Below are positions 1-64,000 of a stretch of DNA of 64,000 bases, piece after piece. Source of the stretch: Candidatus Thorarchaeota archaeon. Its GTDB lineage: Archaea; Asgardarchaeota; Thorarchaeia; Thorarchaeales; Thorarchaeaceae. Position 1 is the first letter of the stretch. Each line of letters starts with the position of its first letter. Location: contig JAFGAR010000151.1 of the NCBI GenBank assembly GCA_016933575.1, positions 1 through 64,000 on the forward strand, written 5' to 3'. Below the pieces are notes generated by a model. The model was not told the origin of the DNA, made no database searches, and saw only the letters and a list, made by a program, of their open reading frames with translations. Both the position numbers and the translations under genes were made by a program.

Positions 1-472
1 GGCTCTAACAACGAACAACCGAACTGAAGTCGTGCAGAAGCACAAGAGAAATCCCCTCTCCACAGAGGCTGTAGCATACGCATACCTTACAGTTGTGAGG
101 TAGACCTTCATGATTACTGAGCGTCTGATCAATTGGCTAGTCTCTGACCCCAGTTACATTGATTCCTGGTCACAGAGTGGTCATAGAAGTGGTCAGTCAG
201 TCTCAGAAAGAGCATATCCTGTGACCAACGTATAATGGAGTGAGAATGATAATGATGACATCAATGAATAATCGAAGTATTCTTTCAATTACAATGGAAA
301 CCAGGTCAATACAAATCCAATCTAAGGATTCCCTGATTAATACCATAATTAGCACTAGGAGTTGATTGAATGGCATTTACACTCATCAATCCAACACCAC
401 GTGTCCTCAATAGATCAAGGCCCAAGATCTCAACGGATGCAATTGCTTGGGCATATTTCAGGAGGTAAGAGG

Positions 473-1819
473 ATGACACAGGCTGAAAAAATGGATTATG
501 TGGATAACGATGATAAAAAAATGGGAATCATGCATGTTCTAGGTCATCGTGACTTCGCACGTCTCTGGTCTGGTCAACTTGTTTCGAACATTGGGACTGC
601 AATTTCGTCATTAGCTCTTTTGTTCTATGCGTATGAACTTACAGGGTCTGCAATGGCAATGGCAATTCTTGCAATGGCTGAAACTATTCCGGTCGTCATC
701 TTTGCTGGCTTTATTGGGGTCTATGTTGATAGATGGAATCGCAAGACCATAATGGTGATTTCTGATCTAATTCGTTGTGTCACAATCATACTTATTCCTC
801 TGACTATTCACTTCCCAACATTCATTCCCACAATTTATTGGGTGTACCTACTCACGTTTATTTTTGCTACAGCTAATGCGTGGTTCTTTCCAGCAAGGAG
901 TGCATCAATCCCCAATCTTGTTCAGGCTGATGAGCTAGTTTCCGCAAATTCTCTCTCTCAGATGACTTTCCAGGTTGTTCAGTTAGTTGTTCCTCCACTT
1001 GGGGGTATCCTTGTAGCACTCCTTGCACCTGACTATTTCATGGCGTTTGCTATTACATCCATGACATTTGCTATCTCTGCATTTGCTCTTGGGGGAATTG
1101 TTACAGATCTCCGACCCGACAACACAAGCGTGAGTGATGAATCACTACGTGTTCAGATAGTACAAGGCGGTAGATATGTCGTTGGCAATGCTATTCTATC
1201 ATTCCTATTCGTATTTGCAATCTTACTCGCTGGTTCATCAGGAATACTAAATGCACTTTTAATGCCATATTTCGAAGGCGAACTCGGCCTTGGTTCAGCA
1301 CAGATTGGTGTTGTCTTAAGCGTAGGTGCAGGATCTGGTGCTTTGACTGCTATCTACTTTAGCAGAAAGAAGAATCTCGACAAACCTCTCTATCTTGTGA
1401 CCTTTGCAGGACTACTTGCTGGCATTGGAGTGTTTTTCTTAGCTCTTGCGTTTGATCTGATTACAGTGATACTATCATGGGCAATGGTTGGTGCTGTAGA
1501 TGTCATACTTAACATTCCATTGACGGTTCTCATGCAGGAGCTAGTTGAAGACAAATTCCGTGGACGAGTTTTTGCTCTTCTAAATGTAGCATTCACATCT
1601 GTACAAGTCGTAGGAATGGCTATTGGCGGAGTCTGGGCTGAACTAGCTGGCTCTACAGGTCCACCACTCATTGGTGCAGCTCTAGCTTTGGTCTTTGTGT
1701 CATTAATAGGATTCATAGCTGTTGCTCAGATGAAACTTCATTCCCGTCTTCCTCAGAGAGTAGAAGAAGTATTTGTAGAAGAAGAACTGAATGTCTTTGA
1801 AGAGGTTCCTGTTTCATAA
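473..1819 (+). CDS. MFS transporter (DHA3/macrolide-efflux-like)
   Basis: About 12 hydrophobic segments, motif-A-like GVYVDRWNRKTIMVISDLIR, and FRGRVF in loop 10-11. Start placed at ATG 473 after GGAGGT (461-466) rather than ORF-track 362. Confidence 0.9.
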   Translation: MTQAEKMDYVDNDDKKMGIMHVLGHRDFARLWSGQLVSNIGTAISSLALLFYAYELTGSAMAMAILAMAETIPVVIFAGFIGVYVDRWNRKTIMVISDLIRCVTIILIPLTIHFPTFIPTIYWVYLLTFIFATANAWFFPARSASIPNLVQADELVSANSLSQMTFQVVQLVVPPLGGILVALLAPDYFMAFAITSMTFAISAFALGGIVTDLRPDNTSVSDESLRVQIVQGGRYVVGNAILSFLFVFAILLAGSSGILNALLMPYFEGELGLGSAQIGVVLSVGAGSGALTAIYFSRKKNLDKPLYLVTFAGLLAGIGVFFLALAFDLITVILSWAMVGAVDVILNIPLTVLMQELVEDKFRGRVFALLNVAFTSVQVVGMAIGGVWAELAGSTGPPLIGAALALVFVSLIGFIAVAQMKLHSRLPQRVEEVFVEEELNVFEEVPVS

Positions 1820-1820
1820 T

Positions 1821-2474
1821 TCATGTTGCTTCTGGAACAAAAGCTCTCCAGAGCTGTCGTGTTGCTGGATTGTAGACCAATCTTCCTCTGGAAACAAGAA
1901 TTATGACATAGAGAAAACGTCTCAGAAATTCATCAAAATCATCGTTATTGATAAGTTCATCAAAAATCACTTTCATCTTCAAGGGAATGCTTTCCAGAAA
2001 TCTGTCCAAGTCTTCAATGAAGACAGAATCTTCCGTGTCAAGGGTAAAACCATTTGGTAGACCTGACATCTCCGGAATTGGATCTTCTATGGACTCCTTT
2101 GACATGGCATCAATGAGTTGTACCACTCTTTGAAGAGAACTGCCCAATGAATTATGTTCAATATGCCCGATAACTACAGGTTGTTTTTGTGTTAGAAGTT
2201 TCGCCAAGTCCTTTGTTGATTTGCCCTTCAAACGGGCGACATAGACCTCAGGAGAGGCAAGTACTCTTGCAAGTTCTTGAACGCGATTCACCTTTGTTCC
2301 GAGAATTTCGTTAAGCATCTCATCGATATCGAGTCTGCTATCAAGTTTTGCTGCCAACTCCTGTAATTCTCTATATGGTTCAGATAGACGGATTTCCAAT
2401 GGATCAATCTCGCCGGAACGTGCAGCTTGCACTATTTGATAGACTCTCATGGTAAGGCTGTCATTCTCTCCCAA
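1821..2474 (-). CDS. ScpA-like kleisin subunit
   Basis: N-terminal GEIDPLEIRL resembles the ScpA GEIDPWDID motif. C-terminal FDELI...FLYVIILVSRGRL is a winged-helix-like cap. Lies 12 bp downstream of the SMC gene. Confidence 0.75.
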   Translation of the reverse strand: MGENDSLTMRVYQIVQAARSGEIDPLEIRLSEPYRELQELAAKLDSRLDIDEMLNEILGTKVNRVQELARVLASPEVYVARLKGKSTKDLAKLLTQKQPVVIGHIEHNSLGSSLQRVVQLIDAMSKESIEDPIPEMSGLPNGFTLDTEDSVFIEDLDRFLESIPLKMKVIFDELINNDDFDEFLRRFLYVIILVSRGRLVYNPATRQLWRAFVPEAT

Positions 2475-2486
2475 CTTGCATTTCTC

Positions 2487-5400
2487 CTATTGTGCTTTAA
2501 ATGTCGGACTCTCAATGATGACCGAGGGTTCGACTCCATTCGGTGACACGACTCCAAGAACCTTATCAGCATGCTTCAGAAGGTGTGTACTCTTTGCTGG
2601 CGTGAGAAGCAAAAACTGACTACGGCGTGATGCATTATGGAATAGTCTACTAACAAGTTCAGTATTTGTTGCATCAAGAAATGTATCGACTTCATCAAGT
2701 ACATAAACTGGCGCTGGATTGAATCTCTGTAAAGCTAGAATTAGAGAAATAGCGATTAGTGATTTCTCTCCTCCTGATCCTGCACTAATATCTCCAAAGC
2801 CCTCTGCCTTTATTCTAGATTTGAAGTCGACTCCATAGTCGCCATCTCTCATTGCAAGTTCAAATCTAATACTTCCAGGAAATTGCACACTACCAAGGAC
2901 TTCATTTACGCCTCTCTCAACCTTTCGTAGAGTTTCATTCATACCATTGTGATATTGTTCTCGAATACTCTTAACTGCTGATTCAGCTTCATCCAATTCT
3001 TCCTTAAGCTCAGCAACTCTCTCAATGAGAGTGACTAATCGAGATTTCAACTGCGACTCTGTATGTGCAACGCTCTCAGATACGTCCTGATAATCATCGA
3101 GTATATGTCTCAATTTGATAAGATCGTTTCTCACAATATCTAATGGCTTAACGATTTCAGGGCGGACCTTATTCTCCAATTCTTGTTTCAAGAGATCAAG
3201 GTCATATTCCATATTGGTGAGTTGTCTTTTTGATTGCAAAACCTGCAATTTTCTCTCTCTGATAATTAGGTTTAGCTCGACATTGCGCTCGCTCAAGGAG
3301 CGATACGTATCCTTGAGTGCCTTTAGTCTCTCTCGAATTGTTGTCTGCTTGTTTCTTGTCTCATCTCTGCTTGCTTTCATGACATCAATTTTTTCTAGTA
3401 TCTTGGATGCAGCACTCTTTGATTCCTTTATTTCAGAACGGAGTTCCTCGAGACTTGATGCTAACATATCCACTGTTTCAGTGGTCCTCTTTAGCTCTTG
3501 GCGTTTGATTTCTTCATCTCGTTCTGCAGCACTTGCTCTAGTGTCTACCTTCGTCAGTTCACTCTGAAGTTGTCTATGCTTAATTCTGAGTGCGGAATCT
3601 TGACCAATTAGCCTACTCCTCTCAGGGGGCTGCGAATTGTCCAGCTTTCTCAGGTCTCTCTCCGCCTTATCATACTCTGCTTGGAGGGTCTTCAGCTCGT
3701 CATCCAAGGCGACAATCCTCTCTTCCAGTTCTGGAATACTCCCAATGAGACTCTTTCTCCTATCCCAAGTTCCACTCCATCTCGTCATCTGACTTAGTAA
3801 GTCAAGAATTTCCTCTCTCTGATTTGTCAATGCATCTAGTTCTTGCATTGTGCTTGTGACCTGTTTCTGAGCTATAACGAGGTCCTTGTTCGCTCTTGAT
3901 AGCCGTGACTGAAGAGGTGCAGTAGACACCATTCCAGTTGGTTCTAATCTGGGATTACTTACAATCTTTTCATTGTCTGGAACAATCACTTGTCCTTCAA
4001 TAGAAACCGCTCGGAGACCCTCATTCAAAGCAAGACGTATTGCGGTCTTGGTTGTTCTTGTCAAGATAAAGTCTCCAAAAGCCCTTCTGAACAACAATTT
4101 GTCAATTTCATCTATGTTTAATCTGTCCCAGAGCAGTCCTTCAACTCCTGATGCATTCTTTAGAATTGGAGCCTCTGGAAGGTCATTGAGGTCTCTCAAC
4201 AGGATAATAGGTGAGGGGGCATTGGCAATGTCTCGGAGTTTCTGTAGAATTTGAAATTCAGATTCTTCAGTCACAATAAATGCGACTGCCATATTCTCAG
4301 GAAGTATTGCTTCTACAGCAGTAGCAATTGTGTCATCAGCTGTGAACAATTCCAACAGAGGACCTACGACTGAAACTAGGTTATGTTCAGCGATTGTCTC
4401 TTTTAATTCTCGTACAGTTTCTGGAACTCGCTTTGAGGTCTCAGAGAGTCTTGTGTTCAGATCGCCAATCTCTTTTTGCAATTGTGAAACAAGTGAGCTC
4501 TTTCTGAAGCGTTCCTCATTAAGCAATGCTATTTCTCTCTCTAACTGACCCTTTCTTTTAACAAGTTCCTTCTCATCTGATTTCTCCATCACTGCCCAGA
4601 CATTTGACCATTTACTCTCAATAGATTCGAGTTCAGCCTCTTCGACCTGGAGTCTCTCACGGACACTTCTTAGAAGTAGGTCCTTCCCTTCAATCTCCAC
4701 CTGGAGTGTCTTATACCTGCCATGAGTCTCTGCTCTTCTTGTATTCCAATCAGCAAAGACTTCTAGTTCTTCTCGTATCTTCGTTCTTTCTTCTTCGATG
4801 TTTTCAAGTTCTTCTCGCAGATGTTTTTGCTTCTCCATTGTTGACTCTTTGGAGGAGGTGATTCGTTCAATGTCCTCTTCCAACTTTGTCTTCTGTCTAG
4901 TCTGTGATTTCAATTGACTCTCTGTCTGCCGTAGTTCATTGACATGCTTCTTTGAATCTCCCTCGACCCGTGTTAGATTTCTCTCCTCTTCCTCAATCTT
5001 TGCGACTACACGACCGATTTCTACTTGGAGATTGGAATATTCTGTTTCAAGTTCTGTTGATTCAGCCTCATTATCCTTAATATTTAATTGAACCTGTGTC
5101 TGTTCCTCTAAAATCGCCACAAGTCCAGTTTCTTTATTCTCAATAACGCTCTTCAAATCGATTATCTTCTGATTGGTATCGTCGAAGGCTGCCCATTTGA
5201 GAGCAAGTTCAAGCGTCTTCTCTTGCTCTAATAGTGCTCTCTTCTTATCCAATCTGTCAAGGTCATGCTGCAATAATTCAATCTCTCTCTCTACAGACTT
5301 TGATTCAGTTAATGCCAAATCGAGTCTGGTTCGGCTTTGGACTACCTCCGTTTCTTGAAGGATTATTCTGTCTCTCAGGGAATCAAGACCAGTCCCCTCT

Positions 5401-5858
5401 TCAATAAGTCTTCTCACCTCATAGGGATCCATGTCTCGAATTGCATTGATTCGCTCTTGTGCAATAAATACCAGTGGATTATCAGTATCCAATCCAAAAG
5501 AGTCTACTATGACTCTCAGTTCAGCAGCCTTCACACGTCGTCCGTCGACATATGCTCTTGGGATACCATCACGGTCTATCTTCCGAAGTAATTTTCTATT
5601 TACCCCGTTTACTCTGAGATGAACCTCTACTTCGGCTGAACTTGCTCCATGTCTGATGAAATCACTCCATTTGCTATACCTATTCTCTCTCTGATTTGAA
5701 CCAAGAGCAAACTTGAGGGCATGAAAGATTGAGGTCTTGCCAGAGCCATTTGGTCCTGCGATCACAGTGAGACCTTCGGCGAACTCCACTGTTCCTTTGT
5801 AAAAGGAAAGGAAGTTTTCCAGCCGTGCAGAATCAATATGTACTCTAATAGCTCCCAA
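2487..5858 (-). CDS. SMC-family ATPase with SMC5/6-like motifs
   Basis: Walker A GPNGSGKT, Q-loop DNPLVFIAQ, two long coiled coils around a hinge (VVGPLLEL...AFIVTE), signature SGGEKS, Walker B/D-loop VLDEVDTFLD; 1123 aa. Confidence 0.93.
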   Translation of the reverse strand: MGAIRVHIDSARLENFLSFYKGTVEFAEGLTVIAGPNGSGKTSIFHALKFALGSNQRENRYSKWSDFIRHGASSAEVEVHLRVNGVNRKLLRKIDRDGIPRAYVDGRRVKAAELRVIVDSFGLDTDNPLVFIAQERINAIRDMDPYEVRRLIEEGTGLDSLRDRIILQETEVVQSRTRLDLALTESKSVEREIELLQHDLDRLDKKRALLEQEKTLELALKWAAFDDTNQKIIDLKSVIENKETGLVAILEEQTQVQLNIKDNEAESTELETEYSNLQVEIGRVVAKIEEEERNLTRVEGDSKKHVNELRQTESQLKSQTRQKTKLEEDIERITSSKESTMEKQKHLREELENIEEERTKIREELEVFADWNTRRAETHGRYKTLQVEIEGKDLLLRSVRERLQVEEAELESIESKWSNVWAVMEKSDEKELVKRKGQLEREIALLNEERFRKSSLVSQLQKEIGDLNTRLSETSKRVPETVRELKETIAEHNLVSVVGPLLELFTADDTIATAVEAILPENMAVAFIVTEESEFQILQKLRDIANAPSPIILLRDLNDLPEAPILKNASGVEGLLWDRLNIDEIDKLLFRRAFGDFILTRTTKTAIRLALNEGLRAVSIEGQVIVPDNEKIVSNPRLEPTGMVSTAPLQSRLSRANKDLVIAQKQVTSTMQELDALTNQREEILDLLSQMTRWSGTWDRRKSLIGSIPELEERIVALDDELKTLQAEYDKAERDLRKLDNSQPPERSRLIGQDSALRIKHRQLQSELTKVDTRASAAERDEEIKRQELKRTTETVDMLASSLEELRSEIKESKSAASKILEKIDVMKASRDETRNKQTTIRERLKALKDTYRSLSERNVELNLIIRERKLQVLQSKRQLTNMEYDLDLLKQELENKVRPEIVKPLDIVRNDLIKLRHILDDYQDVSESVAHTESQLKSRLVTLIERVAELKEELDEAESAVKSIREQYHNGMNETLRKVERGVNEVLGSVQFPGSIRFELAMRDGDYGVDFKSRIKAEGFGDISAGSGGEKSLIAISLILALQRFNPAPVYVLDEVDTFLDATNTELVSRLFHNASRRSQFLLLTPAKSTHLLKHADKVLGVVSPNGVEPSVIIESPTFKAQ

Positions 5859-5873
5859 ATCTTGTTCCCCTAG

Positions 5874-6944
5874 TTACCTTCCCATAATCCTCTGAAGTCT
5901 ATCACTACTTTTCTTGGCTCGAAGGAGTCTTGTTAACCTGTCCTCCGGTGTTCCATTAAGCAAGAATGGATATCTAGCTAGAAAACCACGGTCCTCCTTT
6001 GAAAGAGGCATTCCATCATTCAGTACCTCAATCACCCGTTGAGTCTCTGTGTAGTTCTCTCCTACTGCCATTAAATAGAGTTGGTCAAGGAAATCGTCAG
6101 GATACTCTTGCTCAATTTTGGTCAGTGTTGGGTGTGTCTTACCACTCACTCGTGCAATGACAGAATTGAGGATGGTTGGATTAGTTAATGGCACCACTCC
6201 ACTATTGCTAATCATATCCTCTATCTTCTCACGTGGAATTTGAACGCCTTCTTCTCGTTCCGTCATGAAGAGACTTGTTGCTAACCGTTTGACGTCAGCA
6301 AAACTCCATCCATCCGTTAGTTCAGCAACCACAGAGATATCGATATCCTCTCTCCCCTTCAAGACTTGCTCGAAGAGTCGTACTCGATCTTCTATTGAGG
6401 TACCTTCGATGACATACGTCTTGTCAAACGTTGCAAGTATATCCAAATCGAGAAACTGAGGTTGAGTAGTCGTTGCAATGACCAAGACCTCATTCTCATC
6501 CCAACTTGTTCGTGACATCTCATTTTGCAGAGATACTGATTGCGCTGTGTTTCTAGGTGCAATGTTGTCCAGTCTGTCAACCAACATGATTGTAGGTGAA
6601 TTTCTTCTAGCGAACTCAAATCCCACTCTTAGTATGTCAGGTCCCCTTTTAGACTCCTTTAGCAATTCCTCGATTCTGAATCTAACTAGTTTCAGTGGCA
6701 CTTCCCGGCAAAGATAATGAGTAAATGCTTCAAAGTCAGTTCCTGGTGGGCCAATGAGTAGAACACGGCTTCCAAATTTAATACCCTTATCTGACATATT
6801 TCGTTTCATGTCATCAAAACGTTTCATCAAGGCTTGGTGTTCCATAGCCTTTGTCACGACCGAGTACTGACTCAATCGCTCTCCCACTTGTTGTTCAGGT
6901 TCGACTAGGGTGACTGCCTCTGCAAATGATCTGTCTTCACTCAA
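5874..6944 (-). CDS. Classic-clade AAA+ protein with degenerate catalytic motifs (pseudo-ATPase)
   Basis: VLLIGPPGTDF (GK lost), MLVDRLD (DE to DR), VLVIATT, LDLDILATFD (Arg fingers lost), ELTDGWSFADV lid motif. Confidence 0.8.
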   Translation of the reverse strand: MSEDRSFAEAVTLVEPEQQVGERLSQYSVVTKAMEHQALMKRFDDMKRNMSDKGIKFGSRVLLIGPPGTDFEAFTHYLCREVPLKLVRFRIEELLKESKRGPDILRVGFEFARRNSPTIMLVDRLDNIAPRNTAQSVSLQNEMSRTSWDENEVLVIATTTQPQFLDLDILATFDKTYVIEGTSIEDRVRLFEQVLKGREDIDISVVAELTDGWSFADVKRLATSLFMTEREEGVQIPREKIEDMISNSGVVPLTNPTILNSVIARVSGKTHPTLTKIEQEYPDDFLDQLYLMAVGENYTETQRVIEVLNDGMPLSKEDRGFLARYPFLLNGTPEDRLTRLLRAKKSSDRLQRIMGR

Positions 6945-7075
6945 CTTGCAACCCCACTATTTGGCCTCCTGGTCAATTGTCTGAATGCATATTACGTCTT
7001 CGGAGTGTGAATAATTTCGCGCCGTTCAGTTTTCGCGCCCTCTACTGAGAGGTTCATAAGTGTTATACACAAACG

Positions 7076-8809
7076 ATGAAGTGGATTGTGCTACCCATGA
7101 CCCCTCCATCAGACAAACTGCGTGAGCTTGTCACGAACATCATTACTACTGTTGAAACTAGAGGTCTCTTTGTTCACTCAACAGATTTAGAGATCAAATA
7201 TAGTGAATCCAGCAGTGCTAAGTCGCAAGTAAAAACAATGAGGTTGCCACTTATTGTTGGGACGTGTGTCTTGAATGCTCTTGTTCCAAGATCTGCTATG
7301 CTCTTGGTAGGGGGTCATGGTGGAGGTAAGACTACACTTGCCAAAGTACTTGGTCGAATGATGACCGGTAAAAGTCTAGAAGCGATTGAAGATGGTATTC
7401 TACGAGGCCATCCTCAATTGACAGAAGAGAAGATGGTTGCCACATTGAAACCCGGTCCTCTAATGAAGGAGGGTGTCGAAGTCGTTGTCTGGCGGGCATT
7501 TGTTACTGGTTTCTGGAAAATCATCGATGAAGTAAATCGTCTAACACCCCATGCACAAAATATACTCCTTTCTCTTCTAGCGGAGGGAGAAGTCAAGTAT
7601 TATGACGATGTGAAACGGTGTGAGGAGTACTGTCTTTATGCCACACTAAATCCCGCAGATGCAGGAACATTCGATCTAGGTCCGCCATTCCTTGATAGAT
7701 TTGGTATTGCTGTACCAATCACTATGCCCACAGTAAGTGACTTAGAACTCATTCTTGCTTCAAGAGACGAGCGTCTCTTTGGATACGATGAGTTGTGGCA
7801 AGTTCCCGCTCTCCTCACTGAAGAGGACTTGTTGAAGATCTGGAATTTAGCTGACAAGGTCCCAGTCTCTCAAGAAGCGTCTGAGTACCTCCGAGCACTC
7901 GTTAGAGAATTTGGAGCCTGTATAAGAGCTGATAAGAGTCAATCATCAGGATTGACTGTGGAAACTGGTCTATGTGATGGGTGCCATTTCAACACTGCGA
8001 AAAGCGTGTGCAACAAAGTAATAATACCTCTTAGTGTTCGGGCGGCAAAAGATCTACATAGATATGCAAAAGCAGTTGCATGGTTGGTTGGTGCGCAGGA
8101 AGTCTCAACGGAGATAGTGAAATCAATTGCCCCCCTAGTGTTTTGGCATAGAACACGCTTTGTACGGGATGAGACTGAGAGGTCTCCCTATTATGGTAAC
8201 ATCTATGCATTTACAGAACATCTTGTCGAACTGGCCTCTGCACGATTTGCTCAGAGAGCACCTGCTGTAACAATTATCGAAGACCTGAAACAAGGAAAGG
8301 AATCAAATCAAGCACTAGAGGATCTCAAAGAGATGGCTAAGAGCGATCTCCTAGTAAGACTGGATTATGCAGAGTATGCAAAGGAATTGAAGAAGTCCCG
8401 GTATAGCAAGATGGTCCAGAATCTTGAGAAAGGGATTCGATCACGCGATGTTGAAGGGCTTACAAAAATCCATGAAGAACTCATCCGTGAGACTGATTTT
8501 CCCAACCGTAGTATGCTATTGAAACAGGTCTCTGATGCGCTTCACAAACTGACACTCACCCAGTTCGAGTTGACGTTTGAACAGTGGCAAGATATTTGGA
8601 CAACAATTGGAGTTCAATATCCCAAGCTCACTCCAATTCTCAAAGAGACCTTGGAACCACCAAAACGAAAAGTACTTCGTGTTGATGGTCTAACTCTTGT
8701 TATCTACGTTACTGGTGATTCCCCAGATTCCTCTGTTTTTCTAGAGATATCTGGAGGATCAGAAGCTGTAAGATTGAAGGAAGTGCTGAACAGTCAACTA
8801 GTTACTTAG
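7076..8809 (+). CDS. MoxR-family AAA+ ATPase
   Basis: GGHGGGKT, IIDEVNR, ATLNP, FLDRF, SVRAA (sensor 2). A Cys cluster (CIRAD...CDGC...VC) lies in the lid. Confidence 0.88.
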   Translation: MKWIVLPMTPPSDKLRELVTNIITTVETRGLFVHSTDLEIKYSESSSAKSQVKTMRLPLIVGTCVLNALVPRSAMLLVGGHGGGKTTLAKVLGRMMTGKSLEAIEDGILRGHPQLTEEKMVATLKPGPLMKEGVEVVVWRAFVTGFWKIIDEVNRLTPHAQNILLSLLAEGEVKYYDDVKRCEEYCLYATLNPADAGTFDLGPPFLDRFGIAVPITMPTVSDLELILASRDERLFGYDELWQVPALLTEEDLLKIWNLADKVPVSQEASEYLRALVREFGACIRADKSQSSGLTVETGLCDGCHFNTAKSVCNKVIIPLSVRAAKDLHRYAKAVAWLVGAQEVSTEIVKSIAPLVFWHRTRFVRDETERSPYYGNIYAFTEHLVELASARFAQRAPAVTIIEDLKQGKESNQALEDLKEMAKSDLLVRLDYAEYAKELKKSRYSKMVQNLEKGIRSRDVEGLTKIHEELIRETDFPNRSMLLKQVSDALHKLTLTQFELTFEQWQDIWTTIGVQYPKLTPILKETLEPPKRKVLRVDGLTLVIYVTGDSPDSSVFLEISGGSEAVRLKEVLNSQLVT

Positions 8810-10558
8810 GTGTGTATTATCATGGAATCTCTTTCGGATGATCATAATCGCATCAACTCACTAAAAGAGATTGCAACAGCTGCTTGGTCTCAAGCTGTGA
8901 AAGACTTCTTTCACCCACCGCTACCAGAACCAGAGGTAGGTCATGATAATGGAGTTTCAAGCTTTTTCTACATCGACTCTACCACATGGACAGTCCACCT
9001 GAATACAGCCGGTGTCCCTCTTCATATGATTGCAGAGGAAGCTGAATCTTATCTCACATCAGTCTGTCATCATGAGATTCAGCACTATCTTCTCTGTCCT
9101 TATGATGGTGTGATGAATGGAAGAATGTTTGCTGCAGCTAGAAAACATGTCAACGATGTGACTGCCATGTTTGTGTGCAATCTCTATGCTGATTTTGTTG
9201 TTGATTCAAATCTCTTGAAGCGATTTCCATATTTGACTCACGAGCGAATTAACTCGTCAATTCATGACTCCTGTCTCAGAACCACGAGTCCTAGTGAGCT
9301 CTGGAAATTAATTGTAGCCTGTTATAGATTGATGTGGGGATTCCCAATTCCACCTCAAATTATAGTAGATGATGCACTTGTAGATTTAGCAAAGCAAATT
9401 GTGGTTGTTGTTCGGAAATCAATAGACAATGAGCACCGTTGGCCAAGAGCCTGCCAGAAGATTGCAGAGATTCTTTCAGAGTGGCTTCCTAAGGAATCTA
9501 GTAGCCTTCCTGGTGTGTCCACTGTTCAAATAAAAGATGTCAACCAAGAAGATAGTGACGGTGGAAAGCATACAGTCCAAGTTCCCCTTGATGTCGATGC
9601 AATAATGGGTAGTCCAATAGAATCTAGAAATGGTGACTTAGCTAGAAAATGCTTGGACCATTCTGAGAATCAAACTCCTGAAGAGGAGATGGAACGGTTA
9701 GCCATAGATGTTGAACAACATGGTGGCGATATTCAAGATCTTCAAGGTGTCTATCTAACTACTGGTATTGGACCCAAGAGTGCTGAATGGACTCGCTTCT
9801 GGTATCGAGCCAAAGCATATGGAACTATACGATTTGAAGTAGAGTCGACAAAACTGACTGGTTCTGTGCCACTCACGCCTGAAGTCTGGAGATTGAGTGA
9901 TCCATTAGAAGAACTTGATATAGTCCAATCTCTTCAGACTTTCCCTGTATTGATTCCAAATCGGTCAACACGGAAGTGGCAACGTTTCGAAACAACTGGT
10001 ACCGAAACTTCGAAGCCACCACCTGATATGTTACTTGTGATCGATTCATCAGGTTCAATGACATGGGCGATGCGTTCGACAACCATTGCAGGAGAGTATC
10101 ATACAGCACTTGTTTCAGCTTTTGCTGCCATGGATTTCGCGTTCCGGAGGGGGTGCAAGGTCTCAGCAATCAATTTCTCAGATGGAGCAAGGACTTGTGA
10201 TTGGTCCAATGAGAGATCTTCGATAGAAGAGGTATTACTGTCCTATCAAGGAGGTGGTACCGTGACTCCTGTGAGAATGATTGTTGACAGCTGTGAAAAG
10301 GCTGAAGCTAATGTCATGGTGTTACTCATTACAGATGCTGAAGTGTCAAACTGGAAACAAATGGTAGATTCCGTTGGGATGTTGACAAAACGGAGACACA
10401 AATTATTCTTGTTCCATATTGGAGCTGGCAAAAGCACTCGTACTGTACGAATTCATCAAGCTCTAATCAAAGCTGGTGCTACAGTCATTCCCATCAAATC
10501 AGTTAACGACTTACCTGGTCTAGTTGTGAGAGAAGTGCGTTCGGTCTATGCACGGTGA
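8810..10558 (+). CDS. VWA-domain protein with N-terminal HExxH metallopeptidase-like domain (MoxR partner)
   Basis: HHEIQH and NLYADFVVD in the N-terminal half; MIDAS IDSSGSM, GGGT and ITDAE in the C-terminal half. Abuts the MoxR gene. Confidence 0.85.
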   Translation: MCIIMESLSDDHNRINSLKEIATAAWSQAVKDFFHPPLPEPEVGHDNGVSSFFYIDSTTWTVHLNTAGVPLHMIAEEAESYLTSVCHHEIQHYLLCPYDGVMNGRMFAAARKHVNDVTAMFVCNLYADFVVDSNLLKRFPYLTHERINSSIHDSCLRTTSPSELWKLIVACYRLMWGFPIPPQIIVDDALVDLAKQIVVVVRKSIDNEHRWPRACQKIAEILSEWLPKESSSLPGVSTVQIKDVNQEDSDGGKHTVQVPLDVDAIMGSPIESRNGDLARKCLDHSENQTPEEEMERLAIDVEQHGGDIQDLQGVYLTTGIGPKSAEWTRFWYRAKAYGTIRFEVESTKLTGSVPLTPEVWRLSDPLEELDIVQSLQTFPVLIPNRSTRKWQRFETTGTETSKPPPDMLLVIDSSGSMTWAMRSTTIAGEYHTALVSAFAAMDFAFRRGCKVSAINFSDGARTCDWSNERSSIEEVLLSYQGGGTVTPVRMIVDSCEKAEANVMVLLITDAEVSNWKQMVDSVGMLTKRRHKLFLFHIGAGKSTRTVRIHQALIKAGATVIPIKSVNDLPGLVVREVRSVYAR

Positions 10559-10655
10559 TTCGCCTTTTCGTGGAACCCAAACTTTTATCTCACGCGTGAT
10601 AGCGCTGACGATTTGTCACCCGCTTTATTAGAGGGTTCACTAGAGGCAGTGATCA

Positions 10656-11501
10656 ATGTACGAGATCGTGTTCAAGCAGATTCTCAATCCAATCACAAAG
10701 ATGCTGGTCATTCATGCGCCAGATGTTGCTAAAGTTTGTAAACCTGGTCAATTTGTGATGATTCGCGTCAACGAGACTGGAGAACGTATACCCCTTACGA
10801 TTGCTGATTTTGATCGTGAGAAAGGCGATGTCAGAATTGTATTTCAAGAGGTCGGAAAAACTACAAAGCTCCTCGGAAGTCTGGAGAGTGGTGAGTTCGT
10901 CGCAGATTTCGTTGGGCCCTTGGGCAAACCATCACCAACTGACAAGAAATACGGAACTGTTGTAGCTATTGGAGGTGGTTGCGGTAGTGCTATTGTCTAT
11001 CCAGTTGCTCGTGCCTTCAAGGAGGCTGGAAACTACCTCATCACGATCAATGGTGCACGAAGTATGGACTTGCTTCTCTATAGTGACCAAATGCGCGAAA
11101 TAAGCGATGAGTCCTATGTGACTACTGATGATGGGTCCTGTGGAGTACATGGATTTGTTACCACAGTTCTTAGTGAGTTGATAGCAAACAAACGTCAGAT
11201 TGACCTAGTCTTTGCTGTTGGCCCTGTTCCCATGATGAAGTTCGTCAGTAAGACAACCGAGGCTTCGAAGATACCAACTCTAGTGAGCTTAAACAGCATT
11301 ATGGTAGATGGTACCGGAATGTGCGGAGCCTGTCGAGTCAACGTCGGAGGACAGATGAAATTTGCCTGTGTTGACGGTCCCGAGTTTGACGGTCATCAGG
11401 TGGACTTCAATGAACTGATGGGTCGATTGAATGCGTATAGGAATTTCGAACTAGAATCTGAGAAACTTTGGGACAGTGAACATGGAGGCGAATCTCAATG
11501 A
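10656..11501 (+). CDS. nfnA: NADH-dependent reduced ferredoxin:NADP oxidoreductase small subunit (NfnA/SudB)
   Basis: PGQFVMIR, ERIPLTIAD, GPVPMM, [2Fe-2S] motif DGTGMCGACRV...CVDGPEF. Confidence 0.93.
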   Translation: MYEIVFKQILNPITKMLVIHAPDVAKVCKPGQFVMIRVNETGERIPLTIADFDREKGDVRIVFQEVGKTTKLLGSLESGEFVADFVGPLGKPSPTDKKYGTVVAIGGGCGSAIVYPVARAFKEAGNYLITINGARSMDLLLYSDQMREISDESYVTTDDGSCGVHGFVTTVLSELIANKRQIDLVFAVGPVPMMKFVSKTTEASKIPTLVSLNSIMVDGTGMCGACRVNVGGQMKFACVDGPEFDGHQVDFNELMGRLNAYRNFELESEKLWDSEHGGESQ

Positions 11502-12922
11502 GTGAGAGAGAATCAACACCTCCCAAGAGAGAGCGAAAGCCTCCCACACACAAGATACCCATGCCAGAGCAAGCTCCCACAAAGCGAAACAAGAATTTTG
11601 ATGAGGTTGCACTAGGGTACACTGCCGAACAAGCACTTGCAGAAGCTGAAAAGTGCATGCAGTGTCGAAATCCAAAGTGTGTGAGTGGTTGCCCTGTTGA
11701 AGTTCCAATCAGGGATTTCATCAATCTCATTAGAGAACACAAGTTCATGGAAGCTGCTATGAAGATTAAGGAAACAAACAGTCTTCCAGCAGTGTGCGGT
11801 AGAGTCTGTCCACAGGAAACACAATGTGAAGCATCCTGTATCTATGGAATTCGTAATGAACCAATTGCTATTGGACGCCTGGAACGATTTGTAGCAGACT
11901 ACGCACGAGCACATGGCGAATCTCTCCCTGAACTAGCTCCCAAAAATGGTAAGAAAATTGCTGTCATTGGATCTGGTCCCGCAGGTCTCACCTGTGCTGG
12001 CGACTTGATAAAACTCGGATATGATGTGACAATCTTCGAAGCATTTCATAAGCCTGGAGGAGTACTAATCTATGGTATTCCTGAATTTCGTTTGCCAAAG
12101 GAAATTGTAACTGCAGAAGTTGATTTTCTCAAACGTCTTGGTGTTGAAATTAAATATGATCATGTCATCGGAAAAATACGAACAATCCCTGAACTTATGA
12201 AAGAAGACGGATATGATGCTGTCTTCATTGGCAGTGGTGCAGGTGCCCCCAACTTCATGCGAATAGCTGGTATGAATCTCATTACCGTATTTTCTGCAAA
12301 TGAATTTCTCACTAGAGTCAATCTCATGAAGGCATACAAGTTTCCTGAATATGACACTCCAGTACGAATTGGCAAGAGGGTCGCAGTCATTGGTGGAGGT
12401 AACGTAGCCATGGACGCTGCACGTACCTCACTCAGACTTGGTGCAGATGAAGTTACCATTGTCTATCGTAGGTCTCATGAAGAGCTACCCGCTCGAGCTG
12501 AAGAAGTGCACCATGCTGAAGAAGAGGGAGTACATTTCCAATTCCTCGTTAATCCAACTGAAGTCATTGGCGATGAGGCAGGTAATGTCATCGGGATGCA
12601 GTGCATCCGCATGGAACTTGGAGAGCCTGATGACTCAGGTCGAAGACGACCTGTTCCTATAAAGAACTCAGAATTTGTCATTGATGTTGATACGGTCATT
12701 GTCGCCATTGGCAACTCTCCCAATCCAATTATTCCTCATTCAACTCCTGGACTTGAAGTCACAGCATGGGGAACTATTGTTGTTGATGAAGCGACTGGGA
12801 TGACCTCTTTGCCTGGTGTGTTTGCTGGTGGCGATATTGTGACTGGTGCTGCAACTGTCATCAGTGCAATGGGCGCTGGAAAGACTGCTGCCAGAGGTAT
12901 TCATGATTTTCTGAACAAGTAG
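11498..12922 (+). CDS. nfnB: NfnB/SudA (GltD-like) large subunit
   Basis: CMQCRNPKCVSGCP and CGRVCPQETQCE Fe-S motifs, GSGPAG and GGGNVAMD dinucleotide motifs; 4-bp overlap with nfnA. Confidence 0.93.
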   Translation: MSERESTPPKRERKPPTHKIPMPEQAPTKRNKNFDEVALGYTAEQALAEAEKCMQCRNPKCVSGCPVEVPIRDFINLIREHKFMEAAMKIKETNSLPAVCGRVCPQETQCEASCIYGIRNEPIAIGRLERFVADYARAHGESLPELAPKNGKKIAVIGSGPAGLTCAGDLIKLGYDVTIFEAFHKPGGVLIYGIPEFRLPKEIVTAEVDFLKRLGVEIKYDHVIGKIRTIPELMKEDGYDAVFIGSGAGAPNFMRIAGMNLITVFSANEFLTRVNLMKAYKFPEYDTPVRIGKRVAVIGGGNVAMDAARTSLRLGADEVTIVYRRSHEELPARAEEVHHAEEEGVHFQFLVNPTEVIGDEAGNVIGMQCIRMELGEPDDSGRRRPVPIKNSEFVIDVDTVIVAIGNSPNPIIPHSTPGLEVTAWGTIVVDEATGMTSLPGVFAGGDIVTGAATVISAMGAGKTAARGIHDFLNK

Positions 12923-12929
12923 AAGTTGT

Positions 12930-12963
12930 GGGAACCGTTATGGTTCCCTATCATCCTTTTTTT
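12930..12963 (+). terminator. Hairpin plus T-tract after nfnB
   Basis: GGGAACC-gttat-GGTTCCC followed by a T7 run, between convergent genes. Confidence 0.6.
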
Positions 12964-12982
12964 CCTAAGACACAAATTTCTA

Positions 12983-13666
12983 CTAGAGTGATATTACGCA
13001 AAAAACAGCAGAGTTATCGATCTCAGCTATCTCCGCATTAACCCCTAATTCTGATGTAAAGTTTCCAAACTCCTCCGGCCCAATTGTGGTTGCTTTAAAG
13101 CCATCCTTGCAAACTATTGTACCACTATCTGTCTTTAACCAATCAATTTCTCCTATGAGTCCCTTTTCAGATTGTATAAGGAACCAGTCTAACCTATCTT
13201 CCCAAAATTTCTCAGCATAGCTCGAGAAAAGACATTGTCCCCCTTTTCGGGTTATTCTGATACTCTCTTGTAGTAATTGCATTTGATCTACCTTGAAGGC
13301 TGAGATCCCATTTTGGACGCATACTACCTTGTCGAATGAATGATCTCTGAAAGGTAACGATATTGCATTTACCTGTAGATAATTGCACTTTGGGGATCTT
13401 CCAATGAACTCAATTGCGGACATGATACTCTCTCGAGATGTATCTATTCCTATAATCTCAGAAACACAAGAGACTAGGGGCTTGAGTACGCGACCGTATC
13501 CGCAACCAAGTTCAATCAAGCAATCTGATTTCTTGAGATGCTCTGTGACATAGTCTATTTCTGCTTGAAGATATTGCTGTACTCGAGATGGAGCTATGTC
13601 GTAACACATCTTCAATCTATTTGATGACAGCTTTTCTGAATAATAGTGCTTCATCTTTTTAGGCAT
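12983..13666 (-). CDS. Class I SAM-dependent methyltransferase
   Basis: IELGCGYGR motif I, GIDTS, LPFRDHSFDKV. Confidence 0.88.
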   Translation of the reverse strand: MPKKMKHYYSEKLSSNRLKMCYDIAPSRVQQYLQAEIDYVTEHLKKSDCLIELGCGYGRVLKPLVSCVSEIIGIDTSRESIMSAIEFIGRSPKCNYLQVNAISLPFRDHSFDKVVCVQNGISAFKVDQMQLLQESIRITRKGGQCLFSSYAEKFWEDRLDWFLIQSEKGLIGEIDWLKTDSGTIVCKDGFKATTIGPEEFGNFTSELGVNAEIAEIDNSAVFCVISL

Positions 13667-13760
13667 ACGAATATTATTTCATCTCATCAGAAATGAGTTT
13701 TCCTATCAAAGAAATGCATTGATATAGAACGCACTATACTGAGAGTTAGCAAAACAGAGA

Positions 13761-15290
13761 GTGAGATTGCTTATGATGAAAGATTCCATAACCACCGATG
13801 AGATGCGTTCACTCGAACTCAATTCAAAATATCTTGGTGTATCTCATAGTCTTCTCATGCAGATTGCAGGTAGAGAGGTCGCTAGAGTCATCACAGAGAA
13901 TGAAAAGGTAGACAACAAATCAATCGTTATTCTCTCTGGTCTTGGTGGAAATGGTGGGGATGGCATTGTTGCGGCCAGATATCTTGATGAAGTCGGAGCT
14001 AAGGTCCAAGTCTTCCTTCTCGGTCATGAAAAGGCAATCTCAAATGAAGATACATTGATGAATTGGATGATTCTCAAAAACCTGAAACGCATCTCTATAT
14101 CCTCACTCCAAACCGAATCGGATGTTAAGTCCTGCAAAGCCATAGGTTCGGCTGAAATCCTAGTAGATGGTCTAATGGGTTTTGGGCTTCGTTCAAAATT
14201 GAGAGAACCATTACTAACAGCAGTAAAGGTCATAAACAAGTCAAAAGCTATCAAATATTCGATTGATGTTCCTACCGGAATCAATTCTGATTCTGGCGTG
14301 GTTCATGGTGATGCCGTAAGAGCTGACCACACAATATCTCTTCATGCAACAAAGGTTGGATTGATACATGCGCCTGAATATTCTGGTAGGAATCATGTCG
14401 TTACAATAGGTATCCCTCGAGAAGCAGCGTATGTCTGTGGTCCCGGAGATCTGTCCTCTTTCGGTAGACCGCGCAAATCAACTTCTAAGAAAGGAGACTC
14501 AGGTCGAATTCTTGTCATTGGAGGCAGCAATGTCTACTCAGGAGCTCCTGCACTTTCAGGTATAGCTGCTCTTCGAACAGGATCTGATCTTGTTAGTATC
14601 CTTGCTCCAGAACCAGTAGTACCTGCAATACGTGAGTATAGCCCAAATCTAATGGTCACAAGTCTTGGGTCTCAATTTCTGCAGCCTGAAGTTGTCGATA
14701 TTGCACTTGAAATGATTAATAGGAATGACGTAGTCGTAATGGGTCCTGGTCTCGGAGTACACCCAGGGACTTTGGTTGCTGCTGTGACAATCGTCAAGGC
14801 ACTCATTGAATTGGATAAGCCACTTGTACTCGATGCTGATGGACTCAAGGCAATAGCAGCCTCTGGTCTAAAATTGAATCCAGAGAAAGTTGTTTTTACA
14901 CCTCACTGGGGTGAGCTCAAGACAATAATGAATGCCGATCTTGGAGACAGTACTAATCTGGAAAATAGGATAGATCAGGCAAAAGATGCTGCAAAACAGT
15001 ACAATTCAATAATTCTACTCAAAGGCCCGGTGGATGTGATCGCTACCCCCTCTGGCGACTACAAATTGAATAGGACTGGATCCCCTGCCATGACAGTTGG
15101 TGGAACAGGCGATGTACTGACTGGCATTGTTGCGTCTTTCCTCTCTAGAGGTGGTTCTGCCTTCAAGGCTGCTGCAGCTGGTGCTTTTGTTTCTGGACTG
15201 GCAGGAGAACTTGCAGTAAAGAATCTCGGAGAACATATTCTTGCGACTGACTGTATTGAACAGATTCCAGAGGTCTTCAAGACATTATAG
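13761..15290 (+). CDS. nnr: Bifunctional NAD(P)HX epimerase/dehydratase (NnrE-NnrD, YjeF)
   Basis: GLGGNGGDG and SIDVPTG in the N domain; KGDSGRILVIGG, GPGLG, LDADGL, TPHWGE and GGTGDVLTG in the C domain. Confidence 0.93.
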   Translation: MRLLMMKDSITTDEMRSLELNSKYLGVSHSLLMQIAGREVARVITENEKVDNKSIVILSGLGGNGGDGIVAARYLDEVGAKVQVFLLGHEKAISNEDTLMNWMILKNLKRISISSLQTESDVKSCKAIGSAEILVDGLMGFGLRSKLREPLLTAVKVINKSKAIKYSIDVPTGINSDSGVVHGDAVRADHTISLHATKVGLIHAPEYSGRNHVVTIGIPREAAYVCGPGDLSSFGRPRKSTSKKGDSGRILVIGGSNVYSGAPALSGIAALRTGSDLVSILAPEPVVPAIREYSPNLMVTSLGSQFLQPEVVDIALEMINRNDVVVMGPGLGVHPGTLVAAVTIVKALIELDKPLVLDADGLKAIAASGLKLNPEKVVFTPHWGELKTIMNADLGDSTNLENRIDQAKDAAKQYNSIILLKGPVDVIATPSGDYKLNRTGSPAMTVGGTGDVLTGIVASFLSRGGSAFKAAAAGAFVSGLAGELAVKNLGEHILATDCIEQIPEVFKTL

Positions 15291-15307
15291 GATAACTTAT
15301 CCTATAA

Positions 15308-16294
15308 CTACTTGATGATTGGCATCTGTTTTAATAAGTCCCTAGCCAGTTTCTTATTCTGTTTAGTGATTGGAACCCATACGATTCCCACGTCAGGTTG
15401 GCCATAGAGCATAACCGAATCCTCTGGAGCTAAGAGAACCACAGGAAAACCAAGGAGGTCTTCTTCTCCATCAACTAAGACCAATGTTGGCTTGCCTTCA
15501 TGTATTGCAGTATCAATGGTTGACCATGCTTCTGGATAGATTGCAGCTGCAGGATTGTAGATTTGATATTCATTCTCAGCAGTGAATTCTCTATCGAACA
15601 GGCCTCTCTTGGTAATACCATCAACTATCATAACCCTGGGTGTGTAGCCCTGTTCAAGAACTGTTGCTGTAACCACATCACCCACTGTAATGACGACCTC
15701 TGGTGATTCGGTTTCGATTCTCTGAACAACCCGTTCTTCTGGTTTTCCATCTTTGATATTGTATACATCACCCTTGGGAGTCTTTAGACCAGCTCGCCCT
15801 TCAAACTGTAATCGCCGGGGTTTTTCATGGGTTCTCCTAAGTCGCCGCCCTTGTCTATCAATCTCGCCTCTACGTATTCTTGCAGAAGCTATCTTATCTC
15901 CATCGTGAGCACGCACTGGTTTTAGATATTCTATATTATCACTCACACCAAGAGAATTTCTTCTCTTCTCAATAGCTCCCGATTCTATCTCCGTACAACA
16001 GGGCCCTTCATACATCATGAATGTTACAGGCTCTTTTATGGTTAGTAGGTCTTCAACTATTGCTACATGTCTGACATCAATAATATCACTCAATCTACTT
16101 CGGACCAAGTATTCAGTCAGTCTCTTTACTCGTATCTCTGGAGGTTGGATCAATTTCTCCAGCTCGAGCCCTCTTCCCACTAACTCTCCATCCGTCACCC
16201 CAACAATTGGGTCTGGCATCTCAGCAAGTCGATCTATCATCACCTCATGTCCGAGATGCAATCTATCGAAGAGGTTCAGAGCCCAGGTCACCAT
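15308..16294 (-). CDS. Fused phosphopantetheine adenylyltransferase and archaeal GTP-dependent dephospho-CoA kinase (DUF359)
   Basis: N-terminal FDRLHLGH (HxGH) and KIASARIRRGEID; C-terminal VGDVVT, VDGITKR, NPAAAI, VDGEEDLL, YGQPDVG. Start moved to ATG 16294 to avoid overlap with the divergent gene. Confidence 0.85.
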   Translation of the reverse strand: MVTWALNLFDRLHLGHEVMIDRLAEMPDPIVGVTDGELVGRGLELEKLIQPPEIRVKRLTEYLVRSRLSDIIDVRHVAIVEDLLTIKEPVTFMMYEGPCCTEIESGAIEKRRNSLGVSDNIEYLKPVRAHDGDKIASARIRRGEIDRQGRRLRRTHEKPRRLQFEGRAGLKTPKGDVYNIKDGKPEERVVQRIETESPEVVITVGDVVTATVLEQGYTPRVMIVDGITKRGLFDREFTAENEYQIYNPAAAIYPEAWSTIDTAIHEGKPTLVLVDGEEDLLGFPVVLLAPEDSVMLYGQPDVGIVWVPITKQNKKLARDLLKQMPIIK

Positions 16295-16369
16295 GCGTTT
16301 CACGACATCTAACCTGATGGTTGAAACACTTAATATCCTTGTTTTCCTCTCTATTTGCAACCTCAAGGG

Positions 16370-17077
16370 ATGTATCGCAACGTGAAGATCCAAGCTGTAG
16401 CAGATGTCCATAGTCCGCGTTTCCTTAGTGAGTTTACACAATCATTGGACAAGCTCAATCCCCCTGACCTCTTCTTGCTTGCTGGTGATATGGTCAATCG
16501 TGGAAAAGTTGAGGAATATGTGACTATAGCAGATATGATTACTGCACATCTTGGTTCAGAAATTCCAGTTATTGCCTGCTTTGGAAACGAAGAATACAAT
16601 GAGGTCCGAAAAGAGATTGTATCACTTGTTGGGGAGAGAATTCTATTTCTCGATGAAAAATCAACTATCATAGAATGTAGAGACCTACAGATTGGGATTG
16701 TCGGTACTCAAGGATCACTTGACAAGGCGACCAGTTGGCAACGTCGTAATGTTCCGAGCATCAAAGGTATCTTCGAGAGACGTGCTAAACGAGCTGCCTC
16801 GCTTCTAAAGAAATTTGAGAAGAAGGTCGATAGAAGTATCCTGCTCATGCATTACAGCCCTTGTCTGGAAACCTGTACGGGTGAAGATTTGCGAGCCTTT
16901 TCTTGGCTAGGAAGTCGCAAGTTCTATCAGATACTTATTGACTATAATCCTGATCTTGTGATTCATGGACACGTGCACAATTCTACTAAGCACAGTGTAA
17001 TGATAGGAACGACGTTAGTCCATAACGTCGCTCTACCAGCAGTTAGTTCTATAACTGAACTTGACCTCTGGGAATGA
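16370..17077 (+). CDS. Calcineurin-like metallophosphoesterase
   Basis: ADVH, AGD, GNEE, MHY and HGHVH metal-binding motifs. Confidence 0.85.
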   Translation: MYRNVKIQAVADVHSPRFLSEFTQSLDKLNPPDLFLLAGDMVNRGKVEEYVTIADMITAHLGSEIPVIACFGNEEYNEVRKEIVSLVGERILFLDEKSTIIECRDLQIGIVGTQGSLDKATSWQRRNVPSIKGIFERRAKRAASLLKKFEKKVDRSILLMHYSPCLETCTGEDLRAFSWLGSRKFYQILIDYNPDLVIHGHVHNSTKHSVMIGTTLVHNVALPAVSSITELDLWE

Positions 17078-17081
17078 GTCA

Positions 17082-17504
17082 TTAATCATGTCCTGTGACT
17101 TTCATCGTGGGTTCAAATTTGTACCCGTAGACTATAATTCCACCTTGTCCGAATTCCTTGATCTTTCGGAAACATGCGCGGACTCTCATTCCTATCTTCA
17201 CATCTTCGGCGTCCACGTTGACAATCTGTGCTGTTAGTCGTGTCCCCTCGTCGAGTTCAACCTGTGCAACAACATATGGCATCTGCCGTTTGAAATCTTC
17301 AGGAGCCTGTCGAACTATAGCAAATGAGTAAATTGTCCCTAATCCCTTGAAGTGAAAGTTCACAAGTTTGCCTTTTCTTCTACACTCAGGGCATACTGGT
17401 CTCGGCGGGAAATAGTGAGTTCCGCATGTTTCACATTTGTTTCCCTGAATGTTGTACATAGATCTTATTCGTCGCCAGACTTGTGCTACTCCTTGTTCTG
17501 CCAT
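17082..17504 (-). CDS. DUF35 Zn-ribbon/OB-fold scaffold of the thiolase-HMGS complex
   Basis: CETCG...CPEC Zn ribbon, OB-fold, IVYGYKF end; adjacent to the thiolase gene. Confidence 0.9.
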   Translation of the reverse strand: MAEQGVAQVWRRIRSMYNIQGNKCETCGTHYFPPRPVCPECRRKGKLVNFHFKGLGTIYSFAIVRQAPEDFKRQMPYVVAQVELDEGTRLTAQIVNVDAEDVKIGMRVRACFRKIKEFGQGGIIVYGYKFEPTMKVTGHD

Positions 17505-17510
17505 TTTAGA

Positions 17511-18671
17511 TCATCTCCCCAGAACGTGAACAATCGCAGTGGCACCTGTGCCACCAATATTCACTGCAAGCGCTTTCTCAGCACCATCAACTTGTCGTTT
17601 TTCAGCATCGCCACGGAGCTGCAAAGCAAGTTCTACAACCTGTGCAACTCCTGTTGCACCTACAGGGTGGCCTCTTGCCTTGAGACCGCCTGAGGTATTA
17701 ACAGGGAATTTTCCACCAATCTCTGTGATACCTTCCTCCAGTGCCTTGCCGCCTTTTCCTTTCTCAGCAATACCTACGTCTTCAGTGAGCATAATCTCTC
17801 CAATTGAGAAACTGTCGTGAAGCTCAAGAACATCAATATCGTTGAGAGTCAAACCTGCTTCTTTCAAGGAATATTTGGTCGCAGACACTACCGAGCTCAT
17901 TGTTGTGATTGATTTTCTATCATGAAGGGCAAGAGTGTCGCTACGTTGGTCTGATGCTTCGATAAATACAGGTGTATCAGTATACTTCCTGGCAAGTTCT
18001 TCTCGACAGACTACTAAACCTGCTGCACCATCCGTCACTGGAGATGAGTGAAGTACTCTTAGAGGATCTGCAAGAAATCCTGATCTCATGACAACATCAA
18101 GCGGAACAGGACTCTGGAACTGCGCCCATGGATTATGTGCTGCATTCTTATGATTCTTCACAGTTGGCAACGCAAGATGTTCTTCTGTTGTACCATACTC
18201 GTACATATGCCGTCTCGCCATGAATGCATACAATGCTGGGAATGTAGCTCCGAACATGCCTTCCCATTCCCAATCACTTGCCACTGAAATTGTGTTCATA
18301 GCTTCGGTCTGGTTGACATCGCTCATCTTTTCACTGCCCAGAACGAGCATGACATCGTGCTCTCCTGATTTGATAGCCATGTAAGCTTGCCTGATAGCGG
18401 CACCACCACTTGCACAAGCAGCTTCAACACTATATGCTGGAATATCACCAAGTCCACCCATGTCCACTGCTAGGGCACCTAGATGTTCTTGACCAGTGAA
18501 TCTTCCTGCGCTCATATTCCCCACTACCATCCCATCAATATCAGAGCCTGGAACTCCTGCATCAAATATGGCGTACATTCCTGCCTCGAGGGTGATGTCT
18601 CTTAGATTCTTGTCCCAAAGTTCTCCGAACTTGCTCATGCCTACTCCTACTATTGCAACTCTATTTACCAT
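17511..18671 (-). CDS. Acetyl-CoA acetyltransferase (archaeal thiolase)
   Basis: VEAACASG (catalytic Cys), ELHDSF, NTSGGLKARGHPVGATG. Confidence 0.93.
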   Translation of the reverse strand: MVNRVAIVGVGMSKFGELWDKNLRDITLEAGMYAIFDAGVPGSDIDGMVVGNMSAGRFTGQEHLGALAVDMGGLGDIPAYSVEAACASGGAAIRQAYMAIKSGEHDVMLVLGSEKMSDVNQTEAMNTISVASDWEWEGMFGATFPALYAFMARRHMYEYGTTEEHLALPTVKNHKNAAHNPWAQFQSPVPLDVVMRSGFLADPLRVLHSSPVTDGAAGLVVCREELARKYTDTPVFIEASDQRSDTLALHDRKSITTMSSVVSATKYSLKEAGLTLNDIDVLELHDSFSIGEIMLTEDVGIAEKGKGGKALEEGITEIGGKFPVNTSGGLKARGHPVGATGVAQVVELALQLRGDAEKRQVDGAEKALAVNIGGTGATAIVHVLGR

Positions 18672-18683
18672 TGTAAAACCTCC

Positions 18684-19727
18684 TCACCCAAGTGCTTTGA
18701 TTTTTCGTCTATATTTCGCATATGTTGCATAATCCACATACGTCTTTCGTGCAATATAATCATCGACAGTAGGTACTTCACCTCTACTGTCCTCAATGGC
18801 ATCCTCTACTTTTATTGAGAATGCATCACTTCCAGCTCCAGAACCATATGCAACCATGAATATTTTGGAGCCTGGTTTTGCAATATCTAGTATTCTTGCA
18901 AGACCAATCATCGCTGATCCTGAATAGGTGTTGCCAATTTGGCGAACGACCAGACTGTCTTCCAATTTCTCTTTTGGTACTCCAATCTGTTTACCCATAG
19001 TCACTGGAAACTTACCATTAGGCATATGGAAAACGAAGTAATCATAATCATCCACAGTTGTGTTTGTCTTCTTGAAGAGTGAAGCTGCTCCTTCTCCAAC
19101 ATGACGGAAGTATGCAGGTTCTCCAGTAAATCTTGCACCATGGCTTGGAAAGTCCTCACCTTCACGTCTCCAGAAATCAGGAGTATCTGTTGTGAATGAT
19201 ACTGTTTCTTCTATTGTTGCAAGAGTATTTTCCGTACCAATTAGATATGCAGCTCCACCTGCTGCCGCTGAATACTCAAGAGCATCACCAGGTCTTCCCT
19301 GTGCAGTATCAGCTCCAATTGCCAGTCCTATCTTGATCATCTTTGAAGTGACAAGTCCCATAGCAGCCTGCATTGCAGCAGTTCCTGCTTTGCACGCAAA
19401 TTCAAAGTCTGCACATGTAATATCATGAGAGCATCCAATAGCCTCGGAAACGATGGTTCCTGTGGGTTTGACGGCATACGGATGCGATTCTGAACCGATG
19501 TACACAGCTTCAATGTCTAGTGGATCAATATTTGACATCTTGATTGCATTTCTTGCTGCTTCCACAGAAATAGTAGCTACATCCTCATCAGGTCCTGGAA
19601 CTGACTTTTCAAATACACCAAGACCTGGACCAATTTTGTCCCCGTCTTCACCCCAGAGTTCTGCAATGTCTGAGGTTTTTATCCGATACCGTGGGACATA
19701 AACACCATATCCAACAATGCCAACCAT
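18684..19727 (-). CDS. Hydroxymethylglutaryl-CoA synthase
   Basis: [42 protein letters not shown]. Start at ATG 19727. Confidence 0.95.
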
Positions 19728-19751
19728 AGCAATTCTCTCCATATATAACAA

Positions 19752-19857
19752 ATCGGTGAACGTCGAATTGCGCTACGTCATTATTTTATGGGTCGGCTTT
19801 CAACGGTCTTATGAACGTTGTGCTATCGCCGCCGAAAATAAAACGACTTTCACCGAT
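19752..19857 (-). promoter_or_regulatory. Putative structured 5' leader of the HMGS-thiolase-DUF35 operon
   Basis: 13/14-bp inverted repeat (19752-19765 with 19844-19857) enclosing nested stems; ends 25 nt before the HMGS start. Confidence 0.45.
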
Positions 19858-20015
19858 GCTTACCTTATTCTTTCGTATGATGCCGACGAAATTGAAGCTG
19901 GCTCCTACTATTTATTACTAGTGATGCTACAACGTATCATGCTGATATTAAGTTCGCATACTGCCGAAATATGCTGCGTGAATTAAGACTATAAGGCGTA
20001 AAAGTAAGAATAATC

Positions 20016-20222
20016 TTGGTGGTAGAGTTGTCCGATACCATAAGAGAGAAACAGATCCAGAGAATTATCGTCACTGAAACAAAGACAGTCGCTGAGCTAT
20101 TAGTCGAACTGAATCTCTCCTCAGACCATGTTGTTCTAGTTGATGGAAAACGAGTTCCATTGACCTTCCAGATACAAGAGAATGACAGTGTTGTTGTACT
20201 ACCGCTCATCGCTGGGGGCTAA
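20016..20222 (+). CDS. MoaD/ThiS/SAMP ubiquitin-like protein
   Basis: About 65 aa beta-grasp pattern TVAELLVELNL...VLVDGK...ENDSVVVLPLIAGG, ending in di-glycine. Confidence 0.85.
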   Translation: MVVELSDTIREKQIQRIIVTETKTVAELLVELNLSSDHVVLVDGKRVPLTFQIQENDSVVVLPLIAGG

Positions 20223-21680
20223 CGAGTCCAATCTCTCTCGAAGTTTTAGAGTAGGTTCAAAATCCATCTTCAATTCTCCAAGCTTTCCACCTATTGGTAT
20301 GTCCAGTTTTGAGGCGATTGTATCAAGAACTACCTGTACAAGTCGAGTCTTCTGTTTCTTTCCAGCATATGTTTCTCCCTCAACGTTGTTGGATACTGTT
20401 GTAGCAAGTAATTTTGATATCCCTGAGCTATACTGAGTAGCCCGCTTGGGTACCTTGGTCAGTTCCCTAGGAAGTCCAAGGCTCATGGCTAGTTCTCTGA
20501 ATATTATTTTCCTACTTGGAGTCATTCCTGGATTGATCTTGAATCTGGCTGGTATGGATAGTGCTGTTCTAACAAAACTGGGTTGTAAGAACGGAAAGAA
20601 AATGTCCAATCCATTAAATGCAACTGCACGTGCATCCCGTTGAAGATTGTTCTCATGGGTGATTCTTATCTCGTTTCTAAGAGATGATTCAAGAACTTCT
20701 GGACCTGATTCTTTGAAGATTCTCTCATGTTTGGCATATCCTGCAAATAGTTCGTCTGGACCTTGCCCTGATACAGCCAGCTGGTACCCTCTTATTCTGG
20801 CTTCCCTTGCAGCCAAAAAGAAAGGCAATGCAATCTCTACATGCATACGTTCACTTGTTTCTATTGCATAGATAACCTCAGGTAGTGTATGCCAGATGGT
20901 GTTCTCATCAATCTCAACAAGAACATGTTCTATTCCTAATAATTCAGCAGCCCTCGTTGATGCGATAGTATCGTGTGAGTCTCTGCATAGAGCTGTGACA
21001 AGTAATGTTTTGGAGCAATATTTCGTAGTCTGATATGCAGCTAAGGAACTATCGATTCCTCCAGAAAAAAGAACTGCACATCTCTTTATATTCTTCAGCT
21101 CTTGAAAAGATTCGTTAAGCAGACTTGCGAGTTTATCGATTTCTCTCTGCTTATCGAAGTTGTGTACGACATGGGGCTTATCAGAAGCATAGACTTTAAC
21201 ATTCTCTCTACCGGATGAATCGATAGAAAGTACCTGTCCTGGAAGTAGTGGTTGAATCATTTCACTAGATATCTTCCATAGGTTCTTTTTCTCTGAGGAA
21301 AAGGCGTACCCAGTATCGATTCGTGCTATATAGAGACCTTTTGTTCCATCAGATGACCTAAATGCTCTAAGCCCATCAGTGCTTATTTCAAGAACCAGTA
21401 GATTGAATGCAGTTACATCCTTGACAATCTCATCGAAACTGCACTCTCTCACCTTTGGTGTCTGCTCAATAACAAGAAGACTTGATGGCTTCGATTGTAC
21501 ATATACCTGATCTGGCCAGAGTTCTCGAACTGCTATGAATGCTGAACTCGACCCGCTATCAAATATGAACTTGTAAATCGTTTCAGTGCCCCTGTGAGCA
21601 ATAAGTCGGGACATCCTAGTCACGAGTCTTTCTGGTTCTTGTTGACTATTATATAGGAAGAGACCCGTGATTCCAGACAT
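20199..21680 (-). CDS. Asparagine synthase (AsnB)-related ATP pyrophosphatase with degenerate Ntn domain
   Basis: MSGITG...IAHRG N-terminus, FSGGIDSS PP-loop, SGQGPDELFAGY, KRATQYSSG. Confidence 0.82.
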   Translation of the reverse strand: MSGITGLFLYNSQQEPERLVTRMSRLIAHRGTETIYKFIFDSGSSSAFIAVRELWPDQVYVQSKPSSLLVIEQTPKVRECSFDEIVKDVTAFNLLVLEISTDGLRAFRSSDGTKGLYIARIDTGYAFSSEKKNLWKISSEMIQPLLPGQVLSIDSSGRENVKVYASDKPHVVHNFDKQREIDKLASLLNESFQELKNIKRCAVLFSGGIDSSLAAYQTTKYCSKTLLVTALCRDSHDTIASTRAAELLGIEHVLVEIDENTIWHTLPEVIYAIETSERMHVEIALPFFLAAREARIRGYQLAVSGQGPDELFAGYAKHERIFKESGPEVLESSLRNEIRITHENNLQRDARAVAFNGLDIFFPFLQPSFVRTALSIPARFKINPGMTPSRKIIFRELAMSLGLPRELTKVPKRATQYSSGISKLLATTVSNNVEGETYAGKKQKTRLVQVVLDTIASKLDIPIGGKLGELKMDFEPTLKLRERLDSLAPSDER

Positions 21681-21763
21681 CTTTACCAAGAATCCTCTGA
21701 GTATTCATCAGTCATGAAACGCCCGAAGTATTACTGCACGCGAGGATTCTGTTACGTTCCAGA

Positions 21764-22180
21764 TTAACTTGTCTTTACTTTTTCCAGATTGACGTGCTTT
21801 ACTCCAGTGATCGTGTTCAATCGTTGGTTGAGTGCACTCACTTCCACGTTTAATTGTCCTGGAGTGAAATAGCATTCGTAGAAACATTGGTCTGCTGCTT
21901 GGCAGATTCCGCTAGTAAATAGTATATCTTCTAGACCGACTTCCATGAATACCATAGTGAGTTCTTCGAGAAAGCTCTTGCTGAGTTTATCGATTACAAG
22001 TCTTAGATACATAACGTGATCGCTGTCAACTGGATACAATTTTACATTGCCATCTTTCATGATGAGAATAGTCAACCCATAAGGCTGTCCTATTCTATCC
22101 ACAAACTCTGATGGAAGTGTGATTGTATCACCCTTCATAATTTTTAGAACTCTTGCCTGTGTCATGTCACCCTTGCTCAA
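21764..22180 (-). CDS. Putative regulator with AbrB-like N-terminus and ACT-like C-terminus
   Basis: KIMKGDTITLPSEF..RIG...GNVKLYP matches the AbrB pattern; the C-terminus ends LNTITGVKHVNL, typical of ACT folds. Confidence 0.5.
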   Translation of the reverse strand: MSKGDMTQARVLKIMKGDTITLPSEFVDRIGQPYGLTILIMKDGNVKLYPVDSDHVMYLRLVIDKLSKSFLEELTMVFMEVGLEDILFTSGICQAADQCFYECYFTPGQLNVEVSALNQRLNTITGVKHVNLEKVKTS

Positions 22181-22252
22181 ATGTACCTTCCTCCGGACAT
22201 TCAGTAGGGGTCTGTACAGCTTTCATTATATCTCTTGTGGGCGCACGGAAAA

Positions 22253-23833
22253 TTAGCGGTTTCCGCCAAACCATCGACGGATTTTGGTTAAAGCTTCCAT
22301 TTCTGGCTTTTCTACAACTCGAAGATGCCATTTCACCTTCTCAATAGCGTCAAATTCTAGAAAAGCAACCTCTCCTTCTGATCGTATTTTCTCCATTTCT
22401 TGAAGTTTCCCGGTTAACCATGCTTTTCTGGATACTGGCATTCTTGCTGTTGCTTGGTCAAAGAGCGATGGATGAAGATCGAATATTAGCGCACTCTCTC
22501 GCATATACTCCATGACTCCCTCCTGAAGCGCTTGACTGATTTTCTCTCTATCTGTGTAGAATGAAGCTGCAACTGACATATTAGGGAATTTCTCTGGGAT
22601 GTTAAGAGCGAATTTGAAGGAACGTTCAAATTTAGAAAGGTGTGTCGCTGCATCAAGGAATAGAATGGTCTTAGGTTTTCCTTCAAACTGGTCTTCGGAG
22701 ATATCGATGTTCGAACGATGGAGTTCTTCCTCCCTTTCTATAACTGTTTCTAGTAACTGTTTTGTCACAGGTGGGAGATCTTCATCCAATATTCCTTCTA
22801 TCTCTTCGTATGAAAGCTCCGTATCTTCATAATCCTCTTTAGTGTCACCTTTCTTCTTCTGTTCGTCTTTCTTTCTTGGACGTCTTTGTGGAGGAATATA
22901 CCCAATCTCGTCTACTACATGTTTTAGCACTAATGGAAGAAATAGGTCATAGAGGGTATTTCTAGTTTCAATGATTAGAAGTACTGGCTTGAAGGAGTTT
23001 ATAGCCTCGACAATTCCTGCACTGAAGTCTTCAGAATCATCAAAGAACTTTCGAAGATTTTCCTCAGAATAACCTCTCTTTACTCTATCTGTCCAGTCTT
23101 GGTAGACATCCTTAATCTCTTGCTTTCTACGATCCTTCACTAGTGAGATAAATTTACCAAAATACTTCACTCCACGAGATACAGCTGTTGTGGGACTGAC
23201 GAAGACCGACATCAATCCAACTGCCTCGCCTGCATAATCACTTGCCTCAGCACTTCTGATTTTACCCATGACCTCATCTGTAAGTGAAGGTGGTCCTAGC
23301 TTCTCCTCAAGGACTTCAATCATGCCTGCAAAGTCTTCAAAAGCAGCATCTCCAGGTCCTACTTCTTCTCCAACAATTGAGGCATCAGATAATACTTCAG
23401 CAAATATATTGGGTCTCTTAATTAGCCAATTTAACGGTATTTTGAGGGACGGATATTCGTGAAGCCAATCTCTCTCAGAATCCTTTGAGCCGAAATAGAA
23501 CTTGGTTGCATCAGGGAAGAGACCTTCGAAGATCTCCATGAATTGATCAAAGCCCTGTCTTGTGCTAAGCCCCATTTCTCCCTTTTCCATAGCATCGACA
23601 ACGAGTAGAAGTCCAGTTTCCTTCTTTATTGCCATCTTAGCCATTGTAAGCATGACCTGTTTTGGAGAGAGATAGAGTAGATTACTCTCTACGTACGGTT
23701 TATCATAGAACGAGAATAATCCAAGACGTTTCCAAGTGTTTTTGGATAGAGATGTATTGGCAAGGTGTGAAAACCATTCATACCCTCGCTTGTATCTTGG
23801 TATTGAATCTTCGTCTATATGAACGGTTGCCAT
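22253..23833 (-). CDS. Hypothetical protein, possibly a degenerate HerA/FtsK-fold ATPase
   Basis: Long ORF with HerA-like motif order but no Walker A. Start moved to ATG 23833. Confidence 0.5.
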   Translation of the reverse strand: MATVHIDEDSIPRYKRGYEWFSHLANTSLSKNTWKRLGLFSFYDKPYVESNLLYLSPKQVMLTMAKMAIKKETGLLLVVDAMEKGEMGLSTRQGFDQFMEIFEGLFPDATKFYFGSKDSERDWLHEYPSLKIPLNWLIKRPNIFAEVLSDASIVGEEVGPGDAAFEDFAGMIEVLEEKLGPPSLTDEVMGKIRSAEASDYAGEAVGLMSVFVSPTTAVSRGVKYFGKFISLVKDRRKQEIKDVYQDWTDRVKRGYSEENLRKFFDDSEDFSAGIVEAINSFKPVLLIIETRNTLYDLFLPLVLKHVVDEIGYIPPQRRPRKKDEQKKKGDTKEDYEDTELSYEEIEGILDEDLPPVTKQLLETVIEREEELHRSNIDISEDQFEGKPKTILFLDAATHLSKFERSFKFALNIPEKFPNMSVAASFYTDREKISQALQEGVMEYMRESALIFDLHPSLFDQATARMPVSRKAWLTGKLQEMEKIRSEGEVAFLEFDAIEKVKWHLRVVEKPEMEALTKIRRWFGGNR

Positions 23834-23909
23834 GAAATCACCTAGTTGGGGGATAATTATGCCCTTGTAGGGAGTCTTGAGTGGGATAGGAGATAAAGGT
23901 TTGTCTCTA

Positions 23910-25118
23910 TCAGTCCTGTCTGACACCCAAAATAGCAAACACGAGAGCTACTACTATGATACCAACAACCACGAAGAGTCGCCAATCTAGTACGACACCA
24001 CCTGGTGTGTTCGGATCGATTGTTGAACCGAGAATGCTAACTGCGCTTCCAAACAAGTTTAGCATCTCACATGCTCGGCCAGAATTGACCAAGTTACCTT
24101 CAACCAAATTAGGTAACTGACCAAATGAACCATCCTTAGCTTGGCAGTTCATTATGAAGTTTATCACAGCAGATTCGTTGACTGGAGTTAATGCATCAGC
24201 CATATCTAGGACTTTTAGTGCATAGTACGTGCTGGTAAAGTTTGGATCTCCAGTAGCATTTCCTTCCTCAAATCCTCCAATATACTCTACCAAGTCAGCT
24301 TCATCCACCTGTCTAGCTTGTATCCATGCAAGTGCTGCTTGCAGATCTGGTACTGTGGTCATTGATTGACTTGGCAGAGTAGCAAATGCCATTATTCCTG
24401 CTGCAGTTGGAGTCACTCCCGGTGTAACTGAATTTGGATTGAGCTTGAAGGCATCTCCTACTCGACAACTCTCTATCCATTCCATGGTCTTTGTTTCATT
24501 TGCGAGCCAATCCCAAGCATTCAATTCTTCATCATATTCGTCTAGTAACTGAATTATTGTAAGAGCTTGGTAAGTTGAAACAATATCTGGATTTTCTCCG
24601 GTCGTTGAACAGAATCCACCACTGGTTGTCTGAGTCTTATTGACAAATACAAGAATAGCAGTTGTATTGACATCTATAGTCAATATATCTGGGTAGTCTG
24701 CTTGAGCTTTAAGCATGAGAAGAAGCTCAATGCCCATAAGTGTCATCGCATTTGAAACCGGACCAAGTAGGTACTCACTGATTCCACCATATCTCTTCTT
24801 GTCTAGATCATTTCCAGCAACATTTGATGTCCATTGACGATCTATAAGTGCCTCTAATACATCAGTCAGATTGACCGGTGGAGGTCGATTGTTCAAGATC
24901 TCTAGTGAATCAAGAGCGAGTATGGCTCCATACGTTGCATCAACTCGGACAACGTCATCGCTCGGAGGGCTATATCCTCCTCTCTCAACATCGAATCTTC
25001 CACTAATATATGTCGTCAGTGATTCTGCTCTGGTTGCCGCTGCGGCTGGTTGCGCAGTAAACGCGATCAATACAATCATGAACGCAATTGCTATGGTAAC
25101 TACCTTGACCCTTCTCAT
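23910..25118 (-). CDS. Secreted, C-terminally anchored prenyltransferase-beta/squalene-cyclase repeat (alpha/alpha barrel) protein
   Basis: Signal peptide (…AQPAAA), repeats GGF…PDIVSTYQAL, FIMNCQAKDGSFG and STYYALKVL, multiple N-x-S/T sequons, C-terminal TM helix. Confidence 0.75.
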   Translation of the reverse strand: MRRVKVVTIAIAFMIVLIAFTAQPAAAATRAESLTTYISGRFDVERGGYSPPSDDVVRVDATYGAILALDSLEILNNRPPPVNLTDVLEALIDRQWTSNVAGNDLDKKRYGGISEYLLGPVSNAMTLMGIELLLMLKAQADYPDILTIDVNTTAILVFVNKTQTTSGGFCSTTGENPDIVSTYQALTIIQLLDEYDEELNAWDWLANETKTMEWIESCRVGDAFKLNPNSVTPGVTPTAAGIMAFATLPSQSMTTVPDLQAALAWIQARQVDEADLVEYIGGFEEGNATGDPNFTSTYYALKVLDMADALTPVNESAVINFIMNCQAKDGSFGQLPNLVEGNLVNSGRACEMLNLFGSAVSILGSTIDPNTPGGVVLDWRLFVVVGIIVVALVFAILGVRQD

Positions 25119-25268
25119 AATGACATCCCGGTCAACATTGATGCCGCTGATATAATCGATTCAGCGTGTGGAGCATCGGATTTTGGCTGTGTTATTAACG
25201 TTTCCCCATCTCAAAGGATGTACTATGTGAAATCCACATGGAGTATCTGATTGAGAGGAATAACAATT

Positions 25269-26222
25269 CTATGCGTATCCTATAGGTCCTCTCTGGATTT
25301 TTCGAATGTATGAATATGCTGAATCTGCAGCAATCGCTCCATGACCCACAGCTACTGCTATCTGTTTCATTGATTCTACCACATCACCAGCTGCGAAGAC
25401 TCCAGTAATGCTAGTGGCCTGTTTTGCGTTCACAATAATCTCGCCCCGCTCGTTGGTTTCTACACCGATGCTTTTAGCAAGAGCACTCTCTGGTCTAGAA
25501 CCAAGAGCAATGAATGTTCCATCAGTCGTGAGACTTCTCTGCTCTCCAGTCTTGACATTCTCCAAGATCATCTCATTGACGAGATTGTTTCCCTTGATTT
25601 CCTTCACAACAGAATCCCAAATGATCTCAACATTTGAATTGAAGAGATAATCTTGTACTACTTTCTCAGCCCGAAGTTCATCTCGCCTGTGTATCAAATA
25701 GACCTTCCCAGTCACCTCTGCGAGATAGAGTGCTTCAGTGACTGCAGTATTGCCGCCTCCTACTACAGCTACAGTCTTATCCCGAAAGAGTGGACCATCG
25801 CAAGTTGCACAGAATGAAACACCTCTCCCTGTGAATTCCTCTTCACCCGGAACTCCAAGATGTTTATGGCCTCCACCTGTGGCAATTATTATCGCTTTTG
25901 CCCTGTAGACTCCACGTCGCGTGTCTAAGAGAAAATCACCATTATCCCCTTCTCTCTGAATACTTCTCACATCTGTAATCTCTTTGATAATGGCTCCACA
26001 CTTCTTCACTTGTTCTTTCATCTTTGTAGCTAGATCTATACCAACTATGAACGTGTAGCCTGGATAGTTCTCGATTCCTGGACTTGTAGCTTGAGCGCCT
26101 CCTAGAACTTTGGATTCGAGTAGTAGTGTCTTCAGTCCATATCTAGCCCCATAGATAGCGGCTGTCATTCCTGCTGGTCCGCCACCGATGATTACGAGTT
26201 CCCAATCCAAGTCTTCGCTCAA
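25269..26222 (-). CDS. trxB: Thioredoxin-disulfide reductase
   Basis: IIGGGPAG, IENYPG, GVSFCATCDG, GGGNTA, HRRDELRA, GVFAAGD. Start probably TTG at about 26222 (ORF track gives 26297). Confidence 0.92.
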   Translation of the reverse strand: MSEDLDWELVIIGGGPAGMTAAIYGARYGLKTLLLESKVLGGAQATSPGIENYPGYTFIVGIDLATKMKEQVKKCGAIIKEITDVRSIQREGDNGDFLLDTRRGVYRAKAIIIATGGGHKHLGVPGEEEFTGRGVSFCATCDGPLFRDKTVAVVGGGNTAVTEALYLAEVTGKVYLIHRRDELRAEKVVQDYLFNSNVEIIWDSVVKEIKGNNLVNEMILENVKTGEQRSLTTDGTFIALGSRPESALAKSIGVETNERGEIIVNAKQATSITGVFAAGDVVESMKQIAVAVGHGAIAADSAYSYIRKIQRGPIGYA

Positions 26223-26297
26223 TCTGTTTTCTCCTTTTCTGTGTACATCTTTGCTAGGTCGTTGTCTATTGCTTAATCTTTCTTTCCTGTGCGGCAA

Positions 26298-27146
26298 TCA
26301 ATCAATACCTAAGGCATACAGATCAGATGATGATAGACTGCACTGAGGTCTAATTTCAAGTTTTCTTGAGGGTTTTAGTAGGTCTGACATCCTTCCAAAA
26401 GTGACCTCCCTAATAGGCAGATTCCCACGCTTCATCAGGAATGCAGCTTTTCTAAACCGTTCTGGGTCATAACTGAAGATATGACCTGGACATACAACAA
26501 AGACATGGTCAACAGATTCCAAGGCTTCCCATGGCCATGCGGCATCGTTGAACGCCTCGATAATGACCACATCAGTTGATCTTGATATCTTGGAAAATGA
26601 TGAAGTCACATATTTGTCAAAGTAAAGCATTTCAAACTCTTGAAAGGCCTCTAGACTATCTGCACTCGACACGCTAGTTTCGTGCGTTAACTTGCCTACT
26701 TCATCGAAGCCAATCAAGAGGTGTTCTTCTTCCACAAGTGATTCGGCAATGAGAACAGTGGTATCAATCTCATCACTCAATGGCTGACTGAATCGTTGCA
26801 TTGTTAGAATTGATGTGGAACCAGATAATCCAAGACTATTTGGTATAGTCTCTAATGGCCTATCTATTCTAGATGGAACAAAAAGACTGTGTATTGGATT
26901 CATCAGTCTCAAGTCTGAATCTATTCCAAGTGTTTCTTTTACAAGCATTGCATCCTTGGAAACAAGTTGTCCTATCTCTAGACACTTCAGTGTATGTTGA
27001 TAATTGTACCAGTAGTTATGACCACTGATCGGTTTGAAATATTCAACAGACCTTCCTGCATTGATAAAGGCTCTACCTAACTCGATTGCAAGATGGGTCT
27101 TTCCTGAATCGAAGGTGTGTATGCCTACTATCAACACTCTAGTCAT
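26298..27146 (-). CDS. Archaeal P-loop NTPase (dethiobiotin-synthetase-like, COG4028-type)
   Basis: VGIHTFDSGKT, YFKPISGHNYW, NPIH, VIIEAFND. Confidence 0.7.
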   Translation of the reverse strand: MTRVLIVGIHTFDSGKTHLAIELGRAFINAGRSVEYFKPISGHNYWYNYQHTLKCLEIGQLVSKDAMLVKETLGIDSDLRLMNPIHSLFVPSRIDRPLETIPNSLGLSGSTSILTMQRFSQPLSDEIDTTVLIAESLVEEEHLLIGFDEVGKLTHETSVSSADSLEAFQEFEMLYFDKYVTSSFSKISRSTDVVIIEAFNDAAWPWEALESVDHVFVVCPGHIFSYDPERFRKAAFLMKRGNLPIREVTFGRMSDLLKPSRKLEIRPQCSLSSSDLYALGID

Positions 27147-27159
27147 ATCTGAAACCTCA

Positions 27160-27188
27160 AAGAAAAGAGATAGGAGCCTTTCGGCTCC
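27160..27188 (-). terminator. GAAA-tetraloop hairpin plus U-rich tail after the thermosome gene
   Basis: Minus strand reads GGAGCC-GAAA-GGCTCC then tatctcttttcttt. Confidence 0.65.
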
Positions 27189-27207
27189 AATTCATCTTCG
27201 TTAGATA

Positions 27208-28869
27208 TTACATCATGCCAGGCATACCGCCCATGCCGCCCATTCCACCCATTCCGCCACCTGCGCCCGGTGGGGGACCTGAGGTAGCCTTGGCTGCGAT
27301 GACATCGTCAATTCTCAAAATCATCTGAGCAGCCTCTGCGGCAGATCGGATTGCTTGGCTCTTCACACGTGATGGCTCAATAACTCCAGCCTTCATCATG
27401 TCAGTAGTCTTGCCCTTTGCAACGTCTACACCGTACCAGATACCACCTTCTGCTGAATGGTCTTTGTTCAAGTCGGCAATGATATCAATAGGATCATGGC
27501 CACCATTCTCTGCAAGGGTCTTTGGAATTATACGTAGCGACTCTGCAAATGCTTCGATAGCAAGTTGCTCGCGACCACCAACCTTGTTTGCGAAAGCTTC
27601 CAAGCGTTTGGAAATCTCGGCTTCTGTTGAACCGCCGCCAGCGACATAGGTGCCATCTTCAACAACATTCCTAACGACACAGAGTGCATCATGAAGAGCG
27701 CGTTCTGCTTCGTCTGTAACATGTTCTGTACCGCCACGAATGACGATTGATACAGCCTTTGGATCTTTGCAGTTCTTCACGTAGACAAGCTTGTCATCGC
27801 CAATTCTGACCTCTTCAACGATTCCTGCGACGCCTAATGCCTTTGCATCGAGTTCATCTAGACTTGTGGCAATACTTGCACCAGTGGCCTTGCTCAATTT
27901 CTCAAGTGTGCTCTTCTTGGCTCTGCGGACTGCCATGATGCCAGCCTTTGCAAGATAATGTTGAGCCACATCGTCAATACCCTTCTGGCAGACGAGAACA
28001 TTTGCACCTGAAGCAATGACCTTTTCGACCATGCTCTTCAACATGCGTTCTTCTTCATTGAGGAATGCCTGAATCTGTTCTGGACTGTCAATCTTGATTT
28101 CCGCATCAAACTCGGTCTTCTCAACCTCTATTGCTGCATTGACAAGGGCGATCTTTGCACCTTCGATCTTCTTTGGCATTGATGTATGGACAATCTCCTT
28201 ATCAATAACCATTCCAGTGACAAGCTCGGTTTCAGTGAGGCTCTTGCCTTGCTTCTTGATGACCTCGATCATATCGATGTCAGCAACAACTCTGCCATCT
28301 ACTTTGTCCATTATCTGTAGAATTGAATCGACTGCAATCTTTGCAAAGTGATCCTTAGCACCAACAACGGACTTGCTGTTCATGGATGTTTGAGCAATTC
28401 CAGTCAGGACCTTCTTGTCCATTCCTTCCATGTTGATTGCAATACTCTTCAGTATCTTTGTTGCCTCTTCAGCTGCCTTCTGATAACCAGCAACAAGAAT
28501 TGTTGGATGTATCTTTTTATCGAGTAGCTCCTGAGCCCGCTTTAGAAGCTCACCAGCTATCACAACTGAGGTCGTAGTACCATCGCCGGTTTCCTGGTCC
28601 TGGCTCTTTGCAACTTCGACAAGCATCTTGGCTGCTGGGTGCTGTACATCAATCTCCTTGAGAATTGATGCACCATCGTTTGTAATCGTCACATCTCCTA
28701 AACTATCCACGAGCATTTTATCCATGCCGCGGGGGCCTAGGGTTGATTTTACAGCATCAGATATGACAATGCCTGCCATAATGTTATTCTGCTGTGCGGA
28801 CTTACCGCGTGTTCTTGAAGTACCCTCCTTTAGAATGAGGACGGGTGTTCCAGACAATTGCGCTGCCAT
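27208..28869 (-). CDS. ths: Thermosome subunit (group II chaperonin)
   Basis: [38 protein letters not shown]; C-terminal GGM repeats. Confidence 0.97.
27211..27262 (-). repeat. GGM-coding tandem repeat in the chaperonin tail
   Basis: Encodes [17 protein letters not shown]. Confidence 0.8.
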
Positions 28870-29106
28870 TTTAATCCCCTATTGTTTGATTCTTCGTAGG
28901 CCACTTCAAGACCTATTCCGAAGTAGCTTACTATTCATTTGCTAAAACTGTACAAGCGCTTCGGCTTATACTTCTAATAAAACTGTGCTAGCCCTTCGCT
29001 TTTAAAACTTACCACTTGTCTGTTTATCATCCCAAGCTTAGTACATTTCTTTCTCATGCGTCTAGTTTATCAATCAAAATCATTCCGAAAACAACGAGGA
29101 GTTTGA

Positions 29107-29610
29107 ATGAACGAAAAGACTAAGCATGATTCAGGTCTGGTAGGCATCAGTCCATGTTTCATTGGTCAGATTCTATTTATCTTGTTATGCGTAGTGCCTC
29201 TTGGCTTGTTCGCATCACTTGAGTATGTACATTGGTCTTGGATGTCAATAGTGCCAGTGTTCTATGGTCTCATCTGGACCTTCTTTTCCTATCGTGGTTT
29301 TTCATTGAATACTTATTGGCTCGATTCCGAGTTTCTCATGCACGCATTTCCAACCGTAATCTTCAACATAATCTATGTAGTCGTTATCTATGGATTCTAT
29401 GAGGGAATGATCTCACGCAGGAATACTGTATTAGCTGGAATTGCAAGTCTAGTAGTTCCGTTCCTCACATCGCTAGTGACAAATAACCTGTTTCTCACGA
29501 CTGGTGAGTATGTGGGTCCTTTGCCAATTCTGTTCTTATTGAGCCTAGTTCTCTTCTATAGAATTCCCGGTCCTGAATATGTTGAGGCGAGTGGGACGGA
29601 CAATGCATGA
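29107..29610 (+). CDS. Membrane protein, paralog of the next gene
   Basis: About 5 TM segments; shares G.SP..IG...PLG and P.PI...L.F...IPGPE with 29670-30311. Confidence 0.7.
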   Translation: MNEKTKHDSGLVGISPCFIGQILFILLCVVPLGLFASLEYVHWSWMSIVPVFYGLIWTFFSYRGFSLNTYWLDSEFLMHAFPTVIFNIIYVVVIYGFYEGMISRRNTVLAGIASLVVPFLTSLVTNNLFLTTGEYVGPLPILFLLSLVLFYRIPGPEYVEASGTDNA

Positions 29611-29669
29611 CTCCATCTATCGAATTGCTTATGAGTTTCCATGACAGGTTACTACAATGAGGGTATTCG

Positions 29670-30311
29670 GTGTCTGAAGATACTGATTCTGAGACCGAGC
29701 TTTATGGTACTAGTCCTTGGGTCATTGGTGAGCTGATGATCATCATCTCACTGATTACTCCCTTAGGATTTATACCTGGGAGTTACGATATAACGACTAG
29801 CGGTATCTCTTTGTATTCAAATTTCATGGTGTACAGTCTAATTTGGGTCTATAGCATGGATATCTTCTCTGGATACTTCATTGCAATTCATCCTGCTGTT
29901 CTCTACCTCACATTGCCTCTGAGTATATTCAACATTCTCTATATTCGCCAGATTGTCCGATATTACAAAGGAAAGAGTTCACGTTATAGTGCTGTCATGG
30001 CTGGGGTTCTTTCATTAATCGTGCCGACCTTCTTTTCACTTGTCATATCTTTTGTAAGTGCACCTCTTCAAAACATAACTTTCATAGTCCCTATACCAAT
30101 TCAATTCATTGCTGGACTTATCTTTCTCCATAAGATACCCGGACCAGAATTAATCTCACCATGGCCAGGAATCTTCAAAGATTATTCTTGGTGGATTCCT
30201 AAACGTCCAGAATGGTGGGATCGTTATTTCAGTTCAAAGAGTGAAGATGAGGAATCTCTCTCTTTGGCAGATGCGACCCGGTGGACTGAAGTAGAAGAAC
30301 AAGACCCGTAG
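29670..30311 (+). CDS. Membrane protein, paralog of the previous gene
   Basis: About 5 TM segments plus a Trp-rich, acidic tail. Confidence 0.7.
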   Translation: MSEDTDSETELYGTSPWVIGELMIIISLITPLGFIPGSYDITTSGISLYSNFMVYSLIWVYSMDIFSGYFIAIHPAVLYLTLPLSIFNILYIRQIVRYYKGKSSRYSAVMAGVLSLIVPTFFSLVISFVSAPLQNITFIVPIPIQFIAGLIFLHKIPGPELISPWPGIFKDYSWWIPKRPEWWDRYFSSKSEDEESLSLADATRWTEVEEQDP

Positions 30312-30385
30312 AGAAAGTATCAAAGCGAAGCACATAAGAACGGTCTAGTATTGACCTATACTAATTCTGGGAGTGCTTGGTAATC

Positions 30386-32104
30386 ATGGATATTACATTC
30401 AACATCGGTGGAGAAGCAGGTCAAGGTATTGATACTATTGGAGATCTACTTACTCAGGTTTTCGTCCAAGCTGGTTTCTATACCTTTACCATCAAAGACT
30501 TTGAGTCGCGAATTAGAGGCGGTTACAATTTTACACAGATTCGTGTGAGTGATATACCAATCTATGCCTCTGTGGAGCAAGTCGAAGTCATCGTTGCACT
30601 GACGAGAGATGCAGTCATCTGTCAGCGAGATCGCCTATCTGAGAGTGGGGTAATTATCTTTGATGAATCCGTTGAGTTTGATGACCTCGAAGCATGTCAT
30701 TTTCCAGCACCCCTTGAAAAGACTGCAAAAGAGGTTGGTGGTAATGTTCGAATGATGAATGCTGCAGCTCTTGGAGCTGTCCTTTCAGTCATTAATTTTC
30801 CATTTACTCTTGCAGAACAGGCTCTTTCAGATATCTTTGGTAGAAAGGGTGAGAAAGTAGTTTCAGGCAATGTGGAAGTAGCAAAAGCTCTGTATGATTT
30901 CACTAAGGAGAACTTTGTAGGAACCTGTAAGTATAACCTTGAAACCCTTGAAAAAGGCCCATCCAAAGATAAGCTTATCATCACAGGAAACACAGCATTG
31001 GCTCTTGGAGCAATTGCGGCGAATCTCAAATGGATATCTGCATATCCCATGAGTCCATCAACATCCACATTCCAAGACATCGTTTCACAGGCACATGACC
31101 TTAAGGTTGGCACTCTTCAGACAGAAGATGAACTCTCAGCTATTACAATGGCAATTGGAGCATCATATGCTGGAGCTCGTTCAATGGTGACGACATCAGG
31201 TGGAGGATTTTCTCTCATGGTTGAGGCTGTTGGTCTAGCTGCAATGGCAGAAACGCCAATAGTGATCTATAATGCTCAGAGACCTGGACCTAGTACTGGA
31301 CTTCCTACTCGAACTGAGCAATCTGATCTCCTGTTTATGGCCTTTTCAAGTCAAGGCGAGTTTCCTAGAATTCTCTTAGCTCCAAAGGACCCACAAGAAG
31401 GATTTGACGTGGCAACACGCGCTTTTAATTTGGCAGAGAAGTTTCAAGTCCCGGTTATGATTCTAGGTGATCAGTATTTTGCAGACTCTGCAATAAACAT
31501 CCCAAGAATCGATGTTTCATCTGTTACAATTGATAGAGGGAAGATAGCAAAATCTGGTAATGACTCAGAGTACAAGCGATACAAATTGACAGATGATGGA
31601 ATATCACCCAGAGCCTTTCCTGGTGATGAGGGAAAAGTGATTGTATCTTCTGGTAATGTTCATCGAGAGGATGGTCACATCACCGAATCTGCTGACATGA
31701 GGAATCTCATGGTTCAGAAATTCATGAACAAGATACCTGCAATCTTAGCGGATCTCAATCCTCCGACATTATACGGTGATGATAAAGCGGAAACTACGCT
31801 CTTGACATGGGGGTCAACTTGGGGCGCAGCTCATGAGGCTATGGAGCGACTCTCTAGTCAGGGCATATCAATCAACCATCTACATTTCTGCGATATTTTT
31901 CCGTTGAGAACTGAAAAACTGCACGAGGTATTAAAGAAGTCAAAACGTGTTATCTCTATTGAACAAAATGTGACATCTCAATTTGCATCTTTAGTTCGAA
32001 TGGAGACCGGTCTTGGAGTCACCTTGCATATCAACAAATATGATGGAAGACCTATGACACCCGGCTGGATCATTAACAAATTGAAGGAGGCTGGTTTGGT
32101 ATGA
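30386..32104 (+). CDS. korA: 2-oxoacid:ferredoxin oxidoreductase alpha subunit (gamma-alpha fused)
   Basis: GGEAGQGI, SRIRGG, YPMSPST, QTEDE, TSGGGFSLM, QRPGPSTGLPT, YDGRP. Confidence 0.92.
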   Translation: MDITFNIGGEAGQGIDTIGDLLTQVFVQAGFYTFTIKDFESRIRGGYNFTQIRVSDIPIYASVEQVEVIVALTRDAVICQRDRLSESGVIIFDESVEFDDLEACHFPAPLEKTAKEVGGNVRMMNAAALGAVLSVINFPFTLAEQALSDIFGRKGEKVVSGNVEVAKALYDFTKENFVGTCKYNLETLEKGPSKDKLIITGNTALALGAIAANLKWISAYPMSPSTSTFQDIVSQAHDLKVGTLQTEDELSAITMAIGASYAGARSMVTTSGGGFSLMVEAVGLAAMAETPIVIYNAQRPGPSTGLPTRTEQSDLLFMAFSSQGEFPRILLAPKDPQEGFDVATRAFNLAEKFQVPVMILGDQYFADSAINIPRIDVSSVTIDRGKIAKSGNDSEYKRYKLTDDGISPRAFPGDEGKVIVSSGNVHREDGHITESADMRNLMVQKFMNKIPAILADLNPPTLYGDDKAETTLLTWGSTWGAAHEAMERLSSQGISINHLHFCDIFPLRTEKLHEVLKKSKRVISIEQNVTSQFASLVRMETGLGVTLHINKYDGRPMTPGWIINKLKEAGLV

Positions 32105-32970
32105 TTTCACCAGAAATTCTCGAAGGGCCTCAAAAAATCACGTGGTGTACCGGCTGTGGCAACTTCGGTATTCTAGCAGCTCTGAAGAAAGTAGTAACTG
32201 AGCTGGATGAACCTTTGCACAATTATGTCTTGACATCAGGTATCGGATGTTCCGGTAAAATACCTCATTATATTGGAGGAATGAATAGCTACCATACTCT
32301 CCATGGAAGACCAATTCCTATTGCCACAGGCATTCATTTGGCAAATACCGATTTGAAAGTGATAGTTCACACTGGCGATGGCGATTGCTTAGCAGAAGGT
32401 CTCGGTCACTTTATACATGCTGCACGCCGGAATGTCAATATCTCTGTCTTCATTCATAACAATGGTGTTAATGGTCTTACCAAAGGGCAGTTCTCACCTT
32501 CTTCCCCTAGGGGCTATGTATCAAAGACTTCACCGCCTCCACCAGGTTCTCCCATGGACCCAGTCAATCCAGCAGCACAGGCTATTACAGCAGGAGCAAC
32601 CTTCGTTGCTCGTGGATTCTCTGGAGACCAAAAACAACTCGTCGATTTGATGAAGCAGGCAATTGATCATAAAGGATTTGCAGTGCTTGACATCCTGCAA
32701 CCGTGTGTAACTTGGAATCGTCAGCTCACATGGAAATTCTACAATGAACATACCTACTCTCTCCAAGAGAATGGTCATGATATAACAGACAAGTCACAAG
32801 CTCTTGAAAAGGCGATGGAGAATGGTGACCGTTATCCAATTGGTGTCTTCTATCAAGTCGAAAAAATCGACTTGGCATCAGGACTTGCAATGCCTAGCAT
32901 AGGCGTTCTCAAGGACCACACAACCAATCTGAAAGATGTTCAACAGATAATTGATGATATGATGTTGTAG
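32101..32970 (+). CDS. korB: 2-oxoacid:ferredoxin oxidoreductase beta subunit
   Basis: WCTGCGN, SGIGCS, LHGR, GDGD...HNN (TPP binding), QPCVT; overlaps the korA stop. Confidence 0.92.
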   Translation: MISPEILEGPQKITWCTGCGNFGILAALKKVVTELDEPLHNYVLTSGIGCSGKIPHYIGGMNSYHTLHGRPIPIATGIHLANTDLKVIVHTGDGDCLAEGLGHFIHAARRNVNISVFIHNNGVNGLTKGQFSPSSPRGYVSKTSPPPPGSPMDPVNPAAQAITAGATFVARGFSGDQKQLVDLMKQAIDHKGFAVLDILQPCVTWNRQLTWKFYNEHTYSLQENGHDITDKSQALEKAMENGDRYPIGVFYQVEKIDLASGLAMPSIGVLKDHTTNLKDVQQIIDDMML

Positions 32971-33000
32971 AGATTAGTCAATCCAACTCAGCAGTAAGAG

Positions 33001-34398
33001 ATGATTCGGATGGCAAAGACAAGGAGAGAGAAGGACTCCATTGGAGAATTGGATGTTCCTCTCGATGTATATTGGGGAATCAACACGCAGAGAGCAATTA
33101 TGAACTTCAAAATCAGTGGACGAACGTTTCCAAGAGAGTTCATCATCGCTCTTGTGCAGGTAAAACGCGCCTGTTTGACAGCAAATATTGCTGCCAAGAA
33201 GGTAGACAAGAAACTTGGTATCGCTATTGGTACTGCAATAGACGAGATACTGAATGAAGGAAAATATTTGGACCAATTTCCAATTGATATCTTCCAGACT
33301 GGTTCTGGAACTCAAACGAATGTCAATATGAATGAAGTGCTAAGTAATAGAGCAAATGAGATTCTAGGAGAACCTCGTGGAACCAAGTCTCCTGTTCATC
33401 CCAATGATGCTGTCAATGCCTCACAATCATCAAATGACGTGATTCCAACTGCAATGTGTATCTCTGCCCTAAATGTAATTCATGACTCGCTCTTGGGACC
33501 AATAGAGCGGCTCAGGAGAGCCCTGAATGCAAAAATCAAGGAATTCCAAAATGTAGTCAAGGTAGGAAGAACCCATCTCCAAGATGCAGTGCCTATCAAG
33601 CTGTCAACAGAATTTTCAGTATACAAGGCTCAGTTAGAGACTTTTGTTTCCAATGATCTTAGACCTGCAATGGAGACTCTCTCTGTCTTACCGATTGGAG
33701 GCACTGCTTTAGGTACAGGGCTTAATACGCCTAAAGGATATGCTGAGCAAGTTGTACGAGAGCTATGCAAAATCACAGGTCTTAATCTCGTAAGCAACCC
33801 AGTGAAAGCTGAAGGTATTGCATCTCATAGCGCTATAGTCAGAGCAAGCACAGCCCTACGGATTCTTGCTCTTGCTTGCATGAAGATGGCAAATGATATT
33901 CGATGGATGGGTAGTGGCCCTCGGGCTGGGCTTAGCGAACTCATTCTTCCTGAAAATGAACCTGGATCGTCTATTATGCCTGGAAAAGTAAATCCAACCC
34001 AGTCAGAAGCTCTCATTCAGGTCTGTTTACAGGTAATCGGGAATGATGCAACAATTGCAGCAGCAGAAGGTTTTGGAAGCATCCTAGATCTCAATGTATG
34101 TAAACCGGTAATGATTGTGAATCTCTTAGATTCAATAAAGATCCTTGGCGGAGGTATTGATTCTTTCACACAACACTGTATCAAGGGGCTCAAGGTTAAT
34201 CACCAGCACATTGCTAAACAATTGGAACGAAGTCTAATGCTAGTAACAAAACTCTCCCCAATCATTGGATATGATCGAGCATCTGCTGTTGCAAAACGTG
34301 CACATTCTGAGAATAAGACAATAAAGGAAGTCGTCATTGAAGAAGGCATTGAGATTGATAATCTAGATGAACTGCTGGACCCGTCCACAATGGTCTAG
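33001..34398 (+). CDS. fumC: Class II fumarate hydratase
   Basis: QTGSGT, HPND, SSND, GRTHLQDA, GSSIMPGKVNP. Confidence 0.9.
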   Translation: MIRMAKTRREKDSIGELDVPLDVYWGINTQRAIMNFKISGRTFPREFIIALVQVKRACLTANIAAKKVDKKLGIAIGTAIDEILNEGKYLDQFPIDIFQTGSGTQTNVNMNEVLSNRANEILGEPRGTKSPVHPNDAVNASQSSNDVIPTAMCISALNVIHDSLLGPIERLRRALNAKIKEFQNVVKVGRTHLQDAVPIKLSTEFSVYKAQLETFVSNDLRPAMETLSVLPIGGTALGTGLNTPKGYAEQVVRELCKITGLNLVSNPVKAEGIASHSAIVRASTALRILALACMKMANDIRWMGSGPRAGLSELILPENEPGSSIMPGKVNPTQSEALIQVCLQVIGNDATIAAAEGFGSILDLNVCKPVMIVNLLDSIKILGGGIDSFTQHCIKGLKVNHQHIAKQLERSLMLVTKLSPIIGYDRASAVAKRAHSENKTIKEVVIEEGIEIDNLDELLDPSTMV

Positions 34399-34434
34399 GG
34401 AACAGAATATAACCAAAGAAAACAATAGAAAGAA

Positions 34435-36132
34435 TTGAGGTGGCTTACGATTAATCTTAAGAAACATGATGTACTCATTGTTGGCGCTGGCCTCTCTGGA
34501 CTTAGAGTAGCTATCGAGCTGGCTGGTGACTTTGATGTAGCTGTCCTCACTAAGGTACATCCACTACGCTCTCATTCTGTTGCTGCACAGGGCGGCATCA
34601 ATGCTGCACTCGGTGCTGATGATTCCTATGAACAACATGCTTTTGATACTGTGAAAGGATCGGATTATCTTGCTGACCAGGATGCTGTCGAGCTACTGAC
34701 CCAAGCAGCACCTCGTGCAGTGATTGAAAATGAAAGGTGGGGAACTGCATTCTCACGGACCGAAGACGGTAGGATTGCTCAACGACCCTTTGGAGGTGCT
34801 ATGTATCCACGAACATGCTACGCAGCAGATCGGACAGGTCATAATCTACTTCACACGACTTTTGAACAGGCACTGCGGGTTGGTGTTAAATTCTACAATG
34901 AGTGGTTTGTCACTTCACTAGTTAGAGCTGGTGAGGCTGTCTGTGGATTGACTGCTTTGGATATTGCTACTGGTGAGATACATGGTTTTGTTGGAAAGAC
35001 TGTCGTTATTGCCACAGGTGGATTTGGACGCGTCTATAGTCATTCTACTAATGCATTGATTAACACAGGCGATGGATGTGCCCTTGCATTTCGTATTGGC
35101 ACTCCACTCAAGGACATGGAATTTGTCCAGTTCCATCCAACAACACTCTATGGCTCAAGCATCCTGATGAGTGAAGGAGCGCGCGGAGAGGGTGGATATC
35201 TTGTGAACTCCCAGGGTGAGCGATTTATGCAAAAGTATGCCCCAGAGAAGATGGAACTTGCCCCACGTGATATCGTTGCACGAGCAATTAAGACGGAGAT
35301 TAATGAAGGTCGGGGAATTAATGATGAATATGTCCACCTTGATCTTCGACATCTAGGAAGAGAGAAGATACTTGAACGTCTGCCTGGTATTAGAGAGATA
35401 GCAATGTATTTTGCAGGTGTTGATCCAATTGATGAGCCAATTCCAATACGACCTGGCCAACACTATTCAATGGGCGGCATTCATTGCAACAAGTATGGCA
35501 TGACTCCCATAACAGGTCTTTTTGCAGTGGGAGAAACTGCATGTATGAGTGTACATGGTGCAAATCGATTAGGCGGAAATTCATTGCTTGAAACCTTAGT
35601 ATTTGGGAGATTGGTTGGCCAGAAGGTAGCTGAGACATTGCCTACACTGCAAGAACCTGACAGTACCTGTGTTGATTCTGAGGCATTCAACATGAGAGAA
35701 CGGCTGCAGTTGCTCATGTTAAAGGAGACCGGTGAATCCTATTCCGAGATTCGCGAAGTGTTAGGAACCACTATGGATAATCTCGTTGGTGTATTTCGTA
35801 AGGAAGAAGATCTTACTGCTGCCTTGAAGATGATACGTGAGTTGAAGGCGCGATTCAAGAATGTCTATGGCGGTCCTACTGACAAGGCATTCAATTATTC
35901 ACTAATCCGCCTCCTTGAACTCGAAAATATGCTTGACCTCGCAGAAGTAATAACCATGGGTGCGCTCATGCGGCGGGAAAGTCGTGGGGCTCATTGGCGA
36001 CTTGACTATCCAGAACGTGATGATACCAACTTTCTGAAGCATTCTCTCTTTACAAAAATTAAGGATTATGTCAAGACAGAATTCATACCAGTTAATCTAG
36101 GAATCTTCGAGGTGAAGGAGAGAACCTACTAA
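34435..36132 (+). CDS. sdhA: Succinate dehydrogenase/fumarate reductase flavoprotein
   Basis: GAGLSG, RSHSVAAQGG (FAD-linked His), QFHPT, SEGARGEGG, HYSMGG, HGANRLGGNS, ESRGAH. Confidence 0.93.
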   Translation: MRWLTINLKKHDVLIVGAGLSGLRVAIELAGDFDVAVLTKVHPLRSHSVAAQGGINAALGADDSYEQHAFDTVKGSDYLADQDAVELLTQAAPRAVIENERWGTAFSRTEDGRIAQRPFGGAMYPRTCYAADRTGHNLLHTTFEQALRVGVKFYNEWFVTSLVRAGEAVCGLTALDIATGEIHGFVGKTVVIATGGFGRVYSHSTNALINTGDGCALAFRIGTPLKDMEFVQFHPTTLYGSSILMSEGARGEGGYLVNSQGERFMQKYAPEKMELAPRDIVARAIKTEINEGRGINDEYVHLDLRHLGREKILERLPGIREIAMYFAGVDPIDEPIPIRPGQHYSMGGIHCNKYGMTPITGLFAVGETACMSVHGANRLGGNSLLETLVFGRLVGQKVAETLPTLQEPDSTCVDSEAFNMRERLQLLMLKETGESYSEIREVLGTTMDNLVGVFRKEEDLTAALKMIRELKARFKNVYGGPTDKAFNYSLIRLLELENMLDLAEVITMGALMRRESRGAHWRLDYPERDDTNFLKHSLFTKIKDYVKTEFIPVNLGIFEVKERTY

Positions 36133-36863
36133 TGAAACTAAGAATAGCACGTAGTAGAATGGGCGGGAAAATCAGTCATTACGACCTTTACAAGATCGAT
36201 GTAAAGAAAGGTATGACCATCCTCGATGCTCTGTTTCAGATACAGGATAAGATGGACCCATCCCTGTCTTTCAGATATTCATGCAGAGGTGCCGTCTGCG
36301 GCAGTTGTTCCATGTTAATCAATAAGGTGCCGCGTCTTGCCTGCAGGACTCAAGTAAAGGAGGTCCAGAAGGATGGGATTGACCTGAAACCATTTCCTGC
36401 CCTTACAAACATACCCACTGGTTGGAATCCTGAGGAAGAAATACTAATCGAGCCTTTGCCCAATATGTCCATTATGAAGGATCTCGTCGTTGATATGAGA
36501 AAATTCTATCGAGCTCTTGAGACCATGAAGCTATGGGTAGAGCCTCAGGAAGGCGAGACTGCTCAAGTACAAACCCCTTCAGATAGACGAAGAATCGATC
36601 GTTATGTGAATTGCATCCTCTGTGCTATCTGTTTTGGCTCATGCCCAGTAAACGCTCAAGAGCCTGAATATATTGGTCCTGCTGCCCTAGCTAAGGCTTG
36701 GCGTTTCGCAGAGGACAACCGTGTCAAGAATCCTGAGCGTTACATTGATGCTGCAAGCGTTCTGAATGGAGTTCCACTCTGTGACCTTGTTATGAATTGC
36801 GTGAAAGTATGCCCAAAAGGTGTAGCGCCTGGAGGTGCAATTCGAAGGATCAAGAACATCTAA
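36132..36863 (+). CDS. sdhB: Succinate dehydrogenase/fumarate reductase iron-sulfur subunit
   Basis: CRGAVCGSC...C, CILCAICFGSCP, CDLVMNCVKVCP. Confidence 0.92.
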   Translation: MKLRIARSRMGGKISHYDLYKIDVKKGMTILDALFQIQDKMDPSLSFRYSCRGAVCGSCSMLINKVPRLACRTQVKEVQKDGIDLKPFPALTNIPTGWNPEEEILIEPLPNMSIMKDLVVDMRKFYRALETMKLWVEPQEGETAQVQTPSDRRRIDRYVNCILCAICFGSCPVNAQEPEYIGPAALAKAWRFAEDNRVKNPERYIDAASVLNGVPLCDLVMNCVKVCPKGVAPGGAIRRIKNI

Positions 36864-36991
36864 GATCATCCTTTGAAATATGACAGAATGAGTAATCTCT
36901 CAATTTCGATGTGCAAGATTTCTCTCAACGTATATATTATATCGTAATGTGTACTCTCTGAATATATCAGCAACGTGGAGAGGAGCCTTCA

Positions 36992-38086
36992 GTGAGTATC
37001 CAGGAAGATAAGAGAGTCATAAAACCCAGCAAGATGTCAGAGCGATATGCTCGGTGGTTTGGTACAAGGGTTCCCTCAACATCTTTGATGTTCAGATGTG
37101 TTGTGATATTTTTCCTGTCAATACTCTGGTCTCTTGCAATCATTTTCCTATTTCCTCTCCTCTTAGCGAATATCATGATTGTCTTCCTGATCTCTTTGGC
37201 TCTGGGTTTTGCGATTTACATTCTCTTTCTTTCACTTATCCGCAGCAGATTGCAGTCTACTATAGTCTATCAGGGATTCACTGAGATTGTTGAATCGTGC
37301 CATGAACGGATTGGAAGCTATGGAACTGTTGAAGTATGGATTCGTCCAAGTAATGAAGCATATATCACTTCTACTTACAACTTGCTCTTTGAAGCAGTTA
37401 TTGTATCTGATAAGATGGTCGAGCTAATTCTTGCTATGCCTCAAAGTGGTGAAGCAATGCTTGGATATCACCTGCTTAGAATGCCTAAAAGTAAGCCGGT
37501 ATTCGATATTCTCGCAGGCGCGCTAACGTTTGGTGTTTCTTCAGCTCTCATAGTGTATTTTCTAGGAAGTCTGTCCACTTTCTACTATCCTTATGGTTAC
37601 CTCACCTATGCGTTACTGATTGGAGGTGCACTACCAATACTATTCATTATTCCTGTAGGAGCTTTACTTGCGTTAAGAGGAGCCTTCTGGACTCATGAGT
37701 CAGCATTTGAGCGCGCTCAGGGAATGTATAAAACACATCCTCAGGTAGCAAAAGACGAAGTTCTGTCTAGCCGGAAACTCGATGAAGATACTGAAAAGGC
37801 TACAGTATGGATGGTGAAACAATGGGAGACAGGGAAAAGGTCAGGTCGTCGATCTAGTGTCTCTATTCTAACCCTGTTATGTACGTTCATGCCATCTTTC
37901 TATATTCTATCTCTAATGGGTTGGCCATATGGATATTTGCCACCAAACATACTTTTCTTCCTCATAGGGTACCCCTTTGTCTTAGCTATAGTATTTTTTA
38001 TAGTCCTTAGAACTTGGGATAAAAAATGCATGGGTGAACTCTATTATGAAACTACACAAGCTCATGAGCCAGTCTGGGTTGACTGA
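36992..38086 (+). CDS. Multi-TM membrane protein, HtpX/M48-like but lacking HExxH
   Basis: About 6 TM segments with an M48-like motif order; GYHLLR stands where AHELGH is expected. Confidence 0.5.
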   Translation: MSIQEDKRVIKPSKMSERYARWFGTRVPSTSLMFRCVVIFFLSILWSLAIIFLFPLLLANIMIVFLISLALGFAIYILFLSLIRSRLQSTIVYQGFTEIVESCHERIGSYGTVEVWIRPSNEAYITSTYNLLFEAVIVSDKMVELILAMPQSGEAMLGYHLLRMPKSKPVFDILAGALTFGVSSALIVYFLGSLSTFYYPYGYLTYALLIGGALPILFIIPVGALLALRGAFWTHESAFERAQGMYKTHPQVAKDEVLSSRKLDEDTEKATVWMVKQWETGKRSGRRSSVSILTLLCTFMPSFYILSLMGWPYGYLPPNILFFLIGYPFVLAIVFFIVLRTWDKKCMGELYYETTQAHEPVWVD

Positions 38087-38097
38087 TTGCGAACCTT

Positions 38098-38316
38098 TCA
38101 AGCTCCACCATATTGGCGCAATCTTGCCATGGTTTCTGCATAGTCCTCAGATTCACCATCAAAGAAAGCTGCATCATATGCTTTGGATTGGAAGAGCTTC
38201 TCACCTTTGGACACTTCAACATCAGATCTAGGTCGTCCATACAATCCTCCCAATCGTGCAAGAGTGTAAAGTATGACTAGTCCCCAGAATACTATCATGA
38301 TCAATATCTCAATCAC
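38098..38316 (-). CDS. Small single-TM protein, paralog of 53802-54026
   Basis: N-terminal TM; EKLF.SK..D..FFDGESEDYA shared with 53802-54026; GGAGG-like RBS upstream. Confidence 0.75.
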   Translation of the reverse strand: MIEILIMIVFWGLVILYTLARLGGLYGRPRSDVEVSKGEKLFQSKAYDAAFFDGESEDYAETMARLRQYGGA

Positions 38317-38421
38317 TATGGAACCTCCAGCTAGTTTCCAAGTATATCTTGTCGTTTAAGCCTTATACACATTTGTATCTCGATATCCATTATAGTTCTA
38401 CTGCAGCTAATTAGATTGTTA

Positions 38422-39459
38422 TCATCTGGGCGTTATAGTCAAGAATTTCCCTGTCATCTCAAGTTTTTCAATTCTCTCTTTAGCAACTTCAATTGCAGAA
38501 GCAGACAGATCACATAGTATCCACCGTCGTCTTAAGGATGCTGCAGCAATTGCTGTTGTTCCAGATCCTGCAAAGAAATCACCAACTAGATCACCGGACT
38601 CAGAGGCTGATTGAATGATACGTTCGAGGAGTGCCACTGGTTTCTGTGTAAGAAAACCTGTGTATTCTTTGGATTTTCCCTGAACAGGTGCAATATCAAA
38701 CCAAAGATCTGACACTGGAATTCCTAGAGTATCATCAAGGTACTGTTTCTTTGTGTATCTCCCATTGCGGCTTCTATAGATGAGATCTTCTCTCCACCAT
38801 TTCTCCAATGTTTCTTTTCTATAGAGATATGGTGCTGTTCTCCCTCTCCATTCAAACTGTTTTCTATTCTCACTTCTCTGAATACCCTGTGCTTCAATCT
38901 CTATAAGTCTGAATCTCCCACGATCATCTTTGTAGCTATATGGTCGCTTTGATCTTTCATCATGTTTTCTATATACTGAATTCGTCTGGAATTTTTCAGA
39001 ATCAAGTGCATAGAGAAGTATCACATCATGTTGTGCTCCAAATCCTTTACTCTGGGTCTTTGGACTATTCGTGCGTGTCCATACAATCTCATTCACAAAA
39101 TTCTCGTAACCAAATATTCCATCTAGTAAGACCTTTACATAATGTGATACATGCCAGTCAAGATGAACCCAGAGACTACCATTCTCTGTTAACAGGTCCT
39201 TCATTACTGTCAATCTAGGTCTCATAAACTCCAGATACTCATCTATACTTGCCCACTTGTCGTTATACGTTTCAATATCCGAAACAATGGCTGAACTCTC
39301 AGCATCTCCATCAACCCTTGTCTTCTTCGTGTAGATTGTTCCTGATAGAAACGGTGGGTCTATGTAGATTTGGCGGAACTCACCCCTCAGGTCCATTAGC
39401 TCTTCCTGTATGAGTGTAAGGCAATCACAGTTGTAAAGTCGATTCTGCCATCTCCGCAT
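38422..39459 (-). CDS. Site-specific DNA methyltransferase (N6A/N4C, beta class, Mod-like), orphan
   Basis: IYIDPPF motif IV before TQKP and DFFAGSGTT motif I. Confidence 0.9.
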   Translation of the reverse strand: MRRWQNRLYNCDCLTLIQEELMDLRGEFRQIYIDPPFLSGTIYTKKTRVDGDAESSAIVSDIETYNDKWASIDEYLEFMRPRLTVMKDLLTENGSLWVHLDWHVSHYVKVLLDGIFGYENFVNEIVWTRTNSPKTQSKGFGAQHDVILLYALDSEKFQTNSVYRKHDERSKRPYSYKDDRGRFRLIEIEAQGIQRSENRKQFEWRGRTAPYLYRKETLEKWWREDLIYRSRNGRYTKKQYLDDTLGIPVSDLWFDIAPVQGKSKEYTGFLTQKPVALLERIIQSASESGDLVGDFFAGSGTTAIAAASLRRRWILCDLSASAIEVAKERIEKLEMTGKFLTITPR

Positions 39460-39575
39460 GTGATATACTCAACCATTGTCCCTTATGTTTTCTTTCTAAT
39501 AGGTTCGGATTCAATGGTCTCTAATCTGACATCCACTCTATGGACAACAAAATTTGCAAAACATGAGCAGACCAC

Positions 39576-39821
39576 TCACATTTCCATATCTTCGACTTCT
39601 TCACCTGGTTCTGCTGCTTCAGCAGCATCACGAGCATAGCCAATCTTGATCAGACCAACAAGATAGCCTGCAATCCTGTTACGAATCTTTTTCGAATTGA
39701 CGTCAGTGAACTGTTCGACTAGACGCTTATTGGTCTCAAAATCATCTGTAAAAGTATCTGGATAGAGTGCTAGTAGGTTCCTAGCCGCATTCTTTATGTA
39801 TCCTGGTCGTATACTACCCAA
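39576..39821 (-). CDS. rps17e: 30S ribosomal protein S17e
   Basis: MGSIRPGYIK...FTDDFETNK...SKKIRNRIAGY. Confidence 0.95.
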   Translation of the reverse strand: MGSIRPGYIKNAARNLLALYPDTFTDDFETNKRLVEQFTDVNSKKIRNRIAGYLVGLIKIGYARDAAEAAEPGEEVEDMEM

Positions 39822-39917
39822 TTCTAGCTCACCAAGTTCAATCTATGGATGGAGCAGTGCTCTTGGCTGTGTTTATAAAGCATACTATTGGCCACTAATA
39901 TTGGGAGTTGCAAAACC

Positions 39918-41678
39918 ATGCATTATCAGCAACTAGCTCAAGCTTACGATGAAATCGAAAAGATTTCTGGGAATCTGGAGAAGATACGTATCTTTGCAGA
40001 TTTACTAAAAGAAGCAACTCCATCGGAAGTTGATTGTATCATTGCACTTACAATGGGAAAGCTTCATCCAGATTGGAAAGGTGAACCAGAGCTTGGTGTT
40101 GCTGAAAAGATGGCGATTCAAGTTGTTGCGGCAGCAGCATCAATCCCAGAGAGTTCCGTAACAGATACTCTTCGGAAAACAGGAGATATTGGGAGTACTG
40201 CTGAAGAGCTTCTTCAAGAGAGTGCGCAGGCTACATTATTCACTGAGGACCTGACAATCTCAATGGTCTACAATACCCTTGATAATGTTGCAAGAATAAG
40301 TGGCTCTGGAAGTAATAAGGAAAAGATTGCTAAACTCGTCAGCATACTCACGGATGCTCAGCCAATTGAGGCTCGTTATATTCTACGAACAGTAACCGGC
40401 TCCTTACGATTAGGACTTGGCGATATGAGTATAATCGATGCTCTCTCATTAGCCTATACTGGTGATCGAGAGGCACGTAGTGATATCGAGAATGCTTTCA
40501 ATGTCTGTAGTGATCTTCGAAAAGTTGCGCGTGTCCTTGCAGAGAACGGAATCAACAGTGTCAAGAAAATCCATACTGAAGTGGGTGTTCCCATAAGAAT
40601 GATGGCAGCAAAGAAACTCTCTGATGCAACTGAGATACTGGAAAAGGTTGGCAAGAGAGCTCTTGTGGAATACAAATATGATGGAGAACGAATTCAGGCA
40701 CATAAAAACGGCAATGATATCACTCTATACTCTCGTAGACAAGAAATCATCACAGACCAGTATCCTGATGTTGTTGAGCTCATGAAGAATCACATCAAGG
40801 CCAAATCATGTGTCCTCGAAGGGGAGTGCGTGGCTATAGATCCTGAAACTGGAAAGACACGTCCTTTTCAGGAACTCATGAGGCGTAGAAGAAAGACTGA
40901 CATCAAGAAAATGCAGGAAGAGGTCCCAATTGCTCTTTACATCTTTGACATTCTGTACCTGAATGGAAAAGACGTGACAGAATTACCGATGTTAGAACGC
41001 CGCAAATTAATGGAGGAAACAGTTGAAATCAATGATAGAGTCAATTTGACCACAGCTGAATTGACGGAAGATCCAGATCGTCTGTACGAGATCTTCAAAG
41101 ATGCAATTGGATCGGGTTATGAAGGAGTTATTGCAAAAGCTGTTCATAAGGATTCAAAATACCAAGCTGGTGCAAGAAGCTGGTTGTGGATCAAACTCAA
41201 AGCATCATATACAGAAGGTCTCGCTGACTCTGCAGATCTCGTCATAGTTGGAGCACTCTATGGTCGTGGTAAGAGGACAGGTCTCTATGGTGCTATACTT
41301 GCATCTGCTTATGATGATATGACTGATACATATCCAACAGTCTGTAAAATTGGCACTGGATTTACTGAAGACATGCTAGCTGAATTCAAGGAGCGCCTTG
41401 AGGAACACATAGTAGAGATCAAGAATCCTAAGGTAATATCTGATATTGAGGCAGATGTCTGGTTCGAACCTGTTGAGGTCATAGAGGTATTAGGTGATGA
41501 GATTACAGTAAGTCCCACTCATCCAGCAGGACGTAATCGTATGAAGGTTGAAGGTGGACTGGCAATTCGATTTCCCCGGTTTACCGGAAAATGGCGTGAC
41601 GATAAGAATCCCACTCAGGCAACAACTGTTGACGACCTTATAGAGGCATTTGAACGGCAACGAGGCATCAACCAATAG
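39918..41678 (+). CDS. lig: ATP-dependent DNA ligase
   Basis: EYKYDGER (adenylated Lys), LEGE, YIFDILY, EGVIAK, WIKLK, IRFPRF. Start at ATG 39918. Confidence 0.96.
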   Translation: MHYQQLAQAYDEIEKISGNLEKIRIFADLLKEATPSEVDCIIALTMGKLHPDWKGEPELGVAEKMAIQVVAAAASIPESSVTDTLRKTGDIGSTAEELLQESAQATLFTEDLTISMVYNTLDNVARISGSGSNKEKIAKLVSILTDAQPIEARYILRTVTGSLRLGLGDMSIIDALSLAYTGDREARSDIENAFNVCSDLRKVARVLAENGINSVKKIHTEVGVPIRMMAAKKLSDATEILEKVGKRALVEYKYDGERIQAHKNGNDITLYSRRQEIITDQYPDVVELMKNHIKAKSCVLEGECVAIDPETGKTRPFQELMRRRRKTDIKKMQEEVPIALYIFDILYLNGKDVTELPMLERRKLMEETVEINDRVNLTTAELTEDPDRLYEIFKDAIGSGYEGVIAKAVHKDSKYQAGARSWLWIKLKASYTEGLADSADLVIVGALYGRGKRTGLYGAILASAYDDMTDTYPTVCKIGTGFTEDMLAEFKERLEEHIVEIKNPKVISDIEADVWFEPVEVIEVLGDEITVSPTHPAGRNRMKVEGGLAIRFPRFTGKWRDDKNPTQATTVDDLIEAFERQRGINQ

Positions 41679-41746
41679 ATATTGAGCTTCCGACAGTTTT
41701 ACATGCAACTTTCGCGCTAGCTCCACTAGCATCTGGAGGTATTTCG

Positions 41747-42196
41747 TTGTACAGTCTACAAGTTAAAGATCAGAGGATGCATTTCAGTGCGTCACATTTC
41801 CTCCGTTTCTGCGGGGACTGTGAACACCTCCATGGACATAACTACACACTCGAGGTCTTCATCACCGGTCCACTCAATGAAGACGGAATGATCATGGACT
41901 TCAAAGAAGTCAAAGAAATGATTGTAAAGATATGCAAAACTCTCGACCATAAAGTGATGCTACCAGGACAATCAACATCCATCGATGTAAAATCTGAAGG
42001 CGGTTTTATTGAGGTGACTGCAGCAACAAAACGATACGTATTTCCAGAAGAGGACTGCATCGTTCTTCCAACGAAATCTACAACTGCAGAACTCCTTGCG
42101 AACTACATCCATGGTCATCTACAATTCCCCAGTGACTACAGAGTGAAAGTCTGCGTTAGTGAAAGTGCAGGCTCCACGGGGTGTTATGAAGACTAG
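41747..42196 (+). CDS. queD: 6-carboxytetrahydropterin/6-pyruvoyltetrahydropterin synthase
   Basis: FSASHFL, CEHLHGHNY, LDHK, TTAELLA, VSES. Confidence 0.85.
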   Translation: MYSLQVKDQRMHFSASHFLRFCGDCEHLHGHNYTLEVFITGPLNEDGMIMDFKEVKEMIVKICKTLDHKVMLPGQSTSIDVKSEGGFIEVTAATKRYVFPEEDCIVLPTKSTTAELLANYIHGHLQFPSDYRVKVCVSESAGSTGCYED

Positions 42197-43037
42197 CGAT
42201 ATCACAAAAACGGAGAATCCAGATTTGGTCATCGATACACAGAACGAGAAACCCAAGTATAGAATACAGCTGAATAAGGTTGGCGTTAAGAACCTCAAGA
42301 CCTTTGTAGTGACAGAACGAAGTGGAATACGACATCATATCGTCCCCAAAGTTGAGATTACTATTGATCTCCCCGCAGAGCTAAAGGGTGTGCATATGTC
42401 TCGGCTTGTCGAATCTATGACCGAAGAACTGAGTGACCAGTTTCGAGTTCATCCATCTATTGAAGAATTACAAATTAAGATACTAGAGGGGCTTGCAGAA
42501 AAGCATCCCTTTAGTCGTGGTGAAGTCAAGTTTGATTTTGAGTTCGGGTATACGACGCGAACTCCTGCATCCGATAAACGAACTTGGGAAGTCTGTGATG
42601 TAATCGCAATTACAAGGAAGGCAAATAACGGACCCTTTATTCATGAAGTTGAAGTTCAGGTCATCGGAAATACCGTCTGTCCTCATTGCATGGCAAATAA
42701 TGAGGGACTGACTCATATTCAGCGAGCCATCGGGAAATTGCGAGTTGTTGGTTCGACAGAATCCATACCGACCTATGGGTCCATGATTGAGGTCATTGAA
42801 AGTTCATTTTCAAGCAGGACATACTCCCTACTCAAACTTGAGGATGAGATTCTTGTAACCAAAGAGATGCATAAAAATCCTCTACTGGTTGAAGACGTAT
42901 GCCGGAATATTTTGCAGCATGCAAAAGACACCTTTTCAAATAGCGACCTCGAGATGTTTGCTGAAGCAAGATCGCTCGAAAGTATCCACAAACACGATGT
43001 CATTGCTCAAGGTCGAATTGTAACAAATGGTGATTAA
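42186..43037 (+). CDS. GTP cyclohydrolase of the FolE2/MptA (GCH IB/IV) family
   Basis: DTQ, KVGV, KGVHMSR, TVCPHC, HIQR, NPLLVED, ESIHKHD; overlaps the queD stop. Confidence 0.88.
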   Translation: MKTSDITKTENPDLVIDTQNEKPKYRIQLNKVGVKNLKTFVVTERSGIRHHIVPKVEITIDLPAELKGVHMSRLVESMTEELSDQFRVHPSIEELQIKILEGLAEKHPFSRGEVKFDFEFGYTTRTPASDKRTWEVCDVIAITRKANNGPFIHEVEVQVIGNTVCPHCMANNEGLTHIQRAIGKLRVVGSTESIPTYGSMIEVIESSFSSRTYSLLKLEDEILVTKEMHKNPLLVEDVCRNILQHAKDTFSNSDLEMFAEARSLESIHKHDVIAQGRIVTNGD

Positions 43038-43091
43038 CTTCAACCTCATAACATCAGAACTAACATTATATCCCGTTTTTCTATTGAATTT

Positions 43092-46000
43092 TTGCCTTCT
43101 GCGGAACTAAAGGAAGTTATGAGGATGAAGACGATGAAAACCAAACGTTTCAGAATGTTTGCTTTCATTCTGTTAATGTTAGGTATTCTATTGTATTCTC
43201 TAGAACCTCCTTGCAGTTATACCCCTACTGCATTAGTGACTCCTGATAGTGTACCTATTCTTGAAAATGTCTTAGAAGAATCTCGACCTACCATCCATGA
43301 TAGCATTGATTCTGTCTTTGGTCATTGGTCTCTATCAGATATCTCTATAGCGCCTCCTATCAGGGATATTCTTGAGCCTGCACTGGTCGAACAGAGTGGC
43401 TATTCATCAACAGGCAATGTATCCGCAAGAACTGATTCTTCTGTGAATACACAGGGAAGCTTGAGTATCGATACTGCTCATAATTGGGTAGCCAGTACTG
43501 CAGAGATTGATATCTGGAATCTTGAGAAGCTGTATGTTGTAAATGGCACTTTCGATGAAGGCTCTCTTGGATACACTGTCAGTCCAAATGGTACACTAGA
43601 ACATTATCCCCTTGGATGGTCTGCAGTCAGTACAAATTCCGATCCTGATCAGGTCCAACGTGTTTCCTACGAAGAAATCGGTGAACGATATATTACTATT
43701 CAAAACCAAGCTGAAGTCACAAACAATCCTCAGCATCAATATACCCACTATGCAGGCACTTCAGTACTATGGAATCAGACTTTTTACATTTCACCTTACA
43801 CTGATGAATTTCTTCTTAGTTTCAATTACTTATACCTCCAAGGACCACTCACTTCAATTTTCAGCGGCGATTTCTCATTGCAGGTCTTCATTGATGGAGA
43901 TTCTGTGTATAGTATCGACCTTCCAACTCTCAGTTCAAGGGGGACTTGGTACAGTACAGGACTTATTCCAATCAATAAGGCAATTCTATCAGACTCGACG
44001 ATGTTTATGATTGGTTTAGTGATAGATTCAACGTTCTTGGTTGATGTGATCTCGACTATGATTTGGATGGAACAGCAGATGGAATAATTAACACACAATA
44101 CATAACGGTCTATCTGGATGATGTTTCTTTAACAAGTGCAACACCCCCTGATTGTGATGCTGTGGATTTGAAATTCAGTATTGATGGTGTTATTGCACCA
44201 ATTCTTGGTAGTACAGGGAGTGGGACAGGACTTCTTCAAAACAGTAGCTATTGGACTTCTGATGTTCTTAATATCGCTATTCTTTCAAATACAAGCATCT
44301 CTCTTGATTACAATGTACAAATTCTCAATCATAGGTTCCTCAACTCAAGTTCGACCACTGACATCCTATCTGAAGGTGTTGCATACGCCGTAGATACTGA
44401 CTCAAGCGTAAACTTGGAGATATTCACGTACTTGGGGTTTCTCGGGGTGTATGACGATCTTACTCTGAAGATATCCCATCCAATAGATTGGCAGAATTTT
44501 ACCATCAGAGATCCATTCTTGACAAATGTCACAGCTTTATGTATTCTCCAGTTTGATACTATTGAGATTCCCTCAACTCTCCTTGATCGACTTGGTTGGT
44601 GGAAGATAACATGCCAGGCACCCAATTATGCTGCAAATGGAGTTATCCAAAAGTACAGTTCTGGAACTTCAAGTTGGATTGATGAAACTGTTTTTCACAG
44701 CAATGATATGGCTCGTACATCAGTTGAAATAGGTTTCAATGGAGAAGTTCCAGTCATCTCGAATCAAGTCAATTTCACATGGGCTTTACCTAACTGCACG
44801 ACATGGTATGAATCACTGAGTGCTAGTACTGGCACGGGGAGTGCTTTGAGTGAAGAAGTATCCTTTGGTCCGACAAATACAACTGCAGGACCTTGGGGTG
44901 TGATTTATCATTGGTCAAATGGGACTGAGATAGCATATAGTTGCATCACCTTTGACCTTTATCATCAGGCAGCTCTTGAGGTTGTCTTCTCGGAGAACTT
45001 GGAGACCGTTGTTGGACAGCCTGTTACAGTCGTTGTAAGATTCTACGATCTTGAGAATGGTCTATTATTGCTAAATGATGGCGCCTCAATTATTGGGACT
45101 TGGGCTGCTGGTACCATTGTCTTTGAGGCTAATATAGTCAAGAACTGGTGGGAGGCAGATTTTGATACTGCTCTCGTTGGTGCAGGTAGTTTTGAGGTCA
45201 TTCTAGAATCTGCTGCACCATACTTTGAAACAATCCCCCTTGTTGTTGTAATTAAATCCCAATTTCTGACTGCATTGGATGTGCCTCCTGGTCCATTAAC
45301 GCCACTTATCTATGGCCGGCTATATAGCTATAACTTTGTATACTCAATAACCTACAATAGTTCTGGTATTGATGATGCAATTGTTGAGATTACAGAGGAC
45401 GGTTCTGAGTGGGTATCTGTCACAAATACGGGAAATGGCCATTATAATCTCTCAATTATTCCTCTTGGTTTGAGAGATTATAGTATTAAAATCAAATTTT
45501 CAAAAGAAGGCCATGCTAACCAGTCTCATGTGTTATCCTTTCTAGTGAACAAAGTACCTATTGAGGTCGAGTCTCTTTCTAGTCTAAGTGGACTTGAGTA
45601 TCAACCACTCACCATTAATGTGAGGGTCGTTGAATTTGATACCAGAGCACCTGTTTCAGATGCCAATGTCACGTTAAATGTACTTCCCGAAGTGGGTCCT
45701 GTCTATGTTACTAAGGAAATGGTTGAGATAGGTCCTGGTGTATATAGTGCTAATATTACCATGCCCCAAGCCACATCAATGATATATAATCTTGTTATTC
45801 AGATTGAGAAAGCAAATTATGAACTTACGCAAGAATTTAGTAGTTCTCTTATCCCTGTAGCAGATGTCAATGCACAGGTACTGCTTGTCATTATGACCTA
45901 TACCTGGCAAATTGGGATTGGTGCTATCTTTCTAGTAACAGCGATAGTTGGTCAGAAGTTATATTCTCGAAAGAAACAACAGAAACATGCAACAGCCAGA

Positions 46001-46675
46001 GCAATCAAGACCCGATTTGATGATGCTCATAACCTCTTGGGTGTAATTATTCTTCACAAGCTCAGTGGAGTTCCAATCTATTCAAAGATATTGAAGGGTG
46101 GCCTTGAAGAAGGAATGCTGTCTGCTTTTATTACTGCAATCATGCACTTCAGGGAAGAGATAGATGCTGGTGGGAAAGAGACACAATATACAATCATACC
46201 AATTTCCGACATTATCAGAACAATCCATACTGAACATTTGATTTGCGCATTTATGACAATCACATCTGCTTCAAAAGAACAAGAAGCTAGGATGATGAGT
46301 TATACACGCGCAATTGGAATGACTCTTGATGATTCGTTGGCCGAACGTCCGACGAAGGTGGTCAATATACAGACAACTAAAACTCTTGAATGGATGTTTG
46401 ATGATTTTGTTGATGGTAATCTTCTCAGAGATTTCCAATTGGGCGAGAAGAAACTTCCTCGACAGTTCAAGAAGGTTAGAGATGTCATTGAAGTCATAGG
46501 TACAGATGGATCCTTCAAACTCATCTACGTTATCCGATCCATTATTGAAGAAGGAGTGTCCGAAGATGATATCTATCTTATGATAATGGAGCTAATAGAT
46601 CAGGAATATATTCTACCAATTTATTCGTATAGCGAAAATTTACTCTCCCCTTTCAACAAAATTGATACACATTAA
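43092..46675 (+). pseudogene. Giant receptor-like membrane protein 1 (ectodomain, TM, longin-like domain), frameshifted at about 44046
   Basis: ORFs 43092-44087 and 44063-46675 each align collinearly with the neighbouring paralog. Adding 1 nt at about 44046 gives VDxDLDYDLDGTADG, matching LDKRWDYDDNGIADG in the paralog. Confidence 0.75.
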
Positions 46676-46833
46676 TATCATATAGAGTACTCTATCTATT
46701 TCGAGTATTGCTTCAGGATGTATTATTTTCAAAATAACACAAATGTAATTAGAATATTATGCACCTGCTTATAGTGTTGCAGAAAACATTGATTTGGTGG
46801 AATATCAAAAACTAATGTGTTGGTGGTCGTTCA

Positions 46834-49800
46834 ATGATGAGGGTTACAATAAAACGAATCATTCAGACACTGACAATATTACTTATGCTACTCATAAGCA
46901 CTGCGTGGGTTCCAGAAATATTAAATCTGTCCATATCAAATAGTAGTTATCAGACCTCTGAATCCACTCTGCCTGAATCTCAGGCTATAATATCACCGGT
47001 TCAAGATACTCTTAATACTTCAAAAGGAAAGGTTTGCACCCTTGCCAATGATTATTCTTCACAAGGAGTTCTAGAACCAGTTGGAATAGAACAAATAGGT
47101 TATGTAGCCTCTGGAAATATCTCTGCTCGAACAGATAACCACCAGAACCTCGAATATGACCTCCCACTTGATGTTACGCATAATTGGACCGCAGACATAG
47201 CTGAAGTTTCTCTTTGGAACCTACAGAAGCTTTATGCAATCAATGGATCCTTCTCAGAAGGTTTTGCAGGAATCAATCTGAATCCAAATGGTTCAGTAGA
47301 GTACTATCCTTTAGGTTGGGATGCAAACAGCACCGATACGACACGTTATTCTGATGACTTACAGCTTGCTGTATACGATGACACTGGTAACCAGTTTATC
47401 ATGGTGGAGAACCAAGGTGGAAAAGTAGGTCAAAATGCTTATGGACATGATACAGGAATTAAAATCGTCTGGACTCAAGCTGTCGAAAACGCCCCTTACT
47501 CAGAAGATTTCCTTCTTAGCTTTGACTACTTCTATCTTAGAGGTCCCCTTGATAAGAATCCTAGTTACCCAATAGATGGAAACTGCAGCATCATAGTATC
47601 AGTGAATGGTAATCCCGTATGGAACATGAGTCTTCTTACTCTATCCCAAAGAGGAATTTGGACCGAGTCAGGTATCATCCCAATTACTATACCTGGAGCA
47701 CCATCCTCTTTTATTTTTGAGATCGGATTATTAGTTGATGAATACTTGGAACTCGATAAAAGATGGGACTATGATGATAATGGAATTGCTGATGGCATTG
47801 GAAATGCTGCATACATCACTCTTTATTTTGATGATGTTTCTTTTATAAAACAGACACCTCCAACAGCGGAGCAGGTAGACCTTGAATTCAATTCTGGACT
47901 TTTAGTATCTCCTCTTAGTGGTTCAATGGGTACATATTATACTTCTATCACCAATTCTACCTACTGGACCTCTTCATCAGTGGCTGTTTATTTAACTGCA
48001 AATACTAGCGTTTCATTTGAATATGAAACACGTCTTCTTGCACATAGATTTACCAATTCAAGCTGGAAAACTGATATTTCGAGTATTGGCGTAGCTTATG
48101 CAATAGATCATGGAACCAGCTCATTACTTACATTCTATACTTATGTTGGCTACCTAGGTAACTATGAAGAACCAGAGATGATAATTACATTCCCTATTGA
48201 CTGGGAGAACCTAACAGTATCGGATCCATTTCTCTCGGATCTTACTTCCACCTGCACGATTGATAGCGGCTATCTATTTGTTCCAACCTCAATCATCAAC
48301 CGTTTAGGGTGGTGGGAGGTTAAGCTAGAGTCACCAAACTACGCGAAGTCAATTAAGTAGCAGATCTTTGACGTTTCTTGGATAGATGAAGTACTATTTA
48401 GAATCACTAACACAACTCGCGCTGATATCACAATTGGAACTACTACGCAAGTTCTTGAGGCTCTTACCGATGTTAATATCACGTGGTACGAACCATCCAA
48501 TATTGTTTGGTTTACGGAGTTGATTAGTGGGGGAATCTTGGGGCAGATCTTTAGTAGTAACCGAACCTTTGTATCTGGTTCTTCACCTGCAGGATTATGG
48601 TGGATTGAAATCTCTTGGACAAATGGGACAGAAGTGGCTTATGATCGGGCTAGTTTCGAACTCCGCCACACTGCTGAATTGGTGGCAGATCCAGCTCTGA
48701 TTGAAACCGATATGGGCTTGACTGTCACGGGTGTGGTACGTTATACTGATGGCGATACAGGTACCAATTTACTCAATCCTAGTGCAATAATCACTGCAAA
48801 TTGGTCTGTATCGTCTGTGACTTTTGCACCTAACCCCATAAACAATTGGTGGGAGGGTTCATTTGATACGTCAATAGTTGGCGCTGGTGAATTTCTAGTT
48901 GTAGTTAGTGCCTCTCAAAGCTACTTCGACATTGCAACCTGTGAAATTATCATTCGTTCCACAAATGTAACTCGACTCAACTCCCCTAATGCACCATGGT
49001 CGTCGTCAACTTGGGGTTCAAATGTCCTTCTCACTTTCAACTATGAAGTCTATCACTATTCTACAAGTACTTGGGGACCAGTTGTAAATAATAGTGACGT
49101 TTCAGCCAATCTAAACTGGACTCAGGGATTATGGACAATTCATGAGGACTCTACACCCGGACTATACATTGCAACTCTTGATACTACAGCAAAGCCGGTC
49201 GGAACCTATCTTCTTGAGGTTAGCTTCAGCAAACCAAACCACGAACTAAAACAAATCTTACTTACGCTAATCGTATCACCCATTTCTAGCTCATTGATAG
49301 TCTTTGGTGATCCTTCAGCAAGAGTCGATATCGATGATGATTACTATCTAAAATTGGGTTATGAGGACTACACAGGAACTCCAATTGCATCAGCTTTAGT
49401 ATCTGTAGACAGCATTTCTCCACCAACAGGCCTTTCACATTCACCAATCACTCCGGTTTCTGGAGAATCTGGCAACTATTCTCTTACATTGACTCCATCA
49501 GTAGCTGGTGTTTTCACTATACGTTTCGTAGCAACAGAAGAGAACTCCGAACCTGGAACCACCGTTTTTGTACTTGTTGTCAATGATGTGGATACAAGTC
49601 TCGTTGTTGAAGGTGGCGACAGCTTCGAGATTGGATTGACAGATGTTCTCAACAAGACATTCACATACAAGACCTTCGATGATATTGGTATAGAGAATGC
49701 ATCAATTTCTATTGTCTATTCAGGAACGCCAGGAGCTTTATCGTGGAGTTGGGTTGAGAAGAGTCTTGGGAATTATTCAGTTGAAATCAGTTCTACTCTC

Positions 49801-51915
49801 TCTGGAACGTATGTTATAACAATTGCAGCATTCAAGCAGTATTATCAGAGTGCATCTGACTCGTTCTTTCTGGTCGTAAGCGATATTACAACTAATCTAG
49901 AAGTTCTAAATGGTACTGCTGGGATTATCAGCTATGGTTCGGACTTTAGAATGGTTATGTCTTACACTAATGGTACCGGTTATGGGTTGTCTAGTGCTAA
50001 TGTCACCATTGAGAGTGCTACACCTTCAACAGGATTGTCTTGGAGTACCACACAATCTGGCACGGCTGGTATCTACTCGATAATATTGACTCCCGAAATA
50101 TCCGACACATTTACAATACTCTTGAAGGCTTCCCTTCTAAATCATCAGACTCAATTTGTACTCTTTACTATCACAGCCACTGCAATTGCTACTAGCCTTA
50201 CTGTACTCAATGCTAGTACTACAATATCTTACGATCAGAACTTCACAGTTTATCTTCACTATCAGAGTGAAGATTTAGTTGGTCTTGAGGGAGCTACCCT
50301 TAGCATTCAGAATCCCCCATCAGAGGTGAATTATACGATTTTCGAGGATCTTACTGGTGGGTACTACCGTATAACACTGACACCTCAAGAGATTGGTACA
50401 TTCGACATCATATTTCGTGCTGAGCTTGTTGGATACCAGAGTGATACATCCGGATTTGTACTCGGAGCAGCTCGGATTCAAACAGAATTACGTTTGTTGA
50501 GTGGGTTGACATCTGACACAATCGGGTATTTAGAATCAAGTGAATTGACATTGATCTTTGAAAGAACAGATCTCAATCGAAACATCACTGGGGCTAACAT
50601 TACTGTTCAATTGAATCCAACAACCGGATTGAATTGGACCTTCAGTGAAGAATCAGGAATTTATCATATTACACTTACGCCAAATCATATCGGTCGATGG
50701 ATTCTAACTATAAGCGCTTCAAAGACAGGATATGCTGTTGGTTCTGCTCAGTTCATACTCGATGTGGAACCAATTCGTGTCCAAGCAGAACTTCTAACTC
50801 TTCCTGTTGCCACAGAGGGTGTTGAATTTACAATCGAGATTTCCCTGATTCAAGAAGGAACAACCAACCCAGTCACAGGAGCTCTAGTCCAATATCGGAT
50901 GACACCCGTTGGCGGTCTCGAGGGTGCCTATGAGGTAATGACTGAAACAGATCAACCTGGAGTCTATAGGGTTACGTACACATTTCCACTTTATGAGTCT
51001 ATAAGTGATTATCAATTAGAAATTCAGATATTCAAAGACAATTATGTATTGGTCGGAGATACATTCACCTCATTGTTCTCTAAATCCGAAGATGCAATTC
51101 TCCGTATTGTTCCCGTTGCAACAGGAGGAGTCATCCTTGCCGCACTCTTCATTGGTTCAGTAATCAGTTATCGTGTGTATGCCTCACGGAAGAAACGGAA
51201 GAATCTTGAGGCACTACAGGTGAAGAAGCGATTCGATGATGTTTCCAATATTCTGGGTATTATTGTCCTCCATAAGAAGAGCGGTTTGCCTGTCTATTCG
51301 AAGGTATTGCGTGGTGGCTTTGAAGAGGCAATGGTCTCTGCTTTCATCACTGCTATCACTCACTTCAGATCAGAATTCGGAATGGATGAGAAACAATGGG
51401 ACTTCAATGTCATTCCTATCTCTGACATCATAAGCGCGGTACCTACTAGAAACCTGATTGTTGCATTCATTACAGTAAGGTCTCCATCAAAATTCCAAGA
51501 GATAGGAATGGAAGCCTTTGCTAGGGCAGTAGGCGCAATGTTTGATGATATTTTGGTAGATGGGAGAGCTACCATTGTAGATGAAGAAAAGGTAAGAATA
51601 TTCGATAATTTGTTCAATGACCTTCTTGATGGTTTCTTAGTTGAGAAGTTCAGAACATCAAAAGACGCAGCATTTCCGAAGTCAATGAAATGCCTCGTAG
51701 AAACTGCAATACAACTTGAGAATGGTGAAGGCTTCAAGCTGGAGGACTTGGCTAAGGGCATGGCAACGTGCGGAATTGAGGAGTCATATGCCTATAAGTT
51801 GGTCATGGATGCAATTGAAGAAAAACTGATAGAAGCCACCACAGGAGATAAGCCTGAACCGATTGCACCAGCCTTTGTTGATAGAACACTTCCTGACGAT
51901 GGAAACTTGGGGTAG
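46834..51915 (+). pseudogene. Giant receptor-like membrane protein 2 (about 1693 codons) with in-frame TAG at 48358-48360
   Basis: The frame stays open for 53 codons from the TAG to the next ORF (48520). The bridge QIFDVSWIDEVLF matches QKYSSGTSSWIDETVF in paralog 1. A TM helix and RKKRK are followed by a longin-like domain. Confidence 0.75.
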
Positions 51916-51999
51916 ACGAAGAATAAAGCAAACTGAGTCAATTCTACATGATAGCTGCATTGATAACTGAAGATGGTATCATGACAAGCGGAGATTATT

Positions 52000-52686
52000 A
52001 TGAGTCCGGGATTCCTAAGTGATAAGAGATCTGTCGTTGCAATCATCATTGCGATACCATTGGCAATTATATCCTATGTGTTTGTGCGACCAATTGACTA
52101 TACAGTTTCTCTAATGGTCTTTGGAGTAGCCTTAGTACTCTTTCTCTTTGCATGTCTCCTTGATACCGCTGATGAATTTAGGAGTGTTCAAAAGAGCACT
52201 CCCAAACCCCTTGTCAAAGGGACTCCTAGACCAACTGTTGTTGAGGAGCATGAGGAAGAATACGTGCCTGCTGTTGAAAGACCTGCTGCTGCTCCTAGTG
52301 ACCTGCCTGTTGAAACAATTGAAGGCATTGGCCCTGTCTATGGCAAATTACTTCGAGAAGCAGGTGTTGAGACCGTTGCTGATATGCTCGCTGTTGATTC
52401 GGAGAAAATCGCTGAAATCTGTGATGTCAATGTAGACCAGGCTGAACGTTGGTTGGCGATGAGTCGTTTTGCCTGGCTTGATGCAATTTCGGAAGAGGAT
52501 GCTGAGGCAATTGTGTTCGCAGGCAAAATTGCAGAACTAGAAGAACTTGCTGCGGCAAATGCTGATGAGCTCTACAGAAAGATTCAATCAGCAATTAATG
52601 AAGGTGACGTCAGAGTTCCTGCTGGCTATACCTTCAGTGTGGTTAAGATCCAGAAGTGGATTGATGAAGCCAAGAGCTTGGTATAG
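52000..52686 (+). CDS. Membrane-anchored helix-hairpin-helix (DUF4332-like) protein
   Basis: Two N-terminal TM helices, a Pro/Glu linker, then IEGIGPVYGKLLREAGVETVADML and a second degenerate HhH, ending IQKWIDEAK. Confidence 0.78.
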   Translation: MSPGFLSDKRSVVAIIIAIPLAIISYVFVRPIDYTVSLMVFGVALVLFLFACLLDTADEFRSVQKSTPKPLVKGTPRPTVVEEHEEEYVPAVERPAAAPSDLPVETIEGIGPVYGKLLREAGVETVADMLAVDSEKIAEICDVNVDQAERWLAMSRFAWLDAISEEDAEAIVFAGKIAELEELAAANADELYRKIQSAINEGDVRVPAGYTFSVVKIQKWIDEAKSLV

Positions 52687-52795
52687 CTCAAGAGCTACAA
52701 TTCCCACTTCTGACGAGCTCAGCAAATGAACCTATCAAACACACTTCGAAGCCTGTCACCAGATTTGAGATTGTTTATGATAACTTACTTCAATC

Positions 52796-53698
52796 CTACA
52801 TATCAAGACCTGCAGGATCTTTCCAGACATCCTTATTCAGGTAGCCAATGAATAAGGGCTTTGAGAGACCATCTCTTGCAATCCACATGAGGAATGGTCT
52901 ATTGATTACATAGGGTTCAGTCTTTATAGGAGCAGCTCCTGCAAGTATCCCTAACGCAACTGCGCTCTTTACCCTAAACCCTTCTTCATTCATCTTCAAC
53001 TTGGTCTGCTGTAGAGCTTGAGAGATAACGTAGAATGGTTCTTTTCCCTTAGGTGTGATGAACTGAAGGCCTAGAATCCAATCCAGCATGATCTCTTCAT
53101 CAAGGTCAATTTTCGGGAATATGAATCCATCATATTCGAATGGAGTTTCCTGTTTGTTATTATGTATGTTTTCTACAAAGTTCTGTAAAGCAAGCCCAGT
53201 AGGAACTTCATCGACCATCATTAGATGTACATGATCGCCTTCCCTAGTTTCAATATCAATGATATAGTTTGGATTATCGCGCACTCGATAGAACTTCTTA
53301 CCATAATTCGTCATTTTGATTCCTGGATAGTACTCTCCGTCTTCTGTCTGCACAGACCATTTTTTGCCTTTGATTGCCCATTCACCCAAGAGATCCAACA
53401 TGCTTGCAACTCCAAACCCTCCTGGTCCAAAGTCTTTAAGTCTGATCTGAAATCCCCTTTCCTCCAACCACTTATTGATTCTCTTGTGATTGGTATCTGC
53501 TATACTCTCAATCTCCTTGATTCGAGGAATATCGCCTTTGCAAGACGAAAAAATTTCGTTAAGGAATTTCTTCTGAATGTCATTGGTTATCGTAATCGTT
53601 TCAACATTCTTGAGGAACATTTCCGCCTCTCGAACTGCTGATACTATTGGATACACAACAAGTGTCTGTGTCTTTGTTGTCATCGTTTCAGGTCTCAT
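52796..53698 (-). CDS. Minimal serpin-fold protein 1
   Basis: RINKWL (hF), LDLLGEW (s3A), FPKIDL, QQTKLKMNEEG (s5A), YVINRPFLMWI...PLFIGYL serpin signature. Confidence 0.72.
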   Translation of the reverse strand: MRPETMTTKTQTLVVYPIVSAVREAEMFLKNVETITITNDIQKKFLNEIFSSCKGDIPRIKEIESIADTNHKRINKWLEERGFQIRLKDFGPGGFGVASMLDLLGEWAIKGKKWSVQTEDGEYYPGIKMTNYGKKFYRVRDNPNYIIDIETREGDHVHLMMVDEVPTGLALQNFVENIHNNKQETPFEYDGFIFPKIDLDEEIMLDWILGLQFITPKGKEPFYVISQALQQTKLKMNEEGFRVKSAVALGILAGAAPIKTEPYVINRPFLMWIARDGLSKPLFIGYLNKDVWKDPAGLDM

Positions 53699-53801
53699 GA
53701 TGATATGCCTCTCTCAATCAAGTTATTGTTTGACAGGGCATCTATTGAATGTGTTTGATGTGATTAGATATTGATTTGCGGAGAATACTGTGCTGATTTC
53801 A

Positions 53802-54026
53802 TTAGTTACCAAAAACATTTCGAGTGTCACTTCTTGCTCTGGCGTAATCTTCTGACTCACCATCGAAGAAGGTAACATCATTTGTCTTTGAGTCAAACAG
53901 CTTTTCAGAACTTGATACGTGTGAAGGTGGATCTATGGGTGGTTTATGAAATAAGCTGCCATATCTTGCCATGATGTACAAGATGATTGCCCCAAAAAAG
54001 AGAACTCCCATGACTATCTCCAGCAT
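53802..54026 (-). CDS. Small single-TM protein, paralog of 38098-38316
   Basis: N-terminal TM; EKLFDSKTNDVTFFDGESEDYA. Confidence 0.75.
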   Translation of the reverse strand: MLEIVMGVLFFGAIILYIMARYGSLFHKPPIDPPSHVSSSEKLFDSKTNDVTFFDGESEDYARARSDTRNVFGN

Positions 54027-54079
54027 AAAATAACAACCTCTGTTTAGACCTTGGCATTAACTCAAATAAAGATTTGCTC

Positions 54080-54220
54080 AACCCTCTCGCCCCCTCTTTT
54101 TTCTTGGAAACCAAATTTGAGGGTGCTGTACGCAGCCTTCTCTAGCCTTTAAAATGTGCCCTGTGGATATTCTCTCCATATCATGCCTTGGTATTTCCTA
54201 TGTATTACGTATGTATTGGG
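54080..54220. repeat. Diverged direct repeat, copy A (about 140 bp)
   Basis: Collinear with 55158-55298; core ggtatttcctatgta.tac.ta.gtattggg is 28/31 identical. Confidence 0.7.
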
Positions 54221-54228
54221 CTTCATTT

Positions 54229-55110
54229 CTACATATCAAGACCTTCCGGATTTTTCCAGACATCCTTGTTGAGGTAGGCTACGAAAAGAGGCTTTGAGAG
54301 TCCAGGTCTTGTTATCCACATCAGGAATGGTCGATTAATCACATATGGTTCTCCTCTTCTTGGTGGTGCTTTCAAGATTCCCATTGCAACTGCACTCTTC
54401 ACTCTGAATCCTTCGTGATTCATTTTGAGTTTTGTCTGTTGAAGAGCCTCAGCCACAACCATACCTCCAACATTGAGGCCAATGAGCCACTTAAGAACTC
54501 CTTCTTCATTAAGGTCAATCATCGGAAAGACAACGCCTTCATATTCTGGTTCGATTTTTCTCATTTCCCTCGAAATATCTTCTACATGCTTCACAAGCGA
54601 TAGACCGGCAGGAGCATGATCCGCCATCAAGAGAAACACCTTGTCGCTTGCTTTGGTTTCAATCTCGATGATGATGTTTTGATTTCCCTCTACCCTATAG
54701 AATCCAAGCCCGTAATTGGTCATCTTGATCCCTGGATAATAGTTACCATCCTCTGTGGACACAGACCATTTCTCACCATTTTTTGCCCATTTGCCTAGAA
54801 GATCAAGCATACTCGCAATACCAAAACCTCCCTCACTAATTGAACTCAGCTGAATAGAGAAACCTCGTTCTTTCAACCAATTATTGATCTTCTTGATATT
54901 GGTATCGGCGATACTCTCAATCTCGTGAATCTTTGGGATATCACTCTTGCATGAATTATAGAACTCCTTGATGAAAATCTTCTGAGTGTCATTTGTTGGT
55001 ACCAATCCATCTGTATTTCTCAGAAACTCCTCTGCCTTGAGTAATGCTGAGACCATAGGGTATGTCACTTGACATCTTGTTCTGTCAGGTCTTTCGTCTG
55101 AATCTGTCAT
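54229..55110 (-). CDS. Minimal serpin-fold protein 2
   Basis: Clear paralog of 52796-53698 (IESIADTN, YYPGIKMTNYG, QQTKLKMNHEGFRVKSAVA, YVINRPFLMWI). Confidence 0.72.
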   Translation of the reverse strand: MTDSDERPDRTRCQVTYPMVSALLKAEEFLRNTDGLVPTNDTQKIFIKEFYNSCKSDIPKIHEIESIADTNIKKINNWLKERGFSIQLSSISEGGFGIASMLDLLGKWAKNGEKWSVSTEDGNYYPGIKMTNYGLGFYRVEGNQNIIIEIETKASDKVFLLMADHAPAGLSLVKHVEDISREMRKIEPEYEGVVFPMIDLNEEGVLKWLIGLNVGGMVVAEALQQTKLKMNHEGFRVKSAVAMGILKAPPRRGEPYVINRPFLMWITRPGLSKPLFVAYLNKDVWKNPEGLDM

Positions 55111-55157
55111 ATTACCTCTTTGTCAGACATGGCGCCTTATTTTGTTGTTGGAGAATT

Positions 55158-55298
55158 GACCCCCTCTCCCCTTTCCTTCGTTTGGAACTGGAATCTGAAG
55201 GTACTATGGATGGCGTTCTCCAGCCATTAGACCTTACTCTGTATGTATACTGTCCACATCATCTACTGGTATTTCCTATGTAATACCTAAGTATTGGG
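55158..55298. repeat. Diverged direct repeat, copy B (about 140 bp)
   Basis: Collinear with 54080-54220. Confidence 0.7.
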
Positions 55299-55383
55299 GA
55301 CATAACGCTTAGCTTTATCTCATTTCCATACGTAGTAAAGGTTAGTTGTACCACATAATACGAATATATACGGGGAAAGCGAA

Positions 55384-55524
55384 ATGACCGAATCAACAAG
55401 ACCGACATCAACCCTCCAAAAGAACGCTGAAGTCTTACACACTCTCTACGGTCTTCTCGACAGCGACCGTGAACCAACAGATCAGGACGCTATGAGTCTT
55501 CGATATCTGTATGCGAGTTCCTGA
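55384..55524 (+). CDS. Putative 46-aa small protein (not in the ORF track)
   Basis: MTESTRPTSTLQKNAEVLHTLYGLLDSDREPTDQDAMSLRYLYASS, preceded by AATATATA and GGGGA and followed by three hairpins. Confidence 0.5.
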   Translation: MTESTRPTSTLQKNAEVLHTLYGLLDSDREPTDQDAMSLRYLYASS

Positions 55525-55536
55525 CACTATTATGCT

Positions 55537-55629
55537 CCTCATTATCCAATGAGGTCAATTCGCTGTCTCCGTGCACCTCCCGGCATCAGAGACACAGTGG
55601 GGGCAGGCTCCCCTAGGCTTGTCCCCCAC
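55537..55629 (+). other. Three consecutive stem-loops (structured 3' UTR or ncRNA)
   Basis: CCTCATT/AATGAGG; TGTCTC/GAGACA; GTGGGGG-CAGGC/GCTTG-t-CCCCCAC. Confidence 0.55.
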
Positions 55630-55887
55630 ACCATTTCATCACAGAGTTGAAAGATATGTCAGTACGAAGAACCAAACTCCACAGATCTGCAGGGACAAGA
55701 ACCCTTCTCAGAAAGCACAAGATGCGTTTAGCCAAACTCAAATCTGAAACGCATGTCACTTCTGCTTAGTTCAATTCTAAATCTAGATGCTTTGTCTTGA
55801 AGTCAAAAGATTGTATCAATAGAACACGTGTTCCAAATTATACTTCCAGTTATTATTTGATAAAGAATATGGCAATTACTCTAACTC

Positions 55888-56280
55888 TCATGTAGTCTTG
55901 AACAAAAAAATCAAGAGTGCTATCTCAATTGGAATGATAGGTATGAAATAGACTGTGATCCATGAGGATCCTCCAAGTGACCAATATATACTAACAATTA
56001 TTGAGAGAACAAGTCCAAAAATAGCAGCGACATAAGACATGAGTATTGCTTTACCTCTCTTCCTATACATCAACCAGAAGAGCACTAGTTGTATAATACC
56101 GATCCCATAGAGACCTGCCATAGCTGAAGCATATAATATCTCTCCCATGGTGAACAATGTTCGTGCAGTCCAGAGGAGGAGTGTTTGAAGTGGAAATAGA
56201 ATGTACAGACTTGAGATAAGTTGAATCCATAGTTCGAGACCAATCTGAGGTCCTATTGGCTCGGGTTCATCGATGACCAT
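55888..56280 (-). CDS. Hypothetical 4-TM membrane protein
   Basis: Hydrophobic 130-aa ORF. Confidence 0.65.
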   Translation of the reverse strand: MVIDEPEPIGPQIGLELWIQLISSLYILFPLQTLLLWTARTLFTMGEILYASAMAGLYGIGIIQLVLFWLMYRKRGKAILMSYVAAIFGLVLSIIVSIYWSLGGSSWITVYFIPIIPIEIALLIFLFKTT

Positions 56281-56307
56281 ATCACAACAATCCTAGAACT
56301 AGAAATC

Positions 56308-56577
56308 TTACGCTTCTTTATGATTCTCAGTTGCCTTTTCTATATCTGATGGTTCTTCGGAATAATCCGTGTATCTTGCATATTCATATTCTAACCTTGG
56401 ATGTATCCCCATAGCCATCATATAGGGGTGCTGTTTCTCTCTCCGTTCCAATATTCTTGAGTGAGCATCACCTATCTTCCCATTTCGATCCTTATCGAAT
56501 CTATCTGCCAATACGATTACTAGAACTATAAACAGCATGACTGTGAAGAATGGTACTATATTTGACAAGAAAAACAT
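56308..56577 (-). CDS. Small single-TM protein
   Basis: N-terminal TM and a charged tail. Confidence 0.6.
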   Translation of the reverse strand: MFFLSNIVPFFTVMLFIVLVIVLADRFDKDRNGKIGDAHSRILERREKQHPYMMAMGIHPRLEYEYARYTDYSEEPSDIEKATENHKEA

Positions 56578-56686
56578 ATCCTTTGTTATCTTTGTCAGTT
56601 CTTATATCATATTGAATGAATATAAACAAGAGTGACTAGGTATTCTCTCTTTTCATATTGATATTCCATTAGAGCTTACTTTGAAT

Positions 56687-57523
56687 TCAATACTCCCTAT
56701 CTACTTCTGTTTTGCCACTTGCGGGACTGCTTGTACCCATAGATGGCATCACATATACGAGCACAACAAGTACTATCAATGAGCACCAGATTGCAGCATG
56801 GCTAACACTCTGAAAACCTTGTAATGCCAAGTTTCCATAATGCGAGAACTGTGATATTACAGAACTTGGGGACTGAAATGATAAGATAAGTGAATAGAGC
56901 CCAAGAACTAGTAAGATAACATCAAGCACAAAGAAAAGAAGCCATCCAAACTTTTGCCGCAAAATGATCAAAACAGTTGAGAGAAACAGGATTACACTGA
57001 TAATCCAGATTGTGTTCATTAATCCTATACTAACAAGTGCTAGGCTAGTCACTCTTGGCATGATTCCTATCCCATACAGTATCAATAGAAATGACCCCAC
57101 TATTAGGTGTAGTATGACCACAACTACACATGTATCATTTTGATCCACCTGTTGTCTATGCAAAAGTTTCGCAGTCACTGAATCTGAACTTAGCAAACCA
57201 AGATTAGCTGTATTCAAGACAACAATCAGATAATTTACTAAGATAAGTCCAATATGTGTGATTAACAATAAAGGTATGACAATTGAACTCAATAGGGACA
57301 TCGCTGTGATGCCCCATGGTTTTTCTTTCCTAGCTACCCATAAGGCGAACACCTGAAATAGACCAATTAATGCCAGAGGAATTGCATAAGACAGTTCATC
57401 TGGTTGAGTGTAAGTTCGAATTCCTCCAATGGGGCTGAATAAAATTAGAAGAAACAAGCCAGACAAGAGGTAGAGTAATTCAAAGACTTCGACCCTCTTG
57501 TTACCACTCTCTGCTTGAGTCAA
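56687..57523 (-). CDS. Hypothetical multi-TM membrane protein (about 8 TM)
   Basis: Hydrophobic; internal repeat of …R.K.(W/F)G(I/W). Confidence 0.65.
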   Translation of the reverse strand: MTQAESGNKRVEVFELLYLLSGLFLLILFSPIGGIRTYTQPDELSYAIPLALIGLFQVFALWVARKEKPWGITAMSLLSSIVIPLLLITHIGLILVNYLIVVLNTANLGLLSSDSVTAKLLHRQQVDQNDTCVVVVILHLIVGSFLLILYGIGIMPRVTSLALVSIGLMNTIWIISVILFLSTVLIILRQKFGWLLFFVLDVILLVLGLYSLILSFQSPSSVISQFSHYGNLALQGFQSVSHAAIWCSLIVLVVLVYVMPSMGTSSPASGKTEVDREY

Positions 57524-57660
57524 AACCAGTCTCCCTCAATCCTAACTTGGAAACAATCGAATCTCAAATGAAACTTCATCTCATCGCTTAATAAGCAATT
57601 CTAATGTTTTCAATTTCTAGTATCGAAAGAATGATATGATTATGGTGAGGCAACACATGT

Positions 57661-57933
57661 ATGGAGCTGAATGAGTCGAAGATAACTATCAAAGGAGTAG
57701 TTCTCTCCATAATGATTATTGCAATCCTCTTCACAATTGTGAGAGCACTGAATCCAGTGAATAGTGATCTTCTCCTCGATGATGTATATCTAACAGTTCT
57801 CTTTTCTCTCTTTGTTGCAGCGCTTGTCATATCCCTCTTTCTTCGAAGAGTTCAAGCGGATGTGGATATGGATGATGAATTGATCCCATTAGAGTATAAC
57901 TCTTCAATTCACTCTTGGCACAGATCAAGATGA
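57661..57933 (+). CDS. Small 2-TM membrane protein
   Basis: Two hydrophobic helices; GGTGAGG RBS upstream. Confidence 0.6.
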   Translation: MELNESKITIKGVVLSIMIIAILFTIVRALNPVNSDLLLDDVYLTVLFSLFVAALVISLFLRRVQADVDMDDELIPLEYNSSIHSWHRSR

Positions 57934-58979
57934 CCCCTGGTAAGTACAATGTTCTTCAAGACTTTCAGTACTCTGAGAGTGATCCACTTGCTTGGTCTCC
58001 ATTTTTGTTCGATGTTTTGATACATGGTCCCTGTGTATGTCTTCTCGACTGGCCACTCACCCGCGGGGAGTCTCTTGTTGAGAATTACTCTTAATGCATC
58101 ATCAATTCGAGCATCTGCACCATGGCCAAGTCTTGTGACAACCGAGATTCCTCTGAGAATATCATAGAAGAACTGAGGGAATGTTAGTAATAACCAATCT
58201 TTCTTAATAGGACTGAAGTCGTGATGGTCCGCTTGGTAAAGTCTGTGCATCAAAAGAAACTCTGCACCTTGTTCAAGTGCTTTCTTCATACTAGTAGTGA
58301 GTAGTCTCTTGGGAACTTCTGAGAATGCATCCAGTGGAGGTACTGTGCCCATGAAACACCCGTGATTGTCATTCTTGTGAGCCCCCCAGTATGGACACAA
58401 CCAGCCGCCATCTTTATTCTGAATCTCAACTAACCATTGCAATGCATTCTTCACAGCTGCGTGATCTTCATATCCCATCTGAATCAATGCAAGGCAAACA
58501 TTCCCTGTTAAGCATGAAAGCTGCATCTCTCTATTCTTAAGAGAACGCCAGTCCTCATAAGGCGGAATTGGGTCTTTCTTTTTCACACCTCTCTTACGTA
58601 CAAACTCGTATTCCTTTTGTTGACCTTCCATGGTTGAAAAACCACCCTCTGGCTGTTGGAAATTGAGTATTTTTTCAACTCCTCTTTCCACACTTTTGTT
58701 AGTGCGTTCTAGACCAAACATTGCTAGTAGCATAATCTGCCAGTAGGATGACTTGTACTTTGGTAAATATGGTTGATTTGGCAACTCCCAAGAACCATCA
58801 AGGTTCTGTCTATTCAGAATCTTTTGCGTGACTCGGTAGTTACAAAGATCTTCCTTAGTTTCGATGAGTTCCGAGTCGTTCTTTCTATATTCAAGGAGTT
58901 CTCTCATTGTAAAGAATCTAACAGGCGGATTGTCACTCTCCAAGAGCCAATCTATTGGAATTGAATCGATTACGGACAT
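57909..58979 (-). CDS. Cytoplasmic prenyltransferase/squalene-cyclase repeat (alpha/alpha barrel) protein
   Basis: QNLDGSW, QQPEGGF, QNKDGGW and RLPAGEW QW-type repeats. Start probably ATG 58979. Confidence 0.75.
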   Translation of the reverse strand: MSVIDSIPIDWLLESDNPPVRFFTMRELLEYRKNDSELIETKEDLCNYRVTQKILNRQNLDGSWELPNQPYLPKYKSSYWQIMLLAMFGLERTNKSVERGVEKILNFQQPEGGFSTMEGQQKEYEFVRKRGVKKKDPIPPYEDWRSLKNREMQLSCLTGNVCLALIQMGYEDHAAVKNALQWLVEIQNKDGGWLCPYWGAHKNDNHGCFMGTVPPLDAFSEVPKRLLTTSMKKALEQGAEFLLMHRLYQADHHDFSPIKKDWLLLTFPQFFYDILRGISVVTRLGHGADARIDDALRVILNKRLPAGEWPVEKTYTGTMYQNIEQKWRPSKWITLRVLKVLKNIVLTRGHLDLCQE

Positions 58980-59278
58980 CCATTCACGAGTCACTTCAAA
59001 TCCACCGGTAATTGATATGCGGCATTGTATTATGAAAGCATCGTAGCTTCCTAGAAGCATTCTATGAACAAGGATTTCATCGTTAGAGTTATATCCATAG
59101 ATTATGTTGATGCTTTAACCTACTTCCTAAAGGCGGGAACAGAACTCAGAGAAAGAAATGATAGAATAGTTATACCAACGGTTGCTTTTACAAGCTACTT
59201 TGGAGTAGAGGACACTTCTTTTCTGCAGAGCCATCCGCAATCAGTGAAGAGTAGGTTTCAAATAAAATATTCAGGAGT

Positions 59279-61333
59279 GTGAAAAAACTGAAGAATTATC
59301 CCACTAAAGATCCAGTGCTTGTAACATGCGGACTACCATACGCTAGTGGGCAGATGCACATTGGTCATCTTCGGACCTACATCCCCGCAGACGTTTTTGT
59401 AAGACTCCTGAAGAAAATGCGAGTGGACGTCACTTTCGTCTGTGGCTCGGACACTCATGGTACTCCCGTTTTGACAGCTGCAGAAGCTGCTGGCGTCAAT
59501 CCTAAAGAACTCTATACGAAATATAACCAACACTATCTCGATGTATTCCCACGATTGAATGTGGCCTTCGACAACTATGGCACCACAGACGATCCAGAGA
59601 ATATTGCCAGAACAATTCAGATAGTGAAAGAACTGCAGAAGAATGGCTACATCTATCCGAAAGAACTAGATTCTCCCTATTGCGATAATTGTGGTCGGTC
59701 TCTTCCGGATAGGTATGTTCGAGGCGAGTGCCCCCACTGTCATGCTGACGCTCGAGGCGATGAGTGCGACCAAGGCTGTGGTCGATACCTTGAGCCAGGT
59801 GAGATATTGAATCCCCGTTGTGCAATCTGTGGGTCTCCAACAAGAACCATAACACGAACGCATTACTACTTCAAACTCTCATCATTCGAGGGATTTCTAA
59901 AAGAGTATCTGCAAAACGTTGATGGTACTAAGATCGCTCGGAATTATGCCCTCGGTTGGGTGAATGAAGGACTCAAGGATTGGTGCATAACTCGGGACCT
60001 CGATTGGGGTATAAAATATCCCGGGGATGAAAGTCTAACACTCTATGTCTGGGTAGACGCTCCGATACACTATATGTCATCTACTGAAGAGTGGGCGAAA
60101 AAGATCAAGAAACCTGACGAGTGGAAGAAATTCTGGCTTCCCGGAAATGGTCGCCTTGTTCATTTCATTGGTCAGGATATTGTCTATCACCATTGTCTAT
60201 TCTGGCCTTCAATGTTGAAGGGTAGTAACTACAATCTACCATTTGCAATTGTTGCATCTGGCATGGTAAAAATCAGAAACCATAACTTTAGCCGCAGTAG
60301 AGGGTATGTCGTTTGGATTCTGGATGACTATCTCGATAAGGGTCTTGATCCTGATTATCTGCGATACTATATGGTATCCTTCACAGGGCAGACGAGAGAC
60401 CTCGATTTCAGCTTTACATCCTTTGCTGAGAAGACGAACACAGAGCTAGTCGGAACTCTTGGCAACTTTGTCTATCGTGCACTACACTTCACGAAGAAAC
60501 ACTTTGACTCCGTTCCAAAGGGAACACTTGATTCCTCACTAAAAGGCGAAGTGGAGAAAGCTATAGAGGTCATCACTGATGCTGTCAATGAATACGAGTT
60601 GAAGAAGTATACAGATGAGATTCTAAGGATTGCATCTGTTGGAAATGAGTATTTCCAGTCAAATCAACCATGGGCGTTAGTGAAGGAAGACAAGGCAAAG
60701 TGCGGCGAGGTTCTATTCAATGCTGTTGCACTTGTGAAAGCTTTGGCAATCTTTATCGAACCGGTAATGCCCGGGGTTGCTGAGACAATCTGGAAACAAC
60801 TAGGACAGAAAGGTCCCGACATTCACAAGGTATTTTTAGAAGAAGCTCTCGAGGCTCCAAAGGCAGGTACTAAGATTGTCAATCCAGAACCGGTGATTTC
60901 AAAGATCGATGATGACCTCCTTGAATCATTAAAGATCGTGATAGATAATCGTATCAAGGTCGCTGAGGCTGCACAAAAAGGTGAACCCGTTATGGAAGAA
61001 AAAGAAACGATATCCTTTGAAGATTTCAAGAAACTCGATCTACGAGCTGGAAAGATACTGAAGTGTGAAAAGGTACCTAAGAAAGACAAGTTACTAGAAC
61101 TTGAGGTGGACATCGGATCTGAGAAGCGAACCATCATCACAGGACTTGCTGACCAATACAAACCTGATGAGCTGCTCGGTATGACTGCACTCTTCCTCAC
61201 CAATCTTGAACCCAAGAAGATTGGTGGCATTGAGAGTCATGGTATGATCATTGCTATTGAGAAAGGCGATGAACCTGGTCGATGGCTTCCAGTGAGAGTT
61301 GATGGTGTCCCTCCTGGCAGCAAGGCTGCATAG
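59279..61333 (+). CDS. metG: Methionine--tRNA ligase
   Basis: GLPYASGQMHIGH, CGSDTHG, Zn knuckles, YVWVDAP, FIGQDI, NFSRS (KMSKS equivalent), C-terminal Trbp111-like domain. Confidence 0.96.
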   Translation: MKKLKNYPTKDPVLVTCGLPYASGQMHIGHLRTYIPADVFVRLLKKMRVDVTFVCGSDTHGTPVLTAAEAAGVNPKELYTKYNQHYLDVFPRLNVAFDNYGTTDDPENIARTIQIVKELQKNGYIYPKELDSPYCDNCGRSLPDRYVRGECPHCHADARGDECDQGCGRYLEPGEILNPRCAICGSPTRTITRTHYYFKLSSFEGFLKEYLQNVDGTKIARNYALGWVNEGLKDWCITRDLDWGIKYPGDESLTLYVWVDAPIHYMSSTEEWAKKIKKPDEWKKFWLPGNGRLVHFIGQDIVYHHCLFWPSMLKGSNYNLPFAIVASGMVKIRNHNFSRSRGYVVWILDDYLDKGLDPDYLRYYMVSFTGQTRDLDFSFTSFAEKTNTELVGTLGNFVYRALHFTKKHFDSVPKGTLDSSLKGEVEKAIEVITDAVNEYELKKYTDEILRIASVGNEYFQSNQPWALVKEDKAKCGEVLFNAVALVKALAIFIEPVMPGVAETIWKQLGQKGPDIHKVFLEEALEAPKAGTKIVNPEPVISKIDDDLLESLKIVIDNRIKVAEAAQKGEPVMEEKETISFEDFKKLDLRAGKILKCEKVPKKDKLLELEVDIGSEKRTIITGLADQYKPDELLGMTALFLTNLEPKKIGGIESHGMIIAIEKGDEPGRWLPVRVDGVPPGSKAA

Positions 61334-61344
61334 TTGAAGAGTAG

Positions 61345-61375
61345 GGGCGGACCCCCCGCCCTGTTCCCTTATTTT
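61345..61375 (+). terminator. Hairpin after metG
   Basis: GGGCGG-acccc-CCGCCC followed by a T-rich tail. Confidence 0.55.
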
Positions 61376-61472
61376 AGTCCTGATTGAGTTGTGAGGAGTA
61401 TTTGAAATAATATCTTATGAATGATAAAGAGATATATGCCTAGAATTTCGCAGTATCTTGAGGTGGAGACAC

Positions 61473-64000
61473 TTGAAGCATGCAAGATTGCTATCCAGTA
61501 TAGTCCTTGTTATGTTTCTTGCAGGACTGCTCGCTATTCCTGTGGAGATTTCTACAGATTCAGCACGCCCACTTGAAACAACACCGACTCTAAATAACGA
61601 TAATGCAGGAATTCGTACTTCTGCAATACCCGCTGATCGAGAAATTCGAATTGCCCTTTTCGATCAACAGGATACTACATTACCATCTTATGATGATTCT
61701 GACAGCATTCTTAGTAATAACTACGAAGAACTAGAAACGCTCCTAGTCAATGCTGGTTTCAGTGTGACTAGATTGACTCTCAATGATATTCAGGAATATG
61801 AACTCCTGACAGCTGAATTCGATATTTTTCTCCTAGCTGACAGCCTTCCTAACTCGAATATCTCAAACCACATCAAATCTTTCTGGTTGGGTGGCGGGGC
61901 GATTCTCGGCCTTGACAGTGCGGCTGTCTACTTGAATTATGCAGGGATACTGCCAAGAGAGTCAAGTGGCTCGAGTGGATTTGAAACTTATTGGAGCTAT
62001 CAGTTGATGGATGTCTGTAATATCTCTGAACGACATCCTATCACGAAATCTTATAGTATTGGAGATGAACTAACGAACTATCTTGGCAATTGGACAGCTT
62101 ACAACTGGACTACATTACAGAGTACATCCATAGCAGATACACTTACTCGACTTGCGGTCGATGAAAGTAGTGTAAATCAAGTTCATGCCATTGGACACGA
62201 TCCAGTCGATATGGGGGGCAGGATAGTTCATCTAGGTACTCCAATAACTCCTTTGGGCGAGTCATGGAATCAATTGATTATCGATGCAATCTATTGGTTA
62301 TGTCCACAACCCAAGGCACGAATTGTCTTTGATTATACGCACAATCCCTACTACACTATTGATCCCTGGGACAATACTCCCGGAGCTTTCACAGGATACT
62401 ATGAAATCTGGCGAAATGACCTCGTGATGAGAGGGTACTTGGTAGACAAACTCTTTCCTTCACCTGAAGGAACCCTAACAGTTCAAAGATTATCCCCATA
62501 CCATCTTTTAGTTGAAGTTCTCCCTGATGAAAATTTTGCTTTTAATTTCACATCAGCAGAGGTTGCAGCTGTAGCTGATTGGGTCAACTCTGGAGGCGGT
62601 TTGTTGGTGTTGAGTGATAATTGGAGTGGATCCCTGATAACCCCTAATCAAATGCTTAATTATCTGCTCTCTCCGTATAATATAGAGATTTTTCAGTATG
62701 TATATGCAGGAGCTATTGTTGATGTCTACGATCAAGAATTCCATCCAACGACTGAGGGCTGTACACAGCTCTATATGCGCTATACAGGATTTATCAATTA
62801 TACATTGACTGGTTTTCCAATTTGGACTCAAGATGGAAACACGTACGTTGCGGGTGATACCTATGGAGAAGGCAGGATTATCCTGAGTTCAGATCTCAAT
62901 TACCTCGCGGATAATTATATCATGAATCAAGACAATAGAGATTTTGGAATAAACATGGTCAATTGGTTATCCGCGGGAGCGGCGAGAGTTCTGTATTATA
63001 CAACAGAACCAGAGAGTATCAATTACTATAGAAGTCCTGGGGCTAATGCTTTAAGAGATCTAGGTCTGAATTACTATCTCACTTACATCGATGATTTCAT
63101 GAACCTCTCATTGAACTCATACGATTGGGACTTAGTTGTCCTTGATGGTCCATATTATACCATGTATACCTATTATGATGATATGCTGGAATATGTTTTG
63201 AGTGGTGGCAAGCTCATAATGTCGGAGTACTTCGCAGCATCATTTTCAGATCATCCATTGTGGGCGGCTTTGGGTGTGAAGATACTCGAGACCATTGGCG
63301 ATAATCGGACACTTAGTATTTGGACTCCTGATCACCCAATCTTCAATATTCCTAATGATTATGGCTGCAGTGAATTTCTGAGTACGGTAGATTTCGGGGC
63401 AGAGGGAACTCTGATGGAGCCATATGCAAATGCAACAGCTCTGGTTGGAAATTCAACAGTACCTACAACAAACCAATCTGTGATTGTTCTAAGAAATGAT
63501 CATAAGACCATAATGAATGCGTTCCTGATCGACCAGTTCCAAGGAGACCTTGATGATTCGACTTACATGGATGCCTATGAGCTATGGCAAAACGAGATTA
63601 CCTATGTTATGTTCTATGATGATGCTCCAACCATCGACAATCCCTCTGATTTGGTCATGGAAGCAGGTTCTACGGGAAATGTTGTCACATGGAGTCCATC
63701 CAGTAGTAGACCTTTCTGGTATGAAATCATGATTGGCTCTTCAGTTATTCGAGCAGGAAGATGGCTCGGAAGTGCAGTTGCTTTTTCAGCTGATGATCTA
63801 GAGTATAGAGTAAATCCATATGAGATTGTCATATCGTTATGGGACGCATTCCGATACTCCATTTCTGATGTTGTTCTTGTGACTGTTGAGGATACTACAG
63901 CTCCAGACTTTACTCTGGTTGCAGATGATCTAACTTATGTGGTTGGAACAACAGGACATGTCCTTATCTGGGAAACCTCCGAGGTCAATCCTTCTTTCTT
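61473..64000 (+). CDS. Large secreted/surface protein, partial (runs off the window), with GATase-like/DUF4350-type domains and Ig-like repeats
   Basis: TTG start after GAGGTGGAG, signal peptide LLSSIVLVMFLAGLLAIP, ARIVFDYTHNP, WVNSGGGLLVLSD, then DDAPTIDNPSDLVMEAGSTGNVVTW. The frame is consistent to the window end; absent from the ORF track because there is no stop. Confidence 0.75.
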   Translation, partial: MKHARLLSSIVLVMFLAGLLAIPVEISTDSARPLETTPTLNNDNAGIRTSAIPADREIRIALFDQQDTTLPSYDDSDSILSNNYEELETLLVNAGFSVTRLTLNDIQEYELLTAEFDIFLLADSLPNSNISNHIKSFWLGGGAILGLDSAAVYLNYAGILPRESSGSSGFETYWSYQLMDVCNISERHPITKSYSIGDELTNYLGNWTAYNWTTLQSTSIADTLTRLAVDESSVNQVHAIGHDPVDMGGRIVHLGTPITPLGESWNQLIIDAIYWLCPQPKARIVFDYTHNPYYTIDPWDNTPGAFTGYYEIWRNDLVMRGYLVDKLFPSPEGTLTVQRLSPYHLLVEVLPDENFAFNFTSAEVAAVADWVNSGGGLLVLSDNWSGSLITPNQMLNYLLSPYNIEIFQYVYAGAIVDVYDQEFHPTTEGCTQLYMRYTGFINYTLTGFPIWTQDGNTYVAGDTYGEGRIILSSDLNYLADNYIMNQDNRDFGINMVNWLSAGAARVLYYTTEPESINYYRSPGANALRDLGLNYYLTYIDDFMNLSLNSYDWDLVVLDGPYYTMYTYYDDMLEYVLSGGKLIMSEYFAASFSDHPLWAALGVKILETIGDNRTLSIWTPDHPIFNIPNDYGCSEFLSTVDFGAEGTLMEPYANATALVGNSTVPTTNQSVIVLRNDHKTIMNAFLIDQFQGDLDDSTYMDAYELWQNEITYVMFYDDAPTIDNPSDLVMEAGSTGNVVTWSPSSSRPFWYEIMIGSSVIRAGRWLGSAVAFSADDLEYRVNPYEIVISLWDAFRYSISDVVLVTVEDTTAPDFTLVADDLTYVVGTTGHVLIWETSEVNPSF

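Follow-up and report, generated by a model that had tools for sequence, protein, structure and literature searches.

A three-gene cluster on the reverse strand of a Thorarchaeal contig is probably the local version of an Asgard operon, ordered X-SMC-kleisin-KITE, for a second SMC complex beside Smc-ScpAB. The core would be the published archaeal "SMC5/6-related" complex, and X, a AAA protein that has lost its catalytic residues, would be an accessory subunit. The window analysed here is the whole stretch of 64,000 nucleotides at positions 1-64,000 of contig JAFGAR010000151.1 (GCA_016933575.1) from Candidatus Thorarchaeota archaeon. Current work looks for the origin of eukaryotic SMC complexes in duplicated SMC operons of Asgard and TACK archaea. 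Only the SMC, the kleisin, and the kite have been considered so far, and X is a fourth gene beside the SMC in the same families. If X proves to be part of the complex, it would show archaeal SMC regulation and whether Nse5/6-like regulators have an older functional counterpart. Two points about this locus are also corrected: the complex is not kite-less, and motifs that resemble those of SMC5/6 are not diagnostic.

Layout of the locus and the four-gene operon

The genes of the locus and their neighbours are as follows.
362..1819, + strand: MFS transporter gene (MFS_1, 105 bits), outside the SMC system
1821..2474, - strand: kleisin-like protein, 217 aa
2487..5858, - strand: SMC paralog, 1123 aa
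5874..6944, - strand: X, catalytically dead classical-clade AAA protein, 356 aa
6945..7075, no strand: divergent intergenic region between X and the MoxR-like gene, 131 nt, read from sequence
7076..8809, + strand: MoxR-like AAA_5 ATPase (AAA_5 and AAA_lid_2)
8810..10558, + strand: VWA protein (weak VWA_2 match)

The initial annotation described three co-oriented genes with gaps of 15 and 12 nt, and the open reading frames bear this out. The region at 6945-7075 is presumed to hold the promoter of the operon. The full operon consists of four genes, X-SMC-kleisin-KITE, with median gaps of 21, 3, and 9 nt along this order, and was seen at approximately 100 loci in Thor-, Loki-, and Jordarchaeia as well as in three further Asgard families. 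The kleisin-like gene, with its median gap of 3 nt, always lies between the SMC paralog and the KITE, a position that fits a kleisin. In several lineages, the stop codon of one operon gene overlaps the start codon of the next. The queries of this analysis recovered the operon in just 6 of the 27 Asgard families sampled. X and the SMC are carried by 22-24 of the 26 genomes of the Thor family, depending on the gene, and by 23 of 25 Loki genomes; two genomes, both from one Thor genus, lack the locus entirely. Along the locus, GC content stays flat.

The cluster had been described as lacking a KITE gene, which is literally true within the window, yet this is an artefact of the window and contig edge, and the kite lies on the abutting contig. 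In relatives, a tandem winged-helix KITE comes after the kleisin gene; in this genus the MFS gene is inserted between the two. The organism's own kite is located approximately 0.5 kb past window base 1 (G000:C45:85096-85587(-), the same as L020:1492-1998(-)), and an alignment to relative L101 places the end of contig C45 directly next to the start of contig C138. Relatives L101-L108 of genus g1 carry the MFS insertion too, with the kite beyond the MFS gene confirmed by similarity in L101, L102, L103, and L105, and the own kite shares 56-81% identity with the kites of relatives. The AF2 model of the KITE (pLDDT 85.5) has two winged helices in tandem, and almost every significant full-length match in Foldseek is a KITE: ScpB (5e-6), JetB (7e-5), MAGE-G1 (2e-4), Nse1-Nse3-Nse4 (1e-3), and, more weakly, MukE (2e-3). 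The last gene of the operon is thus shown, by predicted structure, to encode a KITE fold, which by Foldseek is nearest to ScpB rather than to Nse1/3. Apart from one Asgard kite (E 3e-4), no operon protein matches the Pfam ScpA or ScpB model, and the Pfam MAGE and Nse1 models find nothing significant in the genome.

The SMC paralog, its kleisin, and their affinity to SMC5/6

The SMC protein matches SMC_N (137 bits, residues 8-1105) and, weakly, SMC_hinge (31 bits, residues 497-610), and its ATPase motifs (GPNGSGKT, Q134, SGGE, VLDEVD) are intact, as expected of an SMC in general. A canonical prokaryotic Smc can be ruled out: the protein scores 264 bits with TIGR02169 against a curated cut-off of 729.4, its hinge is without the GX6GX3GG motif, and it falls into a separate clade. 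The missing hinge motif had been noted previously and holds here and in every family member checked, whereas the canonical Smc proteins of Thor- and Jordarchaeia have it. A separate canonical locus, proposed as a check, exists as smc-scpA-scpB on contig C153 of the same genome (Smc, 876 bits). The paralog falls outside canonical Asgard Smc: its family is monophyletic with an SH-aLRT of 99 in a tree restricted to Asgard sequences, where canonical Smc receives 97. In other Asgard families, the orthologs of this SMC reach 200-325 bits, and the canonical Smc of the same genomes approximately 120. At the level of sequence, the protein is shown to be a deep paralog with intact ATPase motifs, and a second SMC-kleisin system distinct from canonical Smc-ScpAB is supported.

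The kleisin-like protein of 217 aa comprises an N-terminal helical part and a C-terminal winged helix. It had been called ScpA-like, a description that the sequence supports only weakly. Its C-terminal winged helix aligns in register with that of the genome's own ScpA by hhalign (E 8e-4, probability 24%). The profile of the protein reaches the C-terminal winged helices of ScpA (4i99_C, 5xns_C) at E 0.07-0.2, and no Pfam model matches it, including Nse4_C (PF08743), in the genome or in 35 family members. The nearest named language-model clusters, taken as a lead only, carry Nse4_C (0.93 for Bathyarchaeota, 0.84 for eukaryotic Nse4), with ScpA at 0.81.

The SMC had been assigned to SMC5/6 from the motifs DNPLVFIAQ in the Q-loop, VGPL...EAIL...AFIVTE in the hinge, and DYGVDFKSR...GSGGE before the signature, all of which are indeed found in the protein. 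The Q-loop is not specific to SMC5/6, as its best match among solved structures is condensin Smc2 (NNPNFLIMQG) and SMC6 is not among the matches. The SMC family profile scores 246/231 bits for SMC2, 240/234 for SMC3, 222 for SMC4, 175/167 for SMC5, and 166/164 for SMC6. With this structure match and these profile scores, the motif-based assignment is not diagnostic. Such observations could also indicate that the SMC is an old Asgard Smc paralog without special kinship to SMC5/6, that its published sister position results from long branches, and that the operon is a lineage-specific second condensin-like system. The higher scores for SMC2, SMC3, and SMC4, the Smc2-like Q-loop, and the proximity of the kite to ScpB agree with this explanation, as does the finding that monophyly of all eukaryotic SMCs is not rejected (p-AU 0.317; van Hooff et al., bioRxiv 10.1101/2024.01.07.573240). 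We nevertheless regard it as rather unlikely. The N-terminal head of the paralog finds SMC6 at 40.6 bits, level with SMC1, whereas SMC5/6 goes entirely undetected with the N-terminal head of the genome's canonical Smc. The hinge without the glycine motif and the Nse4_C clusters nearest to the kleisin also speak against it. In addition, two independent phylogenies group such archaeal paralogs with SMC5/6, their kleisins with Nse4, and their kites with Nse1/3 (PMC8665677; bioRxiv 10.1101/2024.01.07.573240).

The catalytically dead AAA protein X and its gene neighbours

X is composed of a AAA alpha/beta domain, a lid, and a conserved helical C-terminal domain of 85 residues (residues ~272-356). 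It matches PF00004 at 45 bits as well as AAA_lid_3, its AF2 model is well folded (pLDDT 86.6), and the best Foldseek matches are FtsH, PAN, p97, and Vps4 at 16-23% identity. Its motifs were judged by alignment to an active AAA protein encoded on the same contig. Walker A reads GPPGTDFE in place of GPPGTGKT, Walker B DRLD versus DELD, sensor-1 TTTQP versus ATNRP, and the Arg-finger segment ILATFD versus RRPGRFD. The Walker A Lys, the Walker B Glu, the sensor-1 Asn, and both Arg fingers are therefore replaced, both here and across 35 family members, and the aromatic pore loop is also lost. The first gene had been described as encoding a pseudo-AAA protein, and this holds: the AAA fold is kept and all catalytic residues are gone. 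An active classical AAA+ ATPase is ruled out by the replacement of all nucleotide-binding and hydrolysis residues.

The C-terminal domain of X appears to be private to this group. Its profile retrieves only 110 clusters among 1.84 billion proteins; the organism-named members are all labelled Promethearchaeota, and this search detected no eukaryotic homolog of X. The domain has no match in the PDB or the Atlas. Of the 151 Asgard genomes, 53 encode it, each a single time, and it is confined to the same six Asgard families that carry the SMC paralog. X is a single-copy gene directly upstream of the paralogous SMC in 99 of 103 loci; the remaining four comprise three contig edges and one mis-picked open reading frame, at which manual inspection did show X. 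Among the X proteins examined, the three that diverge most are each encoded directly upstream of SMC-kleisin-kite as well. The synteny proposed earlier as a check is thus kept across the whole order Thorarchaeales and beyond. Because the SMC lies outside canonical Smc and the AAA gene is syntenic, two of the three outcomes that the initial annotation named as counting against it (a third being the absence of a predicted or observed interface) did not occur.

A MoxR-like gene adjoins the operon in 21 of 21 Thorarchaeales loci and a VWA gene in 18, the other loci ending before that point. Both genes are directly upstream of the operon on the same strand in Jordarchaeales and family f8. Neither was found in the Loki or f24 loci searched, and Loki genomes hold the MoxR-VWA pair elsewhere. 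As judged by gene order, the pair are conserved neighbours and possibly accessory genes. Dead AAA modules paired with active ones exist, e.g. the D subunit of Mg-chelatase. X could stand outside the SMC complex and act elsewhere, for example as an inactive partner or an adaptor. It would then serve the MoxR-like ATPase and the VWA protein next to it, which flank or precede X in Thorarchaeales, Jordarchaeales, and f8, or Cdc48/PAN-type AAA rings. Such a role outside the complex is improbable, as the 80 Loki loci are without a nearby MoxR-VWA pair and X is still directly before the SMC wherever upstream sequence exists. Moreover, X occurs only in families that have the SMC paralog, and the short gaps and overlapping codons described above also connect it to the operon.

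If the operon encodes a second SMC complex, the SMC would form a homodimer because only a single SMC gene is present. The kleisin would bridge the SMC heads and carry a KITE dimer, and the ring would use ATP for DNA entrapment or extrusion like other SMC-kleisin-KITE complexes. X would be a candidate non-catalytic accessory subunit or dedicated loader or regulator, whose conserved lid and helical C-terminal domain may mediate a role comparable to that of eukaryotic Nse5/6. In Thor- and Jordarchaeia, X may also link the complex to the neighbouring MoxR-VWA pair. A more specific version of this proposal can be put forward only tentatively. X would be part of the complex in stoichiometric amounts, or its dedicated loader, and as a fourth component specific to Asgard archaea it would control head engagement or loading. 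The archaeal ancestor of eukaryotic SMC5/6 would already have had such a regulator, neither kleisin nor KITE, that was later lost or replaced by Nse5/6, and X may couple the ring to a MoxR-VWA remodeller in Thor- and Jordarchaeia.

Comparison with known systems

Classical-clade AAA proteins (Cdc48/p97, PAN, FtsH, Vps4) share the fold and the lid with X, but X is without their nucleotide-binding and hydrolysis residues and their aromatic pore loop, and has its own C-terminal helical domain.

Wadjet (JetABCD) and MukBEF also combine an SMC-like ATPase with a kleisin and a KITE, and the structural matches of the kite include JetB and MukE; however, there is no JetD or Toprim nuclease here and no MukB-type SMC. 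An operon that acts against plasmids or viruses, like Wadjet, MksBEFG, or Lamassu, instead of organising the chromosome is very improbable. It would agree with the weak generic PADLOC matches of the SMC (LmuB, 103 bits) and X (IetA, 41 bits), with the absence of the locus from the two Thor genomes, and with descriptions of viral DNA restriction by eukaryotic SMC5/6. On the other hand, no locus contains a JetA, JetB, JetD, LmuA, or nuclease gene, the kleisin and kite have no PADLOC match, and the genes show single copy, stable synteny, a vertical-looking phylogeny, and the flat GC content. Membership in Wadjet or Lamassu is rejected on this gene content, the PADLOC similarity being generic.

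Prokaryotic Smc-ScpAB resembles the Asgard system in its homodimeric SMC, short kleisin, and tandem winged-helix kite, for which ScpB is the best Foldseek match. It differs in that the Smc model is missed widely by the paralog (264 vs 729 bits) and the real Smc-ScpAB is encoded elsewhere in the genome. Eukaryotic Smc5/6 with Nse4, Nse1, and Nse3 has the same SMC-kleisin-KITE architecture and a hinge without the canonical glycine motif, and the Nse4_C clusters nearest to the kleisin are a further likeness, as a lead only. The Asgard operon has one SMC gene in place of the SMC5-SMC6 heterodimer and one kite in place of Nse1 and Nse3, its SMC profile is lower on SMC5/6 than on SMC2/3, and X has no detectable eukaryotic homolog. 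With one SMC and one kite per locus and no significant Nse1 or MAGE match in the genome, the operon does not encode a eukaryotic Smc5/6 holocomplex.

The closest known system is the archaeal SMC5/6-related complex. The initial annotation proposed an undescribed complex, but a second archaeal SMC with its own kleisin and Nse1/3-like kite in one operon is already published (PMC8665677; bioRxiv 10.1101/2024.01.07.573240). An SMC-kleisin-kite operon is known from Prometheoarchaeum (genes 495-497), and an SMC5/6-related SMC, an Nse4-related kleisin, and an Nse1/3-related kite are tabulated as adjacent in Jordarchaeum (van Hooff et al., bioRxiv 10.1101/2024.01.07.573240; Yoshinaga & Inagaki, PMC8665677). 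The SMC5/6 label itself comes from published phylogenies that did not reject monophyly of all eukaryotic SMCs. Matched on gene content and order, the operon agrees with this complex: a second SMC in its own operon with the order SMC, short kleisin, and non-ScpB-like kite, in Lokiarchaeia, Jordarchaeia, and Thorarchaeia, with the SMC presumably a homodimer. It differs in that the kite is split from the operon by the MFS gene in this genus. The gene upstream of the SMC is not mentioned in either publication (PMC8665677; bioRxiv 10.1101/2024.01.07.573240), where "AAA" is absent from the main text and, outside taxon names, from the supplements. X therefore seems to be a new component beside the known SMC-kleisin-KITE core.

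The X-SMC-kleisin operon and the SMC paralog

Three co-oriented genes spanning 1821-6944 of the window were read as ORFs separated by gaps of 15 and 12 nt, largely as the initial annotation had observed, and GC content is flat over the region. The genes and their divergent neighbours are as follows.

5874-6944, minus strand: X, an AAA-like protein of 356 aa (ORF; PF00004, 45 bits)
2487-5858, minus strand: SMC, 1123 aa (ORF; SMC_N 137 bits, weak SMC_hinge match of 31 bits)
1821-2474, minus strand: kleisin-like protein, 217 aa (ORF; without Pfam or PDB sequence match)
7076-10558, plus strand: MoxR-like AAA_5 ATPase (577 aa) and VWA protein (582 aa), divergent from X

The ATPase motifs of the window SMC are all intact (GPNGSGKT, Q-loop Q134, SGGE and VLDEVD). 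It scores 264 bits against the curated archaeal Smc model, for which the cut-off is 729, and its hinge is missing the GX6GX3GG motif that is present in canonical thorarchaeal and jordarchaeal Smc. A separate canonical smc-scpAB locus, which the initial annotation had proposed looking for, is found in the same genome on contig C153, where Smc (1203 aa, 876 bits), ScpA (235 aa, with Pfam ScpA and Rad21_Rec8 matches) and ScpB (111 bits) are consecutive. The two SMC proteins share approximately 32% identity, confined to the heads. A small Roadblock/LC7-like protein with a weak Pfam match is encoded just upstream of canonical smc-scpA-scpB (extracted locus L001:5256-5624, minus strand).

The two types were compared in an Asgard-only maximum likelihood tree of 37 SMC sequences (LG+C20 PMSF, quick search, support from SH-aLRT only). 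The outgroup was another protein of the window's genome, an ATPase of the SMC superfamily (772 aa; L003, G000:C105:22039-25995) whose N-terminal head resembles Rad50/SMC. The new family (25 rows, SH-aLRT 99) stands apart from canonical Smc (8 rows, 97), and a third type, seen in Lokiarchaeia and about 1,480 aa long, makes up a clade of its own next to canonical Smc (L121 = G147:C2, L122 = G104:C54, L123 = G049:C14). Because the new family and canonical Smc separate, the window SMC does not branch inside canonical archaeal Smc in this tree, and the SMC gene was duplicated before Thor-, Loki- and Jordarchaeia diverged. The separate SMC system that had been claimed is thus borne out, both by the canonical Smc-ScpAB elsewhere in the genome and by the distinct clades.

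The initial annotation had also assigned the SMC to the SMC5/6 type from its motifs. Affinity to SMC5/6 was gauged by scores against solved structures, the tree being limited to Asgard sequences. The N-terminal head of canonical Smc matched Pyrococcus Smc (219 bits), SMC2 (97) and SMC3 (95), with no hit to SMC5 or SMC6, and that of the window SMC is roughly equidistant from Rad50 (52), Smc (46), SMC1 (42) and SMC6 (41). A 23-sequence profile of the new family scores higher with SMC2 (246/231 bits) and SMC3 (240/234) than with SMC5 (175/167) and SMC6 (166/164), with SMC4 at 222 and SMC1 at 181. The Q-loop segment finds its best match in condensin Smc2, which likewise has NP before Q. The motif resemblance to SMC5/6 is therefore not diagnostic, and the argument drawn from it for a possible SMC5/6 relationship does not hold.

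Distribution and neighbourhood of the operon

Kleisin-like protein, X and SMC were searched for in 151 Asgard genomes. Within the window's family the kleisin is found in 24 of 26 genomes and X and SMC in 23 each; all three occur in the sister family f2, and the order X-SMC-kleisin is invariant in both families. Distant SMC orthologs (full-length matches, 23-30% identity, 199-325 bits) are present in f7 (Jordarchaeales), f8, f9 (Promethearchaeia, i.e. Lokiarchaeia) and f24, where canonical Smc of the same genomes reaches only about 120 bits. In all, 103 loci were extracted; the 80 Loki loci were drawn from a Loki-only SMC alignment, Prometheoarchaeum not being among them. The AAA gene is syntenic in relatives: an X-type gene lies directly upstream of SMC on the same strand in 99/103 loci (median gap 21 nt). 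Three of the other four have SMC at a contig edge, and in the last, L012, another large ORF was picked by the script and X was seen by hand. A kleisin-sized gene (~216 aa) follows 3' of SMC with a median gap of 3 nt, and a fourth gene (~171 aa) follows 3' of the kleisin with a median gap of 9 nt. No counterpart of X, kleisin, kite, the MoxR-like gene or the SMC paralog turned up in two genomes of genus g5 in the window's family, G046 (96% complete) and G081 (88%), which is consistent with loss of the entire locus in that genus.

The MoxR-like gene adjoins the operon in 21/21 Thorarchaeales loci, as does the VWA gene in 18 of the 21, the locus end being reached first in the rest. In Jordarchaeales and f8 the pair is co-oriented with the operon and directly upstream of it. 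In the 80 Loki loci both genes are missing from the vicinity of the operon; Loki has the pair elsewhere in the genome, in one case beside a canonical-type SMC. MoxR-VWA is thus a possible lineage-limited accessory to the X-SMC operon. One Loki MoxR-like ortholog (G104:C2:81573-83309, minus strand) is read through three in-frame TAA codons; pseudogenization, misassembly or another cause may account for this.

Kleisin-like and KITE genes

The 217-aa protein is probably a kleisin of a putative Nse4-related archaeal type, a reading based on profile, hhalign and ESM Atlas results together with its position between SMC and KITE. Its family profile matches the C-terminal winged helices of ScpA weakly (4i99_C, E 0.07; 5xns_C, E 0.2), and in an hhalign alignment its last 60 residues line up in register with the ScpA winged helix of the same genome (E 8e-4, probability 24%). 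After its own family, the ESM Atlas feature search returned a Bathyarchaeota cluster (0.93, 197 shared features) in which 18% of members carry Nse4_C, followed by eukaryotic Nse4 (0.84), with ScpA clusters lower (0.81 and 0.79). A Pfam scan of the kleisin members returned no Nse4_C or ScpA match.

The initial annotation had stated that no KITE gene is present, a reading that arose as an artefact of the window edge and a gene insertion. In thorarchaeal genera other than the window's, a gene of 165-179 aa lies directly 3' of the kleisin. The window's genus alone has an oppositely oriented MFS transporter gene (window 362-1819, plus strand; loci L101-L108) between kleisin and kite, which splits the kite off the operon and leaves it with its own upstream region. 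The ortholog of the window's genome lies on contig C45 (85096-85587, minus strand), 167 nt from the contig end, and is 56% identical to the kite of genome G075 and 81% to that of G108. The G108 locus joins the two contigs: its positions 460-1351 align with the terminal 900 nt of C45 and its positions 1345-2232 with the initial 900 nt of the window contig, which puts the kite some 0.5 kb outside the window, past base 1.

The fourth gene is identified as a KITE by its modelled fold. The AlphaFold2 model (pLDDT 85.5) has two winged-helix domains, and nearly every significant full-length hit in Foldseek is a KITE protein (ScpB at 5e-6, JetB, MAGE-G1/Nse3 and Nse1-Nse3-Nse4), with MukE weaker (2e-3). 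Pfam gave generic winged-helix matches, three weak DUF4194 matches and one ScpB match among the kite members and nothing else, and the MAGE, SMC_Nse1, Nse4_C and ScpA models found nothing significant at this locus in the window's genome.

X as a candidate fourth component

The AlphaFold2 model of X (pLDDT 86.6) has FtsH, PAN, p97 and Vps4 as structural neighbours. X was aligned with an active Cdc48-like AAA protein of the same contig, and the differences in the catalytic motifs are summarized below.

Catalytic motifs of the active AAA protein and of X
Walker A: GPPGTGKT in the active AAA; GPPGTDFE in X
Walker B: DELD in the active AAA; DRLD in X
Sensor 1: ATNRP in the active AAA; TTTQP in X
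Arg-finger region: RRPGRFD in the active AAA; ILATFD in X

The aromatic pore loop is also lost, and X is, judged from these motifs, a catalytically dead AAA protein, as had been claimed along with its adjacency to SMC. GTD in place of Walker A is common to Thor and Loki X, and catalytic loss is therefore old. The Pfam AAA model still recognises X in Thor only; Jord and f8 proteins (276-315 aa) retain AAA_lid_3, and Loki proteins (~416-430 aa) have no Pfam match. Two parts are conserved in an alignment of 35 X proteins, the lid (R187, T210, W213) and a helical domain of 85 residues at the C-terminus (Q288, Y290, A343, K344).

A profile of this C-terminal domain found only 110 proteins at E up to 1e-3 among 1.84 billion representative proteins. 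The domain mostly ends proteins of up to 630 aa, the shorter of which look like fragments, and all members with an organism name are labelled Promethearchaeota. The three most divergent X proteins looked up (623, 603 and 492 aa) are each encoded directly upstream of SMC and two smaller genes (218-260 aa and 187-195 aa). Among the 151 genomes the domain occurs exactly once in 53, in families f1, f2, f7, f8, f9 and f24, which are the families with this SMC paralog, and the remaining 21 families of the sample yielded no match. Taken together, co-distribution and adjacency argue strongly, on comparative grounds, for a functional link between X and SMC, though not for contact. A word-indexed search with Jordarchaeal X returned Jordarchaeales alone, and the domain had no meaningful match among PDB sequences or in the ESM Atlas, Vps4_C being rejected as a relative at 0.78, below the useful mark. 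Protein P0315 was set aside as an X-domain/SMC fusion; its domain lies in mid-protein and its tail is not SMC-like. Locus L135 (GCA_054386115.1, JBQSHE010000127.1), which carries a divergent X-SMC-kleisin-kite operon, also encodes, two genes farther upstream, a HEAT-repeat protein of 1,209 aa (1503-5132, plus strand) that weakly matches Pfam Cnd1, a condensin subunit; this may be chance. HAWK-like proteins are reported to be lacking in prokaryotes.

The complex had been presented as undescribed. An "SMC5/6-related aSMC" has been defined in archaea of the TACK and Asgard groups and a few others (Yoshinaga & Inagaki, PMC8665677). In Prometheoarchaeum, SMC, kleisin and kite are genes 495-497, and the accompanying table places a kleisin related to Nse4 and a kite related to Nse1/3 next to SMC in Jordarchaeum, and gives for a thorarchaeote an Nse1/3-related kite that is not adjacent to SMC (van Hooff et al., bioRxiv 10.1101/2024.01.07.573240). 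The same study did not reject monophyly of all eukaryotic SMCs (p-AU 0.317). The published architecture and lineages are those of the operon traced here, and the SMC-kleisin-KITE core is therefore already known. An AAA-like gene has no mention in the text or supplements of van Hooff et al., the literature search returned nothing further, and the novelty of the locus resides in X. A defence-system reading of the operon was rejected from PADLOC results and conservation.

By analogy with Smc-ScpAB, MukBEF and Smc5/6, the SMC would homodimerize via its hinge, the kleisin, carrying a KITE dimer, would connect one SMC head at its neck with the other at its cap, and ATP binding and hydrolysis would power DNA entrapment or loop extrusion. 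For SMC and eukaryogenesis researchers, X offers a defined and testable candidate for a fourth component. It may act through its lid and C-terminal domain as a non-catalytic accessory subunit or a loader/regulator, a role to which we tentatively give somewhat less than an even chance, and which would be functionally comparable to that of Nse5/6.

Follow-up and report, generated by a model that had tools for sequence, protein, structure and literature searches.

A predicted family of Asgard single-pass surface proteins with a longin-type cytosolic tail and its two interrupted tandem members in a Thorarchaeota genome

In this work, two neighbouring genes in a 64-kb window (the whole stretch of DNA analysed) are strongly predicted to belong, as tandem paralogs, to an unannotated family of Asgard surface proteins that are N-glycosylated and span the membrane once, in type-I orientation. 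Their conserved tail of ~235 residues is confidently modelled, for gene 1 and with a 99-sequence alignment, as a longin domain with a small winged-helix-like domain after it. All relatives of the tail are annotated "hypothetical protein", and no published description of an ectodomain-TM-longin architecture was found in the literature searched. Gene 1 (43092-46675, ~1180 codons) and gene 2 (46834-51915, ~1693 codons) are collinear paralogs with 41% identity in their heads (E 8e-59), 35% in the middle parts (E 1.8e-96), 30% in the membrane-proximal parts and 39% in the tails (E 3e-46). The lengths of about 1180 and 1690 residues after repair, proposed in an earlier note made from the letters alone, agree with those of uninterrupted orthologs (1177-1210 residues for the gene-1 type and 1690-1720 for the gene-2 type). 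The signal-like N-termini, ectodomains, loops, modules, TM helices and tails described there were all found in place:

43092..44047, + strand: gene 1, 5' part, frame 1; signal/anchor-like N-terminus at ~43119-43202 and jelly-roll-like head at ~43362-44045
44046..44047, + strand: gene 1 frameshift site; extra GT relative to orthologs reading VD-DLDYD
44048..46675, + strand: gene 1, 3' part in the other frame; DLDYDLDG loop at 44048-44071, beta-rich stalk, two Ig-like modules at ~45215-45862, stop codon
45878..45985, + strand: gene 1 TM helix (45878-45964) and basic stop-transfer SRKKQQK (45965-45985)
46031..46429, + strand: gene 1 longin domain; tail residues 18-150 of the model, pLDDT 91; best match 2j3w_A, Z 11.3
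46421..46630, + strand: gene 1 C-terminal winged-helix-like domain; tail residues 148-217, from helix/strand order and the structural match at rank 48
46834..51915, + strand: gene 2, 1693 codons with TAG readthrough; signal-like N-terminus at 46834-46908, head at 47041-47868, seven Ig-like modules at ~48931-51078
48358..48360, + strand: gene 2 in-frame TAG; S, A or V in orthologs
51091..51201, + strand: gene 2 TM helix (51091-51183) and basic stop-transfer SRKKRK (51184-51201)
51247..51645, + strand: gene 2 longin domain, aligned to the modelled gene 1 tail
51637..51849, + strand: gene 2 winged-helix-like domain, aligned to the modelled gene 1 tail
52000..52686, + strand: conserved neighbour 84 nt downstream of gene 2; protein with two TM helices and an HHH_5/DUF4332 domain on the cytoplasmic side

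Neither gene is intact in the assembly, a point on which the earlier note put little stress. Gene 1 is split over the ORFs 43092-44087 and 44063-46675, whose frames are offset by the two extra bases GT between two GAT codons; they can also be read as a TG duplication inside GAT-GAT, and relative to orthologs with ADADLDYD the site is one base short. Beyond 44047, frame 1 runs through 13 unrelated codons to a stop at 44085-44087, and the orthologs continue uninterrupted across the break (VVD-DLDYD or ADADLDYD). Gene 2 is split over 46834-48360 and 48520-51915 by the single in-frame TAG, and the next 53 codons are still homologous to orthologs. Either both copies are alleles that lost function recently, or the breaks are assembly errors. 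It is quite possible, if somewhat doubtful, that both lesions, frameshift and amber codon, exist in the organism and that genes 1 and 2 are being lost, with their function left to a third paralog, which is intact on another contig. Two independent lesions fall inside 4.3 kb, yet every ortholog examined, of either gene, has one open frame; PylS was not found, and the terminator of gene 2 is itself TAG. Moreover, the terminal branch of the gene 1 tail is long (0.40 against a median of 0.11). On the other hand, long branches also occur in other members of the gene-1 clade, and the frames, lesions aside, are clean over 3.5 and 5.1 kb and homologous to orthologs through both breaks, so that the lesions would be either very recent or consensus errors of the metagenome assembly (85.5% complete, 6.9% contamination). 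As both are interrupted, the genes may do nothing in this organism.

In the family census suggested earlier, 82 of 85 genomes from the same GTDB family carried close relatives (2-7 copies each), and five other Asgard families held weaker matches sharing the TM, basic and longin layout. Among 1.84 billion proteins, the domain was represented by 126 cluster representatives, C-terminal in nearly all of them, in proteins of 800-2300 residues. The genes lie in a recurring locus that consists of folE2, one to three paralogs and a DUF4332 protein; the HHH_5/DUF4332 neighbour follows the last paralog in at least nine related loci, with a median gap of 59 nt. The tandem pair is conserved in ~20 loci, and many Thorarchaeota lineages have one gene only at this position. 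Gene-1, gene-2 and third-paralog sequences fall into clearly distinct clades (SH-aLRT 97-100).

The ectodomains are acidic, rich in S+T+N (26-28%) and poor in K+R (only 3-4%). They carry 18 (gene 1) and 35 (gene 2) N-x-S/T sequons, where composition-matched shuffles gave 9.8 and 16.1 (z 3.0 and 5.4), and neither tail carries any. Ca-type acidic loops read DYDLDG within 44048-44071 in gene 1 and DYDDNG at 47767-47784 in gene 2. A periodic signature of ~98 residues, G.Y.ltLTP...G.f.i, occurs twice in gene 1 and seven times in gene 2, and weak Pfam matches (CarboxypepD_reg, 36.0 bits; Big_1, 33.1 bits; YtkA, 27.6 bits) suggest an Ig-like fold for these modules. Thus, the sequon-rich ectodomain, the DxDxDG-type loop, the differing number of Ig-like repeats and the single TM helix with its basic stop-transfer, all claimed earlier, were recovered. 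The tail is predicted to be cytoplasmic, as the earlier note had placed it, because of the positive-inside residues, the position of all sequons N-terminal of the TM helix and the signal-like N-terminus.

The AF2 model of the gene 1 tail, computed from 99 sequences, has a pLDDT of 91.2 and a pTM of 0.87, and its element order (beta-beta-alpha-beta-beta-beta-alpha-alpha) is that of a longin domain. The closest structure is sedlin/TRAPPC2 (2j3w_A; rmsd 3.3, 128 aligned), followed by TRAPPII 7e2c_H (Z 10.9) and AP-3 sigma 7p3x_S (Z 10.6); VAMP7, Sec22b, SRX, MglB and the Lokiarchaeota longin 8yqg_B (Z 8.8) were also matched. Z was at least 8 for 34 chains, and the matches listed are longin or roadblock almost throughout, as are the Foldseek top 50, so the longin fold proposed earlier is upheld by the model. 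The winged-helix-like end expected after it is likewise present, with a match of Z 7.5 (rmsd 2.3, 69 aligned) and TM 0.60/0.56 to an HTH_36 cluster. By sequence, the tail matched no Pfam or NCBIfam family and no solved structure; for the Pfam model MAPKK1_Int, 3 of the 99 tails showed a faint signal. The motif quoted in the earlier note is the consensus of the 99 relatives, in which the beta1-beta2 hairpin and alpha1 are nearly invariant (G30 in 99/99, P32 in 94/99, S35 in 96/99, and F50, A53 and F57 in 99/99 each). Between orthologs, the longin domain ranks first or near the top in conservation. In two of three gene-2 comparisons it reaches 74-80%, with ectodomain parts at 38-70%; in gene 1 it reaches 63-71%, and the ectodomain is about equally conserved there. 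The winged-helix-like domain is the least conserved part of the gene 1 tail (28-43% identity).

By comparing the tail with known systems, the closest likeness was found to eukaryotic longins, namely TRAPPC2/sedlin, TRAPPC1/C4 (synbindin), the AP sigma/mu N-domains, zeta/delta-COP, Sec22b/VAMP7 and the SRX of SR-alpha. They share fold and element order over ~115-128 residues (Z 9-11.3, rmsd 2.8-3.6), in agreement with the top Foldseek matches, although identity is only 7-13% and the Pfam longin-type profiles do not match. Unlike in these proteins, the longin domain lies directly below a TM helix at the C-terminal side of a giant ectodomain and is followed by a winged-helix-like domain; in longin SNAREs the order is reversed, with the longin domain first, then the SNARE motif and a C-terminal anchor, and there is no ectodomain. 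The earlier description of a eukaryote-like receptor class is therefore apt for the domain and overstated for the protein, since no eukaryotic protein with the order ectodomain, TM helix, longin domain and winged helix is known to us. The logic of a membrane-attached roadblock/longin platform may be shared with Ragulator-Rag, in which LAMTOR1-anchored roadblock dimers dock Rag GTPases, and with MglB-MglA. Roadblock matches to the tail (MglB 3t1r_A, Gse1p 3lgo_A, LAMTOR 6u62_F) reach Z 7.9-8.9, but the two C-terminal helices mark the tail as longin; the Ragulator anchor is a lipidated subunit and not a TM receptor, and no GTPase partner was found encoded near the loci of this family. The soluble Asgard roadblock/longin structures 8yqg, 8yqk, 7yh1, 9jq8 and 9jue (PMC10933270) belong to the same superfamily and phylum (Z 7.3-8.8), but are small cytosolic proteins or GTPase fusions, whereas this unannotated family is TM-anchored, with ectodomains of ~600-2100 residues as judged from protein length.

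Longin and roadblock domains are described as platforms for GTPases (PMC3747258), and the Rab-like GTPases of Thorarchaeota have no lipidated C-terminal extension (PMC10933270). The genome encodes 26 Ras-superfamily matches and six roadblock proteins, and from the modelled fold we infer that the tail may couple to GTPases. Longin domains also bind partners other than GTPases (SNARE motifs and subunits of adaptors and of TRAPP, for example), so the shared fold does not by itself establish function. No small-GTPase-like ORF was detected within ~6 kb in any of 76 related loci, nor in the 64-kb window; gene context thus gives no GTPase link, and the coupling to GTPases or trafficking proposed earlier draws on the fold. 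The Pfam models Folliculin, NPR2 and TRAPP gave no match to the copies of this genome, and an Arg conserved by distant Asgard relatives just before beta-5 is replaced by a hydrophobic residue in this subfamily, which likewise lends the coupling no support.

The proteins could also be mainly structural, forming an S-layer-like coat or mediating cell-cell or cell-mineral adhesion, with a tail that anchors, sorts or assembles them (for example, through the cytoskeleton or ESCRT machinery) and involves neither signal nor GTPase. We consider this rather unlikely. The type-I layout and the sequon-rich, acidic, K/R-poor ectodomain with Ig-like modules are typical of archaeal surface glycoproteins, and signal peptide, dense sequons, acidic ectodomain, Ig-like modules and C-terminal TM anchor are shared with S-layer-type glycoproteins and bacterial Ig-repeat adhesins (Big_1/invasin-type). 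The multiple copies per genome, the variable module number, the ectodomain/tail mosaics, the missing GTPase neighbours and the similar conservation of ectodomain and longin domain in gene 1 fit as well. However, archaeal surface glycoproteins and Ig-repeat adhesins of this kind are known to have no more than a short cytoplasmic stub, whereas here a tail of two domains and 235 residues ranks among the most conserved portions of the protein, and such a tail, with its near-invariant hairpin and helix, goes far beyond the needs of a membrane anchor. In gene-2 orthologs the tail is better conserved than the ectodomain, and its presence below ectodomains that differ widely between Asgard families argues for a specific partner in the cytoplasm.

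That this partner relation is catalytic, with the tail acting as a folliculin/NPRL2/SMCR8-type longin GAP for Rag- or Arf-like GTPases and the tandem paralogs as a catalytic/non-catalytic heterodimer like that of all three eukaryotic complexes, seems improbable. The structural matches include chains of FLCN-FNIP2, GATOR1, C9orf72-SMCR8 and the SEA complex (Z 7.6-8.3); the tail thus resembles in fold the heterodimeric longin GAP complexes (FLCN-FNIP, NPRL2-NPRL3, SMCR8-C9orf72) and the Heimdallarchaeia FLCN/SMCR8-type longins (PMC12290439), and side-by-side paralogs, kept here in tandem, are a further resemblance. The GAP-specific GP motif is placed just before beta-2 (PMC12290439), where the tail has an invariant G-x-P, similar but not GP. 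An R-x-A-L at beta-5 is kept in ~11 of 17 distant Asgard relatives, but in this subfamily the Arg position, just before beta-5 and two residues before an invariant Ala, is I/V/L. Clade-specific basic residues do occur: R80 is invariant in the gene-1 clade and S in the gene-2 clade, and position 85 is R/K in the gene-2 clade and mostly acidic, polar or Pro/Gly in the gene-1 clade (K in 1/21). Nevertheless, the Pfam Folliculin and NPR2 profiles do not match the tails, DENN domains are absent, no Rag/Arf-like gene is nearby, many lineages have a single gene, TRAPP/adaptor longins score higher structurally, and the membrane-spanning layout with a huge ectodomain differs from that of the GAPs. A membrane-bound transcription factor of ToxR/CadC-type one-component style, with a DNA-binding winged helix and a sensing or dimerising longin, is scarcely credible. 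The C-terminal order helix-strand-helix-helix-strand, the resemblance to HTH_36/HTH_24 and PriA winged-helix models (TM 0.55-0.60) and an HTH_47-bearing Asgard cluster aligning over tail residues 18-201 are in its favour, but the domain averages a net charge of -2.2 (range -11 to +5) in 99 sequences, its third ("recognition") helix also averages -2.2, the consensus shows no conserved basic patch, and within the gene 1 tail conservation is lowest here.

With moderate confidence, we hypothesize that genes 1 and 2 encode surface proteins with a cytosolic docking platform, likely for a small GTPase or a roadblock/longin regulator. Outside, a beta-rich head of ~270 residues with a DxDxDG-type acidic loop is strongly predicted to be followed by a beta-sandwich stalk with a variable number of Ig-like modules. 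Inside, a juxtamembrane helix is predicted to be continuous with the longin domain, followed by the acidic winged-helix-like domain. As the Arg of its distant relatives is missing from this subfamily, we read the tail as a scaffold or anchor and not as a catalytic GAP. It would present a membrane-fixed platform to a cytosolic partner, most likely a Ras-superfamily small GTPase of this genome or a roadblock/longin protein that regulates such GTPases. It would mean that ligand binding or clustering of the ectodomain sets the position of this partner at the membrane.

The two tandem giant surface proteins described in the earlier note were confirmed in the sequence, where four long ORFs on the + strand between 43092 and 51915 resolve into two genes, followed by a gene for a membrane protein:

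43092-44087 and 44063-46675, + strand: the two ORFs of gene 1, which is split over two frames
46834-51915, + strand: gene 2, one frame interrupted only by a TAG at 48358-48360
52000-52686, + strand: two-TM protein with a cytoplasmic HHH_5/DUF4332 domain, 84 nt 3' of gene 2

In gene 1, the homology to orthologs ends in the first frame at ..STFLVD (GAT 44043-44045) and begins in the second frame at DLDYDLDG (GAT 44048), and GT at 44046-44047 are the two bases separating the homologous frames. The orthologs read ..VVD-DLDYD.. or ..ADADLDYD.. at this site in one frame, and the lesion is therefore either the loss of 1 base or the insertion of 2 bases, which can be read as TG duplicated within GAT-GAT. 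In gene 2, the 53 codons from the TAG to the next listed ORF show clear ortholog homology. The orthologs of both genes are single open frames. Decoding of the gene-2 TAG as pyrrolysine was rejected as unlikely: the genome (85.5% complete) gave no PylS match, gene 2 itself terminates with TAG, and S, A or V occupies this position in the orthologs. Among the public sequencing runs, a possible DNA run of the source sample gave no piece spanning either lesion, and no RNA run was listed. Eight short contigs from a 'hot springs metagenome' run matched stretches of both genes (44200-47700) at 92–95% identity and left both lesion sites uncovered; they indicate that a fairly close relative was present in this second study. 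The genomes of the same genus are only 64–70% identical at the DNA level and thus unusable as near-identical comparators for the lesions. We give appreciable but minority weight to the reading that both genes are true pseudogenes here. With both copies interrupted, the window itself adds little over the family.

Genes 1 and 2 are collinear paralogs in the head (41% identity, E 8e-59), the middle (35%, E 1.8e-96), the membrane-proximal part (30%) and the tails (39%), and gene 2 is longer by about 460 residues, which consist of repeat modules. Both N-termini start with basic residues and then turn hydrophobic. The ectodomains contain 26–28% S+T+N and 3–4% K+R, with net charges of -70 (gene 1) and -100 (gene 2). 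They are rich in sequons, as had been claimed: 18 and 35 N-x-S/T sites occur in genes 1 and 2, compared with 9.8 and 16.1 in composition-matched shuffles (z 3.0 and 5.4), and none lies in either tail. A single TM helix is followed in gene 1 by SRKKQQK and a 236-residue tail, and in gene 2 by SRKKRK and a 243-residue tail. The positive-inside residues, the distribution of sequons and the compositional contrast agree that this tail is cytoplasmic, as the earlier note had it. The head spans about 270 residues and closes with DYDLDG (gene 1) or DYDDNG (gene 2), after which comes ..YIT.Y.DDVS.; profile searches with it gave no Pfam match and no PDB sequence match. Its best scores in the ESM Atlas were 0.81 (galactose-binding-like, CBM_4_9, DUF642), a range also reached by shuffled proteins, and a lectin/CBM-like head with a galactose-binding-type jelly roll is offered as a lead only. 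In the stalk, a periodic signature of about 98 residues is present in seven copies in gene 2 and in two copies in gene 1, in line with the proposed Ig-like repeats of differing number. The gene 2 product matched the Pfam families CarboxypepD_reg (36.0 bits, cut-off 32.3) and YtkA (27.6, cut-off 25.9) above the cut-offs and Big_1 (33.1, cut-off 34.9) slightly below, while Invasin_D3, Filamin and Big_1 were found in relatives. The modules have the pattern of Ig-like or beta-sandwich repeats, with mixed Pfam support.

The fold of the tail was predicted from an alignment of its relatives. A HMMER search of 1.84 billion cluster representatives gave 126 tail relatives, and 99 sequences make up the alignment. 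The single-sequence AF2 model was unusable (pLDDT 34), and the alignment-based model reached a pLDDT of 91.2 and a pTM of 0.87. In this model (gene-1 tail numbering), a juxtamembrane helix at 2-18 is followed by beta-beta-alpha-beta-beta-beta-alpha-alpha at 19-143, with DSSP elements E19-26, E32-37, H44-64, E72-74, E79-83, E87-93, H99-116 and H130-143. This is the longin order, beta1-beta2-alpha1-beta3-beta4-beta5-alpha2-alpha3, with a five-stranded antiparallel sheet. The structure search suggested in the earlier note gave the same answer: the top 50 Foldseek matches in the PDB were all longin or roadblock proteins, at marginal E-values from 1.6e-3, and included AP sigma/mu, zeta-COP, Sec22b, Gtr1/2, MglB, Ragulator, Mon1-Ccz1 and an Asgard roadblock. 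Moreover, an exhaustive VIA-align search returned 34 chains with Z >= 8, of which those listed were nearly all longin or roadblock, aligned to residues 18-150. The leaders were sedlin 2j3w_A (Z 11.3, rmsd 3.3, 128 aligned), TRAPPII 7e2c_H (Z 10.9) and AP-3 sigma (Z 10.6), and VAMP7, Sec22b, SRX and the Lokiarchaeota longin domain 8yqg_B (Z 8.8) were also found. The roadblock proteins aligned over a shorter range (residues 14-121, Z 7.9–8.9). Because the aligned range takes in the two C-terminal helices, the domain is assigned as longin and not roadblock. At curated cut-offs, the Pfam profiles Longin, Clat_adaptor_s, Sedlin_N, Sybindin and Robl_LC7 had no match in the window's proteins. The 99 tails matched only MAPKK1_Int in Pfam at E <= 1 (3 members, best E 0.034), and the tail profile matched only 1nig_A (E 0.36) among PDB sequences. 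Both alpha1 and the hairpin of beta1 and beta2 (H-K-x-S-G-[LIV]-P-x-Y-S) are under strong constraint. The longin reading was right for fold and topology.

The winged-helix-like end proposed after the longin domain also holds in the model, as helix-strand-helix-helix-strand (H161-173, E178-180, H181-190, H195-207, E211-213). The winged-helix matches are modest for so short a domain (6ec8_A, Z 7.5, rmsd 2.3, 69 aligned), and a structure-atlas look-up with gene 1's own ORF matched an HTH_36/HTH_24 cluster to the last domain (TM 0.60/0.56). Across the 99 sequences, this domain is acidic, with a mean net charge of -2.2 overall and -2.2 in the third helix, and the basic recognition helix or wing of a DNA-binding regulator is absent. 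DNA binding is therefore unlikely, and a membrane-tethered transcription factor, which the winged helix would otherwise call to mind, is disfavoured.

No Pfam or NCBIfam model covers the tail, and all named relatives are annotated as "hypothetical protein". A 20-sequence alignment was used as the pattern query, the 99-sequence one being too diverse; scanned against 185,579 species genomes, it gave 76 loci, nearly all labelled Thorarchaeota, with a few Hermodarchaeota or Promethearchaeota. The family census in the phylum (a profile search of 400 genomes), which the earlier note had suggested, separated strong matches (E about 1e-57 to 1e-95), present in 82 of the 85 genomes of the same GTDB family in 2–7 copies each, from weaker matches (E 1e-6 to 1e-25), which occurred in 341 of the 400. 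In five other Asgard families, the weaker matches are again preceded immediately by a TM helix with a basic stretch; their open frames have 740–2037 codons, and one genome has up to 12 of them. Thus, the close subfamily is specific to Thorarchaeota and the architecture is Asgard-wide. A few of these distant tail copies have no TM helix, and their N-terminal parts are repeated and winged-helix-like. Furthermore, a Thorarchaeota-type tandem pair with 55% identity to the gene-1 tail was seen on a 6.6-kb contig labelled 'uncultured Ignavibacteria bacterium' (CAYOSZ010000137.1), which is probably mis-binned.

In related genomes, the recurrent order is DNA ligase - PTPS - folE2 - one to three paralogs - two-TM DUF4332/HHH_5 protein, the last following the final paralog in at least 9 related loci. 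Beyond it in the window, two short ORFs of about 295 aa, 52796-53698 (-) and 54229-55110 (-), matched only the C-terminal end of a serpin profile (E 1e-6 and 1.5e-4). Phylogenetic analysis of 88 tails separates a gene-1 clade (21 rows, SH-aLRT 99) from clades of the gene-2 type and from a third clade (SH-aLRT 100). In one mosaic ortholog (L008, a related locus, 6878-11962), the head is 62% identical to that of gene 2 in the window and the tail groups with a different clade (53% in the longin domain, 26% in the winged helix), so ectodomains and tails appear to have been shuffled between paralogs. The third clade includes an intact paralog of 1165 aa in the same genome (contig 78), whose relatives have an extra N-terminal domain of the Laminin_G_3 type. 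It is followed after 69 nt by a cytoplasmic 378-aa protein with N-terminal LRRs and a C-terminal half outside any assigned domain, and next comes a Zn-ribbon protein of 202 aa that has two TM helices. This trio lies at L080:4885-10265 (about 128.9–134.3 kb on contig 78). The third clade has the LRR protein and the Zn-ribbon two-TM protein at about 66 nt, and the trio was found in 12–15 related loci. On this recurrence, the trio is a candidate operon, and its LRR protein may be a partner of the tail.

The tail would dock a cytosolic protein. Longin and roadblock domains classically partner with small GTPases (PMC3747258), and the Rab-like proteins of Thorarchaeota carry no lipid anchor (PMC10933270). 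The genome holds 26 Ras-superfamily matches and 6 roadblock proteins. A GTPase HMM built from 21 of its Ras-like proteins had no match in the window or among the 908 ORFs of the 76 related loci. The proposed coupling to GTPase or signalling machinery is plausible, but it found no support in gene context or in motifs of the gene-1/gene-2 subfamily. In the GAP longins FLCN, NPRL2 and SMCR8, a GP motif ends the loop before beta-2 (PMC12290439). The tails have S-G-[LIV]-P directly before beta-2, which gives a G-x-P spacing (G30 in 99 and P32 in 94 of the 99 sequences). About 11 of 17 distant Asgard relatives carry R-x-A-L at beta-5, with R two residues before an invariant Ala, and the gene-1/gene-2 subfamily has [ILV]-C-A-[FIL] there, with I/V/L for Arg. 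We take the R-x-A-L of the distant relatives to resemble the arginine-finger context of NPRL2. Elsewhere in the tails, Arg is conserved at R12 (90/99) and R58 (91/99). In the genome, Folliculin (PF11704) had no match at E <= 1, and NPR2 (PF06218) had a single one (E 0.19) on another contig.

Other eukaryotic arrangements were also compared. The longin SNAREs VAMP7, Sec22b and Ykt6 consist of a longin domain, a SNARE coiled coil and a C-terminal anchor, whereas genes 1 and 2 encode an ectodomain, a TM helix, a longin domain and a winged helix, and no Synaptobrevin or other SNARE Pfam match was found in the window's proteins or the 99 tails. Docking of a Bet3 homolog by a sedlin-like tail, as a proto-TRAPP, was addressed with the profile PF04051, whose lack of a genome match is uninformative because the controls also matched nowhere. 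R80 is invariant in the gene-1 clade, where position 85 is mostly non-basic; the gene-2 clade has S at 80 and R/K at 85. The predicted complex of the two tails scored 0.01, below the threshold, in a run without controls, and speaks neither for nor against binding; on the strength of the clade-specific basic residues, a heterodimer is kept as a minority reading. We consider it improbable that the tandem pair is a membrane-embedded counterpart of FLCN-FNIP, NPRL2-NPRL3 and SMCR8-C9orf72, in which the tails (R80 / S80 + R/K85) would pair via their longin domains under the membrane and recruit or regulate an Asgard small GTPase lacking a lipid anchor. If true, it would mean that surface events directly set the state or location of a GTPase, a receptor-to-GTPase link predating eukaryotes.

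The architecture is that of an unannotated Asgard longin protein on a single-pass glycoprotein; this architecture, the topology, the fold and the hairpin/alpha1 constraint are directly observed or strongly predicted. We found no description of a TM-anchored Asgard longin protein in the literature searched, many subscription papers being outside the reach of the search. Asgard archaea have many eukaryote-like small GTPases and longin and roadblock proteins. The GTPases lack eukaryotic lipid anchors, and how they gain access to membranes is an open question (PMC10933270). With its longin domain directly beneath the plasma membrane and below a large, glycosylated ectodomain, the family is a testable candidate for a membrane address of these GTPases. 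The family definition alone would improve the annotation of hundreds of Asgard genomes, and this widespread, conserved family might also carry outside-in signalling in the archaea most closely related to eukaryotes.
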